From Prolixibacteraceae bacterium (GTDB lineage Bacteria > Bacteroidota > Bacteroidia > Bacteroidales > Prolixibacteraceae), in contig JAFGAF010000517.1 of assembly GCA_016933815.1 (NCBI GenBank), forward strand, positions 1 through 56,968: a stretch of DNA of 56,968 nt, read 5' to 3'. The translations under genes were made by a program, and so were the position numbers. The notes under the pieces are model-generated. The model worked only from the letters and a program-made list of their open reading frames with translations, was not told the DNA's origin and made no database searches. Shown one piece after another: positions 1-56,968 of this stretch; within the stretch, counting starts at the first letter, position 1; every line of letters begins with the position of its first letter.

Positions 1-113
1 AATCAACCTTATTGCAGGTTTGTAATTGAGCCAAAAATTGAAAAACGCAATAATTATTTCAAGCATTTGATTGCTGAATAGGGATTATAAATAGTAATTG
101 AAAAAAAATGCAT

Positions 114-142
114 AAAAAAAGAGCTTCCACCCTTGAAAGCTC
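114..142 (-). terminator. Intrinsic terminator after padR
   Basis: GAGCTT...AAGCTC stem followed by a T7 run on the minus strand, just downstream of the padR stop. Confidence 0.6.
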
Positions 143-168
143 CTCAAAAATTATTCATTTTTAATACC

Positions 169-513
169 CTACTGCACCGGTGTTAAATCGGCCCAAAGCT
201 CTTTTAGCATAGCTTGAACCATCAACCAGTTTTGAATTTCGTCTTGTAAAGCTTTACGTCCCTTTTTGTTAATTGCATAATACTTTCGATGACGACCATT
301 TTCAGCCATTTTCCATAATGACTTAATCAAACCATTTTTTTCGAGTTTGTGGAGTACCGGATACAAGCTTCCCTCTTTCCATTCAATTTTGCCTTCAGAC
401 AATTGCTTTACTTTTTGCATAATCTCATACCCATAACTTTCGCTTTTGTCTAAAATAGATAGAATGACAGGAACTGCTGACGCACCCACCAACTCTTTAG
501 AAATTTTACTCAT
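169..513 (-). CDS. PadR family transcriptional regulator (short subfamily-2 type)
   Basis: SYGYEI, GSLYPVLHKLEKNGLI, RKYYAI winged-helix motifs; 114 aa. Confidence 0.92.
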   Translation of the reverse strand: MSKISKELVGASAVPVILSILDKSESYGYEIMQKVKQLSEGKIEWKEGSLYPVLHKLEKNGLIKSLWKMAENGRHRKYYAINKKGRKALQDEIQNWLMVQAMLKELWADLTPVQ

Positions 514-686
514 AATCCACAGGTTTTTTTTTAATTAATACTTGACGTTTTGGATTTATAAATTTCAAAATCATAGCTAAAGTAATAATTAAAGAAAGTT
601 TTACAAAAGAATAATCATTATTTTGTATCGAAAAATTAAGATTATTCGATAAGAATACCCTATTTTTGCAAAATAAACCGAAAAAT

Positions 687-944
687 ATGCTACCTAGATT
701 CTTAATTGCAGATAATTCACAAGAGCTACCCAATACTATTTTTGTGGTACACACCGAGTTTCCTCGTTTTATTGTTGAAAGCGACATCGATGACTTTTAC
801 AGCAATCAGGTCATTCACTGGATTGATGAAAAACCTATTGATGAAGATTATATCGAACAATTACTTGAAGAAGCAGATGATTTTCTTGAAATTGAGTTTG
901 AAAGCCAGGAGGATTTATACGACGATGAAATAGGCTTGAATTAA
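687..944 (+). CDS. Small acidic hypothetical protein
   Basis: ATG at 687 after A-rich leader (MLPRFLIADNS...HTEFPRFI), very acidic C-terminus; overlaps tex stop by 4 nt (TTAA). Confidence 0.7.
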   Translation: MLPRFLIADNSQELPNTIFVVHTEFPRFIVESDIDDFYSNQVIHWIDEKPIDEDYIEQLLEEADDFLEIEFESQEDLYDDEIGLN

Positions 945-3070
945 TCAAGCCCTTTCATAGTCAGTTGTATTCTTTTTCGAACCAAATCGACATCTACAAT
1001 TTTCACCCTTACATGCTGGTTTAATTTCAGAACTTTGGCCGGATCGTCGATGAACTTTTCGGTAATTTGCGATACGTGTACCAAGCCATTTTCTTTTATA
1101 CCAATATCGACAAAAGCTCCAAAGCGAGTTATGTTGGTAATAATTCCCGGCAAAATTGCTCCGGGTTTTAAATCGTTAATGGTTTTGATATGTTCATCAA
1201 ATTCAAAAAACTGAATTTTCTCGCGTGGATCACGACCCGGTTTAGCCAGTTCTGTCAATATATCGGTAAGGGTTGGCAGGCCAATAGCATCACTAACAAA
1301 ATCATTTAAATTTAATTGTTTACGTAGCTGTTCCGAATCGATAAGTTTTATCACATCGGTATTTAATTTTTTTGCCATTCTATCAACAATGGCATACGAT
1401 TCGGGGTGAACAGCAGTGTTATCGAGCGGATTACTTGCATTGTTGATTCTTAAAAAGCCTGCCGATTGTTCAAAGGCTTTTGCCCCCAAGCGAGGCACAT
1501 TTTTAAGCTCATTGCGCGATGTGAAATCGCCATTCTCTTTTCGGTAATCGACAATGTTCTGAGCCAACTGTGGTCCTAAACCCGACACATAAGTCAGCAG
1601 GCTTTTGCTGGCAGTATTTAAATTTACCCCAACCAAGTTAACACACGATTCAACAACCCTGTCGAGCTCTTGTTGCAATTGTTTCTGGTCAACATCGTGC
1701 TGATATTGGCCAACACCAATCGATTTGGGTTCAATTTTAACCAATTCGGCAAGTGGATCCATCAACCTGCGGCCAATAGAAACAGCTCCTCTAACAGTAA
1801 CATCATAATCTGGAAATTCGTCGCGGGCAATTTTTGAGGCCGAATATATCGATGCGCCATCTTCGTTAACCGAAAAGACCTGAACGGTTCTATTGAACTT
1901 TAAATACTTAATAAATTGTTCGGTTTCGCGCCCGGCAGTTCCATTCCCAACAGCAATTGCATCAATTTTATAGGCTTCGACCATGGTGCTTATTTTTTTT
2001 GCCGACTCACGTACTTCGCGCTGTGGCGGATGTGGATAAATGGTTTCGTTATGCAACAAATTACCTTGCTCGTCGAGGCAAACAACCTTGCAGCCTGTGC
2101 GATAACCGGGGTCAATTGCCAAAACCCTCTTCTGTCCGAGCGGAGGCGCCAGCAATAGTTGTCTCAAATTTTCGCTAAATACCGCAATAGCTTCATTGTC
2201 GGATTTTAATTTCCACAATTGATTGAATTCGGTTTCGATTGAGGGAGTTAATAAACGCTTGAGGCTATCCTTAATGGCCATTTTAACCTGTTCGCGACAA
2301 CTTGTGTTGCCCCTTAAAAAAATAGTTTCAAGTTTTTCCTGAGCTACTTGTTCATCAATACCAATACTAATACGCAGAAAGCCTTCTTTTTCGGCACGTT
2401 TTATAGCCAGGTAGCGGTGCGAAGCACAACGCGATAGTGGTTCATTCCAATCGAAATAATCGCGGTATTTTTGAGCTTCAGCATCTTTTCCTTTAATAAT
2501 TTTTGATTCAATGATGGCCATTTTCTTGAATAGCCATCGAACACTGTCGCGAGCCCTGCTGTTTTCGCTAATCCATTCAGCAACAATATCACGCGCTCCG
2601 GCTAATGCATCATCAACTGTTTCAACCTGTTCGTTAATAAACGTTTTAGCCTTTTTATGAATGTCCCACTCAAACTGCCCCATCAAAATTTTAGCCAAAG
2701 GTTCGAGGCCTTTTTCACGAGCAATAGTAGCCCTGGTGCGCTTTTTAGGTTTGTATGGTAAGTAAATGTCTTCGAGTTCGGTTGCATCGTAAGTTGATTC
2801 TATTTTCAGTTTCAGCTCATCACTTAAACAACCTTGTTCCTCAATGGTTTTTAAAATTGTTTCCTTTCGGCTTTCCAAATCGGTAAAGTACTGATACTCT
2901 TTTTGAATAGCAGCAATCTGCACTTCGTCGAAACTGCCGGTAAGTTCTTTTCTGTAGCGGGCAATAAAAGGAATGGTTGCGCCTTCTTTTAATAACAAAA
3001 TTGTATTCTTAACTCGCTCAATGGGCAATCCGGTTTTGGATGCAACCAACTCAAAGATTTTATCATTCAT
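941..3070 (-). CDS. tex: Tex/YhgF RNA-binding transcription accessory protein
   Basis: GATIPFIARYRKE, YLPYKPKKRT, YqgF-like IDPGYRTGCK, SIGVGQYQHDV, HhH and C-terminal S1 (FGAFVDIG); ATG at 3070 preferred over the track start 3088. Confidence 0.95.
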   Translation of the reverse strand: MNDKIFELVASKTGLPIERVKNTILLLKEGATIPFIARYRKELTGSFDEVQIAAIQKEYQYFTDLESRKETILKTIEEQGCLSDELKLKIESTYDATELEDIYLPYKPKKRTRATIAREKGLEPLAKILMGQFEWDIHKKAKTFINEQVETVDDALAGARDIVAEWISENSRARDSVRWLFKKMAIIESKIIKGKDAEAQKYRDYFDWNEPLSRCASHRYLAIKRAEKEGFLRISIGIDEQVAQEKLETIFLRGNTSCREQVKMAIKDSLKRLLTPSIETEFNQLWKLKSDNEAIAVFSENLRQLLLAPPLGQKRVLAIDPGYRTGCKVVCLDEQGNLLHNETIYPHPPQREVRESAKKISTMVEAYKIDAIAVGNGTAGRETEQFIKYLKFNRTVQVFSVNEDGASIYSASKIARDEFPDYDVTVRGAVSIGRRLMDPLAELVKIEPKSIGVGQYQHDVDQKQLQQELDRVVESCVNLVGVNLNTASKSLLTYVSGLGPQLAQNIVDYRKENGDFTSRNELKNVPRLGAKAFEQSAGFLRINNASNPLDNTAVHPESYAIVDRMAKKLNTDVIKLIDSEQLRKQLNLNDFVSDAIGLPTLTDILTELAKPGRDPREKIQFFEFDEHIKTINDLKPGAILPGIITNITRFGAFVDIGIKENGLVHVSQITEKFIDDPAKVLKLNQHVRVKIVDVDLVRKRIQLTMKGLD

Positions 3071-3353
3071 ACGATAATTAATTATCAAACTTTTATTTGG
3101 TTATTTGTTTGAAATATTTATCAAAAAAAAGCATAAATTTTCAATAATACGAAGGTAAAACTACAAAATTTGATTGCCCGAGCCTTGTGTTTTTTTATAT
3201 TTGTGCAAAATATCATTACTTTTTATTTACGCAAAAAAACTCAACTTAACACTAAATCATGAAAATACATTTGAAATTTTCAATATTTTCTGTAATTATT
3301 GGTATAATGCCTTGCAAAAAATAGAAACCGATACTTATTTGCCCTTATTTGAG

Positions 3354-3872
3354 ATGAAATTATTTAAAAACCCAAAGCAATGGTATGCTGTTTACACCAA
3401 ATCGAGAGCAGAAAAGAAGGTTCAGTTAGAGCTCGATTTTCAGGGAATCGAAAATTATCTTCCACTACAACGTACCCTACGTAAATGGAGCGACCGAAAA
3501 AAATGGGTTGATGTACCGCTTATTCCAGGATACATTTTTGTTTACATCAACCATACTCACTACGATAAAGTTCTGCAAACCAGCAATGTGGTTAGCTATG
3601 TGCGTTTTGAAGGAAAAGCAGCAATTATTCCCGACACACAAATAGAACTGATAAAACGGATGCTCAGGCAAACCGATGTTCATATTGATGTGCAACGCGA
3701 AGCGTATTCGAAAGGCGATTGCATTGAAGTTATTGGTGGGCCATTAATTGGAATGAAGGGCGAATTAGTTGAAATTAAAGGTAAAAAAAGAGTTGCGGTT
3801 ATTATCGATCAACTAAAAATATCATTAACTTTCGAACTACCTGTTAACGAAATTCGTAAGTTAAACGACTAA
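3354..3872 (+). CDS. upxY: UpxY-family (NusG paralog) transcription antiterminator
   Basis: WYAVYTKSRAEKKV, RKWSDRKKWVDVPLIPGYIFV NGN domain plus KOW (VIGGPLIGMKGEL); likely start ATG 3354. Confidence 0.88.
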   Translation: MKLFKNPKQWYAVYTKSRAEKKVQLELDFQGIENYLPLQRTLRKWSDRKKWVDVPLIPGYIFVYINHTHYDKVLQTSNVVSYVRFEGKAAIIPDTQIELIKRMLRQTDVHIDVQREAYSKGDCIEVIGGPLIGMKGELVEIKGKKRVAVIIDQLKISLTFELPVNEIRKLND

Positions 3873-3882
3873 AAATATTGAA

Positions 3883-4938
3883 ATGAAGAATGCCCTATTT
3901 CTTACCGGAGCAGCAGCCCGCATTTCGCAAGAAGTAGCCTTGGTTGACAAACTAATTGAATTAAAAAACCTTGAGCTTAGTTCCGATAAAACTATGCTTG
4001 CCGGTTTTAGTTCGGGAGCATTAAACATTGGCGCCATAAATGCCTGTTTCCGAAACAATAACCCATTATCGTGGGATAAGTACTTCAAAGAAGAAGTTTT
4101 GTTTAAAATAAAAACGAAAGATGTATTTGTAAAAAATAGATTTATTCCGGTTGATACCTCCCCTCTTCGCAATCTTTTGAATAATTTTTTAGGGCAGGGA
4201 AATTTAAAGAAGATAGACGATTGCACTTTCGATTCATTTATATTAGCATTCTCGGTTTGGCGCTTAACAACTGTGTGGGCATCAAATATTTATAATCGGC
4301 ACAGCGGAATTAACCTTACTAATTTGCTGATGGCAACATCGGCTATTCCATTAATTTTTCCCGATCAAAGCATTGAACCTACCAGCAAAAAAGCGCGCAG
4401 GTTTATTCGCGGTCGGTTTGTCGATGGAGGTACCGGTGGCTCATTCCGACGCTTCGAAAAACATTTGAAGAAATATGTAAGGCAGAATGGCGAATTTGAG
4501 AACCTTTACATTGTGTCGCCAATGCGCGAAGTTTCAAACGAAGACTTTGAAGAACTCGATAAGATCATCCCTTCGAGCCAAATGTTTAAGTTAAGTTCCA
4601 AAGATTTGGGTATCATGAAAGTGTTCCTCGATATGATTTCGCAAAACGGATTCGACACCTTTATCAAACGTTTTTATAAATGGTCAAACAGAAATAAAAT
4701 AGCATCGAATATTTTTATATGTATCCCCGGAATGAGCGATAATTATCCCTTATTGAATTTCGATCGACAAGAGAAACAATACCAATCGGTTTGCCAATGG
4801 GTTGACGAAAATCCCGACAAACTTGCCATTCCAATTGACGAATATGCTAAACGTTTTGAAGAAAAACCATTATTGAAAATTACAGATAAAATACGTCGAA
4901 ATATGCGACATCGATTGCGATCGATTTTCAATATATAA
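3883..4938 (+). CDS. Patatin-like phospholipase/esterase (divergent)
   Basis: GFSSG nucleophile elbow, ATSAIPLIFP, FVDGG; Gly-rich loop is atypical (TGAAAR). Confidence 0.75.
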   Translation: MKNALFLTGAAARISQEVALVDKLIELKNLELSSDKTMLAGFSSGALNIGAINACFRNNNPLSWDKYFKEEVLFKIKTKDVFVKNRFIPVDTSPLRNLLNNFLGQGNLKKIDDCTFDSFILAFSVWRLTTVWASNIYNRHSGINLTNLLMATSAIPLIFPDQSIEPTSKKARRFIRGRFVDGGTGGSFRRFEKHLKKYVRQNGEFENLYIVSPMREVSNEDFEELDKIIPSSQMFKLSSKDLGIMKVFLDMISQNGFDTFIKRFYKWSNRNKIASNIFICIPGMSDNYPLLNFDRQEKQYQSVCQWVDENPDKLAIPIDEYAKRFEEKPLLKITDKIRRNMRHRLRSIFNI

Positions 4939-4945
4939 AAAATAC

Positions 4946-4976
4946 AAAGGGTGCCCCGAACAACGGAACACCCTTT
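4946..4976 (-). terminator. Terminator between convergent patatin gene and mannan operon
   Basis: Minus strand AAAGGGUGUUCCG-loop-CGGGGCACCCUUU, 13-bp stem with two G-U pairs. Confidence 0.75.
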
Positions 4977-4995
4977 CTTGTATAGTAATTTCGAA

Positions 4996-6381
4996 TTATT
5001 CAGTTGCTTCGTTGGCCCTTCGTTGTGCCAATTCTGTTTCAATTTTTTTCATGGTTTTATCGTCGAGCTGATAAAAGTACATGAAAGCACCCGACAAAAC
5101 AGCTGCTATTGCCGGCACAATGCTAATCATGTATTTAATTCCTTTAATGGTTTCGGGCGACTGATCAACATTGGCTTCAAATCCGAAGAAAGCAAGTAGC
5201 CAAAGCGTTATAGCTCCACCCAAAGTCCATCCTAATTTTTGTGACATACTCGACGCCGAAAATACCAACCCGGTTGCCCTGCGGCCTGTTTTATATTCCG
5301 AATAGTCGGCCGTATCGGCGTACATCGACCACAGTAGCGGGAAAATAATTCCGGCACAAAAACTAACCAATGCTTGCAGAATATAAACCCAAATTACTCC
5401 TTCGGTTGTGCACATTACAAATAAACTGCTTAAAACAGCAGCAGCTACCATGGCCCCCATAAAGGTATTGCGCTTGCCAAACCTTGCCGATATTGGTTTG
5501 GCCATAATAACACCCAACATATTGGTTGCCTGACCAACAAATAAATACAAAGTACTGTATGTAAAAGTGGCCTTCGATATGCTAACAGCTGCATCGTCGC
5601 TTATAAAATATTTAAAATAATAAACGGCAACACCATCGCGTACCGAGTTGAATATTAACGTCATAACACCTGCGCCAAGCAAAACAAACCAAGGTATATT
5701 GTTGATCAAATTCTTTACATCTTCACGCAAATTGTTATTTTGAGCTTTTGGTGGAGTAATTCTTTCTCGTGTCCATAAAAATGTAAAGAAAAAGAAAACA
5801 ACCACTATTGCACCAATAACAGTCATTGTTAATTGATAGGCCGATTCGGGCTTTAAGCTTTTGCTGAACCAATCGACCAAAGGTTGAAACATTGCTACAA
5901 CCAACAAACTTCCGCCAAAAGCAAACACCATACGGTACGATGCCAAGCTGGTACGCTCTTCCGATTTAGCAGTCATTACGCCTAACAAGCTGGCATACGG
6001 AACGTTAATGGCCGTATATGCCATCATCATTATGGTATAGCTGATGTAAGCATAAACTATTTTACCGGTTAAACCCAAGTTTGGAGTTGTAAACAACAGA
6101 ACCCCAATTACAGCAAAAGGTACTGAAATCCAAAGCAAATAAGGCCTGAATTTCCCCCAACGGGTATTTGTTCTATCTCCAATAATTCCCATTATTGGGT
6201 CGTTAGCTGTGTCCCAAATTCGTGTTAACAAAAACATTGTACCTGCCACTGCTGCCGGAATACCAAAAACATCGGTATAAAAAATGGCTAAATAGAAGGT
6301 GAAAATTTTCCAAAACATTGATGATGCTGCATCACCAAAACCATAGCCAATTTTTTCCCTTAAAGTTACTTTATCGGTCAT
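4996..6381 (-). CDS. GPH-family (MelB-like MFS) glycoside/cation symporter, likely for mannobiose/manno-oligosaccharides
   Basis: EKIGYGFGD, WDTANDPIMG, TRWGKFRPYL, ADTADYSEYKTGRR; co-transcribed with GH130 and epimerase. Confidence 0.9.
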   Translation of the reverse strand: MTDKVTLREKIGYGFGDAASSMFWKIFTFYLAIFYTDVFGIPAAVAGTMFLLTRIWDTANDPIMGIIGDRTNTRWGKFRPYLLWISVPFAVIGVLLFTTPNLGLTGKIVYAYISYTIMMMAYTAINVPYASLLGVMTAKSEERTSLASYRMVFAFGGSLLVVAMFQPLVDWFSKSLKPESAYQLTMTVIGAIVVVFFFFTFLWTRERITPPKAQNNNLREDVKNLINNIPWFVLLGAGVMTLIFNSVRDGVAVYYFKYFISDDAAVSISKATFTYSTLYLFVGQATNMLGVIMAKPISARFGKRNTFMGAMVAAAVLSSLFVMCTTEGVIWVYILQALVSFCAGIIFPLLWSMYADTADYSEYKTGRRATGLVFSASSMSQKLGWTLGGAITLWLLAFFGFEANVDQSPETIKGIKYMISIVPAIAAVLSGAFMYFYQLDDKTMKKIETELAQRRANEATE

Positions 6382-6386
6382 AATTT

Positions 6387-7577
6387 TTATTTTTTTAGTC
6401 GGTTACAAACTTCAATCAGCGCCCGCGAGTTGTGATAAGGACATTTCCAAAACCCGGCCTTTTCGTCTTCTAAAAGTGGATTTCCACTACTATCGATGCG
6501 TCCAAACCATTCACCATTCTTACGGTCAATGAGGCGCAAATCAATAAAGTTCCAAACCTTTTCTGCTTCAGTAAGATACATCATGTTTCCGGTTGTTTGC
6601 CAGGCATTTACATATCCAACCATTGCTTCGGCCTGAGGCCACCAATGTTTGTCGGTATCGGTATGACCGGCTTCGGTTTCGTAAAAAATTGAACCATCGG
6701 TGTCGGTGCCTTCATTTAAAGTTACATCAACCATTCGAACAGCCATTTTGTTAACCTCGGCAAGGAGTGCTTCATCGGCTAACTCTTCGGCAGCCTCAGC
6801 CAATAGCCACGATCCCTCAATGTCATGTCCATACGATATTATTTCTGATTTAACTGTCCAGTCGTAGTCGAAAAACAAATTGAAATGAGCAGTATTTGCA
6901 TCAATAATACGATCGAGAAAAACGCGAATAATTTTTTTGATGCTTTCGGCTAAAATCGGGTTTTTCCAGCAACGATAAAGGTTGGTATATGGCTCAAGTA
7001 TGTGCAAATGGGTATTCATCGATTTTGGTTCATTTGCATCTTTAAGGCTTAACCTCATATCGTCCAAATGACTCCAATCATTGGCCAAAGCTTCAATATA
7101 ACCACCATTTTTGCTATCGTAAAAATTCTTTTCAATGGTCCAGAAAAGTTCCTGTGCCAAAAGTAAGGCTTTTTCGTTGCCGCAGGCACGATAAAACTCC
7201 GACAAACCATAAATAGCAAAACCCTGAGCATAAGCTTGTTTGCGGGTATTTACCGGTTTGCCAAGGTAATCGAGCTCCCAAAACACCCCTCCATTTTTTT
7301 TATCAATAAAAAAGTTGGCAATGTAGTTGAAAGCTTTCTCGGCCATTTGCAAATATTCAGATTTTTTGGAATAATTGTAAGCTGCTGAAAAAGACCACAA
7401 AATGCGGCTATTTAAAATTGCACCTTTGTTTGCCTTTGGGTTTACCTTTCCAAAACTGTCAATAGAGCCAAAAAAACCACCATTTTTATGATCAACAGCC
7501 TTTGTTCCCCAAAACCCCATAATCCGCTCAAGTTCCTGTTCCTGAACTTTAATCATTTCGGTAATTGCCCTTATCAT
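6387..7577 (-). CDS. AGE-family cellobiose/mannobiose 2-epimerase
   Basis: KGAILNSRILW, SMNTHLHILE, SYGHDIEGSWLL, WWPQAEA, WKCPYHNSR. Confidence 0.92.
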   Translation of the reverse strand: MIRAITEMIKVQEQELERIMGFWGTKAVDHKNGGFFGSIDSFGKVNPKANKGAILNSRILWSFSAAYNYSKKSEYLQMAEKAFNYIANFFIDKKNGGVFWELDYLGKPVNTRKQAYAQGFAIYGLSEFYRACGNEKALLLAQELFWTIEKNFYDSKNGGYIEALANDWSHLDDMRLSLKDANEPKSMNTHLHILEPYTNLYRCWKNPILAESIKKIIRVFLDRIIDANTAHFNLFFDYDWTVKSEIISYGHDIEGSWLLAEAAEELADEALLAEVNKMAVRMVDVTLNEGTDTDGSIFYETEAGHTDTDKHWWPQAEAMVGYVNAWQTTGNMMYLTEAEKVWNFIDLRLIDRKNGEWFGRIDSSGNPLLEDEKAGFWKCPYHNSRALIEVCNRLKK

Positions 7578-7578
7578 G

Positions 7579-8754
7579 TTACTTAAGCTTTTTATTTGAA
7601 TCGATCAATTGGTTTATGGTATCGACCGACAAATGAGAGTGCAAACGGTCTTCGGGTGTGTTCATGCAATAATCAATTAACTGATCGATTGTAGTTGTGG
7701 CCACATGCATTCGGGTATCCGACGAGGCATAATAAATGAAAACTTTGCCGTCTTCATCGGCAATCCAACCATTTGCAAAAACAACATTCGACACATCGCC
7801 TACCCTTTCGTTTTGTAACGGAGCAATAAAATGGCCGTTTGGTTTGTGAATTATTTTGGTGACATCGTTTTTATCCGACATAAAAACATAAAGCACATAC
7901 CGCAAGCCGGCAGCAGTATTTCGCACGCCATGTGCCAAATGTATCCAGCCTTTTTCGGTATAAATTGGATGCGGACCTTGTCCGTTTTTTACCTCATAAA
8001 CAGTGTGATAGGTTTTACTGTCGATAATTTTTTCGTCGGGTACTTCAGCGTTTTCAATACTATCTGAAAGCCCCCAGCCAATACCGCCTCCTTTTCCGGT
8101 ATCGATAAAGCCATCTTGCGGGCGGGTAAAAAATGCATATTTTCCATCAACGAATTTTTCGAACAGCACAACGTTTCGTTGTTGACCGCCGTGCGAAATC
8201 AAATCGGGCAAACGTTCCCAGTTGATCAAATCTTTAGTGCGAACTATACCTGCAGTAGCAGTAGCGCTCGAAGTATCGCCCTCGGGGGCGTTTGGATCTT
8301 TGCGCTCGGCACAAAAAACACCATAAATCCATCCATCTTCGTGAGCTGTAAGGCGCATGTCGTAAACATTGGTGTCCCAGTCATCGGTTTGAGGAATGCT
8401 AATCGGGCGATCCCAAAACCTGAAATTATCGATACCGTTTGGGCTTTCGGCTATGGCAAAAAACGATTTCCGATCGTTACCTTCAACACGAACAACCAGC
8501 AAATACTTATCGTTCCACTTTATTGCCCCCGAATTAAATGTTGCGTTAAAACCAATGCGCTCCATAAAAAACGGATTGGTAGCAGGATTAAAATCAAATC
8601 GCCAATGAAGCGGCACATGTTCGCGTGTTAAAACAGGTTTTTTATAACGATTGTAAATGCCATTGGTACTAAACAGCATTTCATTTTTGTCCGACAGTAA
8701 AGCTTGGTGCTTTGCTTCAATCACTGCCTTTCTTTCATCAAATAATGAATTCAT
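7579..8754 (-). CDS. GH130 4-O-beta-D-mannosyl-D-glucose phosphorylase
   Basis: RVEGNDRKSFFA, NVYDMRLT, TRPQDGFI, AHGVRNTAAGLRY, GDVSNVVF, YYASSDTR. Confidence 0.93.
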   Translation of the reverse strand: MNSLFDERKAVIEAKHQALLSDKNEMLFSTNGIYNRYKKPVLTREHVPLHWRFDFNPATNPFFMERIGFNATFNSGAIKWNDKYLLVVRVEGNDRKSFFAIAESPNGIDNFRFWDRPISIPQTDDWDTNVYDMRLTAHEDGWIYGVFCAERKDPNAPEGDTSSATATAGIVRTKDLINWERLPDLISHGGQQRNVVLFEKFVDGKYAFFTRPQDGFIDTGKGGGIGWGLSDSIENAEVPDEKIIDSKTYHTVYEVKNGQGPHPIYTEKGWIHLAHGVRNTAAGLRYVLYVFMSDKNDVTKIIHKPNGHFIAPLQNERVGDVSNVVFANGWIADEDGKVFIYYASSDTRMHVATTTIDQLIDYCMNTPEDRLHSHLSVDTINQLIDSNKKLK

Positions 8755-8920
8755 AATTACTTTTATGGTTTTATACTTAAATAATCATTCAATAAAAATA
8801 TCATTTTATCTTAAGTTTTTTATTAAACAACGTTTAGTTTTTATTTTTAATGCCATTGCCTATTTCTATCAAATATTTTGCAAGAATACAAACAATTCAT
8901 GCGTTGTAACGTTGACAGAA

Positions 8921-9084
8921 GTTTCAAGTATAGGGGGTAAATCATAAGAATACCAAAAACAAGTGAAAAAAATTTGACTTTAAATAAAGCAAAATGGAGT
9001 ACAAAGCATTAATTCTCATCTATTTCGATAATATCTCATTTTAAGTGCAGTAATTTTATACCCCCATTATTGAAACATGTATCC
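8921..9084. promoter_or_regulatory. Pair of oppositely oriented TACCCCC-N4/5-TTGAAAC motifs in the divergent GH130/GH26 intergenic region (candidate HTCS operators)
   Basis: Minus-strand TACCCCC-TATAC-TTGAAAC within 8921-8942 and plus-strand TACCCCC-ATTA-TTGAAAC at 9059-9076. Confidence 0.45.
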
Positions 9085-9138
9085 CATAAAATAATAAATT
9101 CAAACCTTATTATTGACAAAAATTCAAACAGTAACAAT

Positions 9139-10311
9139 ATGATTAACACAAAATTTCTTTTCTTTTCACTTTTATTCTTTGTATTTCAATTATCAAATAC
9201 AGAAATGCACGCAAAAACCAATAATATTTGGATTGATGAACCTACCGAAAACTTATTCAAAAACATACAAAAGCTGGCCAACCAAGGTAAAATAATGTTT
9301 GGCTGTGCCAACCCTACTACTTTAATGTATAAAGAAACCCACATTTATAACGGGTTTGAAAATTCTGATTGCAAGGAAATAACAGGCCAAAATCCGGCGG
9401 TTTACGAAAGTGATTTCATGTGGCATGTCGACCCCAAATTGGTAAATCCAGATAAAGAAGCATCGAAAAAAGCTTACCAACGAGGGGCCGTGGTTGCTTA
9501 CTGCTGGCATCTGCGTGGAATGAACAGTGGCTCATTTTATTCACGAAAAAATAATGAATTTACAAACGACAAGGAACTGCTAAAAAAGATTATTGCAGGA
9601 GGAAACAGGGAAAACAATCGCGAATTGAATTGGTTCTTAACGCAGCTCGATACGCTGGTTATTCCAACGTTTAAAGAATTCGGCTTTCCGGTAATTTTTC
9701 GCCCGTGGCACGAAATGAACGGTGCTTGGTTTTGGTGGGGAAAAGACAACTGTACCCCCGATGAATACATTAAATTATATCGGCTTACCGTTAATTACAT
9801 GCGTGAGAGTAATCTGCGAAATGTATTGTTCGCCTGGAGTCCCGACACCAAATTTACAATGGAATATTATCCCGGAAACGATTATGTCGATATTATTGGC
9901 CTCGACATTTATGAAATGGGGGCAGTACATTACAAGACTCACCAAATGGTTACCCACGAGCTAAAAAAAATGGTCGATTATGCAACCAGCAACAATAAGA
10001 TTGCTGCCATAACCGAAACCGGCCTTCGAATGGAGAATGGTGTTTACCGATATCCGGAGGAGAAACCCGACTATTGGTCGAATTATGTATTGGCGCCAAT
10101 TGTTAACAATCCCGAAATTAACCGAATTGCATGGGTACTTAGCTGGTACAGTTCGGACTGGAGCAAACAACGAAAATCGCAATTTTATTATCCATATAAA
10201 GGTATCGAAAAGGATTTCGGTAACGGACAGGCTGCAATTAACGACTTTATTGATTTTTTTAATCACCCGGCAACAATTTTCGAAGACGACTTGCCTAATC
10301 TTTACCAATAA
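9139..10311 (+). CDS. GH26 beta-mannanase, secreted
   Basis: Signal peptide from ATG 9139; FRPWHEMNGAWFWWG (acid/base), YYPGNDYVDIIGLDIY, AITETG (nucleophile). Confidence 0.92.
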   Translation: MINTKFLFFSLLFFVFQLSNTEMHAKTNNIWIDEPTENLFKNIQKLANQGKIMFGCANPTTLMYKETHIYNGFENSDCKEITGQNPAVYESDFMWHVDPKLVNPDKEASKKAYQRGAVVAYCWHLRGMNSGSFYSRKNNEFTNDKELLKKIIAGGNRENNRELNWFLTQLDTLVIPTFKEFGFPVIFRPWHEMNGAWFWWGKDNCTPDEYIKLYRLTVNYMRESNLRNVLFAWSPDTKFTMEYYPGNDYVDIIGLDIYEMGAVHYKTHQMVTHELKKMVDYATSNNKIAAITETGLRMENGVYRYPEEKPDYWSNYVLAPIVNNPEINRIAWVLSWYSSDWSKQRKSQFYYPYKGIEKDFGNGQAAINDFIDFFNHPATIFEDDLPNLYQ

Positions 10312-10377
10312 TTTTTAAAAAGGAATTACATTAGCACAGCATTTTTTTAATTGCAGCTATAATTTTATTATATTTAG

Positions 10378-13300
10378 GTGTTTATGTTTCATAATAGTAA
10401 GCTCATGCAAGTAAAAATCCGATCCTTTGCGAACATATCGTTTATGGCTGACAAAATCCGTTCAATTAGCATACATTGCATGCTGGCATTTTTAATAATT
10501 GCTTTTGCATGTGGCACATTATCAGCCAATTCGAGTATCGAAAAAATATCGACTGAAACCGATTTACCCGAAGGTGCTGTTAATTGTATTGTTCAAGATA
10601 AAGCCGGTTTTATTTGGATTGGCACATGGAAAGGATTATACCGCTACGACGGCTACAATACAATAAACTTTTCAACTATAAACCAAGAATTTAACGCAAT
10701 AAAAATTGCTGAATTATTAATTGATGGCAATAATTTATGGGTAGGAACTTTTGTTAGCGGCATGTACAAAATCGATCTCTTAACCTACAAAATTACCCGC
10801 TATCATCAAAAAGCCGAAACATGCCAAAGAACTACAGACAATAACATTATTGCAATTTCGGCAATGCCCAACAATAGTATATTGTTTGGCAGCGAAAACG
10901 GAGGACTGACAATAACAAACCCCGATGGCTGTATAGAAGAAAACTTTACTACAAATAGCGAAAACAGCAAGTTCAACAACAACCAGATTAGCAAGTTATG
11001 CCAAATTGATGAAGATAGAATTCTGATTGGAAACAGTGGACTTTTGATATTTAATTTGAAAAATAGAAGTTTTGAAAAAATTGAAAATCAATACTTGCAA
11101 AATTATATAATGGACATTGTGAAGGTTGATGACAATCAATTTTTGGTGTCGACTCTCGATCGCTTGCTCCTGGTAGACTTAAAAAATAACGCTCAACAAG
11201 TGAAAGTTATTTTGGAACAAAAAATAAATGCCATAGTCAAACACGAAAACATTTTTTATTTAGCTGGAAGCAATGGAATTTTACTGTACGATGCATTTAA
11301 CGGAAAATTATCGGAGTTTAATGATAATGAAACAATTAGCAACAAACAATTAGTAATTAATTGCTTTTTAACAACACACGACAATGCCCTTATTGCCGGA
11401 AGCGAAAGTGGCTTGTACACCATTTCGAACCGAAAGCAACAATTTTTACACATCGACTCTCACACCGAAACCCAAAGCACCAATATTGTAAGTTGTATTG
11501 AAACATGGGAAAACAGCATGATTATTGGTACCTGGGGTAATGGTTTGTATAAACTAAATCATAAAACACATCAACTCGAAGCACTCAAATTCAGCAATTA
11601 CAAACAGAACCCTCCCCGATTTATTTATGCTACCAAAACCATCAACAACAATTTTTGGTTTTCGGATAAAAACGAAATGGGAATATTTAAAATTGAAACC
11701 AATAAAGAGCCCTATCGGTTGCAACATTACCTTAATTTTAACGGCATCGAAAACGAAAGTGGTTATTATACAATAACTTGCATATCGGGCAGTGATAACA
11801 ATTCGTTCATTGTAGGTACGTGGGATGGTTTACTTTTTAGCTATAATGAATTCAAAAACAGTTTCGAAATAATAAAAGACCAAAACGGACAACTCCCTGC
11901 ATCGAAAGACATCTCAATTTTTTCGATACTTAAAGACAATCAAGGTTTTACTTGGCTAGCATTAAGTGGTGGCGGTGTTATTAAAATGAAAATTGTAAAC
12001 AACATTATTCTATCTCAAGAAATTATTACCGTTAACAACGGTTTGGCCAACAACTTTACAACTACCCTATTCCAAAGTAAAAACCAAAAAATTTGGATTG
12101 GTACCGAAGCCGGACTATCGGTTTATAACAACGGTCAAATCGAAAACCTATACCATAACAACATTATTCTCGACATACAGTCGATTGCCGAGGATCCAAT
12201 TGGTTTTTTGTGGCTTGGAACCCCAAATGGCATTTATCGCATTAATTCAAACAACCACAACGAAGCTTTTAAAAACTTCGACACCTCTGATGGTTTGATC
12301 AACAAATCGTTTTTTTTAAACAGCATATATGCCGATAGCAATCAAGTATTTTATTTTGGAGGATATAATGGAATCGACTATTTTACTCCCTACAAAATTG
12401 AGTTTAACTACCAAAAACCTGCACCCAAAATAACAAATTTCCAAATACTTAACCGTAATATATTTCCAAACAATGCATCGGACCAAACAATTTTGCGCAA
12501 AACAATAACCGAAACCAGCGAAATTGAATTAAAGCACAATCAAAATTCATTTTCGTTTGAATTTTCGAACCTCGAATACCTTAACCAGGAGAAATGTCAG
12601 TTTGCCTTTAAGCTCGAAGGGGTTGATAATGAATGGAATTATCGCGACTCGAAACAACGTTATGCTTACTACACCAAACTATCGCCCGGCAACTATACAT
12701 TTCACTTAAAAAGCACCAACAACGACGGCTTATGGTCCGACGAAACACTTAGTCTTTCCATAAATATTCTTCCGCCATTTTGGGCATCGACTTTTGCTTA
12801 CATTATTTATTTTATTACTGCAATGCTCACCATTTTTCTGGTTATTTACAACCGGGTTATGAAAATGCAGCATAATCATCAGCAAAAACTCAAAGAAATT
12901 GAATACAAGAAGCAGAAAGAACTTGATGAACTTAAATTGCGGTTTTTTACCAATATTTCGCACGAATTCAGAACCCCTCTCACACTCATTTTGGGGCCAT
13001 TATCGAAACTGCTTGAAACAGAAAAGAACAACCCATACAAAGAAGCCCACCTGATGATTTTCAGAAATGCCGGTCGTTTATTACAATTGACAAATCGTAT
13101 TCTCGATTTTAGAAAAAACGAAAACGAACAGCTCAAATTAAAAGTAAGCGAAACCAATGTTTCCGATTTTGTTTATAACATCTTCTTGTTTTTTAATTAC
13201 GAAGCACAAAAGCGTGACATCGATTACCGTTTTAAAACCAATTTCGATCAAAAACAGCTTATCGACAGGGAGTTTATCGAAAGTGTTTGTTTCAATTTAT

Positions 13301-14484
13301 TATCGAATGCTTTTAAATACACCCCCGATGGCAAAAGCATTACAGTAGGCGTTGATCCGCACAACGATGGTATTTCGATTTGGGTTGCCGACACAGGCCC
13401 TGGTATAGAGCCTCAAAACCTGCAACACATTTTCGACAGATTTTACACAACCAACAAGCAAAACAGCGCAGGCATAGGCCTAAGCTTTTCAAAACGACTT
13501 ATTGAATTACACAAAGGCGAATTAAAAGTAGAAAGCGAATACGGACATGGAAGCAAATTTACCGTTGTTTTACCCTCCGATTCGGTTTATTCAAACGAAC
13601 AAAAACAAACCGCCGACAGCAAAGAACAAACAGTTGATTGGAAAAAAATTGATCAAACCGTTCAAAAGCAACATACCGAACAAATCAACAACCTTAAAAG
13701 TATTTTCGACAAGGACGAAATGGTTGCCCTCATAGTTGACGACAACTTTGAAGTAAGGCAGTTTTTGACTTCACTTTTAAACGAAAACTTCAAGGTTATT
13801 GAAGCATCGAACGGCGAGCAGGCACTCGAAATTGCCTTTAACAATATCCCCGACATAGTAATTTCGGATGTGATGATGCCCGGTATTGATGGCTACCAAC
13901 TTTGCCAAAAGCTAAAAAACGACGAAAGAACCGATCATATCCCCGTTATATTAACAACAGTTTTATCGAGTCAAGACGACCGAAACGAAGGATTGCTTAA
14001 AGGAGCCGACTCGTACATACCAAAACCCATTGACCCCGAGCACTTACTGATAAGGGTTAACAAGCTGATTGAAAAGCAACTAAAATTGAAAGAGAAATTC
14101 AAAATAAGTAATTTTTCGGCTGCAAATGAAAATAAAGAAACAAACAAATCCGATGTACATCCGCTGGTTGAAAAAGCACACAAAATTGTACTTAAAAACA
14201 TTGATAATTCGGAATACAATATCGACGATTTTTGTAACGACCTTGGATTAAGCCGAATGCAATTGTATCGGAAATTCAAAGCAATTACCGGGCTTTCGGC
14301 AAACAGTTTTATCAGAAAAGTACGTTTGCACAAGGCCGCCGAGTTACTTAAAACAGGCAATTACACGGTAAAAGAAGTAACTTACGATGTAGGTTTCATC
14401 GATTTAAAATACTTTAGAAAATGCTTCTACGACGAGTTTGGAGCAAATCCTTCAGATTATGCACAATCAGGTAAATCAATATAG
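10378..14484 (+). CDS. Hybrid two-component system regulator (beta-propeller/Y_Y_Y sensor, HisKA, HATPase, receiver, AraC)
   Basis: IWIGT repeats, YTKLSPGNYTF, TM helix, FFTNISHEFRTPL, NLLSNAFKYT, SDVMMPGIDG, AraC SRMQLYRK...YFRKCF; exact start uncertain. Confidence 0.95.
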   Translation: MFMFHNSKLMQVKIRSFANISFMADKIRSISIHCMLAFLIIAFACGTLSANSSIEKISTETDLPEGAVNCIVQDKAGFIWIGTWKGLYRYDGYNTINFSTINQEFNAIKIAELLIDGNNLWVGTFVSGMYKIDLLTYKITRYHQKAETCQRTTDNNIIAISAMPNNSILFGSENGGLTITNPDGCIEENFTTNSENSKFNNNQISKLCQIDEDRILIGNSGLLIFNLKNRSFEKIENQYLQNYIMDIVKVDDNQFLVSTLDRLLLVDLKNNAQQVKVILEQKINAIVKHENIFYLAGSNGILLYDAFNGKLSEFNDNETISNKQLVINCFLTTHDNALIAGSESGLYTISNRKQQFLHIDSHTETQSTNIVSCIETWENSMIIGTWGNGLYKLNHKTHQLEALKFSNYKQNPPRFIYATKTINNNFWFSDKNEMGIFKIETNKEPYRLQHYLNFNGIENESGYYTITCISGSDNNSFIVGTWDGLLFSYNEFKNSFEIIKDQNGQLPASKDISIFSILKDNQGFTWLALSGGGVIKMKIVNNIILSQEIITVNNGLANNFTTTLFQSKNQKIWIGTEAGLSVYNNGQIENLYHNNIILDIQSIAEDPIGFLWLGTPNGIYRINSNNHNEAFKNFDTSDGLINKSFFLNSIYADSNQVFYFGGYNGIDYFTPYKIEFNYQKPAPKITNFQILNRNIFPNNASDQTILRKTITETSEIELKHNQNSFSFEFSNLEYLNQEKCQFAFKLEGVDNEWNYRDSKQRYAYYTKLSPGNYTFHLKSTNNDGLWSDETLSLSINILPPFWASTFAYIIYFITAMLTIFLVIYNRVMKMQHNHQQKLKEIEYKKQKELDELKLRFFTNISHEFRTPLTLILGPLSKLLETEKNNPYKEAHLMIFRNAGRLLQLTNRILDFRKNENEQLKLKVSETNVSDFVYNIFLFFNYEAQKRDIDYRFKTNFDQKQLIDREFIESVCFNLLSNAFKYTPDGKSITVGVDPHNDGISIWVADTGPGIEPQNLQHIFDRFYTTNKQNSAGIGLSFSKRLIELHKGELKVESEYGHGSKFTVVLPSDSVYSNEQKQTADSKEQTVDWKKIDQTVQKQHTEQINNLKSIFDKDEMVALIVDDNFEVRQFLTSLLNENFKVIEASNGEQALEIAFNNIPDIVISDVMMPGIDGYQLCQKLKNDERTDHIPVILTTVLSSQDDRNEGLLKGADSYIPKPIDPEHLLIRVNKLIEKQLKLKEKFKISNFSAANENKETNKSDVHPLVEKAHKIVLKNIDNSEYNIDDFCNDLGLSRMQLYRKFKAITGLSANSFIRKVRLHKAAELLKTGNYTVKEVTYDVGFIDLKYFRKCFYDEFGANPSDYAQSGKSI

Positions 14485-14583
14485 CCTGAAAAATTCATAA
14501 ATAATTGGGGTTAAAATTTATGCAACAGCTTATTGCTTGTGTATTTTTTTACCTTTGCACAAATATACAATTTTAACTATTTA

Positions 14584-15801
14584 ATGAACTTCGAAGAATT
14601 TGATTTAAACGACGATATACTGGATGCCATATCGTACATGGGTTTCAAAAAGGCATCGCCCATTCAGGAAAAGGCCATACCAATAATACTTAAAAACAAA
14701 GATATCTTAGCCTTTGCGCAAACCGGAACAGGTAAAACTGCTGCTTTTATGTTGCCCATATTGCATAAAATTAGCGAGAAACAAGTTAACTCAATCAATA
14801 CGTTGATTATTGTTCCAACACGCGAATTGGCTATACAAATCGACCAACAAGTACAGGGTTTTTCGTATTTCATACCCGTAAACTCAATTGCTGTTTATGG
14901 TGGTGGCGATGGTGGTGATTGGGTTCGTGAGCGCAATGCGCTCGATAACAACGTTGAAATTGTTGTTGCAACACCCGGCAAACTTATTTCGCACCTTTCA
15001 ACGGGCAATTTTAATTTTAGCCAATTACAACATCTGGTGCTCGACGAGGCCGACCGAATGCTCGATATGGGCTTTTTCGACGACATACAACGCATTGTAT
15101 CGTACCTGCCAAAAAACAGACAAACACTAATGTTCAGTGCCACAATGCCATCAAACATTAAAAAGTTGGCTAAATCGATTTTAAACCACCCCGAAGAAGT
15201 TTCGATAGAAATGTCGAAACCTGCCGAAGGTGTTTTACAAGCCGCTTACATGGTACGCGAGGAACAAAAAAGTGCACTTATCAGACTATTGGTTGCCGAT
15301 AAAGAAGAATACAAAAGCATTTTGGTTTTTACATCGACTAAAGCTAAAGTTAACAACATTGTTCGCAGCTTAAAATCAGACAAATACAAAGTAAAAGGTA
15401 TTTCGAGCGACTTGCAACAAAAAGAACGCGAAGAAGTTATTTCGGATTTTAGGGCAAAACAAACACGCATATTAGTTGCAACCGATGTGATGAGCCGAGG
15501 CATCGACATTAAAGATATTAGCTTGATTATTAACTACGATGTACCCAACGATGCAGAAGACTATGTACACCGTGTTGGCCGTACTGCACGAGCCGAAACC
15601 GAAGGAGTTGCACTTACTTTAATTAGTGAAAACGATATGTACAAATTTAAACGTATCGAAAGACTGATTGAACGCGAAATTCCAAAAGTGCCTCTCCCTA
15701 TTGAGTTGGGACAAACCCCCGACTGGAGCAATTCCCCCAAACCACAACGCACAAAATTTGCGAATAAACGCAATTTCAAGCCCCGGAAAAACACTAAATA
15801 G
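14584..15801 (+). CDS. DEAD-box RNA helicase (RhlE-like)
   Basis: AQTGTGKT, PTRELA, LDEADRMLDMGF, SAT, HRVGRTAR; start ATG 14584. Confidence 0.95.
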   Translation: MNFEEFDLNDDILDAISYMGFKKASPIQEKAIPIILKNKDILAFAQTGTGKTAAFMLPILHKISEKQVNSINTLIIVPTRELAIQIDQQVQGFSYFIPVNSIAVYGGGDGGDWVRERNALDNNVEIVVATPGKLISHLSTGNFNFSQLQHLVLDEADRMLDMGFFDDIQRIVSYLPKNRQTLMFSATMPSNIKKLAKSILNHPEEVSIEMSKPAEGVLQAAYMVREEQKSALIRLLVADKEEYKSILVFTSTKAKVNNIVRSLKSDKYKVKGISSDLQQKEREEVISDFRAKQTRILVATDVMSRGIDIKDISLIINYDVPNDAEDYVHRVGRTARAETEGVALTLISENDMYKFKRIERLIEREIPKVPLPIELGQTPDWSNSPKPQRTKFANKRNFKPRKNTK

Positions 15802-15820
15802 TTCAACCAATATATACCTG

Positions 15821-15850
15821 AAAAAAAACCTGACTAAAGATAGCCAGGTT
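15821..15850 (-). terminator. Terminator closing the ABC-RND operon
   Basis: Minus strand AACCUGGCUA-UCUU-UAGUCAGGUU followed by a U run. Confidence 0.75.
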
Positions 15851-15886
15851 GTTGGATCACATCATCCAAATTGATCTATGAAAAAT

Positions 15887-16324
15887 TTACTGATTTCCTC
15901 CGCCACGAGGAGCTCCACGCCTTACGGGCTGATTAGGTCCGCCCTGTTGAGCTCTGTCGCGTCGTTGTTGCATACGTTGTTCTTCTAATTCAATGTGCTT
16001 CTTGTATTGTTCATCGGTTAAAACACCTTTCAGTTCCTTGTTCTTTTCTTCGCGAATGGTTTGCATCTTTTCGAAAAATTGCGAACGATCGGCTTCGCCG
16101 GCGTTTTGGAACATTTCGCGCATTTTGTCGCTGTATTTTTTATTCAGCGCTTCAACTTTTTTTGTTTGTTCGGCATTCAAACCCAAATCGTTGGTCATTT
16201 GCTCGGTTTGCCGTTTTACCATTTCTTCAGGGTCGAACTGACCCCCCATACCACCTCCCGGAGGCTGAGCTTTTATAGCTATTGCAGCTAAAAGAACCAA
16301 GGTAAATAATAATATTTTTTTCAT
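15887..16324 (-). CDS. Small secreted helical protein (DUF4890 / Spy-CpxP-like)
   Basis: Signal peptide, MTNDLGLNAEQ and VLTDEQ (LTXXQ-like) motifs, Gly/Arg-rich termini. Confidence 0.75.
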   Translation of the reverse strand: MKKILLFTLVLLAAIAIKAQPPGGGMGGQFDPEEMVKRQTEQMTNDLGLNAEQTKKVEALNKKYSDKMREMFQNAGEADRSQFFEKMQTIREEKNKELKGVLTDEQYKKHIELEEQRMQQRRDRAQQGGPNQPVRRGAPRGGGNQ

Positions 16325-16406
16325 TGTAGTTAAATTTTTGATGTTTTAAAATTGTTAGATTAGATTAATAACCAGAAGTTTAATTCAACTTCGATATTTT
16401 TTTTGA

Positions 16407-17177
16407 TTATCCTAAAAGTTTTTCCCTTTTCTGCAAATTCATTAAAGCAGCCAAAAGAAAAACAACTGCTCCCGAACCCAAAAATATTCGGTTTTTACTG
16501 CTCAAAACGCTCCAAACCATTTCGCTAGTTCCCGAAGGTATGGCATAAGGATTAAAAAACACGTTCCACATCGACTGGGCAATCTCATCGGATAAAACCA
16601 TCAAAATAAAGCCCAGAATGATAATTGTAGCTGCTGTTGCATTTCCCGATCGTAAAACTGTTGATAAAAAGAAAGTTAAAAAGCCCAGAAATGCCAATGG
16701 AAACAATACTTGCAAAACCATTTCGAAAACAGCAAACGATACAAATACATAGCGAATTAAATAAGCCAGTAAAAGCATCACAATAAAAGTAAGAACATAA
16801 ATGAGCATCAAGCGCATAAACCAAACCCTGAAACGGTAATCGGGAATACCAAAAATTATCTCCATTGTACGGGCATCTTTATCGCTTTGAATTCCGAACG
16901 AGGCCGGATAAAATATCAACAAAGCACCAGTTAAAAGCAAAATAGTGTAAACGCCTTGTTCGCTAAGCATTTCGCCATTAAATAAATTAATGCCAATAAT
17001 TAAAAACGATAATACAATGGCGCTAATCAAGAAATAGATAAAACGGTTTCCAAAAACAATTTTCAAATTGTATTTAACCATTACAAAAGCATTCAGTATC
17101 GGCGAAAACCAATTATTCAATGCATTAACGCCTTTAGGACTGCTCATTTTCAATATATTTTCTTGAATTTGTTGCAT
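16407..17177 (-). CDS. ABC-2-type permease-like membrane protein (~6 TM)
   Basis: Amphipathic N-terminal helix, SDKDARTMEIIFGIP coupling-helix-like motif, ~6 hydrophobic segments. Confidence 0.65.
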   Translation of the reverse strand: MQQIQENILKMSSPKGVNALNNWFSPILNAFVMVKYNLKIVFGNRFIYFLISAIVLSFLIIGINLFNGEMLSEQGVYTILLLTGALLIFYPASFGIQSDKDARTMEIIFGIPDYRFRVWFMRLMLIYVLTFIVMLLLAYLIRYVFVSFAVFEMVLQVLFPLAFLGFLTFFLSTVLRSGNATAATIIILGFILMVLSDEIAQSMWNVFFNPYAIPSGTSEMVWSVLSSKNRIFLGSGAVVFLLAALMNLQKREKLLG

Positions 17178-17209
17178 AATTATTTCTTCAGTTTATCAAA
17201 TTATAAACA

Positions 17210-20200
17210 CTAAACAGGTTTGGCCTTTTGCAGCCACAAATAAGCATCTTCGAGATTTGGATCAACACCAAAGGCATTGCTGTGGGGTTTTTGATCAGAA
17301 ATGATTCGCAAACGCACATTATCGCCCTGTTTAGCATGATGGGCTACTACAAATTCCCGAGTGTATTTTTCGAATTCGCTTTCGGGTACTTCCAACTGCC
17401 AAACATGTCCTTTGGCCGAATCGGTCATATTGCGTGGCGAGCCAACATATTGCACACTACCCTTTCGTAATACGGCCAAACGGTTACACGAACTGGCAAT
17501 ATCTTCAATAATGTGAGTCGAAAAAATAACAATACGTTCGCGGCTCAGTTCAACAAGCAGGTTACGGAAACGGATGCGCTCACGAGGGTCGAGGCCGGCT
17601 GTAGGCTCATCGACAACCAGAATGCGGGGCAAATGAAGCAATACCTGGGCAATGCCAATGCGTTGTTTCATACCTCCCGAAAACGAACCAATTTTTTTGT
17701 TCCTGTTTTCCCACATTTTTACGCTCTCAAGTACCTGTTTTACCCTTTCGTTGCGTACTTCGGGAACATTTATCTTTTTCAAAATCGATTGATATTGAAG
17801 ATAATCCCAAGCTGTCATGTTTTCATACATACCAAAATCTTGTGGCAAATAACCAATTAAACCTTGCAGCTCTTCACGCTTTAAATCGGCATCGATGTTG
17901 TTGAACCACACCTTGCCGTAGCTTTGTGTATTGATGCCGCAAATTGCGCGCATTAATGTAGATTTACCTGCACCATTGGGGCCCAGCAAACCGTACATGC
18001 CCTTGCCAATTTCGAGTGTAACTGCATTCAATGCTTTAAACGGCTTTTGCTTTTTACCAATTATTGGTATTGAAAGCACAAAACGATAGATGCCTGCTTT
18101 GAAATCACTGAATTTGCCACTAATGCGGTTAACATTAATTTTTTCGTCGTGAATCTTATTCGAAAAGAAATCTATTGCCAACAAGAAATAAACAAGCACG
18201 ATCAGAATTATTGATAATGCAATATTATCGATTCTGAAATACAAATAAGCCACTGCTGCTAAAGGCGAAAACCAATGCCAAATTGAAAGGGCAATGCTAC
18301 TTGCTCTTTTCATTTTTTGGGTATTATAGGCAAGGTTTTTAAGCATTTTAAATTGATTTTGAGCAAAGAAGTAAATAATAATCATTGCCAAAACAACCCA
18401 AATTGTACTTTCAACATAAAAGAAAGCCATATAGACCAAGAATGCTAAAAGAGGTAATTGCCAGGTAAACGATTTCAGATCGGACAAACGATTAAACTGT
18501 TGACTTTCGCCAAAATGTTCACGCAATTTGATTCCACCATTCCATTCGCGGGCAAATCGTCCTTTTCGGCCGTAAATTTTCACCAAATTTTGTATCCTGA
18601 TAACTATTTCATCATCGGCCGATACAATTGTTTCGCTTGCTTTACGCAGGCTATTCATAATGAACCATACAGCAGCAGGCACCAAAGTAATGAGCAAAAT
18701 AAAGCAAACCATCTGCCAAATAAAGCCATTTATTCCTGTATATATTAAATAGGCTCCAATTGCAAATAAGCTATATTGTAATATTTTCAGCCATAGCTTA
18801 AGGCCTCTGAACCAGGCAAGCGCACTGTGCAAACCAAGATAAAAAGTAGGAATAAATATTAGTGTAAGTACAGTACTGAAGGCCAAGCCACCAATTACAG
18901 TGAGGGCAAACGGAGCGCCAATAACTCCTACGTATTCCGATTTACCCATTGCTAATGGCAACATTGCTACAATTGTTGTAATTGCTGTAATCAATATTGG
19001 CCGCATGCGCGCCAAACCTGCCATTATTAATGCACGTTGCATTCGGTAACCTCTTTTTTGCAATATATTGTTGTAGTCGATTAAAATTATTCCATTATTA
19101 ACAACCACGCCCAATAATATTATAAAACCGGTTAAAGTGTTGGCCGACAGCAGTGTGTTGCCGGTAAAAATCAACATAAACAACGAACCGATTGCGGCCA
19201 GCGGTATCGAAAACATCATTACAAAAGGAGTAGCAAACGATTCAAATACCGAAGCTAAAATCATAAAGATGAGAATAAAAACCATTGCAATCAATGGATA
19301 ATAAGCTGCAAAATCATCTTCATCGTGTATCACCTGAACGGCAATTCCGGCAGGCAGCGGAAGTGAGGCAATTAATTGGTCAACTTCGTTACGTGCAGCT
19401 TCGAGCAAATCTTTGTTTTCGTTAATTTCGCTACTGAAGCTGTAGGTAAGTTCAATTTCTTTTTCCTGATTCAAACGGTTTATACGTGCAATGCCCGAGC
19501 TGAAATATATTCGGGTAATGTCCTGCAATTCGAAAATTCCCCCATCGTTGCTGCTAATTTCGAGTCTTTCGAGATCGTTAAGGCGCATTGGCGGCAGCTC
19601 GGTAATCGTATCGGTACGGATGATTATTTCGTATTCTTCGTTATCTTGTTTGTAGTTGAAGCCCGATTCAATTTCTTTTCTGAAAGCTGACAATTCCGAC
19701 AAAACATTGTTCATTGGAATATTATTTCGACCAAAACTTTCCGAATCGAAATTCAAGTGTACTTCGGGGCGGTTCGATGATTGGTTGCTACGAACCCTTT
19801 CTGTTTCGTCCAAATCGTCGAGATAATATTGAATATCCTCGGCAATTGTTTTCATCAAATCGTAGTTATGGCCTTTAATGAGCACGCGTTCCTCGTTGCT
19901 GCCAATGCCCATCATTCGTTCCATACGTTGAGCCTGACGCATACCACCTCCGCCTGCACCAAATTGTTCGCTAGATGCCGATTGTTCAAAATCGATTTCG
20001 GCATTGCGATCGTGCTTATCCATAATTTTCTTGATCTCGTTTTTCACGCCATCAAAATCGCGGTTTTCGAGCTTCTCAAAATTTTCGTGCAATAAAACGG
20101 TTAAAATAGCCGATTCTTCTTCAATTTGACTGCTAATGCTTTTTTTCTCAACAATTTCCATCAAATCTTTTTCCATTTCGGCAACCAAAGCATCGGTTTT

Positions 20201-21913
20201 TTCAAGACTAGCCCCTGCATCCATGGTAACATAAATCTTAACCTGATCGTTTTCAACCTCTTGCAATGCTTGTGTTTGGGTTGCCAAGCTTATCAACAAA
20301 GTTGCAAAGAAAACCACCACTGCTCCCATAATGGTTGCAATTGGGTTGCGCATGGCAGTTTTAAGCAACAACACATAAACTTGTACCATTCGGTTTCGAA
20401 TCGAAATTTTTTCGAACACAGCAACCGACTGGCGCTTGTTTTGGTTTCGCAATATGAGGTAGGTGATCATTGGTATGAACAGCAGCGCCACCAAAAACGA
20501 TATGAACAAAGTTGAAACAATTGACACACCTATTTGTCGGCCAAAGAGCTGAACAACAATATCATCGGTAAAGAAGAATGGAAGGAATACGCATATAGTG
20601 GTGAGCGTAGCAGCAAAAACCGAACGCCAAACCTCGCGTGTACCGTCAATAACAGCATCCTTAAGCGAGGCGCCTGCACCAGCAAGCCGATAAATGTTTT
20701 CGAGTACAACTACACTGTTATCTATAAGCATTCCAATGGCCAAAGCCATACCTACCAATGTTAAACTGTTAATGGTAATGTTGAAATAATAAAAGAAATT
20801 AAATGCTGCATATACCGAAATTGGAATAGACAATGCAACAACAGTAACCAAACGGATATTCCGAAGGAAAAACCATAGAATTATTACTGCTAAAATCCCT
20901 CCAACCAAAGCCAAATTGATGATTTGGTCGATGTTTTTTTCCATTGTTTCTGCCGAATCGGACTCGATTAACAATTCGACACCAACCCCTGCCAGATTTT
21001 CGTTCAGCTTTTCGATTGCTTCTCGGGTACGGTGCGAAAGGTCGATCAAATTGGCCGTATTGTCGTTGATGAGCATTAAACTAATTACATCGAGACCATT
21101 AACGCGGCTGTACGAAGTTTCCTCTTTCGTTCCGAAAGTAATTGAGGCGATGTCTTTTAGCTTTAAGCCCGAACTTTGGTTAACCACAACGTTGCCAATA
21201 TCCGAAACAGCATTAAACTCGGCCGAAACATTTACCAAATACCGGTTTGTACCTTCAAAAACTTCGCCGGCAAAAGTTCGTTCGTTATAACTGCTTTGCA
21301 ACAATTGCCTTATTCGCGAAGGGCTTAAGTTGTAGGCTTTGGCCACATCGGGGGCAATTTCGATTGTAATTGATTTTTGCCTGCCACCATATACGTTTAC
21401 ACTTGCTATTCCATCAATATTGAGCAATTGATCGCTAATTTCTTCGTCGGTAATGTTACGCAAACGGTCAACTCCACCCTCGCCAATAATCTGTATCGAC
21501 ATAAACTGGTTGGTGGCCGACCTTGTGTCAACTTTATCGACAGTTACATTAAAGTCTTCGGAAATAATTGATTTTGAAGCATTTATTTTTTCCTGCAACC
21601 TTAATTGAGCATATTTAAGGTTAACACCTTCGTTGTAACTAACCTGAATTGTTCCGTTTCGCCGTGTGGCTACCGATGAAATTTCGGCAACCCCATCGAG
21701 CTGTCCAATAATGCCTTCGAGTGGAATAATGGCTTGGTTTTCCATGTAAGCCGGATCGACTTCGATAGAAGCGTTTACCATAACCACCATCATCGGCATT
21801 TCGGGCGTTGGGTACAATTCCATGTTCAGCTTTTTGTAAGATATTACGCCAAGCATTACCATGGAAAGGAAAACCATGCTGATGAGTACTTTTCTTCGAA
21901 TAATAAAATCCAT
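17210..21913 (-). CDS. RND (AcrB/AcrD/AcrF) permease fused to a C-terminal ABC ATPase domain
   Basis: aa ~1-1030 RND (GMLIDNSVVVLENI, FESFATPF, RMRPILIT); C-terminus GPNGAGKST, YLPQDFG, FSGGMKQR, VVDEPTAGLD, STH in one uninterrupted 1567-aa ORF. Confidence 0.92.
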   Translation of the reverse strand: MDFIIRRKVLISMVFLSMVMLGVISYKKLNMELYPTPEMPMMVVMVNASIEVDPAYMENQAIIPLEGIIGQLDGVAEISSVATRRNGTIQVSYNEGVNLKYAQLRLQEKINASKSIISEDFNVTVDKVDTRSATNQFMSIQIIGEGGVDRLRNITDEEISDQLLNIDGIASVNVYGGRQKSITIEIAPDVAKAYNLSPSRIRQLLQSSYNERTFAGEVFEGTNRYLVNVSAEFNAVSDIGNVVVNQSSGLKLKDIASITFGTKEETSYSRVNGLDVISLMLINDNTANLIDLSHRTREAIEKLNENLAGVGVELLIESDSAETMEKNIDQIINLALVGGILAVIILWFFLRNIRLVTVVALSIPISVYAAFNFFYYFNITINSLTLVGMALAIGMLIDNSVVVLENIYRLAGAGASLKDAVIDGTREVWRSVFAATLTTICVFLPFFFTDDIVVQLFGRQIGVSIVSTLFISFLVALLFIPMITYLILRNQNKRQSVAVFEKISIRNRMVQVYVLLLKTAMRNPIATIMGAVVVFFATLLISLATQTQALQEVENDQVKIYVTMDAGASLEKTDALVAEMEKDLMEIVEKKSISSQIEEESAILTVLLHENFEKLENRDFDGVKNEIKKIMDKHDRNAEIDFEQSASSEQFGAGGGGMRQAQRMERMMGIGSNEERVLIKGHNYDLMKTIAEDIQYYLDDLDETERVRSNQSSNRPEVHLNFDSESFGRNNIPMNNVLSELSAFRKEIESGFNYKQDNEEYEIIIRTDTITELPPMRLNDLERLEISSNDGGIFELQDITRIYFSSGIARINRLNQEKEIELTYSFSSEINENKDLLEAARNEVDQLIASLPLPAGIAVQVIHDEDDFAAYYPLIAMVFILIFMILASVFESFATPFVMMFSIPLAAIGSLFMLIFTGNTLLSANTLTGFIILLGVVVNNGIILIDYNNILQKRGYRMQRALIMAGLARMRPILITAITTIVAMLPLAMGKSEYVGVIGAPFALTVIGGLAFSTVLTLIFIPTFYLGLHSALAWFRGLKLWLKILQYSLFAIGAYLIYTGINGFIWQMVCFILLITLVPAAVWFIMNSLRKASETIVSADDEIVIRIQNLVKIYGRKGRFAREWNGGIKLREHFGESQQFNRLSDLKSFTWQLPLLAFLVYMAFFYVESTIWVVLAMIIIYFFAQNQFKMLKNLAYNTQKMKRASSIALSIWHWFSPLAAVAYLYFRIDNIALSIILIVLVYFLLAIDFFSNKIHDEKINVNRISGKFSDFKAGIYRFVLSIPIIGKKQKPFKALNAVTLEIGKGMYGLLGPNGAGKSTLMRAICGINTQSYGKVWFNNIDADLKREELQGLIGYLPQDFGMYENMTAWDYLQYQSILKKINVPEVRNERVKQVLESVKMWENRNKKIGSFSGGMKQRIGIAQVLLHLPRILVVDEPTAGLDPRERIRFRNLLVELSRERIVIFSTHIIEDIASSCNRLAVLRKGSVQYVGSPRNMTDSAKGHVWQLEVPESEFEKYTREFVVAHHAKQGDNVRLRIISDQKPHSNAFGVDPNLEDAYLWLQKAKPV

Positions 21914-21919
21914 AAGCGC

Positions 21920-24900
21920 TTATTCGTTGCTGGTTTTGTTAGTACGGTTAATTGTTAAAACATCGTAAACACATGGTATTACAACAAGGCTAAGTATGGT
22001 TGATGTAATTAAGCCTCCCACTACAGCCCAAGCCATGGGTGAACGTAAATCGGCACTTTCGCCAAAACCAAATGTTAAGGGAAGCAAAGCCAATATTGTA
22101 GTTAAACTGGTCATTACTATTGGCCTGATACGTTGTAAACCTGCATTTATTATAGCATCACGTTTGTTCTGTCCTTCGGCACGCAACTGGTTTATGGTAT
22201 CGACCAAAATTATCGAGTTATTAACAGCAATACCTGCTAACATTATCATTCCTATGTAAGCCATCATGTTAAGCGGCTTTCCAATAATGTAAAAAGTAAC
22301 TATTGCGCCTACCATTGCTAAAGGTATGGTTAATAATATTGAAAATGGATGAACAAGCGATTCGAATTGTGAGGCCATAACCATATAAACCAGAATTACC
22401 GATAATACCAGCGCAAAAGTAAGCCCCGACATCGATTCTTTCCTTTTGATTTCTTCGCCGGCCATACGTATGCGATAATTATGCGGTACCGGAACATCGC
22501 GAAGGCGTTCTTCAAGCGCTTTTACCACATGATCGAAAGCTTCGCCCTCGAGCACATAAGCACTAACTTTACCTACACGGCTTTGATTACTGCGATGTAT
22601 TTCGCGCGGTAATTGCTCGCGGGTAATTGTTGCCAAATCGGTTAAACGGTAGCGACTGTCACCACTGGTAATTTCCATGTCCATCAGTTGTTTAACCGAA
22701 ACATTTGGCTGTTTAATGGTTATATCGCGCATTTCGCCTTCAACTTCGTAACTGCCGGCTTCGAGCCCTTGCAACCTGTTGGTTACTTGTGTGATAATTT
22801 GTTCAACACTTAAATTAAAGTAACCGGCTTGTAACCTGTCAATATGGATATCGATTTCGGGTGCTCCGTTTTCAATAGAACTTTCAACATTAAACAAGCT
22901 GCCCGATTGTAGTGCAATTTCTTTTACCTGTGCAGTTAAACCTGCAATTACATCGTGTTCTTCGCCAACAACTTCAACAATTAAAGGAGCTTCGTTATTG
23001 CCCAAGGTCGATTGCAAACTGCCTTCTTCCTGAATAAAAGCAAAAGCAATATCGGGGTTTTGTTCCATTATGTTGTTGATTGATTGTTCAACAAGGCCAT
23101 ATTGTTGCATGCCTTCGGGCGTAAGGGCAACATACATTGTCGCACTGTTTTCGCTCGATTGGGTAGCACCACCGGCTGTAGTACTTAGCTCTCCTACCCG
23201 AATATAAACCGATTCGATGTAGTTTTCAAGACTACTGCTCATCATGTTTTCGATACTAACCATGGCTGCATTGGTATTTTCCAAAGTGGTACCTTCGGGC
23301 AGTGTATATTCAACCATAAAACTGTTGCTCGACGAGCGTGGCATAAATTCGCTACCAATTTTTGGTACAAGCAAAACCGAAGCACTAACCAAAACTACCG
23401 ATACAATTATAATAAGCCAACGGTGTTTTAATGCTCCCGACAAAATATTCTCGTACCAATTTAACGATATGGTTTTTACGGGTTTAACTTTTTTATTACC
23501 AAATATTTTGCTTACCAAAACCGGAATTACCAAAATGGCAACAACCAACGACGAAAGCAATGCAAAAGCTACGGTCCAGGCCATATCTTTGAACAATTCG
23601 CCCGAAGCGCCCTGCAAGTAAACAATTGGTAAAAAAACCACAATTGTTGTGAGGGTCGATGCCGTAATGGCACCACCAACTTCGGCCGCCCCATCGATGG
23701 CCGATTGGAAAACACTTTTGCCCCTCTCGATGTGACGATAAATATTTTCCATAACAATTATGGCATTATCGACCAACATACCGGCACCAAGAGCCAAACC
23801 GCCAAGGGTCATCACATTAAGTGTTAATCCCCTGAAATACATCATTGTAAACGTAGCTATTATTGAAACCGGAATGGCAATACTTATCACCAATGTAGAA
23901 TTCAATCGGCGCAAGAAAACAAAAAGCACAACCACTGCCAATAAAATACCAATTAAGGCCGATTGCCTTACTTCTTTTATGGCTCCACCAATAAAATTCC
24001 CCTGATTTTTAACAATGGTAAACTCGTAACCCGGAAGTGCTTTTTTAATTGATTCGAGCGAAGATGTAATATTTTGAACTGCTTTTACAGTATTGTAACG
24101 AGGTTCTTTGTAAATTGAGAGTCCAATACAACGGCTTCCGTTTAAAGTTACCATTGTTTCAGGATCTTTATTTTTTACCGACACGTTTGCTACATCGCTT
24201 AAATACACAGGAACATTACGCGATGAACCATCGTTTAAGCTTTCGGTTTTCATCCCAACAATTAAATTCTCGAGATCGACAGGTGTTGCAATCATGCCAA
24301 CACCTTTAACACTGTAGTTTACACCGTCTTCCTCGATTGTGCCTCCCGAAACATTTCGATTATAACTTTGAATACGTTGCCCAACATCGGAAGCAGTTAG
24401 CCCAAACGCATCGAGCAAATATGGGTTAGTTTCAACAACAATTTCGGCAGTTTCGTGGCCTGCAAGTGTAACATCGGCAATACCTTCGAGCCTAATGAGC
24501 TCATTACGGATGTAGTTTTCGGCTACTTTACGAACTTCGTCGAGATTCAGCAGGTTTTCGTTATCGAGAGCGATAATCATTACTGGAGTTGAGTTCGGAT
24601 CGTATTGCGAGATATTGATTGCATCGATACCACTGTTTTGTGCATAGGTACTCATGGCTTTTTGCAAGTCGAGAAATGCTTCGTCCATGTCCTTTCCCCA
24701 CGAATATTCAACGGTAATGGTTGCCGAACCAACACGCGTAACCGAATTTACGTTAACCACATCGGATTGGCGAATTGCTTGTGACTCGATGTTGGTAACA
24801 AAAATATTTTCAATTTCGTCGGGTGGACGGTTGCCTGCATCAATTTCGATATAAAGACGCGGATTGTTCAACTGAGGGAACAAATCGATGCCCAATCTCG

Positions 24901-24991
24901 AAAGTGAAATATAGCCGGTTAGCAAAACCGCCAACACCAACATGAGTACGGTAACCGGGTAATTTACTGAGAATTTTGTAATTTGCTTCAT
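21920..24991 (-). CDS. RND (AcrB/AcrD/AcrF) efflux permease
   Basis: GMLVDNAIIVMENI, ASTLTTIVVFLP, QFESLVHPF, RIRPIVMTSLTT; 1023 aa. Confidence 0.95.
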   Translation of the reverse strand: MKQITKFSVNYPVTVLMLVLAVLLTGYISLSRLGIDLFPQLNNPRLYIEIDAGNRPPDEIENIFVTNIESQAIRQSDVVNVNSVTRVGSATITVEYSWGKDMDEAFLDLQKAMSTYAQNSGIDAINISQYDPNSTPVMIIALDNENLLNLDEVRKVAENYIRNELIRLEGIADVTLAGHETAEIVVETNPYLLDAFGLTASDVGQRIQSYNRNVSGGTIEEDGVNYSVKGVGMIATPVDLENLIVGMKTESLNDGSSRNVPVYLSDVANVSVKNKDPETMVTLNGSRCIGLSIYKEPRYNTVKAVQNITSSLESIKKALPGYEFTIVKNQGNFIGGAIKEVRQSALIGILLAVVVLFVFLRRLNSTLVISIAIPVSIIATFTMMYFRGLTLNVMTLGGLALGAGMLVDNAIIVMENIYRHIERGKSVFQSAIDGAAEVGGAITASTLTTIVVFLPIVYLQGASGELFKDMAWTVAFALLSSLVVAILVIPVLVSKIFGNKKVKPVKTISLNWYENILSGALKHRWLIIIVSVVLVSASVLLVPKIGSEFMPRSSSNSFMVEYTLPEGTTLENTNAAMVSIENMMSSSLENYIESVYIRVGELSTTAGGATQSSENSATMYVALTPEGMQQYGLVEQSINNIMEQNPDIAFAFIQEEGSLQSTLGNNEAPLIVEVVGEEHDVIAGLTAQVKEIALQSGSLFNVESSIENGAPEIDIHIDRLQAGYFNLSVEQIITQVTNRLQGLEAGSYEVEGEMRDITIKQPNVSVKQLMDMEITSGDSRYRLTDLATITREQLPREIHRSNQSRVGKVSAYVLEGEAFDHVVKALEERLRDVPVPHNYRIRMAGEEIKRKESMSGLTFALVLSVILVYMVMASQFESLVHPFSILLTIPLAMVGAIVTFYIIGKPLNMMAYIGMIMLAGIAVNNSIILVDTINQLRAEGQNKRDAIINAGLQRIRPIVMTSLTTILALLPLTFGFGESADLRSPMAWAVVGGLITSTILSLVVIPCVYDVLTINRTNKTSNE

Positions 24992-25005
24992 GCCAATTTT
25001 ACTTT

Positions 25006-26058
25006 CTATTTTTGTACCCTTACCTTAGCCCTGTTCGATAGCATTTGATAGCCTTCGATTACCAATTTTTCGCCGGGTTCGAGGCCGCTTACAATTTCAA
25101 CTTCGGTATCGGTTTCGATGCCGGTGTTTACCCTTTTTTCAACAGCTGTATTGCGTTCAACAACATATACTACTTTACCTCTTCGTTTATTTTGAACCAA
25201 TTCGCGGTCGACAACTATTGCGCTGTCGCGACGTTCAACAACCACTTCGGCCTTAACAAACATTCCAGGGCGCATTTTAAGTTCGGGGTTCGAAATGCTC
25301 ATAACACCTTTAAATGTGCGCGATGCTTCGTTAATTGCAGGCGAAAGCTGTGTAATAACAGCCCTAAGCGTATCATCTTTAAGGTTATAATTGCTTACGT
25401 AAGCTTCTTGTCCGGCTTGGATGGTAGTAATAAATTTCTCGGGGAAATCGGTTTGCATAATCAATTTGCTGTAATCCATCATGCTTGCTACTTTAGTTCC
25501 GGAACTGATTTTTACATCGGGCGTAAAATATGGCAAATCAACAATTACCCCGTCGAACGGAGCTGCTACCTGCAGTTTTTTCATTTGCAACTCGGCATTT
25601 TCGAAATCGTAACGAGTGTTGATATAGCTAAGTTCAGCATTTTGCATCTCACGCTGTGTAACACCACCCTTTTCGAACAACGATTGCTGTTTGTCGTATT
25701 CTTGTTTGGCATTTTCCAAATCGAGTTTTTTGGCTTCAATTCGTATGCTCAATTCGTATTCAGGATTATCGAGTTCAACCAAAACTTCGCCTTTATAAAC
25801 TTTGTCGCCCAAGCGATAGGGTTTACCTGTACGTTTGTTGGTGTTTAAGCGGTATTTGCCCTCCGACTCGGTATTCAAATCGGCACTGGCACAAGGACTA
25901 ACGGTTCCGTTAATACTTGTGGTATTGAAAATTGTTTTTTTAACAACATCGGTTACCCTAACAGGTACACTTACATCGGCTCCTTGAGTAGGTGCCTGAT
26001 TCTGACAGCTTGCAAAAAAGGCAACAGCCAATATTAAAGTCCAACTTAGCTTCTTCAT
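25006..26058 (-). CDS. RND periplasmic adaptor (MFP) lipoprotein
   Basis: Lipobox FFASC, coiled-coil hairpin, APFDGVI, MRPGMFV, EIVSGLEPGEKLV. Confidence 0.93.
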   Translation of the reverse strand: MKKLSWTLILAVAFFASCQNQAPTQGADVSVPVRVTDVVKKTIFNTTSINGTVSPCASADLNTESEGKYRLNTNKRTGKPYRLGDKVYKGEVLVELDNPEYELSIRIEAKKLDLENAKQEYDKQQSLFEKGGVTQREMQNAELSYINTRYDFENAELQMKKLQVAAPFDGVIVDLPYFTPDVKISSGTKVASMMDYSKLIMQTDFPEKFITTIQAGQEAYVSNYNLKDDTLRAVITQLSPAINEASRTFKGVMSISNPELKMRPGMFVKAEVVVERRDSAIVVDRELVQNKRRGKVVYVVERNTAVEKRVNTGIETDTEVEIVSGLEPGEKLVIEGYQMLSNRAKVRVQK

Positions 26059-26070
26059 AATGTGGTATTA

Positions 26071-27552
26071 TTAATCGATTTGAAATTCAGATGAATACTC
26101 TGACGGAACAATAGAAGTATTACTTTCAAAATCCCACAGAGTTTGTATTTTAAGGTTTAAAAATTCGAGTTTATAACTAATTAATGCATTGGTTAATTCG
26201 TTTCGTTTCGACGATAATTGGTTTTGGTACAAACTGAGATCCATACTGGTAAGATCGCCGTTCTGGTATTTTTCGACATTCAGCTCGTAAGTACGACGTG
26301 CATTTTCGACACTTTTTTCAGCAATTTCGATCTGATACACCAAGTTTTGCATATTGCGATATATTTCGCGGATATTAAGTTGTATCGATATTTTTTCGTT
26401 GTCGAAATTCAATTCCTGCATTTGCAACGATGCTTCGGCAGCCTTGAGGTTCGAACGTTTTTGCCCCCAATCGTAAACAGGTATTTCAAATGATATTTCG
26501 AATTGTTGTTGATCGGTTGGCGATTGGTAAATATTTCCAATTTGTTCGTTATCGCCGACCAAACCAACTGCCAACGAAACATTTCCTTTAAATTCGTTGT
26601 TTGCATCTACCCTTATGAGGTTAAACTGTGCATTTTCGATATCAATTTCGCGCTGGCGAAGTTCCATTCGTTGCTTTAGTGCATAATCGATAGCATCGGT
26701 CATATCAACATCAACAGTTTTTACATCAACATTAGCCAACACATCTACATCATTATCCAAATCGATTCCAATGGTTTGTTTTAGTTGATCTTTGGCATTA
26801 TCGAGCGATACTTGTGCGTTGTAAACCGACGAGCGTGCATTGGCAAGGTTCAATTCAGCCTGCCATAATTCTTCTTGTGCAGCCAGTCCGGCATCTACTT
26901 TGTTCTTTATAATTTCGTGCGATTTTTCTTGATTGGTCAACTCTTCTTTACTAATAAAAAGGCTTTGTTGACGCTGATAAACCTGATAAAACAATTGGCT
27001 TACCTGTCGCTCGATTGTTAATTTTTGCATTGCATAGCTCAACAAGGCATTTTCGAGGTCGAGCTCAAGCTCACGCAGGTTCATTTTTGTACGATTGTAA
27101 GTAAAAATAGGCTGATCGAACTGTAAACGCACATTGTTGCTGAACGAGTTGATTGCCGGGTTGTTGTTGAGCGAGTTACTTTGAAAACCAAAGCGATTAA
27201 CCAAGCTTAGCGTTCCGTCGGTTGCTTTAATGGGCTGTACAACACTAAATGTGCCGCTCGATCCCATGTTTTCGTAATTTCGCCACTCCTGAAAATCCTG
27301 CGAATACTCACGGGTGTTGTTGTAAGTAAAAGGGCTTACATTTAAAAAGAATTTTGATTTTAGTCCAGCCCTCTGTGCGTTGAGTGATTCGCGGCTTCGT
27401 AAAAGGTTAAGTTTCGACTGTACAATCGAAGGGCTGTTTTCGTAAGCAATTTCGAGAGTACGTTCGAGTGTTAGTAAATCCTGAGCACTGATTGTTAAGG
27501 CATTAAATCCCAGCAGGATAAACATAACAAAAAAGTAAGATTTTGTTCTCAT
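26071..27552 (-). CDS. TolC-family outer membrane efflux protein
   Basis: Signal peptide, LTLERTLEIAYENSP, QPIF / IPVYDWG strands, OEP helical repeats. Confidence 0.9.
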   Translation of the reverse strand: MRTKSYFFVMFILLGFNALTISAQDLLTLERTLEIAYENSPSIVQSKLNLLRSRESLNAQRAGLKSKFFLNVSPFTYNNTREYSQDFQEWRNYENMGSSGTFSVVQPIKATDGTLSLVNRFGFQSNSLNNNPAINSFSNNVRLQFDQPIFTYNRTKMNLRELELDLENALLSYAMQKLTIERQVSQLFYQVYQRQQSLFISKEELTNQEKSHEIIKNKVDAGLAAQEELWQAELNLANARSSVYNAQVSLDNAKDQLKQTIGIDLDNDVDVLANVDVKTVDVDMTDAIDYALKQRMELRQREIDIENAQFNLIRVDANNEFKGNVSLAVGLVGDNEQIGNIYQSPTDQQQFEISFEIPVYDWGQKRSNLKAAEASLQMQELNFDNEKISIQLNIREIYRNMQNLVYQIEIAEKSVENARRTYELNVEKYQNGDLTSMDLSLYQNQLSSKRNELTNALISYKLEFLNLKIQTLWDFESNTSIVPSEYSSEFQID

Positions 27553-27576
27553 GCTATTTAAATTAGTTATATCATT

Positions 27577-30500
27577 TTAACGTTGCAGAGTCCATTTAAC
27601 TGCATCGGCAACAATTCTGTTTGCTCCGCCTTTATCGGTAAGTACCACTTCCGACGAATCGGACGAAAAATAAAACGATCCCAACAAGTTCCAACCTGTT
27701 TCAAAGTTCTTCACTTCGATAGTTATTTCTTCGTTACCGTCGTCGTGTTGTATATTATAAACGTAAGCTCCTTCGGGTTCTGAATTTCCCCTACCCCTTC
27801 CCGGAGGGCCAAAACGTCGTTGTTCATTTAAATAAACATAAATATCGTAATACCCCGGGCTTGGTAAATTTTGTTTCCAAACAGCTGTTTTACTGCCATT
27901 ACCCGAACGTACAACCATTGCAGAGTGTTCTATTTCGCCAAAATAATCGCTGTTGGCTACCAAGCTCCAGGTTGACGGTGCTTGTCCAAATCCTTCACCC
28001 ACAAACTCGCTTGGATTGTCTTTTTTCTTCCGTTGCTCAACCCATTGCCTTAAAGGGTTGTTCATTGAAGGATCGTTAATTGTAAACCCTTCATCTTTAT
28101 TGTCAACAATAAGTTCATCGGGCGAACGCATTACAACAGGGCTTTCAGTAACATTCTCGTATTCATAGGTAACAACTTTATCTATTTTTTCTGATCGTAA
28201 GCCAAAAGTCATTGAACTCGACGGAATATTTTCCGAAAGCATGGTATTAAACGTTAGCGATCGAGGCATCTCATTCAGTGCAATCTGAATCTCTTTAGTT
28301 TGTTTAGCTTCAATTAAGAATATGCGCTCTTCGGGCTCAGGCATCATAAAACCACCGCCCATAAAACCACCACCGCCACCACGTCGGCCTTCGCCAAGCA
28401 TGAACGAGAATTTAACCAAACCATCAACATTGTTGTAGTTTGTAACCTTGGTTCGAACCAGAAAAACCGCTTGCGATTTATCAATTGTTTCAATCACATC
28501 GACACTGCCTAAACCAAAAGCAGGCAATTTATTAACTGTGTACCAATCGGTTAATATATTTTCAATTTGAATTCCCTGATCAGAATTCAAAGTTTTCACC
28601 AAATCGTCGTATTTTATTTCGACATAACTGTTGTTGTATAAATAATCGAGTATATATTGATTAAAATCAAATCCGCTCACTTGTTTTTCCATCCAGGTAA
28701 GTAAATACGACCCCTTTGCCTTCAGCACATTATTTACAATTTTTCGATCGGTTTCTTCCGAAATAATTTGCTTTAAGCTTCTTTCTTTAAGTTGCAAATT
28801 TGCTTGTTCGGTTTCGCCTATGCCTGTCATACGGGCCATAAACATTGCACGCGGGTTATCGCTTCCCTGCATCAGGTAACTTTCGAAAGCATAATTTAAT
28901 ACAGGGCAAACATCGGAAGTAATGTAATTAACAAAGTAAAAATAATTAGGAAAAAGATTAAATGGGTTACTCTTTGTTTGCATCGATGAGTTGAAACTCA
29001 TACTTGCATCCTGCTCGGTGAATGTTGACCGCAAAAAATTGGCAAATACACGTGCCTGAATTTCTTTTTGACTTAAACCTTCTTTGTTTCTTTCACTTTC
29101 ACGTCGAATACGACGCTCCGACGAAGCAAAGTCGGCTTGCGTTACATTGTAACCCCATTCGGGGAAATTTATAACTTGTGGCTGAACATTTGCTAAAGTT
29201 GATGTCCATGAATGAGGCAACGAAGCAAACTGTGCAGGTGCTTCAACCAAGGTAAATTGCTGATAGGGATAAAACAATCCCAAAGGTCTTTCATAATCGT
29301 CGATGAACTCAAGTAAAAGAGAAGGAAGAGTATCGGTAAGTTCCGACACATATTTTGAAAAGTAGTTGTGACCACTTATGTGGGCAAGTGTAATTTGAAT
29401 ACCCTCAATTTCAATCTTTTTCTCCTCAAATTGTGCAATATTTAATGACAATTGTGGTAGCGGATCGCGAATTTCGAAACGATATTCAATGCTGTCGGTT
29501 GTGGTGCGAATGCCTTGTGAAACAGGAAGCATGCCCGGCTTCGATTTTACCGTGAGGTCAAAATTGGTAAATTGTTGCCTGAATATAGCAGGTCGGCCAG
29601 GGTCATATGCCATGCCGGGTATCGGATACCAAAGAATTTCTTTATTGAGCAACACATAATTCTTTGAGTAAAAACCGTAATGGCGATCGGTACGTAATGT
29701 CATTGCACGTTCAATACCAAAGAATTCTTCATCGGGGTTGTCCAAATAAGCAACATTCATGTTTGGAATACCCGAATAATGAACTGTAATTGTAATTTCT
29801 TGTTCGGGTTGCAAAACACTCGATGGAAATACTTTAAGCATTAAGCCATTTTGTTTAAATTTTAGTTGTTCATTATTTGCTTCAACTTTTGAAACCACCA
29901 GGTCGGGGTTTAAACTAAACAGTAATGTATCGATTACTGTTTGATGATTATTAAACAGTGTTATTGTAGAACGGGCATTCATTTGCTCGTTGTATTCGAT
30001 ATATATTGATGCTTTTTGCATTTGTGGCACAAGGTTATCGAAATTAGCCGACGCTGTTGAAAAAAATTCAGCACGTTGTTTTATTGTTGTATTTTTCTGA
30101 TTAACAATCGAATACAATCCTGTTATTGCAACCATTGTACACACCAAACTGCCTATGGCAATTACCCACTTCGATGTTGGTTTGTTGGGCAAGCGGTTAA
30201 GTTGCCATGTGGTAAACATTATTAATCCTAAACCAAGCAAGAAATACGATAAACGCTGAAACACAACAGTTTCGGGTGCAGCAAAACCAACAATATCGGA
30301 ATAAGGCATTGGCATTGCAAAAACCATGTAATCGAAAACATAGTTGGCTTTTTCGCCTAAATAAAAAAGAATTAGCGCAATGTAACCAAGCAACAAGATG
30401 AATGTAACGGGTTGATTTTTAATAATTGTCATTAAAGCATACGACAATCCTATAATGAAAATCAAAGATGGAATGCTTATTAAAACAAAGTAAAGAAGAA

Positions 30501-30936
30501 TGGGTATCAACCTAAATTCAACCTGTTTCGATATGAACAAAAAAATTGAAACAATTGCAATAACAATAATATTCAACACAATAAAGACACTAAGCAGTGC
30601 AATAGTTTTTCCGCTAATGTATTCAAAATTGGTCATTGGTCGTGTAAACAACACTTCCGATGTGTTCAGTTTTTTATCGCGTTTCAGAAAATCAGTAGCT
30701 AAAAACACAGCAATAACCGATTGAAAAATATTTAACAAAAACATTGCTGAATAAATTAGCGACGAAGGCATGCTCCTGAACATCCAGGTAAAAGGATTAT
30801 TATCGAAAAATGTTGCACCGCTGAACATGCTGACAACAAAAATCGAAAGAATGGAGAAAATACGGAAGAACCAACTTCTGAAAAGAATTTTCCTTTCGAA
30901 CTTTGCAATTGATTGAATATTGTATAAACTATTCAT
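27577..30936 (-). CDS. ABC-2 permease fused to a degenerate M1-aminopeptidase-like ectodomain and a C-terminal golvesin/xanthan-lyase-CBD-like domain
   Basis: N-terminal ~7 TMs with RDKKLNTSEVLFTRP...GK; M1-like WYP, YPYQQFTLVEAP, KGSYLL but no HEXXH; C-terminal IVDNKDEGF...GYYDIYVY...WNLLGSF...IVADAVKW. Confidence 0.75.
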   Translation of the reverse strand: MNSLYNIQSIAKFERKILFRSWFFRIFSILSIFVVSMFSGATFFDNNPFTWMFRSMPSSLIYSAMFLLNIFQSVIAVFLATDFLKRDKKLNTSEVLFTRPMTNFEYISGKTIALLSVFIVLNIIVIAIVSIFLFISKQVEFRLIPILLYFVLISIPSLIFIIGLSYALMTIIKNQPVTFILLLGYIALILFYLGEKANYVFDYMVFAMPMPYSDIVGFAAPETVVFQRLSYFLLGLGLIMFTTWQLNRLPNKPTSKWVIAIGSLVCTMVAITGLYSIVNQKNTTIKQRAEFFSTASANFDNLVPQMQKASIYIEYNEQMNARSTITLFNNHQTVIDTLLFSLNPDLVVSKVEANNEQLKFKQNGLMLKVFPSSVLQPEQEITITVHYSGIPNMNVAYLDNPDEEFFGIERAMTLRTDRHYGFYSKNYVLLNKEILWYPIPGMAYDPGRPAIFRQQFTNFDLTVKSKPGMLPVSQGIRTTTDSIEYRFEIRDPLPQLSLNIAQFEEKKIEIEGIQITLAHISGHNYFSKYVSELTDTLPSLLLEFIDDYERPLGLFYPYQQFTLVEAPAQFASLPHSWTSTLANVQPQVINFPEWGYNVTQADFASSERRIRRESERNKEGLSQKEIQARVFANFLRSTFTEQDASMSFNSSMQTKSNPFNLFPNYFYFVNYITSDVCPVLNYAFESYLMQGSDNPRAMFMARMTGIGETEQANLQLKERSLKQIISEETDRKIVNNVLKAKGSYLLTWMEKQVSGFDFNQYILDYLYNNSYVEIKYDDLVKTLNSDQGIQIENILTDWYTVNKLPAFGLGSVDVIETIDKSQAVFLVRTKVTNYNNVDGLVKFSFMLGEGRRGGGGGFMGGGFMMPEPEERIFLIEAKQTKEIQIALNEMPRSLTFNTMLSENIPSSSMTFGLRSEKIDKVVTYEYENVTESPVVMRSPDELIVDNKDEGFTINDPSMNNPLRQWVEQRKKKDNPSEFVGEGFGQAPSTWSLVANSDYFGEIEHSAMVVRSGNGSKTAVWKQNLPSPGYYDIYVYLNEQRRFGPPGRGRGNSEPEGAYVYNIQHDDGNEEITIEVKNFETGWNLLGSFYFSSDSSEVVLTDKGGANRIVADAVKWTLQR

Positions 30937-30946
30937 TTTATTGGTT

Positions 30947-31843
30947 TTACAGGCTATTTAGAACTGATTCGGTTTTGTGTTCCATGTAATATACATAGGC
31001 ATGTTCGAGGGTTGGATCGATTGCTGAGTGCTGGTATCCGTTAGCATGTTCGGCTACAACTTCGAGATCCCATCCTCCAATTGACGGAACAGTGGATATA
31101 ACATTAAAATTTACATTTATTTCGTCGAATTGCTCGTGAGTGGCATGTATGCGCCATACTTTACCTTTTGCTTCGTTTATGAGCGCTTCGGGTGAGCCAT
31201 CGAAAACAATACGACCACTACGGAGCAAAACTGCATGGTTACAGGTGCTTGAAATATCGCCAACTATGTGTGTACTTAAAATGATTATTACATCGCGGGT
31301 GCTTATTTTTGTTAGTAGATTTCTGAAACGGATACGCTCATCGGGGTCGAGGCCGGTTGTAGGTTCATCAACAATAATGATGCGGGGGTCGCCAATAAGC
31401 GCCTGCGCAATGCCTAAGCGTCGTTTCATCCCGCCCGATAAATTATTGGCATACCTTTCGCGTACTTCATAAAGACCAACTTCTTCGAGCATTTCGTCAA
31501 CATTATCGCGCCGTTTACGATTATCTTTCAAACCACCCAAACGAGCCGAATAGTCTAAAAATTCCCAGGTTTTTAATTTTGGGAAAGCACTGAAATCTTG
31601 TGGCAGATATCCGGTAAACGAACGAATTGCCTTGCGGTTTTTACTTAAAGGCATGCCATTTACAAAAACCTCGCCCGTACTTGCGTTCATTAAAGAAACT
31701 AATATACGCATCAAAGTTGATTTTCCGGCACCGTTTGAGCCCAAAAGACCAAACATTCCGTTTTCAATTTCAATATTTACCGAGTTAAGAGCTTTATGCC
31801 CGTTACTATAAATCTTTGTGAGGTTTTGAATTGATATGTTCAC
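30947..31843 (-). CDS. ABC transporter ATP-binding protein (ABC-2 partner type)
   Basis: GSNGAGKST, YLPQDF, LSGGMKRR, IVDEPTTGLD, STH; probable GTG start at 31843 (track extends to 31912). Confidence 0.93.
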   Translation of the reverse strand: MNISIQNLTKIYSNGHKALNSVNIEIENGMFGLLGSNGAGKSTLMRILVSLMNASTGEVFVNGMPLSKNRKAIRSFTGYLPQDFSAFPKLKTWEFLDYSARLGGLKDNRKRRDNVDEMLEEVGLYEVRERYANNLSGGMKRRLGIAQALIGDPRIIIVDEPTTGLDPDERIRFRNLLTKISTRDVIIILSTHIVGDISSTCNHAVLLRSGRIVFDGSPEALINEAKGKVWRIHATHEQFDEINVNFNVISTVPSIGGWDLEVVAEHANGYQHSAIDPTLEHAYVYYMEHKTESVLNSL

Positions 31844-31917
31844 CTTTATTCGTTTTATGTCAATACGCCATTTGATGACATAAGTCAATAAAGGTTTAAA
31901 GTTAAGTAACATTAAAT

Positions 31918-31951
31918 AAAAAAAACCTCCGGATCTGGAAAAATCCGGAGG
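31918..31951 (-). terminator. Intrinsic terminator upstream of the operon's first gene
   Basis: Minus strand CCUCCGGAU-UUUUCCAG-AUCCGGAGG followed by U8. Confidence 0.75.
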
Positions 31952-32030
31952 AATCTGGAAAATCTGAATTGGTTATGGAAATATTCTTTTATAATTTGAT
32001 AAGGGTTAATTATCACCCGTTGATCAATTA
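31918..32030 (-). ncRNA. Candidate ~110-nt structured sRNA or attenuated 5' leader
   Basis: 5' stem AAUUGAU..GGGU/ACCC..AUCAAAUU, repeated AUUUU(U)CCAGAU, ends at the terminator; no ORF found. Confidence 0.35.
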
Positions 32031-32092
32031 CACTACAAAAAAAAACATAATTCACAATAACTCGAAAAATATGTAGTGTACGGGCTATTTTA

Positions 32093-32142
32093 GGGGTGAA
32101 ACAGAAACTAGGAGGGGTGAAATCACATATAATGGGGTGAAA
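32093..32142. promoter_or_regulatory. Three GGGGTGAAA direct repeats (candidate LytTR operator)
   Basis: Perfect 9-mers at 32093, 32114, 32134 (periods 21 and 20 bp) between the LytTR gene and the divergent operon. Confidence 0.65.
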
Positions 32143-32240
32143 TTAGTCAATCAAAATCATTCTCAATCACCATGCATAATTACTTGTCTCTTCAATAATA
32201 TAATCTATCTTTACACGCGCCAATAAATAATAGAATATAA

Positions 32241-33077
32241 ATGTTACTGAAACAATCGGTACCCGAATATTTGACCAACCGTAAGAACATTTTTGTACAA
32301 GTGGCTTTTACGGCGCTTTTCGCATACATATTTATTAATATTTACCGCCCATTTGGTTACGACAGCTGGTATAAAGTTGAAAAATGGGAACTTATTTTTG
32401 CTTCGGCAGGAGTTGTTTTGGCCGGTATGATTGTAATTATACTTAGCAGAATTGTATTACTTCGCTTAAAAAAGGAGCACGAAATAACCTTTGCCTTGTA
32501 CATTTGGTTTATTGTAGCAGAAATTTTTTTCATGGGAGGTTTTTTTACATCGTTCGAAATTTTCATTCTGAACGACAAACGCAACCCGATGTTTTTAATG
32601 TTTAATGCAATTCAAAACACTTCGCTTATTTTATTGATACCCTACACAGTAACCATACTATACTTTGCCTGGAGCGATATCAAAAAGAAATTTGAAAGTA
32701 TGGTTCAGCAATTTCGTTCTCCATCGGATTTGTTTATTCCAATTAGAGACGACAAAGGACGGCTAAAGGCAACCATAAAGTGTTCCGATTTGCTATTTCT
32801 TGAATCAAACGACAACTATATTATCATTTATTACCTCGACAATGAAAAAGAAAAAAAAATGATGATACGAAATTCGCTTAAAAATATTGAGAAAACGCTG
32901 CGCGATTACCCGATTGAACGCATACACCGTAAATACTCGGTTAATGTAAAAAACGTAAAAATGATGATTAAATCCACCAAAGGATATGATTTGATTATTA
33001 AATCGCCTAAAACACACAGCATACCCGTTTCGAACAGTTACCAGAAACGCATCACTGAATTATTAAACATCAAATAA
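32241..33077 (+). CDS. Membrane-bound LytTR-family regulator (4 TM + LytTR)
   Basis: Four hydrophobic segments then LLFLESNDNYI...RNSLK...RIHRKYSVN...IPVS. Confidence 0.88.
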   Translation: MLLKQSVPEYLTNRKNIFVQVAFTALFAYIFINIYRPFGYDSWYKVEKWELIFASAGVVLAGMIVIILSRIVLLRLKKEHEITFALYIWFIVAEIFFMGGFFTSFEIFILNDKRNPMFLMFNAIQNTSLILLIPYTVTILYFAWSDIKKKFESMVQQFRSPSDLFIPIRDDKGRLKATIKCSDLLFLESNDNYIIIYYLDNEKEKKMMIRNSLKNIEKTLRDYPIERIHRKYSVNVKNVKMMIKSTKGYDLIIKSPKTHSIPVSNSYQKRITELLNIK

Positions 33078-33080
33078 AAA

Positions 33081-33755
33081 ATGCATCGCGAAATAAAAAT
33101 AACTTCCGACGGATCACCCACGTTATACCTCCCCGATATTGATGAACACTTTCATTCATTTAATGGAGCAGTGCAAGAAACCATGCACGTTTTTATTAAT
33201 GCAGGTTTAAATTCAATTACTAGAAATGAGCTGACAATTCTCGAAATTGGATTGGGAACCGGACTAAATGCTTTAGCAACATTATTCGAAGCTCAAAAAT
33301 CAAATAAAACAGTTCACTATTTTGGTATTGAAAAATACCCTTTGTTAGCAAGCGAGTACAAAAAAATTAGTTTCGCTCAACATTTTGGATTACAATCAGA
33401 TACAATTTTGCAGCAGATACACCACATGCCATGGGAAAAACAAATCGAGCTGGAAAAAAACTTTCATTTAACCAAAATAAAGGCCGATATAACGCAATTC
33501 AATTTTAACTCTTTACCCAAAATAGATTTGGTTTATTTCGACGCTTTTGCCCCCAACAAACAACCTGAATTATGGATGCCCGAAATTTTTGAACAAATTT
33601 TCGATATCTGTGATGAAAACGCAATATTGACAACATACAGTGCAAAAGGCGAAATACGACGAAGGCTTGTAAGCACAGGATTTGAAGTACAAAGGCTTCA
33701 AGGGCCTCCGGGGAAACGCGAAATGTTAAGAGCAACAAAACTAACCTCACCTTAG
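33081..33755 (+). CDS. mnmD: tRNA mnm5s2U34 methyltransferase (MnmC N-terminal domain only)
   Basis: EHFHSFNGAVQETMHVFI, ILEIGLGTGLN, YFDAFAP, GPPGKREM. Confidence 0.88.
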   Translation: MHREIKITSDGSPTLYLPDIDEHFHSFNGAVQETMHVFINAGLNSITRNELTILEIGLGTGLNALATLFEAQKSNKTVHYFGIEKYPLLASEYKKISFAQHFGLQSDTILQQIHHMPWEKQIELEKNFHLTKIKADITQFNFNSLPKIDLVYFDAFAPNKQPELWMPEIFEQIFDICDENAILTTYSAKGEIRRRLVSTGFEVQRLQGPPGKREMLRATKLTSP

Positions 33756-33874
33756 TAAAAGGCTAAAATATAAGCATGCATTTGTATTGAGGTTCTTCTT
33801 TTTTAACTATTTTCGCATGAATTTGTAATGCGGGATAATTTGTCCCGCTAAATTTTTTTAAAAAATACGATATT

Positions 33875-34477
33875 ATGTCTTTTGAAACACAAGTAGAGAA
33901 ATTCAGTTATGCAATTGGCTTAAGTTTAGCCAGTAACTTATTACAGTCGGGCATAAATAAAGTTGAGCTCGAAGCGCTTTTCGAAGCAATTTCGGATGTA
34001 ATGGCCGGCAAACAGCCACAAATTTCGCCTCAGGAAGCCAATCAGGTTATCGAAACGTATTTTAATGATCGACAAACCAACGAAGGGGCTAAAAACGCCA
34101 GCGAAGGAGAAACCTTTTTGGCAAAAAATAAACTCGAAGACGGAGTTGTAGAATTGGCAAGTGGGTTACAATATAAAATATTAACCGAAGGTACAGGTTC
34201 AAAACCCCAAGCGAACGACAAAGTAAAATGCCATTATCATGGGACATTAATTGATGGTACAGTGTTCGACAGCTCGGTACAACGTGGTACTCCGGCCGAA
34301 TTTCCGGTAAATGGGGTCATCAAGGGCTGGGTAGAAGCACTTCAATTGATGCCGGTTGGTTCTAAATGGCGTTTGTTTATCCCCTCGCACCTGGCTTACG
34401 GCGATCAAGGTGCCGGTGGAAGCATTGGACCAAAAGCAACCTTAATTTTTGATGTTGAATTAATTGATATAGTTTAA
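33875..34477 (+). CDS. fklB: FKBP-type peptidyl-prolyl isomerase
   Basis: FSYAIG, SGLQYK, HYHGTLIDGTVFDSS, VIKGWVEAL, LAYG. Confidence 0.93.
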   Translation: MSFETQVEKFSYAIGLSLASNLLQSGINKVELEALFEAISDVMAGKQPQISPQEANQVIETYFNDRQTNEGAKNASEGETFLAKNKLEDGVVELASGLQYKILTEGTGSKPQANDKVKCHYHGTLIDGTVFDSSVQRGTPAEFPVNGVIKGWVEALQLMPVGSKWRLFIPSHLAYGDQGAGGSIGPKATLIFDVELIDIV

Positions 34478-34490
34478 TAACTTATTTAAA

Positions 34491-35192
34491 ATGAAAAAAA
34501 TAAATTTATTTACCATTATCGTTGCGCTGATTGTTGTTCTTTCGGCCTGCAACCAAAAATCGTCATCGTTTAGTAATAATGCCGAGGTAAGTTCCGAAGC
34601 CGACAGTGTTGCCCTTTCGGTAGGTTATACTTTGGGCGGAAACCTCAAAAAACAGTTTGGTGATGTGAACCCCGAACTGATTGCACAAGGGATAATTGCT
34701 GCTTTTAACGATGAAAAGAATCCTTTGTTTGAGAAAGATCAGGAGGCTGATATGGCCATTAGGGCATACCTGCGTAAAGAAAGCGAACGTGCAGCTGAAG
34801 AAAATTTAAAAGCCGGTCAAAAATTCCTTGAGGAAAATGCTAAACGCGAAGGCGTTACCGTTACCGAAAGTGGCTTGCAATACGAAGTAATTAAAGAAGG
34901 CGAAGGTGAAAAACCAACAGCTGCAAGCACCGTTGAAGTACACTACCACGGAACAACTATCGACGGTAAGGTTTTCGACAGTTCGGTTGAGCGTGGCGAA
35001 ACCATCGAATTCCCATTGAATGGTGTAATAAAAGGATGGACTGAAGGCTTACAACTTATGAGCGTAGGATCGAAATACAAGCTCTTTATACCATCAGACT
35101 TAGCTTATGGTGAACGCGGTGGTGCAGGCGGCGGTATTCAACCTAATTCAGCCCTTATTTTCGAAGTGGAATTAATTAGCATTGTAGAATAA
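34491..35192 (+). CDS. FKBP-type peptidyl-prolyl isomerase, lipoprotein
   Basis: Lipobox LSAC; HYHGTTIDGKVFDSS, VIKGWTEGL. Confidence 0.93.
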   Translation: MKKINLFTIIVALIVVLSACNQKSSSFSNNAEVSSEADSVALSVGYTLGGNLKKQFGDVNPELIAQGIIAAFNDEKNPLFEKDQEADMAIRAYLRKESERAAEENLKAGQKFLEENAKREGVTVTESGLQYEVIKEGEGEKPTAASTVEVHYHGTTIDGKVFDSSVERGETIEFPLNGVIKGWTEGLQLMSVGSKYKLFIPSDLAYGERGGAGGGIQPNSALIFEVELISIVE

Positions 35193-35205
35193 GCTTTATT
35201 ATATT

Positions 35206-35592
35206 ATGAGTTTAGACATAAAAGGACGACTAATTCAAATTTTGCCCGTTCAAACCGGAACAAGTAAAGCCGGAAACGAATGGTCGAAACAAGAATTTGT
35301 AATCGAAACAAGCGAAGAACAGTTTCCTAAAAAAGTTTGCTTTACCCTTTTTGGCGATAAAGTATCGCTTTTAAACGGAATAAATAACGGCGATGAGGTA
35401 GAAGTTGCCTTTAACCTCGAATCGCGCGAATTTAGCGGCAAGTGGTATCATAACATCAATGCCTGGAGAATAAACAAAGTTGCTCAAGGCGGAGACCAAA
35501 ACAACGCACCTGGTTTTGGTCCGAACGATGTTCCTCCTCCACCCGCAATGGCTGCCGACGATGGCCCGTTTCCAAACGATTTACCATTTTAA
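35206..35592 (+). CDS. DUF3127 protein (SSB-like acidic DLPF tail)
   Basis: WSKQEFVIET, FPKKVCF, SREFSGKWY, C-terminal NDLPF. Confidence 0.88.
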   Translation: MSLDIKGRLIQILPVQTGTSKAGNEWSKQEFVIETSEEQFPKKVCFTLFGDKVSLLNGINNGDEVEVAFNLESREFSGKWYHNINAWRINKVAQGGDQNNAPGFGPNDVPPPPAMAADDGPFPNDLPF

Positions 35593-35603
35593 TCAATAAA
35601 TTT

Positions 35604-35635
35604 AAAAAGCCGTTGCATTTGTAACGGCTTTTTTT
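35604..35635 (+). terminator. Intrinsic terminator
   Basis: AAAAAGCCGTTGC-ATTT-GTAACGGCTTTTTTT. Confidence 0.85.
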
Positions 35636-35819
35636 ACAGCATTTTATCATCAGTATTTCGTTATTACGGAACTCCTCAAACTGTGCTAACTTGCTTTGCA
35701 CTTGACTAAAATCCGGCGTTAAAATATTTATCGTTCCAAACGGAACTACAATTTATGCTTAAAAATAATTCCGCCCCATAAATATGAGTTGATTCTTCTT
35801 TTAACAAAGAATTTTGCAC

Positions 35820-35862
35820 AAAAAAACGGTGTGAAGGATTTATTTTTCCTACACACCGTTTT
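35820..35862 (-). terminator. secG terminator
   Basis: AAAACGGTGTG...CACACCGTTTT inverted repeat with T run on the minus strand. Confidence 0.75.
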
Positions 35863-35908
35863 ATTTATTTCTTATCCTTTTAAAGTAAAGAAAAGTAAAT
35901 TTTCACTT

Positions 35909-36271
35909 TTATTCGGTAACTGGTTCTTCAGCTTGCTCGTCGCCAACAGTTTCGATTGCTTCAGGCGAAGTTGGAAACATGGCATCGGTTGATGGATCAA
36001 CAGCTGTTTGAACTTTTTCCATGATAAGCGAATCCTGACGAACCTGACCGCGTTCAACAAAAGCACTGGCCATAATACAAAGAAACAACAACGTTCCGGC
36101 CAAAGCCCAAGTAGCTTTTTCCAAAAAGTCGGCTGTACGGCGTACGCCCATAATTTGGTTATTTCCTGAGAAATTTGAGGCCAAACCTCCGCCTTTCGAT
36201 TTTTGAACCAAAACGATCAGTACCAATAAAAGGCACACAATAAATATTAAAACAATTGCAAGCGTGTACAT
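35909..36271 (-). CDS. secG: Preprotein translocase subunit SecG
   Basis: VLVQKSKGGGLASNF, FLEKATW. Confidence 0.95.
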   Translation of the reverse strand: MYTLAIVLIFIVCLLLVLIVLVQKSKGGGLASNFSGNNQIMGVRRTADFLEKATWALAGTLLFLCIMASAFVERGQVRQDSLIMEKVQTAVDPSTDAMFPTSPEAIETVGDEQAEEPVTE

Positions 36272-36276
36272 CTTAA

Positions 36277-36951
36277 TTATTCTTTAGATTTTAATTTTTT
36301 GATTTCTTCAATTTGATGCGCAAAGTAAGTATTTTTTTTCGGGAATTTCAAACTTAATTTCTCATAAGCTTTAATTGCTTCCAAATACAAACCTTGTTTA
36401 ACGTAAATACCTGCCAACGTTTCAGTTATAAGCCCATCGTCAACAACATTTTTATCGGCTTTTGGTAAATGTTGTTGGTCGGCTTTCGATTTTTTTCGAT
36501 GATCAATCGTCGGATTTTGATTGATAAATTTATCGATTAAATCGACATCCGAATTTTCGTTTGAACCGGGCTCGCCGGGCAATGCACTATCAAACTGATA
36601 GGTATGCTGATCGACAAAGTGTTCGCCTGTAGTTGTTTTTGCCAATTTATTGTCGGAAAAAAACTGGCTAAATGCTTCTTTGTCGTATGGCAATAGTTGA
36701 AACTCCAGCTTTTCATTATTGAGTTCGGTAAGCAGTTTGAAAAGTTTCACCCTGTCGGGAATAAAAATGGCATGTTTTTGCAATTCGGCTTCGAAACGGT
36801 AACTTCCAATATTTACCAAATTACGCAAATACAACATCCGAGCAACCGAAAAATAAGGGTAATCATCGATTATTTCTTTCAATCCTTGCAAGGTTTCGTT
36901 ATTGAGCTCACCCGGATGTTTCAAATAATATTTAAACTCTTCTTTTGTCAA
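36277..36951 (-). CDS. Conserved hypothetical protein with C-terminal TPR-like motif
   Basis: YPYF; ITETLAGIYVKQG...LSLKFPKKNTYFA; usual position between lptE and secG; TTG start. Confidence 0.8.
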   Translation of the reverse strand: MTKEEFKYYLKHPGELNNETLQGLKEIIDDYPYFSVARMLYLRNLVNIGSYRFEAELQKHAIFIPDRVKLFKLLTELNNEKLEFQLLPYDKEAFSQFFSDNKLAKTTTGEHFVDQHTYQFDSALPGEPGSNENSDVDLIDKFINQNPTIDHRKKSKADQQHLPKADKNVVDDGLITETLAGIYVKQGLYLEAIKAYEKLSLKFPKKNTYFAHQIEEIKKLKSKE

Positions 36952-36954
36952 AAC

Positions 36955-37470
36955 CTACCAATTTGCAACCGATTTATTAAAAATATCGTCAACTATTTGA
37001 GTAATAATTTCCTCAACCAAACGATCTTCTACATCACTGATAATTTGATCGCTGCCAAAATCGGCATAAGCCGAAAACTCGTTATCAAAATCGTTGTCGG
37101 GATCAATATTGTTTGTAAAAACTACTTTTATTTTAATAGTAAGCCTGTTTTGAGCCGCAACCGCATCGCCTGTAACCGATATAGGTTTAATATCGTAAAC
37201 TGTTATTGCACCTTCGAATTCAAGGTCGCCTCCATCATTCATGAATTCGAGGTTTGTTTGTCGGGTAAACTTCTCGCGCAAAGCATCTGAAAAGTAATCG
37301 CTCAGTGTTGGGTTGATCAATGTTGCCCGGTTTGGAAAGTCGTAAACAGTATAGGTTTTTACCATTGGCGAAATTGAGGCACCGGTAAACGAGTACTTTA
37401 TTTTACAAGCACTTGTAGTCAATAAAAGTGCGATACTAACTACCATCAAATTTCTGATCAATTTCGACAT
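36955..37470 (-). CDS. lptE: LptE-family lipoprotein
   Basis: Lipobox TSAC, YSFTGASI, NRLTI, DDIFNKSVANW. Confidence 0.85.
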   Translation of the reverse strand: MSKLIRNLMVVSIALLLTTSACKIKYSFTGASISPMVKTYTVYDFPNRATLINPTLSDYFSDALREKFTRQTNLEFMNDGGDLEFEGAITVYDIKPISVTGDAVAAQNRLTIKIKVVFTNNIDPDNDFDNEFSAYADFGSDQIISDVEDRLVEEIITQIVDDIFNKSVANW

Positions 37471-37489
37471 GAGTTTTTTTGCTTTTGAT

Positions 37490-38749
37490 TTAGTTGATGT
37501 CGTATTCTTTTATTTTACGATACAAGGTACGCTCCGAAATTCCCAGTTCCTGAGCTGCCCCCTTGCGCTTACCATTGTGCTTTTGCAAGGCAAGTTGTAT
37601 CATTTCTTTTTCCTTTTTTTCGAGCGACAACGATTCTTCCACAAACTCCTCGGTATCCTCAATATTTTGAGTTTTATCGATAACCGGGGCTACGTTTGGG
37701 TTTACGTTGAAAGGCTTCACATTGGGATTAAACTCATCGGGGGCAATATCTATTTCATCATCGCCATATAATTTATTGATAATACGTGCATTATCGGAAT
37801 GAAAGCGGTGAGTATCAACATCGTTGTTCATTAGGTCGAAGACCAGTTTTTTCAAATCGGTCATGTCTTTTTTCATATCGAAAAGCACTTTATACAGAAT
37901 TTCGCGTTCCGACGAAAAAGCATTCTCATCTGATTTTTGATACAAGGCAGGCAACTGATGCTCATGAAAGTGAGGCAAATATCCTCTCATGATTGAACCA
38001 GTAATGTTCCTTTCTTTCTCAATAATTGAAATCTGCTCAGTGATATTCTTTAGCTGTCGCACGTTACCCGGCCAAGGAAACGATGTAATTACATGCCTTG
38101 CTTCGTCGTCGAGGCGCAAAGCCGGCATGCGGTAACGTTCGGCAAAATCGTGGGCAAATTTTCTGAACAATAGAACAATATCATCTTTTCGTTCGCGCAA
38201 AGGCGGCACAGCTACCGGAACAGTGTTTAGCCTGTAGTACAAATCTTCCCTAAACTTGTTATTGGCAATAGCTTTAATGATATCGACATTTGTAGCCGCA
38301 ACAACACGTACATTGGTTTTGAGCACATCCGACGATCCGACTTTGATAAATTCGCCGGCTTCGAGCACCCTAAGCAATCGCACTTGCGTTGAAAGTGGCA
38401 GCTCCCCTACTTCGTCGAGAAAAATGGTTCCACCATCGGCTACTTCAAAATAGCCTTTACGGTCGCTCAGCGCACCGGTAAATGAGCCTTTTACGTGGCC
38501 AAACAGTTCAGAATCGATAGTTCCTTCGGGAATTGCGCCACAGTTCACAGCTATGTATTTACCATGTTTACGAGCCGAAAACTGATGTATAATTTGCGGG
38601 AATATTTCTTTACCCACTCCACTTTCGCCGGTAATCAGCACCGACAAATCGGTAGGAGCAACCTGTACGGCAACTTCAATGGCACGGTTTAATCCCGGGG
38701 CATTGCCAATTATTCCAAACCTTTGTTTTATATCTTGTAAATCAATCAT
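37490..38749 (-). CDS. Sigma-54-interacting AAA+ regulator without receiver domain
   Basis: GESGVGKE, ELFGHVKGSFTGA, FLDEVGEL, FREDLYYRL, WPGNVRQL, Fis-type HTH. Confidence 0.93.
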   Translation of the reverse strand: MIDLQDIKQRFGIIGNAPGLNRAIEVAVQVAPTDLSVLITGESGVGKEIFPQIIHQFSARKHGKYIAVNCGAIPEGTIDSELFGHVKGSFTGALSDRKGYFEVADGGTIFLDEVGELPLSTQVRLLRVLEAGEFIKVGSSDVLKTNVRVVAATNVDIIKAIANNKFREDLYYRLNTVPVAVPPLRERKDDIVLLFRKFAHDFAERYRMPALRLDDEARHVITSFPWPGNVRQLKNITEQISIIEKERNITGSIMRGYLPHFHEHQLPALYQKSDENAFSSEREILYKVLFDMKKDMTDLKKLVFDLMNNDVDTHRFHSDNARIINKLYGDDEIDIAPDEFNPNVKPFNVNPNVAPVIDKTQNIEDTEEFVEESLSLEKKEKEMIQLALQKHNGKRKGAAQELGISERTLYRKIKEYDIN

Positions 38750-38859
38750 AAAAACTACCTACTTATAAAAACTGCTATTTTTTCAGACATAACTGCCAAA
38801 GTTACAATTTTTGATAAATAAAAGTTCAGCTTAAAGATTTTTTAACGCTGTTATGTAAG

Positions 38860-39444
38860 CTATTCTTCGGGTTGTTCAAGGGTTTCTTCATCGTCATCGT
38901 CATCGGCATAATCGTCGAACTGATCATCGGTTGTATCGAAAAGTGGTTCGTTGGGCTCATTGTCTGGAGCTGCTTCAGGTGCTTGCGAAACCGATACAAC
39001 TTTATCTTGTAATTCAACATCGTCGTAAGGAAATACATCGGCGATGGTACTTAACTGAATCGATGTGCAAACATAAGGCACAAGCATGTACGACAGGCCT
39101 TCCTCGAGGCGCTTGAGTGCATGTTCAATATTGTCGGCCATTACCAAAATATATTGGTTAACTTTCTTTTCCTTCCCGGCTTCTTCATCGATGGTAATAA
39201 TGCTTATTTTAGCTTTGTACCACCACTCGCCGTTTTCAGAAGGAATAATCTCGGTAAGGTTCGATTTTTTAATGTTCATTACCTGAAACTCGGCGCTTGT
39301 AATTTCCTGCATTTTTTGGAAAATACGGGCTTCGGCATCGGTAAACGAAACGGCATCGAGCAAATAGTTATCGTTAATTTTTCGCTCGTATCCACCCTGA
39401 TCAATTTTAAGGTATTTCACCTTACATTCGTACCACGTTTGCAT
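38860..39444 (-). CDS. DUF4494 protein
   Basis: WYECKVKY, YLLDAVSFTDAEARI, WYKAK, DEEAGKEKK; acidic tail. Confidence 0.85.
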   Translation of the reverse strand: MQTWYECKVKYLKIDQGGYERKINDNYLLDAVSFTDAEARIFQKMQEITSAEFQVMNIKKSNLTEIIPSENGEWWYKAKISIITIDEEAGKEKKVNQYILVMADNIEHALKRLEEGLSYMLVPYVCTSIQLSTIADVFPYDDVELQDKVVSVSQAPEAAPDNEPNEPLFDTTDDQFDDYADDDDDEETLEQPEE

Positions 39445-39600
39445 ATATTTATATTTTTAATGAACGGGCAAAAATAAGCGAATATTGATGCCTTTTTTCA
39501 ATAATGACCAATGAATTATCAACAAATTACAATATTTATTACACAAATAATTTTGCTGTTTTTCCAAACAATGTGAGCGTCTTGAGCTGATTATCCGAAG

Positions 39601-41475
39601 TTATTGATTGAGTTCAACAGGAAGGGTAAAAACAACCTTAGTCCCCTTGTTTACAACACTTTCTACTTTAATTTGCCCACCCATTATTTCAATAATGAGC
39701 TTGCTTATGCTTAATCCCAAACCCAAACCACGGTTGGCATTTGTATCATCTTCGTTATCGTGTGTAAAAGGTTCAAACAATTGGGTAAGGTACTTGGCCG
39801 ATATACCTATTCCGCTATCAAAAATTCCTACAACTACAAACCTGGCATCGCTTTGATCTGTGATTTCTTTAGTGAAAACTGGATTATTGCTAACGGAATA
39901 TCTAACCATTATTTCAACCTCACCATTGGGTGTGAAATTTAAGGCATTACCAATTAAATGTTTCATTACCTGATATACCTTCTCTTTGTCCCCAATTATT
40001 GGCAACATATTGATATTAAAATTTTTACTAACTGATAAATTTTTTGATTCGATAAGGCTTAAATTTTTTTGATCGGCAAAAATTTCATCAATTAACACAA
40101 ACAAATCGAAATTTGTAATATAAAGCTCTACCCTATGAGATTTTAAAAGTGAAAAATCAAATATTTGGCTGATAATATTGTTTAGTGCCAATGAATTTTC
40201 TGAAATTATTCTGACAAAGTCTTTGTCTTGTCCATCGGGCATGCTATCGAGCAGCAAATCGGAGAAACCAACAATGCTGTTGAGCGGTGTACGCATCTCG
40301 TGCGACATATTTTCAACGAAAATGGTTTTTACCTTATTCGAAAGGCTTGCTTTTTCCATTTCGACCTGTAATTGTTTTCGGTATTTTTTTTCAATTTTAA
40401 ACGAACGGTACAAGGCTCCAATAATCATCAACAAGTTAAGGATGATCATTGCAGAAATAATCAAAACCTTTTTGTTTTTCACCCAAAAATTTTCGGGGCG
40501 ATTTCGGAAAATTGTGTTTTCGGGTAATTGATCGATTTTTGCTCCATACTTTTGTAACAACGAATAATCAAAAACCGGTACCCGCTCAATATTTTGTACC
40601 GACGAAATATTACTTATATCACCGTTGAGTAAATCGTATGTTATTTTTGCAGCTGCTCTTCCATGATATTTACCATTGGATGTATAACCACCAACATAAC
40701 TTTGAACCACCGAACTATAATAGCCTGAAAACAAGGGCGCTGACGTATTTGATGAAACCAAATCAGCAGCATGTGTATCGCTTACCGATTGATTGTTGCA
40801 ATCGACTGTAACACCTGCATAATAAACAACAGTTGGATATCTTATTTTTCGCAATTGAACAATCAATTCATCAAGGTTGATACAATCGGGTACAGTTAGC
40901 TTTATTTGAGGATATTTTTCAACAAATATTTCTTTAATATCGTTTCGGTATATTTCGCCTGTTGTTGAATGATCGGTAATGAAAAAGACCTCTTTAATAT
41001 CGGGTAATAATTTGGTAATTAAATCTATATCATACCTGTATAATATTTCTTCTACAATAATAAACAAATTATCAAACTGCTTGTAATATTCGGCATTACC
41101 AATTCCACAGGCTATAAGTGGCACATTTTCAAAAAAAGACTCATTACGTTTGTCCAACACAAAATTTAAAGCATCATTATCTGAAACGATAATTGCATCC
41201 AACGCTATATCATTGTATTTTGTGTTTAAATTCTGAAAAAACTCATCGAGCTGATTTTGTTCCGGAAAACGTTTAGAATCGAGGTATTCGGTATAAAAAA
41301 AAACATCGGGGTTTTCCGAGAAAAATTCTATTACACCATTGGTCACTTCGTCGGACCAATGATAACCTACATGATATGAATTGATAAGTAAAACAGATTC
41401 AGATGTATCCTTACTTGAAGCAAAAACATCGAGCAAGCAAAACAACATCAGGATCAATAAATACAATTTATACAT
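39601..41475 (-). CDS. Orphan sensor histidine kinase with periplasmic-binding-protein-like sensor
   Basis: INSYHVGYHWS / EYLDSKRF sensor, TM helix, MSHEMRTPLN, DSGIGI, GLGLGLSI; no receiver. Confidence 0.88.
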   Translation of the reverse strand: MYKLYLLILMLFCLLDVFASSKDTSESVLLINSYHVGYHWSDEVTNGVIEFFSENPDVFFYTEYLDSKRFPEQNQLDEFFQNLNTKYNDIALDAIIVSDNDALNFVLDKRNESFFENVPLIACGIGNAEYYKQFDNLFIIVEEILYRYDIDLITKLLPDIKEVFFITDHSTTGEIYRNDIKEIFVEKYPQIKLTVPDCINLDELIVQLRKIRYPTVVYYAGVTVDCNNQSVSDTHAADLVSSNTSAPLFSGYYSSVVQSYVGGYTSNGKYHGRAAAKITYDLLNGDISNISSVQNIERVPVFDYSLLQKYGAKIDQLPENTIFRNRPENFWVKNKKVLIISAMIILNLLMIIGALYRSFKIEKKYRKQLQVEMEKASLSNKVKTIFVENMSHEMRTPLNSIVGFSDLLLDSMPDGQDKDFVRIISENSLALNNIISQIFDFSLLKSHRVELYITNFDLFVLIDEIFADQKNLSLIESKNLSVSKNFNINMLPIIGDKEKVYQVMKHLIGNALNFTPNGEVEIMVRYSVSNNPVFTKEITDQSDARFVVVGIFDSGIGISAKYLTQLFEPFTHDNEDDTNANRGLGLGLSISKLIIEIMGGQIKVESVVNKGTKVVFTLPVELNQ

Positions 41476-41632
41476 CGGAACCCTTTTTGCTTAATTAGTA
41501 GATACCAAAATAACAAATTTTATTCAGATAGAACAGTATTTTTTTGCATAAAAAATTATTTGCAAAAACTTTTACAAATAAACAATACTGATTTTATTGT
41601 GTTTAAAAGCATAATACAAAATAATTACTGAA

Positions 41633-41833
41633 ATGACATTTTATATCGATAATATTGGCTATAACGACGATTTAGTTGAAGGAGTTGATTATACCATTGG
41701 CAAACAAGGCTATAGAATAATGACAGCACACTACCTTGCAAAAAGAGGCTGGTGTTGCGGCAATGGTTGCTTGAACTGTCCTTATCATCCTAAAGCCGTA
41801 AAAGGAAATACACGTTTAAGGGAAAAAATATAA
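41633..41833 (+). CDS. DUF5522 small Cys-rich protein
   Basis: RGWCCGNGCLNCPY. Confidence 0.8.
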   Translation: MTFYIDNIGYNDDLVEGVDYTIGKQGYRIMTAHYLAKRGWCCGNGCLNCPYHPKAVKGNTRLREKI

Positions 41834-41873
41834 AACAAAAGAATTACTTTTATATTTTTAACGTGAGCGCAAT

Positions 41874-42284
41874 ATGATTCAACAACGCACCATTTATTTA
41901 CCTCAATACCGAAGGGGTTTTCATCTTATTACCAGCCTGATTGAACAAGAGTTAGGTGAGTTACCTGCTACAGGCATGTTAAACCTTTTGCTTCAACACA
42001 CCTCGGCAGCATTAACGCTCAACGAAAATGCCGACCCCGACGTGAGAAACGATTTTGAAAGTTTTATTAATAAATTAATACCCGAAAACCATCCGCTTTA
42101 TACCCACATACTTGAGGGCAGCGACGATATGCCGGCACATATTAAATCGTCGGTTTTTGGCGTGAGCTTAAGCTTACCTATAAGCAATCATAAACTCAAC
42201 CTGGGAACTTGGCAGGGCATATATTTATGTGAATTTCGAAATCATGGAGGCAGCAGAAGAATAATTGCAACCATTTACAGTTAA
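41874..42284 (+). CDS. yjbQ: YjbQ (UPF0047) secondary thiamine-phosphate synthase family
   Basis: [39 protein letters not shown]. Confidence 0.93.
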
Positions 42285-42329
42285 AAAAATTTTATATTTT
42301 TGGGCTCCATTAATATTTAACTAGCAATT

Positions 42330-43952
42330 ATGCCCAAGAAACTACTTTTAGGAGTTGAAGCCATTGGTCAGGCAGCTGTCGATGCCGGCATTTCGGGAGT
42401 GTATGCATATCCCGGCACACCTTCAACAGAAATAACCGAGTACATTCAAGAAAACGAATTGGCCATTGAACGGAATATTCACCGTTTGTGGTCGGCCAAC
42501 GAAAAAACAGCCATGGAAACCGCTTTGGGCATGTCGTATGCCGGTAAAAAAGCATTGGTTTGCATGAAGCACGTTGGTTTAAACGTTGCTGCCGATGCAT
42601 TTGTAAACTCGGCCATTACCGGTATTAACGGTGGTGTTGTAATAGTTGTAGCCGACGACCCGTCGATGCACTCATCGCAAAACGAGCAAGACTCACGTTT
42701 TTATGGCAAATTTGCAATGATACCCATTCTTGAACCTTCGAGCCAACAAGAAGCATACGAAATGACCCGCTTTGGTTTTGAGTTATCGGAACAAACTAAA
42801 CTTCCTGTAATGCTTCGTATTACAACACGTATTGCCCACTCCAGGGCTGGTGTTGAAATATCGGCTCCTATTGCCGAAAACAAAATAGCTTTACCTACCG
42901 ATCCCCGGCAGTTTGTACTGTTGCCAGCCATTGCCCGCCGCAGATACAAAATGTTGCTCGATAGCCAGGACGTTTTACTTGGGCTTTCCGAAAAATCGGT
43001 CTTTAACAAATTAAACAAAACCAACAACAAAAAATTGGGCATTATTTGTTGCGGAATTTCATACAACTACTTGACCGAGAACTTTAGCGAGCAAGCCTGC
43101 CCCTTCACCGTTTTAAAAGTTGGCCAATATCCGTTACCCAAACAAATGGTTTACGAGCTTGAAGAAAATTGCGACGAAATACTGGTTATTGAAGAGGGCT
43201 ATCCTTTGGTTGAAGAACAACTGAGCGATTATTTCGGAAACGGAAAAACAATTAAAGGACGACTCGACGGAACATTACCCCGCGATGGAGAACTCAGCCC
43301 CGATTTGGTGGCAAAAGCTTTAAACCTGACCGTACCCGAACATGCTCAAACCCCAAAAAATATAGTTGCCCGTCCACCGGCACTTTGTATGGGTTGCGGC
43401 CATCAGGATTTGTATGCAGCCATGAACGAGGTGTTAGTTGAATATGGCGACGGACATGTTTTTTCAGATATTGGCTGTTATACCTTAGGCGCATTACCAC
43501 CTTATCAAACTATCAATAGCTGCGTCGATATGGGTGCTTCGATAACCATGGCCAAAGGGGCTGCCGATGCCGGTTTGTTCCCATCGCTTTGTGTCATAGG
43601 CGATTCAACCTTTGCTCACTCGGGCATTACCGGTTTGCTCGATGCTGTAAACGAAAAAAGCAACATTGTTGTTATTATTTCCGATAACGAATCGGTATCG
43701 ATGACCGGTGGACAAGAATCGGCTGCCTTGGGCAAAATTGAATCGATATGCGAAGGTGTTGGTGTTGACCCTGCTCACATCAGGGTTTTGGTACCTCACA
43801 AGAAAAACCACGATGAAATGGTGCAAATAATTCGCGACGAAATTAACTACAACGGCGTTTCGGTTATTGTTCCTCGCCGCGAATGCATTCAAAAACTCAT
43901 GCGCGATAAAAGGGCTAACCGCAAAATAATTAAAACCGATTGCAAATCGTAA
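42330..43952 (+). CDS. iorA: Indolepyruvate:ferredoxin oxidoreductase alpha subunit
   Basis: YPGTPSTEI, MKHVGLNVAAD, DDPSMHSSQNEQD, LCMGCGH, DIGCY, GDSTF TPP motif. Confidence 0.93.
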   Translation: MPKKLLLGVEAIGQAAVDAGISGVYAYPGTPSTEITEYIQENELAIERNIHRLWSANEKTAMETALGMSYAGKKALVCMKHVGLNVAADAFVNSAITGINGGVVIVVADDPSMHSSQNEQDSRFYGKFAMIPILEPSSQQEAYEMTRFGFELSEQTKLPVMLRITTRIAHSRAGVEISAPIAENKIALPTDPRQFVLLPAIARRRYKMLLDSQDVLLGLSEKSVFNKLNKTNNKKLGIICCGISYNYLTENFSEQACPFTVLKVGQYPLPKQMVYELEENCDEILVIEEGYPLVEEQLSDYFGNGKTIKGRLDGTLPRDGELSPDLVAKALNLTVPEHAQTPKNIVARPPALCMGCGHQDLYAAMNEVLVEYGDGHVFSDIGCYTLGALPPYQTINSCVDMGASITMAKGAADAGLFPSLCVIGDSTFAHSGITGLLDAVNEKSNIVVIISDNESVSMTGGQESAALGKIESICEGVGVDPAHIRVLVPHKKNHDEMVQIIRDEINYNGVSVIVPRRECIQKLMRDKRANRKIIKTDCKS

Positions 43953-43986
43953 ATTGATTAATTGTAATCTAAAATTTGATAAAGAA

Positions 43987-44574
43987 ATGAAAACAAATAT
44001 AATTTTAGCAGGTGTAGGCGGACAAGGAATTTTGTCGATTGCTGCTGTTCTTGGCGAAGCTTCGTTGCAAAACAATTACTATCTGAAACAAGCAGAAACT
44101 CATGGAATGAGCCAAAGGGGCGGAGCAGTTGTTTCGCACCTACGCATTGCCGACAGCCCCATTGCAAGCGATTTAATTCCAATGGGGAAAGCCGACATTA
44201 TACTTTCAGTCGAACCAATGGAATCGTTGCGTTACCTCGATTTTTTGAAAAAAGGCGGATACCTGGTGAGCAATTCCACCCCATTTGTAAATATTCCCAA
44301 CTACCCCAGTATTGAGGAAATACACAGCGAAATTAATATGCAATCGCATGCAGTTTTGATCGATGCCGATAAAATTGCAAAAGAAATTGGAAACGGTAAA
44401 GCTTCAAACATGGTGATGTTAGGTGCTGCTTCTCCTTTTATTGAGATTCCGCTCGAAAATATCGAAAAGGCAATCAATCAAGTTTTCGAACGCAAAGGTG
44501 CCGATATTGTTGAGCTTAACCTAAAAGCATTTAATGCAGGTCGTAATTTCTCGTTGGCCAACAGCAAAAATTAA
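43987..44574 (+). CDS. iorB: Indolepyruvate oxidoreductase beta subunit
   Basis: AGVGGQG, ETHGMSQRGG, NMVMLGA; start ATG 43987. Confidence 0.93.
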   Translation: MKTNIILAGVGGQGILSIAAVLGEASLQNNYYLKQAETHGMSQRGGAVVSHLRIADSPIASDLIPMGKADIILSVEPMESLRYLDFLKKGGYLVSNSTPFVNIPNYPSIEEIHSEINMQSHAVLIDADKIAKEIGNGKASNMVMLGAASPFIEIPLENIEKAINQVFERKGADIVELNLKAFNAGRNFSLANSKN

Positions 44575-45338
44575 TCAACCAACATTTGCTCAAAACGGCT
44601 GCCCATGTCGATAAATTCGCCACGATCAAGTTGGGGTAGCAGTTCGTCTTTTACGTATTGGAAATTGGGATTAACATTTAATATTTGTTTATAAACGCTA
44701 CGTGCTTTATCGGGGTAACCTAGTTTTGTGTAAACCTGACCAAGCCAAGCTCCATTGTTGAAGAATACCCAATTGCATTCGGGATTATTTTTAGAATTGA
44801 TTGCAAAAGCGGCTGCATAACTTAGCATAGCTTTTTGTTTGTTTCCACCAACAAACGAAGGTCTGAAATAATATGAATTGCCCTGTTCGATGAGCGGAAG
44901 AGCTTCGTTTGTTCGCAAAGCAATGGCTTTATCTACTTCGCGCTGATGCGGAAAACTGTAAAAAGGAGCCATCCATGGCGATAACCCAATTTTATAGCCA
45001 TACAAGGCAGCTTTAAATGCATGATAATTGGCTGTATTGGGATATTTATCCATTAATCGGTCTAAATGATTTTCATATTTTTCCATCATTCGGGCTGCAC
45101 TTTTTTTATCATCCTGCGTAAAAAAATAACCCGTTAAGGCATATTCAGCGTAGAGTAAAACATCGCCATCGGCTTTATTCAATCGTACTTTCTGAAGGCT
45201 ATCGACCAACAACTCCCAGCTTTTCATATCACCTTCGATAAGAAATGCTGTAAAACGACAAGACAAATTACCTGAAAAACTTTTGGCTGAAAAACCAAGC
45301 AACAATATTAACAAAGAAACAAAAAATATTATCCTCAT
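44571..45338 (-). CDS. Secreted TPR-like hypothetical protein
   Basis: Signal peptide from ATG 45338; WLGQVYTKLGYPDKA...PNF TPR-like motif. Confidence 0.7.
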   Translation of the reverse strand: MRIIFFVSLLILLLGFSAKSFSGNLSCRFTAFLIEGDMKSWELLVDSLQKVRLNKADGDVLLYAEYALTGYFFTQDDKKSAARMMEKYENHLDRLMDKYPNTANYHAFKAALYGYKIGLSPWMAPFYSFPHQREVDKAIALRTNEALPLIEQGNSYYFRPSFVGGNKQKAMLSYAAAFAINSKNNPECNWVFFNNGAWLGQVYTKLGYPDKARSVYKQILNVNPNFQYVKDELLPQLDRGEFIDMGSRFEQMLVD

Positions 45339-45343
45339 AAATT

Positions 45344-45580
45344 TTAAAGTGAACGGTGCGTACCATCGCAAAACGGCGCATTTTTAGTTTGTTTACACTG
45401 GCACAAATAGTAAGTTTTTTCTTCAGTTACTTCAAATGCTTTAGGAACAAAAGCTGTTCCTTTATGCGAACCGTCGCAAAAAGGTTGATTCTTGCTTTGC
45501 CCGCAAGCACACCAAAAATATTTACCGGGTTTAAGGTTTACTACTGCCGGATTTTTATCTGCAATTACTGGTTTTTCCAT
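45344..45580 (-). CDS. CDGSH iron-sulfur domain protein (two motifs)
   Basis: WCACGQSKNQPFCDGSH and LCQCKQTKNAPFCDGTH. Confidence 0.93.
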   Translation of the reverse strand: MEKPVIADKNPAVVNLKPGKYFWCACGQSKNQPFCDGSHKGTAFVPKAFEVTEEKTYYLCQCKQTKNAPFCDGTHRSL

Positions 45581-45689
45581 AAATATCGAAATTAAAAGTG
45601 TTCAAATTTATACTAAAACAATTTAAACACTGTAAGGTTTGAACAGAAAATGCACTTTTTGAAAATAAATCATCAAAGCAACATCTGTA

Positions 45690-47495
45690 CTATTCTGTCT
45701 TTTTCAACTCGCGACTCGAATAAAAACGCTCTAAAATTGAACCATCATTAACCTCTTTCGACAGGGATTCGATGGTATCTTGAGGAACATCGTAAATATC
45801 AAGTAAAATAAGTCCGTCGAGACAGTTGTTAAAATTAGGATCGACATTAAACGCCAAAATTTTGGCATTAAGGCTTAAATACTTTTTCAAAAGCACCGGA
45901 ATTCCGTTGTTTACTTTGTCGATATCGCCAATAATACGGTCGAACTTATTCAAATCGCCCCCGGCATTATCAAGCAAAAGGTTAATGTTTTCGTTTTCGC
46001 TAACAAATTTGTACGATTTTTTTGGCCTTATGTAGCTTGCAATTTCGTTATTAAAATAATGTGTTGTAATAAATTTAATGATGCTGTCCTTCGAAACCGA
46101 CGAATAATTATTGCTGATACTAACCGGTCCAATCAGGTAACGGTATTGCGGATTTTTTAACAGGAAGTACAAAATACCTTTCCAAAGCAAAAACAAAGGC
46201 AAGGGTTTTCGTTGGTATTCTTGTACCACAAACGAGCGGCCTAATTCAAGTGATTGTATCAATAAGGGTTTAATTTGAGGTTTCATTCTGAATAGGCTTC
46301 TGATATAAAAACCATGCAAATCGTATTGTTGAATTATTTCGTTACCCAAGCCCAATCGGTAAGCACCAACAATGCATTCAGCTTCGTTATCCCAAATAAA
46401 TAATTGGTGATAGTAAAGGTCGAATTCGTCGATATCGATTGCGAGATTTGTACCTTCACCAACCAAACGGAAGGTCAATTCGCGAAGGCGGCCAATTTCG
46501 TTTAAAAAATTAGGTATCAGCTTAGTTGGCGCACAATAAACTGTGTAGTTTTTGATTGTAAAAAGTTCGTAATCGGGTTTAATGCTTTCAATCTCGTTTA
46601 ACAAAAGTTGTTTTGATACGGGAGGAATAACAGGTTCGGCTTGATGAATTTTACGAAGAGGAATAATTTTGAAGAATTTACGCACCTCAATTTTTGTATC
46701 GGCACCCAAGCTATAAGTTTTGGCCCTAATGTAACGCCCCAGCTGGTTAATATCGGCAAATTGTTCGATATCGGCTTTTCTTATTGGTGTTCCAATTCGA
46801 ACACTTACCTCACGTTTCTTTTTGGTGAACAATTCGCTGGGCAGTTTTGCCATGCGCAATCTGGGGTTAATCATTCCGAGCAAATGAAATAAACGTGAAT
46901 TTGATCCTCCAAAATAAACAGGCAACACCGGCACTTCAGCTTTTTTAATAAGTTTGATTACCTGAAATTGCCATGCCTTATCAACAATATTGTAATACTG
47001 ATCGAAATCAGAAACTTCGCCGGCAGGAAAAATACCCAAAACGCCACCACTGTTCAATTGCTCAAACACTTTTTTATAAGCACTCATTACAGGCTCGCCC
47101 CTTTCAAAAGGGTTAAGCGCCAAAAAATATTGCTTAAGTGGCTCAATTTTACGCAAAAAATTGTTGGCTAAAATCTTCACATCGGGCCTAACCATCGAAA
47201 TAATTTTAATGAGCAAAACACCGTCCAACCCACCAAAAGGATGGTTTGATACCACAATAAAGGGCCCATGCAAAGGAATTTTTTTAAGCTGATCGGCATC
47301 GAAATGATATTTAATATCAAGCGTCTCAATAAGTTTATCAATAAAATCGATACCATTTTCGTTGGCCAATTCGGTATAAAGCTTATTAACTTTTCGTAAG
47401 CTCAACAAATGCATTAAAAAACGGGCAAAAGCTTTTTCACCAAAGAACTTAAGATTTTGATCTTTAAACAGATTATCAGGGCTAATTAAATCCAT
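45690..47495 (-). CDS. PlsC-type acyltransferase + GNAT N-acyltransferase fusion (OlsF-like amino-lipid synthase / 'putative hemolysin')
   Basis: NHPFGGLDG (HX4D), IFPAGEVS; C-half EIGRLRELTF, DIDEFD, VGAYRL, ELGRSFV, LWKGI. Confidence 0.82.
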   Translation of the reverse strand: MDLISPDNLFKDQNLKFFGEKAFARFLMHLLSLRKVNKLYTELANENGIDFIDKLIETLDIKYHFDADQLKKIPLHGPFIVVSNHPFGGLDGVLLIKIISMVRPDVKILANNFLRKIEPLKQYFLALNPFERGEPVMSAYKKVFEQLNSGGVLGIFPAGEVSDFDQYYNIVDKAWQFQVIKLIKKAEVPVLPVYFGGSNSRLFHLLGMINPRLRMAKLPSELFTKKKREVSVRIGTPIRKADIEQFADINQLGRYIRAKTYSLGADTKIEVRKFFKIIPLRKIHQAEPVIPPVSKQLLLNEIESIKPDYELFTIKNYTVYCAPTKLIPNFLNEIGRLRELTFRLVGEGTNLAIDIDEFDLYYHQLFIWDNEAECIVGAYRLGLGNEIIQQYDLHGFYIRSLFRMKPQIKPLLIQSLELGRSFVVQEYQRKPLPLFLLWKGILYFLLKNPQYRYLIGPVSISNNYSSVSKDSIIKFITTHYFNNEIASYIRPKKSYKFVSENENINLLLDNAGGDLNKFDRIIGDIDKVNNGIPVLLKKYLSLNAKILAFNVDPNFNNCLDGLILLDIYDVPQDTIESLSKEVNDGSILERFYSSRELKKTE

Positions 47496-47746
47496 AATTA
47501 TATAATTTATTCATGCTAAAGTTAAATTTCTTTATTCTTTCATAAAAGCTAAGCTAAATATTTTATTTCTATAAAAAATAAAAAACACAAAACATCAAAT
47601 TCTAAAAAAAACTGTTTTTATTATTTCGAAATGTAACCTTTACATGAAGTATTTTTTAGATTTTTAATAAAAACACCAATTTATCTTTTAAGCAATTTTG
47701 ATTTTTAAATTTTATTTCTACATTTGTGACGTAAAATTATTTGAAT

Positions 47747-47812
47747 ATGAACACAATTATCAGCATAACCATTCTAGTCCTCGTTGTCGTGGTCGTCATT
47801 TTAACAAAGTGA
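47747..47812 (+). CDS. ilv leader peptide MNTIISITILVLVVVVVILTK
   Basis: 21 codons, 14 of them Ile/Leu/Val, upstream of ilvD; too short for the ORF track. Confidence 0.85.
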   Translation: MNTIISITILVLVVVVVILTK

Positions 47813-47850
47813 GGATGGTTTGTTGTATATAATTATAAAAAATATTAATG

Positions 47851-47883
47851 AACCATTCTCAAAAAAAGAGAATGGTTTTTTTT
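47851..47883 (+). terminator. ilv attenuator terminator
   Basis: AACCATTCTC-A7-GAGAATGGTT followed by a T run, 18 nt before the ilvD ATG. Confidence 0.88.
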
Positions 47884-47901
47884 ATGTAAAAAATTTAAAA
47901 A

Positions 47902-49722
47902 ATGAGCAAGTTAAGAAGCGCAACAACAACGCAAGGCCGCAGAATGGCCGGAGCAAGAGCTCTGTGGCGTGCCAACGGAATGACCGAAGAGCAGTTTAAA
48001 AAACCCATTATTGCCATCGTTAACTCCTTTACCCAAATGGTTCCGGGGCATGTTCATCTTCACGATGTTGGGCAAATGCTTAAAAAACGTATCGAAGAAA
48101 AAGGATGTTTTGCAGCCGAATTCAACACAATTGCTATCGATGATGGTATTGCTATGGGTCACAACGGGATGTTGTATTCACTTCCATCGCGCGACTTGAT
48201 TGCCGACAGTGTTGAATACATGTGCAATGCACACATGGTTGATGCCATGATTTGCATTTCGAACTGCGACAAAATAACCCCCGGAATGCTAATGGCTGCC
48301 ATGCGCTTAAACATTCCTGCAATTTTTGTTTCGGGTGGCCCTATGGAGGCAGGTACAGTTGACGACAAAAAACTAGACCTTGTTGATGCAATGGTTATGG
48401 CTGTTGACGATAGTGTATCGGAAGAAGAAATCAATAAAGTTGAACGCAATGCTTGCCCAACCTGTGGTTCGTGTTCGGGCTTGTTTACAGCCAACTCGAT
48501 GAACAGCCTTGCCGAAGCTCTTGGAATGGCATTGCCGGGTAACGGAACAATAGTTGCAACGCACGCAAAACGTTTTGAGCTTTTTAACGAAGCTGCCGAC
48601 CTGATCATCAAAATTACCGAAGATTACTATTATAATGGCAACGAAAAAGTACTGCCACGTTCAGTAGCTACCCGCGAAGCGTTTATGAATGCAATGACAC
48701 TCGACATTGGAATGGGCGGCAGCACAAATACCATTTTGCACCTTTTGGCCATTGCCAGCGAAGCCGAAGTAGATTTTACAATGAAAGACATTGATGAACT
48801 GTCGAGGCGCATCCCCAATATTTGCAAAGTAGCCCCAAGTTCACAGTACCACATGGAAGACGTTAACCGTGCCGGAGGTATTTTAGGTATTTTAGGCGAA
48901 CTCGATCGTGCCGGACTTCTCGACACAAATGTTAACCGTGTTGATCAGTTAACATTGGCCGAAGCACTCGATCAATTCGACGTAATGCGTAAAAGCGTTA
49001 CTCCAAAAGCAATCCAACGTTATTTGGCTGCTCCGGGATACCGAACCAACTTGGTTATGGGGTCACAAGAAAATATGTTTAAAGAATTAGATACCGACCG
49101 CTCAAAAGGTTGTATCCGTAACCTCGAAAATGCATACAACAAGGAAGGAGGACTCGCCGTTCTGTTTGGCAACATTGCCAAAGACGGCTGCATCGTCAAA
49201 ACAGCAGGAGTTGATCCTTCGGTTTTCAAATTTAACGGAAAAGCCAAAGTTTTTCACTCGCAAGAAGCTGCCGTAAACGGAATTTTAGGAAGCGAAGTAC
49301 AAGCCGGCGATGCAGTATTTATTTTGTACGAAGGCCCCAAAGGCGGTCCCGGAATGCAAGAAATGCTCTACCCTACTTCTTACATTAAAGCAGTTAGACT
49401 CGATAAAGCTTGTGCGCTTGTAACCGACGGTCGTTTCTCGGGTGGTACATCGGGGCTTTCAATTGGCCACGTTTCGCCCGAAGCAGCTGCCGGCGGCGAA
49501 ATTGGTCTTATTAAAAATGGCGATCCGATTGAGATTGACATACCTGCTCGTAAAATAAACGTATTAGTTAGCAACGAAGAACTCGAAAAGCGTAGAAATG
49601 AGGAAATTGCCAAAGGCAACAATGCATTTAAACCTTTGCGCGACCGACAAGTTAGCAAGGCGCTAAAAGCTTATGCAAGCATGGTTTCGTCGGCCGACAA
49701 AGGCGCAATTCGAATCATATAA
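47902..49722 (+). CDS. ilvD: Dihydroxy-acid dehydratase
   Basis: [56 protein letters not shown]. Confidence 0.97.
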
Positions 49723-49772
49723 AAAAGCGTTGTTTAGTAAAAACAAAAACACACTTATTAAATGTAAATATT

Positions 49773-51476
49773 ATGGCTGAAAACATTACAGGATCTGAAG
49801 CATTGATCCGTTCATTAATAGAAGAAGGCGTTGAAACAATTTTTGGTTATCCGGGCGGAGCAATAATGCCCGTTTACGATGCCCTGTATGATCATCGCGA
49901 TACTATTCACCATGTGTTAACCCGTCACGAACAAGGAGCAGCACATGCAGCACAGGGTTTTGCCAGGGTTTCGGGCAAAGTTGGCGTATGTATTGCCACT
50001 TCGGGCCCCGGAGCCACCAACCTCATTACCGGCATTACCGATGCAATGATTGATTCTACTCCAATGGTTTGCATTACCGGTCAGGTTGCATCACCCCTTT
50101 TGGGAACCGATGCTTTTCAGGAATCGGACATAGTTGGCATGAGTATGCCCATTACCAAATGGAATTACCAAATTACTTCGGCCGACGAAATTCCCGAAGT
50201 AATGGCAAAAGCTTTTTACATTGCCCGCAGTGGCAGGCCCGGCCCGGTTTTGATCGATATTGCCAAAGATGCCCAATTTGCAATGATCGATTTTAAATAC
50301 GAGAAATGCACAAAAATTAGAAGCTATGTGCCTTATCAGGCTATCGATATGGCTCAGGTTGAAGCAGCTGCCGAAGCTATTAACAACGCCAAAAAACCAT
50401 TCTTAATGTTCGGCCAAGGCATTATACTTTCGCAAGCCGAAGAAGAACTTAGAATATTTTTGGAAAAAACCGGCATACCGGCAGCATGGACTATTTTAGG
50501 AAACAGCGCTTTGCCGTCGGATCATCCGCTTAACGTTGGCATGTTGGGCATGCACGGCAATTACGGCCCCAACCTGTTAACCAACGAATGCGATTTGCTT
50601 ATTGGCATTGGCATGCGTTTCGACGACAGGGTTACAGGCAAGCTTAGTGCCTATGCAAAGCAAGCCGAGATAATGCACATTGAAGTTGATCCGGCCGAAA
50701 TAAACAAAATTGTTGACACCAAATACCCGGTGATAGGCGACGCTAAAAAGGTGCTGAAAAAGCTTATTCCATTGGTAAATGAAAAAGAGCACACCAATTG
50801 GCTTCAAAAATTTAAAGATTGCTACGAAATTGAATTCAACAAAGTAATCAAAAACGATATTTATCGAAACAACGGAAAAATATCGATGGGCGAAGTTATT
50901 CGTATTACATCAGAAAAAACCAATGCCGAAGCAGTTTGTGTTACCGATGTTGGACAGCACCAAATGATTGCTGCTCGTTATTTCAAGTTTAAACATACAC
51001 GCAGCTTGGTTACTTCGGGCGGTTTAGGTACCATGGGATTTGGATTACCCGCAGCTGTTGGCGCACAAATGGGAGCTCCTAACCGTACTGTTGTTACTTT
51101 TATTGGCGACGGTGGTTTTCAAATGACCATGCAAGAACTTGGGACCATTGCTCAAGAAAAAATTCCTGTTAAAGTTATCATTCTGAACAATAATTTTTTA
51201 GGCATGGTTAGGCAATGGCAAGAATTATTTTTCGATAAACGATATTCTTTTACCGAATTGCACAACCCCGACTTCATTAAACTTGCAGGAGCCTTTGACA
51301 TTCCGGCTAAAAAAGTAGTAAAAGGTACCGAGTTGGAAAGTGCAATCGACGAAATGCTGAAAACCGACGGACCTTACCTGCTCGAAATTGTAGTCGAAAA
51401 AGAGGACAACGTATTTCCAATGGTACCAACAGGAGCAAGTGTTTCTGAAATAATACTTGAGAAACCCGGTTCATAA
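49773..51476 (+). CDS. ilvB: Acetolactate synthase large subunit
   Basis: GYPGGA, RHEQGA, TSGPGATN, GMLGMHG, DVGQHQM, GDGGFQM. Confidence 0.97.
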   Translation: MAENITGSEALIRSLIEEGVETIFGYPGGAIMPVYDALYDHRDTIHHVLTRHEQGAAHAAQGFARVSGKVGVCIATSGPGATNLITGITDAMIDSTPMVCITGQVASPLLGTDAFQESDIVGMSMPITKWNYQITSADEIPEVMAKAFYIARSGRPGPVLIDIAKDAQFAMIDFKYEKCTKIRSYVPYQAIDMAQVEAAAEAINNAKKPFLMFGQGIILSQAEEELRIFLEKTGIPAAWTILGNSALPSDHPLNVGMLGMHGNYGPNLLTNECDLLIGIGMRFDDRVTGKLSAYAKQAEIMHIEVDPAEINKIVDTKYPVIGDAKKVLKKLIPLVNEKEHTNWLQKFKDCYEIEFNKVIKNDIYRNNGKISMGEVIRITSEKTNAEAVCVTDVGQHQMIAARYFKFKHTRSLVTSGGLGTMGFGLPAAVGAQMGAPNRTVVTFIGDGGFQMTMQELGTIAQEKIPVKVIILNNNFLGMVRQWQELFFDKRYSFTELHNPDFIKLAGAFDIPAKKVVKGTELESAIDEMLKTDGPYLLEIVVEKEDNVFPMVPTGASVSEIILEKPGS

Positions 51477-51515
51477 GAAGTTAAAACAGCATGTAAACAT
51501 TAAATTGATACAATT

Positions 51516-52061
51516 ATGAAACAAGAATATAATATTATTGCGTTTAGCGAAAACCATATTGGCTTGTTAAACCGGCTTACCAATGTTTTTACCCGTCGCA
51601 AGGTAAATATCGAAAGTCTTACCGTTTCGGCATCGGCCATTAAAGGAATCAGTAAATTCACCATTGTAATACACTCAACCAAAGAGCAAGTTTCGAAAAT
51701 TGTACAGCAAATTGAGAAGCAAATTGATGTTCTGAAAGCCTTTTACCATACCAACGACGAAATTATTTATCAGGAACTGGCTTTGTACAAAGTATCGACC
51801 GATGCGCTTACCGAAGGCAACCAAATAGAAACATTGGTACGTAAGCACAATGCCCGTATTTTGGAAATTACAAAAGATTATACTGTAATAGAAAAAACAG
51901 GGCATAATGATGAGACACAAGCTTTTTTCGATGAGCTCAACCAATTCGAAGTAATGCAGTTTATACGTACCGGCAGGGTGGCAATTACACGCTCAACGGT
52001 TGAAAGGTTATCGAACTTCTTAAAAGAACGCGACCAATACAATTCAGAAACAGACAATTAG
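51516..52061 (+). CDS. ilvN: Acetolactate synthase small subunit
   Basis: ACT domain ENHIGLLNRL..FTRRKVNIESL; RTGRVA. Confidence 0.95.
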   Translation: MKQEYNIIAFSENHIGLLNRLTNVFTRRKVNIESLTVSASAIKGISKFTIVIHSTKEQVSKIVQQIEKQIDVLKAFYHTNDEIIYQELALYKVSTDALTEGNQIETLVRKHNARILEITKDYTVIEKTGHNDETQAFFDELNQFEVMQFIRTGRVAITRSTVERLSNFLKERDQYNSETDN

Positions 52062-52082
52062 ATGTTTTTTTCAAATATCATT

Positions 52083-52114
52083 AAAAAAACCTGCCTAAAA
52101 GCGCAGGTTTTTTT
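52083..52114 (+). terminator. ilv operon terminator
   Basis: AAAAAAACCTGC...GCAGGTTTTTTT. Confidence 0.8.
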
Positions 52115-52125
52115 ATGATGAATAT

Positions 52126-52133
52126 TATTTTTG
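52126..52133 (+). promoter_or_regulatory. Bacteroidota -7 promoter element for tRNA-Gln
   Basis: TATTTTTG (TAnnTTTG) 9 nt upstream of the tRNA 5' end. Confidence 0.6.
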
Positions 52134-52142
52134 CAGCGCAAT

Positions 52143-52215
52143 TGTCCCGTGGTGTAACTGGCAACACGTCTGATTTTGGTTCAGAAGAGTCTAGGTTCGA
52201 GCCCTAGCGGGACAA
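52143..52215 (+). tRNA. tRNA-Gln(TTG)
   Basis: Acceptor TGTCCCG/CGGGACA, anticodon arm TCTGA-TTTTGGT-TCAGA, T-arm CTAGG-TTCGAGC-CCTAG; CCA not encoded. Confidence 0.96.
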
Positions 52216-52216
52216 C

Positions 52217-52252
52217 AAAAAAACAGGCCGATGAATTTCGACCTGTTTTTTT
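52217..52252. terminator. Bidirectional terminator between tRNA-Gln and ctpA
   Basis: A7-CAGG(C)CGA...TCG(A)CCTG-T7. Confidence 0.8.
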
Positions 52253-52275
52253 ATTTCAACACTCTATGTTTCTCC

Positions 52276-53931
52276 TTACTTTTTAGATACAGTTAAAATA
52301 GCATCGTACATTGCTTTATCGTTAAGCACTTCAATCGCTTTTTCAATAACTTTATCATCGTTTAACGATGCTTGCGCACTCCCCTTTTGATAATAATAGC
52401 GCGACACAATTTCACTTTTCAACAACATTGAAATTTCGTCTTTAAAAGCACGTAAATCGCGGTCAAGATCGAGTTGAAGGCTTTTTTCCAAAGTTTGGAA
52501 ACTTTCAGCGGCCAAATCGAAATATTTTTCTTCTTCGGCTATTTCAATCAATTCTTTTAGCTTTTTCTGAGTTTCCGACTCATATTCAAATGGCGCCCCT
52601 TCAACAAACTGAATGAATTCTTCGTATTGCTCGTCGCTGAGTTCAAATTGATCGGGAGCAACAATTTCAGCATTCTTTTGATTGAACAATGTTGCAAAAT
52701 CGAATATCCTGAACTGTTGCAGTAGGCTAACCGAAAGACTGCTCAACTCATCGGGTTCAACAACAATATCGGGGTTAATGCCTCCGCCATCGTAAACCTT
52801 ACGTCCGGCTCGGGTAGAAAATTCACTAATCAACGAATCGGGTATTGTACCAACACTGCCGTCTTCGTTTCGATGCGAGTAATCGAGAGCCTGTATGCAC
52901 CTTCCGCTAGGTATGTAGTACTTTGCCGTAGTTACTTTTAATTTCGAGTTATAACTCAAATCGCGGGTAGTTTGTACCAATCCCTTTCCAAAAGTACGCG
53001 TACCAATAACAACACCCCTGTCGAGGTCTTGTATGGTGCCCGAAACAATTTCGGATGCCGAAGCCGATCCTCTGTTAACCAATACCACCAGTGGAATTTC
53101 GGTATCGACAGGATTACCGGTTGTGCTGTAAGTTTTATCCCACTGTGTAACCTTACCCTTTGTGCTAACTACCTCCTGATCTTTATCTATAAATAAGTTA
53201 CAAAGGTTGACCGATTCAACTAAAAGCCCGCCCGGATTGCCACGTAAATCGAGAATCAAATTCTCAGCCCCTTGGGTTTCCTTAAGTTCAAGCATCGATT
53301 TTTTTACCTTTTCGGCACAATCTTTAGTAAAGTTGCCCAAACGAATATAACCGGTTGTATTGTTGAGCATACCATAATAACTTATTGGATCGATGGTTAT
53401 TTTTTCGCGAACAACATCGAATATAAGCGGCTTTTTTTGCCCCGGGCGTTGCACCTTTATTTTAACTTCCTGTCCGGCCGATCCTTTTAATAAATTACTC
53501 ACATCTTCGGTGGTCATGTTTTCAACCGCCTTACCTGAAACCTCCATAAACACATCGCCGGCTTTTAACCCTGCTTTTTGTGCAGGAAACCCATCGTAAG
53601 GTTCCGAAACCACAATGTTTTCGCCATGTTTCGATATCAGAGCACCAATTCCGCCATATTCGCCGGTGGTCATAAATCGGTAATCTTCAATATCGTTTTC
53701 GGGAATATAAGATGTGTAAGGATCGAGGTTGGTTAACATTTCATCGATACTTTCTTTTACCAATTTTGAAGCATCAATTTCATCAACATAAAAGGTATTC
53801 AACTCTCTGAACAACGAATAATAAATATCGAGGTTTTTGGCAATTTCAAAATTTTTATCATCGGCATTTGGTTGAGCCAGTAAAAGCAGTGAGCTTAAAA
53901 CAAATACCAAAACATTAATGATTCTCTTCAT
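52276..53931 (-). CDS. ctpA: S41A C-terminal processing peptidase
   Basis: LDPYT, PDZ domain, ILDLRGNPGG, SASASEIVSG, FGKGLVQ; signal peptide from ATG 53931. Confidence 0.93.
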   Translation of the reverse strand: MKRIINVLVFVLSSLLLLAQPNADDKNFEIAKNLDIYYSLFRELNTFYVDEIDASKLVKESIDEMLTNLDPYTSYIPENDIEDYRFMTTGEYGGIGALISKHGENIVVSEPYDGFPAQKAGLKAGDVFMEVSGKAVENMTTEDVSNLLKGSAGQEVKIKVQRPGQKKPLIFDVVREKITIDPISYYGMLNNTTGYIRLGNFTKDCAEKVKKSMLELKETQGAENLILDLRGNPGGLLVESVNLCNLFIDKDQEVVSTKGKVTQWDKTYSTTGNPVDTEIPLVVLVNRGSASASEIVSGTIQDLDRGVVIGTRTFGKGLVQTTRDLSYNSKLKVTTAKYYIPSGRCIQALDYSHRNEDGSVGTIPDSLISEFSTRAGRKVYDGGGINPDIVVEPDELSSLSVSLLQQFRIFDFATLFNQKNAEIVAPDQFELSDEQYEEFIQFVEGAPFEYESETQKKLKELIEIAEEEKYFDLAAESFQTLEKSLQLDLDRDLRAFKDEISMLLKSEIVSRYYYQKGSAQASLNDDKVIEKAIEVLNDKAMYDAILTVSKK

Positions 53932-54153
53932 TCTGCTATAATTTTCAATTAGTTTCAAATAATTAACTTGTCTTTTTTCTTCAAAAAACAAAAATAACAA
54001 TTCGATCCGATAGCCTATTTAAAAAAGTCTTAAAGTTTGTTATAGCGCTTGTATTTTCTGATTTTAGGCACATTTTTGATACATTTGCCAAAAGGTTTTC
54101 GAAACACATTAATCGGCTCAGCATTTTACTGATGCAATTAAACTCTTAAACAA

Positions 54154-55116
54154 ATGAAGAAAATTTTGGTTACCGGTTGTGCCGGATTTATCGGTTCGCA
54201 CTTGTGTGAAAAATTATTGGCTTTGGGCTATCATGTAAGCGGTATCGACAATTTCGATCCCTTTTACGACCCCGCCATTAAACATAAAAACCTTTCGAAT
54301 TTCATCAAGCATCCGAATTTCGAATTCGTTGAGACCGATTTGGCGGATAAAATAGAGTTGGAAAAAAAATTCTCTGCAAATATCGACCTTATTGTACATT
54401 TAGCAGCCAAAGCTGGTGTTCGCCCTTCCATTGAAGATCCGTCGGGCTATATAAAGGCCAATATTATTGCCACTCAAAACGTGCTCGATATGATGAAAGA
54501 GCGGAATATAAAAAAAATGGCTTTTGCCTCGTCGTCGTCGGTTTATGGCAACACCAAAGAAACGCCCTTTAGCGAGGAAATGGATGTTTCGAACCCCATT
54601 TCGCCTTACGCGGCCACCAAAAAAGCTTGCGAGCTCATCAACTATACCTACCACCACCTGTACCAACTTGACATTATCAATATGCGCTTTTTTACGGTAT
54701 TTGGCCCGCGCCAACGCCCCGATTTGGCCATTCATAAATTCACCAAACTGATACGAAGCGGTAAACCTGTAACCCTTTTTGGCGATGGCACAACCGCCCG
54801 CGATTATACCTATATTGACGATACTTTAGCCGGCATTACCGGAGCCATTGATTATTTGTTTGAACATGATAATGTATTCGAAACCGTGAATCTGGGTAAT
54901 AACCAGCCTGTTGGCTTAAAAAAGATGGTACAGACCATTTACAATGCCATTGGCCAACAACCCAATTTAAAGTATGCTCCCATGCAACCTGGCGATGTGG
55001 ACATTACCTTTGCCGACATCACCAAGGCCAATAAATTGTTTGCTTATCAACCCACTTACAGTTTTGAGGAGGGCGTTAAAAAATTTGTGGAGTGGTACGA
55101 CGAAACGATGAAGTAA
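54154..55116 (+). CDS. NAD-dependent epimerase (UDP-glucuronate 4-epimerase-like)
   Basis: TGCAGFIG, HLAAKAGVRPS, SSSSVYG, YAATKK, RFFTVFGPRQRPD, QPGDV. Confidence 0.9.
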   Translation: MKKILVTGCAGFIGSHLCEKLLALGYHVSGIDNFDPFYDPAIKHKNLSNFIKHPNFEFVETDLADKIELEKKFSANIDLIVHLAAKAGVRPSIEDPSGYIKANIIATQNVLDMMKERNIKKMAFASSSSVYGNTKETPFSEEMDVSNPISPYAATKKACELINYTYHHLYQLDIINMRFFTVFGPRQRPDLAIHKFTKLIRSGKPVTLFGDGTTARDYTYIDDTLAGITGAIDYLFEHDNVFETVNLGNNQPVGLKKMVQTIYNAIGQQPNLKYAPMQPGDVDITFADITKANKLFAYQPTYSFEEGVKKFVEWYDETMK

Positions 55117-55152
55117 TCACAAAAAAAAATAAAAAATAAAACCTAATTTCTA

Positions 55153-56448
55153 TTAAAAATATTCAGGCAAAAGATATAAAGGCATATTCACCAGCCAACT
55201 TTCATGATGATAATTAGTTAAGGATGTACGAATGGCTGTACCGGGCTTAAACTTATCACAAAACAGTTTGAAACTACGAGCTTTAAGATTTTCACCTGAT
55301 TTTACCTCAATTGGAATAATTTCATCATTTTCATTCTGAATAATAAAATCAATCTCAAATTTGCTATTATCAAAAGTAAAATAATGAATCACCAATTCAT
55401 CATTTTGTTGTAAGTGCTGGAAAACAAACTGTTCGCTTAAGGCACCTTTAAATTCTGTAAAAACAGCATCACCATTAAGTAAAGTTCTTGCATTTAGTTT
55501 TGTCATTGCACTAAGAAGACCAATATCGTTATGATATAATTTAAAAGCCGATATTTCTTTATACGCAGTTAGCGGTAATGAAGGTTTAGAAACATTGTAA
55601 ACCTTATGCAATAATCCGGAATCGACAAGCCATTGAATAGCCAGCTCAAAATCTTTTGCCCGTGCACCTTCTTTAATTACTCCATAAATAAACTTTTTAT
55701 TTTCTTTTGCCAGTTGTGCCGGTATGCTTTCCCAAACCATATTGATACGAGGCAGAATTTCTTTTGGTGCATGTTTTGAAAAATCATTTTCGTATGCTTT
55801 CAATATATTGTTTTGAATTTTACGAACTTCTTTCCAATCTCTGTTTTGAGAAAAACGTAATACCGCTTCGGGCATACCCCCTATAAAAAAATAATATCGT
55901 AGGTAGTTGATAAGTTTAGATTTGAATGTATTAAGTAACTCCCACTCCTTTTTAAGCATTAGTTCAACAAGCTCCGCTTCTTCCATCGCTAGCAAAAATT
56001 CAGTGAAACTAAGTGGTTGAAGTGATAAAAATTCCACTTTCCCTACAGGGAAGGATTCATTGGGGTGAATATTTATTCCCAACAATGAACCTGCAGCAAT
56101 AATTTGATAATGAGGTGCTTTTTCGTAAAAATATTTAAGTGCAGTAATACCACGAACTGCAGTTTGTATTTCATCGAAAACAAGTAATGTATCCTCAGCC
56201 GTTATTTTTAACCCAGCAAATGCATTCAACAATGTTATGATACGGTCTATATGGAAATCTGATTTAAAAATATCTTTAGGAGCAGCTTCATCTTCAAAAT
56301 TTACATACACCATTTTCTTATATTGTGTTCTCCCAAATTCCTTTATAAGCCATGTCTTTCCTACTTGTCGTGCACCAAAAAACACAAGTGGTTTTTTATT
56401 TTTATTTAATTTCCAGGCTATTAATTCTTTAATTTTTGTTCTGTACAT
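55153..56448 (-). CDS. AAA_14 + DUF4143 ATP-binding protein with C-terminal PD-(D/E)XK-like motif
   Basis: GARQVGKT, FDEIQ, GGMPE, KLYHNDIGLL, EIDFI...IPIEVKS; probable start ATG 56448. Confidence 0.9.
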   Translation of the reverse strand: MYRTKIKELIAWKLNKNKKPLVFFGARQVGKTWLIKEFGRTQYKKMVYVNFEDEAAPKDIFKSDFHIDRIITLLNAFAGLKITAEDTLLVFDEIQTAVRGITALKYFYEKAPHYQIIAAGSLLGINIHPNESFPVGKVEFLSLQPLSFTEFLLAMEEAELVELMLKKEWELLNTFKSKLINYLRYYFFIGGMPEAVLRFSQNRDWKEVRKIQNNILKAYENDFSKHAPKEILPRINMVWESIPAQLAKENKKFIYGVIKEGARAKDFELAIQWLVDSGLLHKVYNVSKPSLPLTAYKEISAFKLYHNDIGLLSAMTKLNARTLLNGDAVFTEFKGALSEQFVFQHLQQNDELVIHYFTFDNSKFEIDFIIQNENDEIIPIEVKSGENLKARSFKLFCDKFKPGTAIRTSLTNYHHESWLVNMPLYLLPEYF

Positions 56449-56475
56449 AGTTTCATGGTTAATACCGCTCTTAAT

Positions 56476-56553
56476 TACACTTTTCTCCACAACCAACTCA
56501 AGCAAATATACACTTTTCTCTCAATAAATGTGTGCAAATATTACACTTTTCTC
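56476..56553. repeat. Three TACACTTTTCTC direct repeats with exact 33-bp period
   Basis: Copies start at 56476, 56509, 56542; copies 2 and 3 are preceded by GCAAATA(T). Confidence 0.85.
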
Positions 56554-56639
56554 CATTCACCATACAAATCATGATTACAAATTACCTTAAAAGCTTGAGC
56601 AGGACAACACAAAATTTATACAATCAATATCTTATCACC

Positions 56640-56679
56640 AAAAAAGCACTGTCGGAACAATATCCGACAGCGCTTTTTT
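56640..56679. terminator. Terminator downstream of the minus-strand gene remnant
   Basis: AAAAAAGC(A)CTGTCGGA...TCCGACAG(C)GCTTTTTT. Confidence 0.75.
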
Positions 56680-56707
56680 AAATGTAAATGAAAATCTTTG
56701 TTTCTAC

Positions 56708-56782
56708 CTATTTATTTCTTCTTTTCATCAATTGCCTAATACCAAAACCGGCCATGCCCAAAAGCGATAGAACTGCCCCACC
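56708..56782 (-). pseudogene. 3' remnant encoding a membrane-anchor/sorting tail (GGAVLSLLGMAGFGIRQLMKRRNK*, PID-CTERM-like)
   Basis: GG + hydrophobic stretch + basic cluster + stop, followed by a terminator; in-frame stop two codons upstream. Confidence 0.45.
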
Positions 56783-56805
56783 ATATCATCACAATTAAAT
56801 GCAAA

Positions 56806-56904
56806 AAAACAGGCAAAGCTAAAGCCATTAGGTTTTCGACCCTCGATGCCATTTGCAAAGAACTCGACTGTCAACCCGGCGATATTTTAGCTTGGGAACA
56901 CTAA
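56806..56904 (+). pseudogene. C-terminal half of a YozG-like Cro/C1 HTH regulator
   Basis: KTGKAKAIRFSTLDAICKELDCQPGDILAWEH*; no in-frame ATG before the upstream TAA at 56737. Confidence 0.8.
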
Positions 56905-56931
56905 AAGGATAAAAGGATTTCAATAAAACAC

Positions 56932-56966
56932 AAAAAAAGCTGCCCCAAAAATATGAGACAGCCTTT
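56932..56966. terminator. Terminator-like hairpin at the window end
   Basis: AAAGCTGCCCCA...TGAGACAGCCTTT imperfect inverted repeat with A run. Confidence 0.5.
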
Positions 56967-56968
56967 AA

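What the first reader, a model, noticed from the sequence alone, without database searches (positions are those of the whole stretch)
15887..31843. Candidate hybrid ABC-RND trans-envelope export machine, with an ATPase covalently fused to an RND subunit
Seen: eight closely spaced co-directional genes ending in one terminator: ABC ATPase, 1119-aa ABC-2 permease/ectodomain fusion, TolC, MFP, RND-A, RND-B::ATPase (1567 aa, no stop or frameshift), a 256-aa ABC-2 permease and a small secreted protein. The count is two TMDs plus two NBDs, enough for one heterodimeric ABC transporter, with the second NBD attached to the RND. Both NBDs have intact Walker A, Q-loop, signature, Walker B and H-loop, and share the C-terminal extension (KG.VW...P.LE.AY). 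Established: RND pumps (AcrB, heteromeric MdtBC) are proton-driven, and ABC tripartite pumps (MacAB-TolC, HlyBD-TolC) contain no RND. Inference: the ABC module is tethered to the RND-MFP-TolC channel, either feeding it substrate or energising it with ATP. I do not know of a characterised example.
Basis: partly seen in the sequence, partly recalled or inferred. Interest (0 to 1): 0.92.

Follow-up and report, generated by a model that had tools for sequence, protein, structure and literature searches.

The report
RND pump fused to ABC ATPase
One real, conserved bacterial gene joins a proton-pump-type efflux subunit (RND) to an intact ATP-burning ABC motor domain inside a fixed seven-gene set, which likely builds a single export machine from two transporter types normally taught as alternatives.

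Summary
Confirmed. Window 17210-21913 (-) is one 1567-aa frame: full RND permease plus ABC ATPase, spanned without gaps by a contig from an independent study. Seven genes (free ATPase, large ABC-2 permease, TolC, MFP, RND-A, RND-B::ATPase, small ABC-2 permease) keep this order in 41 of 49 Bacteroidota genomes examined; 7 are contig-cut and one keeps all seven in four places. A distant unnamed phylum has the same seven parts shuffled (16 of 21 loci). In 301 Bacteroidales genomes the fusion and small permease occur in the same 41. Catalytic ATPase motifs are kept in 59 of 59 fused domains (Q-loop 58). Corrections: the eighth gene is lineage-specific; the ATPase's first strand is split off by four membrane helices that some lineages lack; the large permease carries a zinc-less M1-peptidase ectodomain. 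Best reading (0.55): a heterodimeric type-V-like ABC transporter tethered to a two-subunit RND-MFP-TolC pump, handing over substrate. Direct ATP drive of the RND is less likely. Substrate, binding and energetics are untested. Seven novelty searches found no description. The scan found this before on other DNA.

The parts
30947..31843 (-). Free ABC ATPase (NBD1), 298 aa from GTG; DrrA/GldA-like, with C-terminal extension
   Evidence: PF00005 E 7e-30; best NCBIfam hits GldA and drrA, both below cut-off; motifs kept in 49 of 49 homologues
27577..30936 (-). Large ABC-2 permease, 1119 aa: membrane domain (~1-278), predicted periplasmic M1-aminopeptidase-like ectodomain without HExxH (~279-905), C-terminal Golvesin_C / xanthan-lyase-like beta domain (988-1115)
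   Evidence: Pfam (Golvesin_C 36 of 36, ABC2_membrane_2 25 of 36, Peptidase_M1 12 of 36); profile hits to M1 peptidases and xanthan lyase 6f2p; hhalign 97.7% to an ABC-2/M1 fusion with intact zinc motif; no HExxH in 53 of 54, the one hit lies outside the site
26071..27552 (-). TolC-family outer-membrane factor, 493 aa
   Evidence: PF02321 x2, E 4.5e-45
25006..26058 (-). Membrane-fusion / periplasmic adaptor protein of RND type, 350 aa
   Evidence: TIGR01730 RND_mfp 181.9 bits, above cut-off 94.9
21920..24991 (-). RND-A permease, 1023 aa, unfused
   Evidence: PF00873 E 1e-214; closest solved sequence MdtB 9lyq, E 2e-90; D408, R954, T961 invariant in 55 of 55
17210..21913 (-). RND-B::ABC ATPase fusion, 1567 aa (whole gene)
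   Evidence: single frame; PF00873 + PF00005; independent contig
18833..21910 (-). RND domain of the fusion (aa 2-1027)
   Evidence: D398 59 of 59, R969 and T976 58 of 59
18635..18796 (-). Two extra predicted membrane helices linking RND TM12 to the ATPase (aa ~1040-1093); absent in the G441-phylum form
   Evidence: AF2 model pLDDT 77; hydropathy and linker lengths
18572..18601 (-). First beta-strand of the fused ATPase with the A-loop tyrosine Y1114, separated from the core
   Evidence: Y invariant in 59 of 59; model aligns residues 240-704 to 4yer 1-305, Z 24.1, rmsd 5.1, 265 aligned
18146..18475 (-). Four predicted membrane helices inserted inside the ATPase between strand 1 and the Walker A strand (aa ~1147-1256); two helices in two genomes, none in the G441 phylum
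17213..18040 (-). Core of the fused ATPase (NBD2) and C-terminal extension (aa 1292-1567)
   Evidence: Walker A K, Walker B E, H-loop 59 of 59; Q-loop 58 of 59; pN about 0.10-0.13 against pS 0.65-0.84 in three relatives
16407..17177 (-). Small ABC-2-type permease, 256 aa (homologues mostly ~235 aa, real start may be later)
   Evidence: family match 9 of 47 to ABC2_membrane_2; same 41 of 301 genomes as the fusion
15887..16324 (-). Small predicted secreted DUF4890 / Spy-CpxP-like protein, 145 aa; accessory, not conserved in the unit
   Evidence: PF16231 above cut-off; weak CpxP hit; Atlas DUF4890/LTXXQ; downstream only in close relatives, divergently upstream in 2 loci, no match in the other loci
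15827..15850 (-). Terminator-like hairpin with U-run after the last gene
   Evidence: pattern match only

Best explanation
The seven conserved genes likely encode one trans-envelope exporter in which a heterodimeric ABC-2 (type V-like) transporter is held, through its RND-fused ATPase, against a two-subunit RND-MFP-TolC pump. Shown: the fusion, the seven-gene set, intact ATPase motifs, an ATPase fold that closes around the insertion in the model. Inferred step 1: the fused and the free ATPase dimerise under the large and small permeases, giving one ABC transporter per RND-B. Inferred step 2: ATP hydrolysis flips or lifts a hydrophobic or amphipathic substrate (peptide, lipopeptide or lipid) to the periplasmic leaflet, where the zinc-less M1-like ectodomain binds rather than cleaves it. 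Inferred step 3: the neighbouring RND-A/RND-B heterotrimer takes it from the membrane surface and expels it through MFP and TolC, probably still using its reduced D-R-T proton path. The ATPase would power the ABC half, not the RND; the fusion fixes stoichiometry and proximity. The substrate is a guess.
For: Co-retention: identical order in 41 of 49 Bacteroidota genomes, 7 more cut by contig ends; G567, a single-contig genome, keeps all seven in four distant places; a distant phylum has the same seven parts in another order in 16 of 21 loci; in 301 Bacteroidales genomes the fusion and small permease hit the same 41, the large permease those plus G746, whose contig ends after the MFP. The ABC half is a complete unit on its own: RND-free relatives have ATPase + one two-TMD/M1 protein with intact zinc motif (L034) or ATPase + TMD/M1 protein + a ~240-aa membrane protein (L036, L037). 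The tether varies from six extra helices to four to none while the fusion and motifs stay, which fits a leash better than a rigid power coupling. Fused ATPases form one side of a branch (SH-aLRT 89, quick tree). Precedent for ABC type V plus RND in one pathway: DrrABC and MmpL7 (PMC11539658, passages).
Against: No experiment on any member was found. Both RNDs lack the D408 and K940 equivalents of the AcrB relay, so proton drive is not assured. No cargo or biosynthetic gene is conserved in the 3-4 kb flanks examined, so hand-over of one substrate is not shown. One relative (G022) has a stop inside the fused ATPase, one (L138) an in-frame loss of about 210 aa in the RND, and a second fusion copy stands alone in G466. 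The profiles used were built from many of the positive genomes, so only the negatives are an independent test, and kin are not independent.
Confidence: 0.55

Rival explanations
1. ATP-only machine: the RNDs are a passive scaffold and conduit. The ABC half supplies all energy and the RND porter domains only pass substrate to MFP-TolC, as suggested for MmpL7 with DrrABC.
For: D408- and K940-equivalents are replaced in all 59 RND-B (one gap) and 55 RND-A; PMC11539658 states that MmpL7 lacks the canonical relay and likely scaffolds DrrABC, without direct evidence.
Against: The D407-, R971- and T978-equivalents stay invariant or nearly so in both RNDs; the same D-N/no-K pattern is in 9 of 21 other RNDs without a fused ATPase, though one of these has unfused ABC-2 genes next to it.
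Confidence: 0.18
2. ATP-driven RND: the fused ATPase (with the free one, or with a second RND-B in the trimer) drives the RND's rotation directly, replacing or supplementing the proton motive force.
For: Covalent link right after TM12, length from TM12 to strand 1 fixed at 78 aa in 39 of 39 Bacteroidota and 50-52 aa in 20 of 20 of the other phylum; reduced relay; a stand-alone second fusion gene in G466.
Against: Two ABC permeases are co-retained with the fusion and would otherwise lack a second ATPase partner count; the ATPase belongs to the family that serves ABC-2/M1 permeases; the membrane part of the tether is dispensable.
Confidence: 0.1
3. Co-located but separate jobs: the fusion is an assembly or regulatory leash. 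The ABC half acts on its own substrate or senses one (flux sensor) and gates the RND pump; nothing is handed over.
For: The ABC half exists without any RND; orphan extra large-permease copies in four genomes; no cargo gene nearby.
Against: Within Bacteroidales neither half of this subfamily was found without the other in 301 genomes, apart from one contig-cut case; the ectodomain lost its zinc motif in the RND-linked family while RND-free L034 keeps it, as expected if expulsion replaced cleavage.
Confidence: 0.16
4. Assembly or annotation artefact (read-through or chimeric contig).
For: The source genome is a fragmented assembly (584 contigs, 82% complete).
Against: Independent contig with 0 gaps across the junction; fusions down to 30% identity; 41 of 301 genomes with no stop inside the linker match.
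Confidence: 0.01

Closest known systems
MdtABC-TolC (heteromeric HAE-1 RND tripartite pump)
   Same: Two RND paralogues, an RND-type adaptor and a TolC; MdtB (9lyq) is the closest solved sequence to RND-A. PMC8277102 names MdtBC as a rare heterotrimer (passage).
   Different: No ATPase domain, no ABC permeases; here both RNDs lack the D408/K940 equivalents and score far below the MdtB/MdtC cut-offs.
DrrABC + MmpL7 + LppX (PDIM export, Mycobacterium)
   Same: A heterodimeric type V ABC transporter and an RND-superfamily protein needed in one export path; physical association proposed without direct evidence (PMC11539658, passages). drrA is the second-best NCBIfam hit of the free ATPase.
   Different: No fusion, one ATPase gene (homodimer), MmpL-type not AcrB-type RND, no MFP or TolC, no M1-like ectodomain, sits in its cargo's biosynthetic cluster.
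LanFEG / NisFEG immunity transporters
   Same: Two different ABC-2-type membrane subunits over an ATPase dimer, expelling a membrane-active peptide, with unequal roles for the two subunits (bioRxiv 10.1101/2025.10.09.681468, abstract).
   Different: One ATPase gene; LanF's E-loop is replaced by a normal Q-loop here (58 of 59, 49 of 49); no RND, MFP, TolC or ectodomain.
Uncharacterised ABC-2 permease / M1 aminopeptidase fusions
   Same: The large permease is homologous to the second TMD plus M1 domain of such a protein (hhalign 97.7%); their ATPases are the nearest unfused relatives fetched; Atlas neighbours are of this kind.
   Different: Zinc motif lost, Golvesin_C domain added in Bacteroidota, TMDs split, ATPase duplicated with one copy fused to an RND.
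MacAB-TolC and HlyBD-TolC (ABC tripartite pumps)
   Same: ATPase, adaptor and TolC in one export system.
   Different: Their ABC protein itself docks the adaptor; no RND. Here the permeases are ABC-2 type and the adaptor is RND type.

Membership tests
HAE-1 RND tripartite pump (AcrAB-TolC / MdtABC) | Full ACR_tran permease with RND-type adaptor and TolC | tested here: met
HAE-1 RND tripartite pump (AcrAB-TolC / MdtABC) | Proton relay D407, D408, K940 with R971, T978 (numbers from PMC8277102) | tested here: not met
   D407, R971, T978 equivalents kept; D408 and K940 equivalents replaced in both RNDs; positions taken from alignment columns shared with DD/K-type RNDs
HAE-1 RND tripartite pump (AcrAB-TolC / MdtABC) | One energised inner-membrane transporter, no nucleotide-binding domain | tested here: not met
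   PF00005 fused to RND-B; ABC permeases co-retained
HAE-1 RND tripartite pump (AcrAB-TolC / MdtABC) | Trimer, proton-driven transport | not testable with these tools
   needs biochemistry; the trimer exceeds the folding limits
Type V / ABC-2 heterodimeric ABC exporter (DrrABC, LanFEG) | Two ABC-2-type membrane domains | tested here: met
   25 of 36 large and 9 of 47 small permeases match ABC2_membrane_2 at E<=0.01; the window's own matches are below Pfam's cut-off or absent
Type V / ABC-2 heterodimeric ABC exporter (DrrABC, LanFEG) | Catalytically complete nucleotide-binding domains | tested here: met
   fold match Z 24.1 to 4yer
Type V / ABC-2 heterodimeric ABC exporter (DrrABC, LanFEG) | 2 TMD : 2 NBD complex formed from these chains | tested here: inconclusive
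   gene count fits; see Tried and rejected
LanFEG specifically | E-loop in place of Q-loop (abstract) | tested here: not met
   Q in 58 of 59 fused and 49 of 49 free ATPases
M1 zinc aminopeptidase | M1-like fold | tested here: met
   profile hits to several M1 structures, best E 1e-4; hhalign 97.7%; by sequence profile only, no model of the ectodomain was folded
M1 zinc aminopeptidase | HExxH zinc motif | tested here: not met
   absent in 53 of 54, the one match lies outside the site
MacAB-TolC / type I secretion | MacB/FtsX or type IV permease as the only inner-membrane transporter | tested here: not met
   no such Pfam or NCBIfam match for either permease; two RNDs present

The most novel reading that the evidence does not exclude
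A fourth class of tripartite exporter: a seven-protein machine in which an ABC transporter and an RND pump are covalently tethered and work in series on one substrate, or in which ATP replaces the proton motive force for an AcrB-fold pump. It is old (one likely origin, several phyla) and includes an ABC ATPase whose fold tolerates a four-helix membrane insertion after its first strand.
Probability: 0.75. Interest if true: 0.9.

Novelty: categorically new. Interest (0 to 1): 0.8.

Why it matters
Tripartite pumps are described as having one energised inner-membrane transporter of the ABC, RND or MFS family (PMC8277102, abstract). A conserved polypeptide that joins two of these would be a new architecture. 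It offers a hard-wired, culturable model (Marinifilum species carry it) for the open question of how an ABC transporter and an RND protein cooperate, raised but not settled for DrrABC and MmpL7, and a direct test of whether an AcrB fold with a reduced relay runs on protons or on ATP. The parts are known families; the novelty is the assembly, and it rests on genomics until the complex is isolated.

Tried and rejected
Complex prediction (small permease 30-256 + large permease 1-250 + fusion 1046-1567): no verdict; score 0.34, a control with chain 2 replaced scored 0.47; not evidence either way. Single-sequence fold of residues 862-1567 failed (pLDDT 42); the alignment-based one was used. Fold searches were dominated by the ATPase, so the six extra helices were not tested for a known fold. 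No RNA holder listed; expression untested. No PDB sequence match for the small permease profile or for the large permease alone. No fusion among plasmids: 0 of 29 matching records covered 80% of the query. Flank census found no conserved cargo gene. Upstream hairpin/U-run in 12 of 37 leaders, no shared sequence, no shuffle control: not pursued. LytTR neighbour not conserved beside the operon in the loci examined. The tree is the quick version; the careful search did not finish, no clade test was run, free ATPases are unresolved (support 37). Possible split forms P0170, P0171, P0173: P0171 is labelled partial, P0173 is on a 2.3-kb contig, P0170 (three 377-aa members) was not resolved; the 'shorter' protein search was not run, so split forms are not excluded. 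Rows dropped before counts: L029 (duplicate of L108) and L107 (fetched on the wrong side; replaced by L170). Literature: novelty searches and the ABC-2/M1 search gave listings with no paper on this system; the library lacks most subscription journals, TCDB was not available, and no supplements were read.
Full report
Observation. The eight ORFs are on the - strand at the stated places with 6-82 bp gaps. Window 17210-21913 translates to 1567 aa without a stop and carries ACR_tran at 2-1027 and ABC_tran at 1296-1439. RND-A, an RND-type adaptor (TIGR01730 above cut-off), TolC and a free ABC ATPase are plain hits. A terminator-like hairpin follows the last gene, though such patterns were no more frequent than in shuffles. 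GC is even across the region, 0.37-0.42.

The fusion is real. A contig from another study, of a strain differing at 307 letters, covers 17482-22775 with no gap (run X7); a contig of the possible source run also spans it. A search with residues 1020-1567 gave 120 listed hits at 52-93% identity, all with both Pfam domains; 114 of the 121 sequences including the query exceed 1450 aa. Representative search reached full-length fusions at about 30% overall identity. Names given by sources: Prolixibacteraceae, Marinifilum, Mangrovibacterium, Rikenellaceae, KSB1, Latescibacterota, Calditrichota, Porphyromonadaceae. JGI's automatic labels already name both domains; that is annotation, not description. 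Frequency: 41 of 301 genomes of the order, none with a stop in the linker match; 4 of 401 in a phylum-wide sample; 22 of 24 same-family relatives match at E<=1e-100; in an unnamed distant phylum 22 of 35 genomes have a 1429-1501-aa frame ending in this ATPase and one more a short, probably cut frame. Exceptions: G022 has a stop just after the signature motif; L138 lacks about 210 aa of the RND in frame.

The unit is seven genes. In Bacteroidota the order ATPase, large permease, TolC, MFP, RND-A, RND-B::ATPase, small permease is complete in 41 of 49 genomes examined (34 of 42 loci, six more, one); seven loci are cut by contig ends; G567, a one-contig genome, has the genes in four places hundreds of kb apart and keeps all seven. 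In the distant phylum the order is MFP, ATPase, small permease, RND-A, large permease, RND-B::ATPase, TolC, complete in 16 of 21 loci; three are contig-cut, one is a lone second copy, one is unresolved. In the same 301-genome sample the small permease occurs in exactly the 41 fusion genomes and the large one in those plus G746, where the contig ends after the MFP and the rest was not found. These profiles were built largely from the positive genomes, and relatives are not independent, so the weight lies on the 259 joint negatives, the shuffled order and G567. The small eighth gene (DUF4890, Spy/CpxP-like) follows the operon only in close relatives.

Anatomy of the fusion. An alignment-based model of residues 862-1567 (pLDDT 77, pTM 0.56) shows RND TM8-12, two more helices, a strand at 1105-1114, four hydrophobic helices, then the ATPase core. 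Structural alignment pairs model residues 240-704 with residues 1-305 of the ABC ATPase 4yer (Z 24.1, rmsd 5.1, 265 aligned), so the detached first strand folds back into the domain in the model; its A-loop tyrosine is invariant in 59 of 59. The extra helices number six here, four in two genomes and none in the distant phylum, always even, which would keep the ATPase cytoplasmic. Walker A lysine, Walker B glutamate and H-loop are invariant in 59 of 59 fused domains, the Q-loop in 58; all motifs hold in 49 of 49 free ATPases. Against three relatives the fused ATPase has pN 0.10-0.13 at pS 0.65-0.84, as constrained as the RND, the linker 0.32-0.34. In a quick tree the 40 fused ATPases are one side of a branch (support 89): one origin is compatible, not proven.

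The ABC half. The large permease matches ABC2_membrane_2, Peptidase_M1 and Golvesin_C. It aligns (97.7%) to the second membrane domain and M1 domain of an RND-free ABC-2/M1 fusion that keeps its zinc motif; that motif is replaced here and absent in 53 of 54. RND-free loci also exist with ATPase, a TMD/M1 protein and a ~240-aa membrane protein (L036, L037). So the ABC half is a pre-existing module whose ATPase was likely duplicated, one copy becoming fused to an RND, while the ectodomain lost catalysis (inference). Extra lone copies of the large permease in four operon-bearing genomes hint at exchangeable ectodomains.

The RND half. Using AcrB numbering from PMC8277102 (passages), both RNDs keep the D407, R971 and T978 equivalents and lack D408 and K940. 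This is not peculiar to the hybrid: 9 of 21 other RNDs fetched from seven such genomes share the pattern, one of them beside unfused ABC-2 genes. The pattern neither shows ATP drive nor guarantees proton drive.

Mechanism. Best reading (0.55): a tethered two-stage exporter, ABC first, RND-MFP-TolC second. Rivals: RND as passive conduit with ATP only (0.18); separate jobs or sensing with a leash (0.16); ATPase driving the RND directly (0.10); artefact (0.01). The first three share the claim of one physical assembly, which rests on genomics. No cargo gene is conserved nearby, so the substrate (peptide, lipopeptide or lipid) is inferred only from the families involved.

Known systems and literature. 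Closest are MdtABC-TolC for the RND half, DrrABC with MmpL7 for ABC-RND cooperation (PMC11539658, passages read: all three drr genes and mmpL7 needed for PDIM export, association proposed without direct evidence) and NisFEG for the heterodimeric ABC half (bioRxiv 10.1101/2025.10.09.681468, abstract and outline only). It works like a combination of these and fails a defining test for each. Searches were read as listings; PMC8277102 (passages from the first 300,000 of 747,818 characters) and PMC5028390 (passages) did not describe such a fusion in what I saw. No supplements were read; transporter inventories in supplements or subscription journals could mention it. That LytTR proteins bind spaced direct repeats, and the labels A-loop, Q-loop and type V topology, are recalled knowledge. 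Earlier scan notes report the same system in other genomes; they are not counted as support.

Verdict. Observation confirmed; interpretation partly supported; novelty categorical at the level of architecture, with function untested; interest 0.8.

Noticed in passing
window 32093-32142 (- strand): Three 9-bp direct repeats TTTCACCCC spaced 20-21 bp apart between the operon and a divergent membrane-anchored LytTR gene (32241-33077); resembles a LytTR binding site (recalled). Only such pair in the genome by the pattern used; not found in 36 other operon leaders.
   Followed up: partly
window 31926-31951 (- strand): Strong hairpin (-17.4 kcal/mol for the folded segment) plus U-run about 80 nt upstream of the first gene's GTG, on the operon's strand; could be an attenuator or an insulator. 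Similar features in 12 of 37 leaders, without shared sequence or control.
   Followed up: partly
L182:1-7078 (G466:C8): An unrelated RND-MFP-TolC set with an unfused ABC ATPase and ABC-2 permease directly upstream on the same strand, and a D-N/no-K relay: a possible independent ABC-2 + RND operon without fusion.
   Followed up: no
L193, L194, L195, L196 (G651, G668, G559, G583): Lone extra copies of the large permease/pseudo-peptidase gene in genomes that also hold the operon; the G559 copy has a stop.
   Followed up: partly
L171:1662-5936 (G466:C97): Lone second RND::ATPase fusion gene, 45% identical to the G441 reference, in a genome with a complete operon elsewhere.
   Followed up: partly
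L167, L168, L169 and G567:C1:2346615-2347304: Operon broken into four pieces in a single-contig genome with all seven genes kept.
   Followed up: yes
L199:6604-11319 (G022): Fusion with a TGA just after the ATPase signature motif: pseudogene or sequencing error.
   Followed up: partly
RND-A alignment, window residue 925: 14 of 55 RND-A have Asp beside the K940-equivalent position, a possible substitute proton site.
   Followed up: no
L123 and L127: A distant homologue (31%) of the small DUF4890 gene lies upstream of the operon on the opposite strand.
   Followed up: no
P0170 cluster: Three 377-aa proteins that begin within the membrane insertion and lack ATPase strand 1: possible split or frameshifted form.
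   Followed up: no

Follow-up and report, generated by a model that had tools for sequence, protein, structure and literature searches.

A single open frame in the window, that is, the whole stretch of 56,968 nucleotides of Prolixibacteraceae bacterium DNA that was analysed, joins an RND permease (ACR_tran, aa 2-1027) to an ABC ATPase (ABC_tran, aa 1296-1439, both by Pfam), and the ATPase is interrupted between its first two strands, beta1 and beta2, by an insert that is predicted to form four membrane-crossing helices, as two hairpins rising from the loop (Table 1). The fusion is real, conserved, structurally coherent and built from known parts, and its family is apparently undescribed so far. 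From the neighbouring genes, the operon encodes a full ABC transporter together with a full tripartite RND pump. Here it is proposed, with about an even chance of being right, that a complete type V ABC transporter is tethered to the RND pump, with the insert serving as a membrane anchor that carries a gate-helix-like element, and that the two form an export relay.

Table 1. Features of the fusion gene, its insert and the surrounding operon (positions in the window; residue conservation in the insert refers to the best 120 homologs)
Feature	Position	Strand	Basis
Small permease, likely of the ABC-2 (type V) kind	16407..17177	-	alignment, Pfam in members, complex model, co-occurrence
RND-ABC ATPase fusion gene, 1567 aa	17210..21913	-	ORF, Pfam, 2269 homologs
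ATPase core from beta2 on, with C-terminal domain; Walker A, Q-loop, signature, Walker B and H-loop intact	17213..18037	-	
Insert in the beta1-beta2 loop, 178 aa (aa 1115-1292)	18038..18571	-	
Basic amphipathic helix, aa 1269-1280, flanked by conserved R1263/G1266 and P1283, running into beta2	18074..18109	-	
Insert helix TM18, aa 1231-1250	18164..18223	-	
Insert helix TM17, aa 1207-1226; W1214 98%, P1217 100%; least hydrophobic of the four	18236..18295	-	
Insert helix TM16, aa 1170-1186; W1172 99%	18356..18406	-	
Insert helix TM15, aa 1149-1167; W1151 100%, P1154 98%	18413..18469	-	
Basic helix right behind beta1, aa 1119-1133, at the Wzt gate-helix position; R1122, W1124, G1127 98% each	18515..18559	-	
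ATPase strand beta1, aa 1105-1114, ending at the A-loop aromatic Tyr1114	18572..18601	-	alignment, models
Extra helical hairpin TM13-TM14, aa 1040-1086, ahead of beta1	18656..18796	-	
RND permease part, aa 2-1027, 12 TM; proton site D398, N399, E405, N939, N940, R969, T976	18833..21910	-	
Second RND permease, unfused, 1023 aa	21920..24991	-	
Periplasmic adaptor (MFP)	25006..26058	-	TIGR01730 181.9 bits, cut-off 94.9
TolC-like outer membrane channel	26071..27552	-	Pfam OEP E 4.5e-45
ABC-2-type permease with large M1-peptidase-like domain lacking HExxH and a Golvesin-C domain, 1119 aa	27577..30936	-	
Free ABC ATPase, beta1-beta2 loop short as usual; likely forms a dimer with the fused ATPase	30947..31912	-	

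The region from aa 1030 to 1330 was matched by 2269 of the 5112 candidate proteins, with lengths from 861 to 2743 aa. An earlier note on this DNA had placed 178 residues with four hydrophobic segments between IQNLVKIY and KALNAV, and all of these coordinates hold: IQNLVKIY lies at aa 1107-1114 (nt 18595-18572), KALNAV starts at aa 1293 (nt 18037), and the segments are at aa 1153-1167, 1171-1183, 1212-1226 and 1231-1247. It had also counted two additional helices between RND TM12 and the ATPase, for a total of about 18; both were found ahead of beta1, and 18 membrane helices are predicted for the fusion protein. The seven genes follow the order free ATPase, large permease, TolC-like channel, adaptor, RND, fusion (the sixth) and small permease, which is kept in 17 of the 20 loci, in some with stray genes interposed, as well as in two of two further loci (of 27 further genomes in which the match is genuine, 22 were sampled). 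The three exceptions include one locus cut by a contig end, one broken and gapped, and one dispersed; the latter is from the complete genome G511, which has the genes in four places, all retained. A chance read-through or an assembly error is ruled out by the 2269 homologs, the conserved residues and the kept gene order, so the claim of an evolved fusion made in the earlier note is sustained.

Public databases give the fusion protein generic names only, and the source names of its carriers are Prolixibacteraceae, Marinifilum, Mangrovibacterium, Calditrichota, KSB1 and Latescibacterota. The fusion was detected in 25 of the 201 genomes of the order, and a phylum-level search had matches in five of 401 genomes, one of the five being a weak non-fusion. 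This weak match, in G027 (E 5e-4, 414-aa frame), was set aside as not being a fusion. What looked like a triple fusion of RND, ATPase and permease (G469) and a short form of 1365 aa (G554) are artefacts of N-filled gaps. No description of an RND-ABC ATPase fusion, or of membrane helices within an ABC ATPase domain, was found in the openly accessible literature searched, and the part covered of a long review of tripartite pumps (PMC8277102) contains no ABC-RND hybrid.

The four helices of the insert have median best 19-residue hydropathies of 1.64, 1.86, 1.52 and 2.35 in 70 non-redundant homologs, with a value of at least 1.5 in 64%, 81%, 50% and 97% of them, respectively; the third helix is marginal, because this value is reached in only half of the homologs. 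Lysine and arginine are concentrated in the loops predicted inside, with means of 13.1, 5.4 and 11.1 per loop compared with 0.4 and 1.0 in the outside turns of 7-8 residues, which places both halves of the ATPase in the cytoplasm. The conservation scores over 71 non-redundant rows are 0.84 for beta1, 0.86 for beta2, and 0.63, 0.39, 0.39 and 0.51 for the four helices. The membrane helices are the least conserved part of the insert, and the flanking basic helices as well as single Trp and Pro residues are near-invariant. The insert measures 167-198 aa in 205 of 211 fusions; of the other six, one each has 112, 211 and 4 aa, and three were misread by the pattern, two of these having an ordinary insert on visual inspection. 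These 211 are the distinct proteins with the last RND helices and Walker A, and most were found with the insert as the query, hence the set is biased towards the insert. With the free ATPase as the query, 17 RND fusions were listed, 16 with the insert and one without it. The conservation check proposed with the earlier claim thus returned an insert that is conserved and membrane-like in homologs. A variant is found in L050, where a whole hairpin is lost, leaving a two-helix insert with a helix number that is still even.

Regarding the origin of the insert, the adjacent hairpin TM13-TM14 resembles the insert hairpin TM15-TM16 (hhalign probability 83-86%, E about 1e-5, 28 columns), a likeness ranking among 105 hairpin pairs behind four overlapping pairs and the TM5-6/TM11-12 repeat of the RND part. 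By this modest sequence signal, the insert may have started as a copy of the neighbouring hairpin. The third hairpin had no significant similarity as a repeat of the others. A stand-alone origin was also considered and rejected, as the 29 matches of 295-940 aa are RND fusions or collinear fragments, and so are the 87 matches of a wider search among 1.84 billion representatives. In the 442-aa match P0139, the first 80 residues are unrelated. The helical module alone had no Foldseek match at E up to 0.001, and its best fold score (Z 9.3, to three-helix MrpF/NuoK-like subunits at 5-15% identity) is in the range of common helical bundles, so that these searches show neither a new fold nor a relationship.

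The likeness between the two hairpins would also fit an insert that is a tolerated duplication without a role beyond sparing the fold, with the fusion merely securing co-assembly; the same loop tolerates insertions in Wzt and CFTR, and an insert-free fusion exists. However, the length range given above is held in 205 of the 211 fusions, even at 30% identity and in several phyla, and the insert has near-invariant residues, which leaves this explanation a very slim chance. The insert-free fusion, P0307, is a single sequence of 1337 aa with the RND part joined directly to an unsplit ATPase and no extra helices. Its ATPase branches beside all insert-bearing ATPases (support 89, long branch, quick tree), and the best match of its RND part is a fusion member. 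As one sequence only, P0307 is consistent with the fusion coming first and the insertion later, or with a later loss of the insert, and because it exists, tethering by itself needs no insert.

The first strand of the ATPase is conserved together with the insert. The adenine-loop residue Y1114 and V1111 are present in 100%, and K1112 in 99%, of the best 120 of the 2269 homologs, and beta1 is kept even in members at about 30% identity. The AlphaFold model of aa 1001-1567 (131 rows, pLDDT 83) has a strand at 1105-1114, a helix at 1119-1133, four long helices across 1143-1256, a helix at 1269-1280, and then beta2 at 1292-1302. Solved ATPases superpose on this model with their first residues on model residues 101-104, among them MJ0796 (1l2t), with 219 of 230 residues aligned, an rmsd of 3.9 and Z 22.2. 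A second model, restricted to aa 1030-1302 and thus lacking the ATPase core (pLDDT 89), has beta1 and beta2 as its only strands, so beta1 is paired with beta2. Thus, beta1 is predicted to complete the ATPase fold by pairing with beta2, in agreement with the suggestion that IQNLVKIY completes the sheet of the nucleotide-binding domain; both models rebuild the pair, and a beta1 that is a relic outside the fold is ruled out in them.

The alignment of the fused ATPase with the free one gave 42% identity from beta2 on and a beta1-beta2 spacing of 4 residues in the free ATPase, which, as had been claimed, has the same strand followed by a short loop. Every catalytic motif is kept in both, and they form sister groups with respect to eight other ATPases of the genome (SH-aLRT 95, quick tree). 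Among 171 sequences, fragments included, Walker A was found in 170, the signature in 164, and Walker B, with its catalytic Glu, and the H-loop in 167 each. The fused ATPase also reaches ABC_tran (PF00005) with 99.2 bits against a Pfam cut-off of 25, and its sequence is that of a split but motif-complete ATPase. The cut-offs for GldA (TIGR03522, 402.6 bits) and DrrA (TIGR01188, 312.45 bits) are not reached, with 169 and 151 bits for the fusion and 193 and 173 bits for the free ATPase, respectively.

The two ABC-2-type permeases and the second ATPase of the operon had been overlooked in the earlier note. In a complex model, the fused ATPase (aa 1030-1567) and the small permease scored 0.67, with 0.00 for the best of three controls; the mark for this score is reached by 116 of 157 solved complexes and two of 215 mismatched pairs, counts that are approximate for own alignments. 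The runs agree in at least 89% of the contacts, with a partner pLDDT of at least 78. The confident interface is formed by the Q-loop and the helical subdomain (aa 1347-1384), which meet the permease at its coupling helix, and by the end of TM14 (aa 1081, 1088), which also touches the small permease; no insert residue is among the confident contacts in this model, which, per the tool, is no argument against contact. The prediction is therefore that the fused ATPase docks at this coupling helix, although the pass may reflect likeness to solved type V transporters, and with this docking the insert likely helps to anchor the whole ATP-driven transporter to the pump.

The genomes with the small permease are the very 25 of 201 that have the insert-bearing fusion; 18 of these 25 fed the query alignment and seven did not, and, among kin and operon neighbours, the co-occurrence is not independent evidence of binding. 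The copy in the window has no Pfam match, four of 20 members match ABC2_membrane_3 (best E 1.4e-5), and the search by sequence found no solved relative. The profiles of the small and large permeases are collinear over 207 columns at a non-significant E of 0.12. The assignment of the small permease to the ABC-2 kind is likely, if weak.

The RND part is a full AcrB-type domain with the GX3DX6E motif (PF00873, 536.8 bits, aa 2-1027), and all of the 58 sequences compared share D398, E405, N939, N940, R969 and T976. The two tandem RND paralogs, together with the adaptor and the outer channel, were found in an MdtABC-type arrangement in 17 of the 20 loci. In place of the AcrB/MexB-type D407-D408-K940 triad, the fusion has D398-N399 and N939-N940, a pattern that is also present in 17 of the 28 nearest unfused RNDs examined. 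According to the available part of PMC5719797, many members of the RND family have one acid and no TM10 base, and a lone Asp can remain the protonation site. Since the pattern is frequent in unfused RNDs, it is no sign of ATP replacing protons, and a proton relay lost because ATP took over is not upheld.

These residues bear on an alternative in which the insert packs on the membrane domain of the RND part and couples ATP binding to RND cycling, replacing or supplementing protons. The covalent link, the attachment of the insert to the A-loop, which moves with the nucleotide, and the finding of the insert only in RND fusions or fragments of them would agree with it, as would the incomplete AcrB triad of both RNDs, which lack its second Asp and its Lys, given that D-to-N changes inactivate MexB in the same available part of PMC5719797. 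It is nevertheless unlikely, as the D-N/N-N pattern is common among the unfused relatives, an ordinary partner is predicted for the ATPase and is present wherever the fusion occurs in the genomes searched, and the insert helices vary in number and sequence. This is the mechanism of the earlier note, whose suggestion that the insert passes nucleotide-driven motion to the RND found no support: docking is predicted on the downstream permease, the helices are the least conserved part, and two-helix and insert-free forms exist.

The large permease matches ABC2_membrane_2 below the cut-off (E 1.7e-4), and its periplasmic part of about 850 residues has a weak similarity to M1 peptidases, likewise below the cut-off (Pfam E 4e-4). 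The hallmark of M1 aminopeptidases is the HExxH zinc motif; of the 18 copies, 17 have no such motif at the metal site, and the match in the remaining one is a different peptide. Such an inactive peptidase-like domain could bind a peptide or envelope signal, with the ATP cycle toggling the RND through the extra helices. ABC proteins that act as sensors or mechanotransmitters include BceAB, FtsEX and MacB. The insertion of CFTR in the same loop is described as regulatory in the available part of 10.1101/2020.07.09.195099. However, all four ABC components, ATPases and permeases alike, are complete and conserved, like those of a working transporter, and no kinase or regulator is present in the conserved gene set of the 20 loci, which makes a sensor or switch improbable.

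In the tethered transporter proposed here, beta1 is predicted to fold back onto beta2, with Tyr1114 stacking on the adenine, while the four helices would enter the membrane as two hairpins. The fused ATPase would grip the coupling helix of the small permease and thereby power the permease rather than the pump, and, with the free ATPase paired to the large permease, the whole would be a heterodimeric type V transporter. The basic helix behind beta1, at the site of the Wzt gate helix, would lie near the permease-permease entry and move upon ATP binding. The two RND subunits would form a mixed trimer that is still driven by an ion gradient. Most speculatively, the ABC half may carry a substrate of amphipathic or lipid-like nature as far as the outer leaflet or the periplasm, from where the tethered RND-adaptor-channel would export it. 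Counting against a bare anchor, the invariant Trp, Pro and Arg in the insert exceed what an anchor needs. A more demanding version, considered possible but doubtful, is a two-motor relay in which the heterodimeric type V transporter sits on the ion-driven RND trimer and the A-loop helices are a gate or lever moved by ATP that passes on substrate or motion; if true, it would be the first integral-membrane ABC ATPase domain and the first covalent ABC-RND coupling within the literature searched.

The basic helix also raises the possibility that the insert is mainly a substrate gate, in which an enlarged Wzt-like gate helix and the membrane helices feed an inner-leaflet, lipid-like substrate into the permease pair, a role compatible with the tether and, as a substrate gate, also raised in the earlier note. 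As the earlier note had stated, the beta1-beta2 loop is the gate-helix site in Wzt, where, in the available part of PMC6379404, the helix packs at the permease interface and shifts by about 8 A on ATP binding. The insert sits in this same loop, the helices after beta1 and before beta2 are basic with near-invariant R, W and G, and the presence of the insert on just one of the two ATPases fits a one-sided entry. Against this, the membrane helices of the insert are poorly conserved and one hairpin is lost in L050, no sequence or fold link to the Wzt helix was found, and no glycan or lipid synthesis genes are present in the conserved gene set of the 20 loci. A mainly gating role is thus considered rather unlikely.

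In the usual teaching, the ATPase domain of an ABC transporter is a soluble fold without interruptions, and a given outer-membrane channel is served by either of two engines, an ABC or an RND pump. In the fusion, the ATPase domain is predicted to cross the membrane four times, and a single conserved machine unites the two engines; its carriers belong to Bacteroidota and, judging from source names, to Calditrichota, KSB1 and Latescibacterota. The natural four-helix, two-helix and no-insert forms, together with cultured Marinifilum carriers, make the linkage of two energy sources in one exporter testable.

Like Wzt and TarH, the fusion has a helix (aa 1119-1133 in the model) in the beta1-beta2 connection, a likeness of position only that does not imply homology. 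The element of Wzt, in the type V O-antigen transporter WzmWzt, is one short cytosolic helix in a homodimer, whereas in the fusion, where the protein also includes an RND, the element runs to 178 aa, is predicted to hold four membrane helices and is present on just one of the two ATPases of a likely heterodimer. The regulatory insertion of CFTR NBD1 (residues 405-436), as given in the available part of 10.1101/2020.07.09.195099, lies between S1 and S2, after the adenine-binding aromatic, and is thus also in the same loop on one domain of an asymmetric pair; its 32 residues are disordered and soluble, in contrast to the 178 helical and ordered residues (pLDDT 89) with four predicted crossings in the fusion. 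From Wzt and CFTR, the beta1-beta2 loop is a known insertion site; membrane helices in it or an RND fusion were not found in the literature searched.

The best family and fold matches of both ATPases are the DrrA/GldA/NosF-type ATPases of ABC-2 transporters (TM_1403, 4yer; NosDFY), with which they share the predicted docking on a coupling helix, and relatives of which adjoin or are fused to similar permeases; among the matches listed, none is split at the first strand or partnered with an RND. Similarly to MdtABC-TolC, the operon has an adaptor, an outer channel and two tandem RNDs, and, among solved structures, MdtB matches the RND part best (E 6e-69). In TM4 and TM10, the fusion has D-N and N-N where MdtABC has D-D and K-N, and its scores are far below the NCBIfam cut-offs. 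MdtBC forms a heterotrimer, according to the part covered of PMC8277102; MdtABC has neither an ATPase nor an ABC permease, in contrast to the RND pump described here, which is joined to both in one operon.

The large permease of the operon joins an ABC-2-like permease to an M1-peptidase-like outer domain and a terminal Golvesin-C domain (see table). The HExxH motif is missing from the outer domain in 17 of the 18 large-permease copies, and this M1-peptidase-like domain is possibly a binding domain.

Among the loci examined, the gene for the DUF4890/CpxP-like protein adjoins the operon elsewhere only in L006, the locus of the closest relative, and the LytTR regulator was not seen at the corresponding position in the related loci. 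The Rfam search of the whole window returned a single match, a tRNA gene.

Features of the window and of related loci (L038, L039)
Feature	Position	Strand	Remark
Mannan-use cluster	window 4996-14484		sugar MFS transporter, epimerase, GH130, GH26, hybrid two-component regulator
DUF4890/CpxP-like periplasmic protein	window 15887-16324	(-)	145 aa, downstream of operon
Large permease	window 27577-30936	(-)	domains as in text
LytTR regulator	window 32241-33077	(+)	membrane-anchored, divergent from operon
266-aa ORF	window 44571-45371	(-)	Pfam search without match
tRNA gene	window 52143-52215	(+)	Rfam match
Unrelated ORF between operon genes	L038:10591-11682
Unrelated ORF between operon genes	L038:16643-17275
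Unrelated ORF between operon genes	L039:10920-11912

In some genomes, the operon gene order is unbroken despite unrelated intervening ORFs; the complete genome G511 has all seven operon genes, dispersed to four far-apart sites (L049, L083, L084, L085). Unfused RNDs of the phylum (L055-L082, n=28) carry three proton-site patterns, namely D-N/N-N (17/28), D-D/K-N (6/28) and D-D/N-N (5/28).

Variant forms of the RND-ATPase fusion were also found. In genome G483, the fusion (L050:11823-16457) has an insert of 112 aa with two helices instead of the usual four, the operon at this locus being otherwise complete. The protein P0307, a singleton, has an unsplit ABC ATPase joined straight to the RND permease, with the extra helices absent, and its ATPase was placed next to the insert-bearing ATPases.
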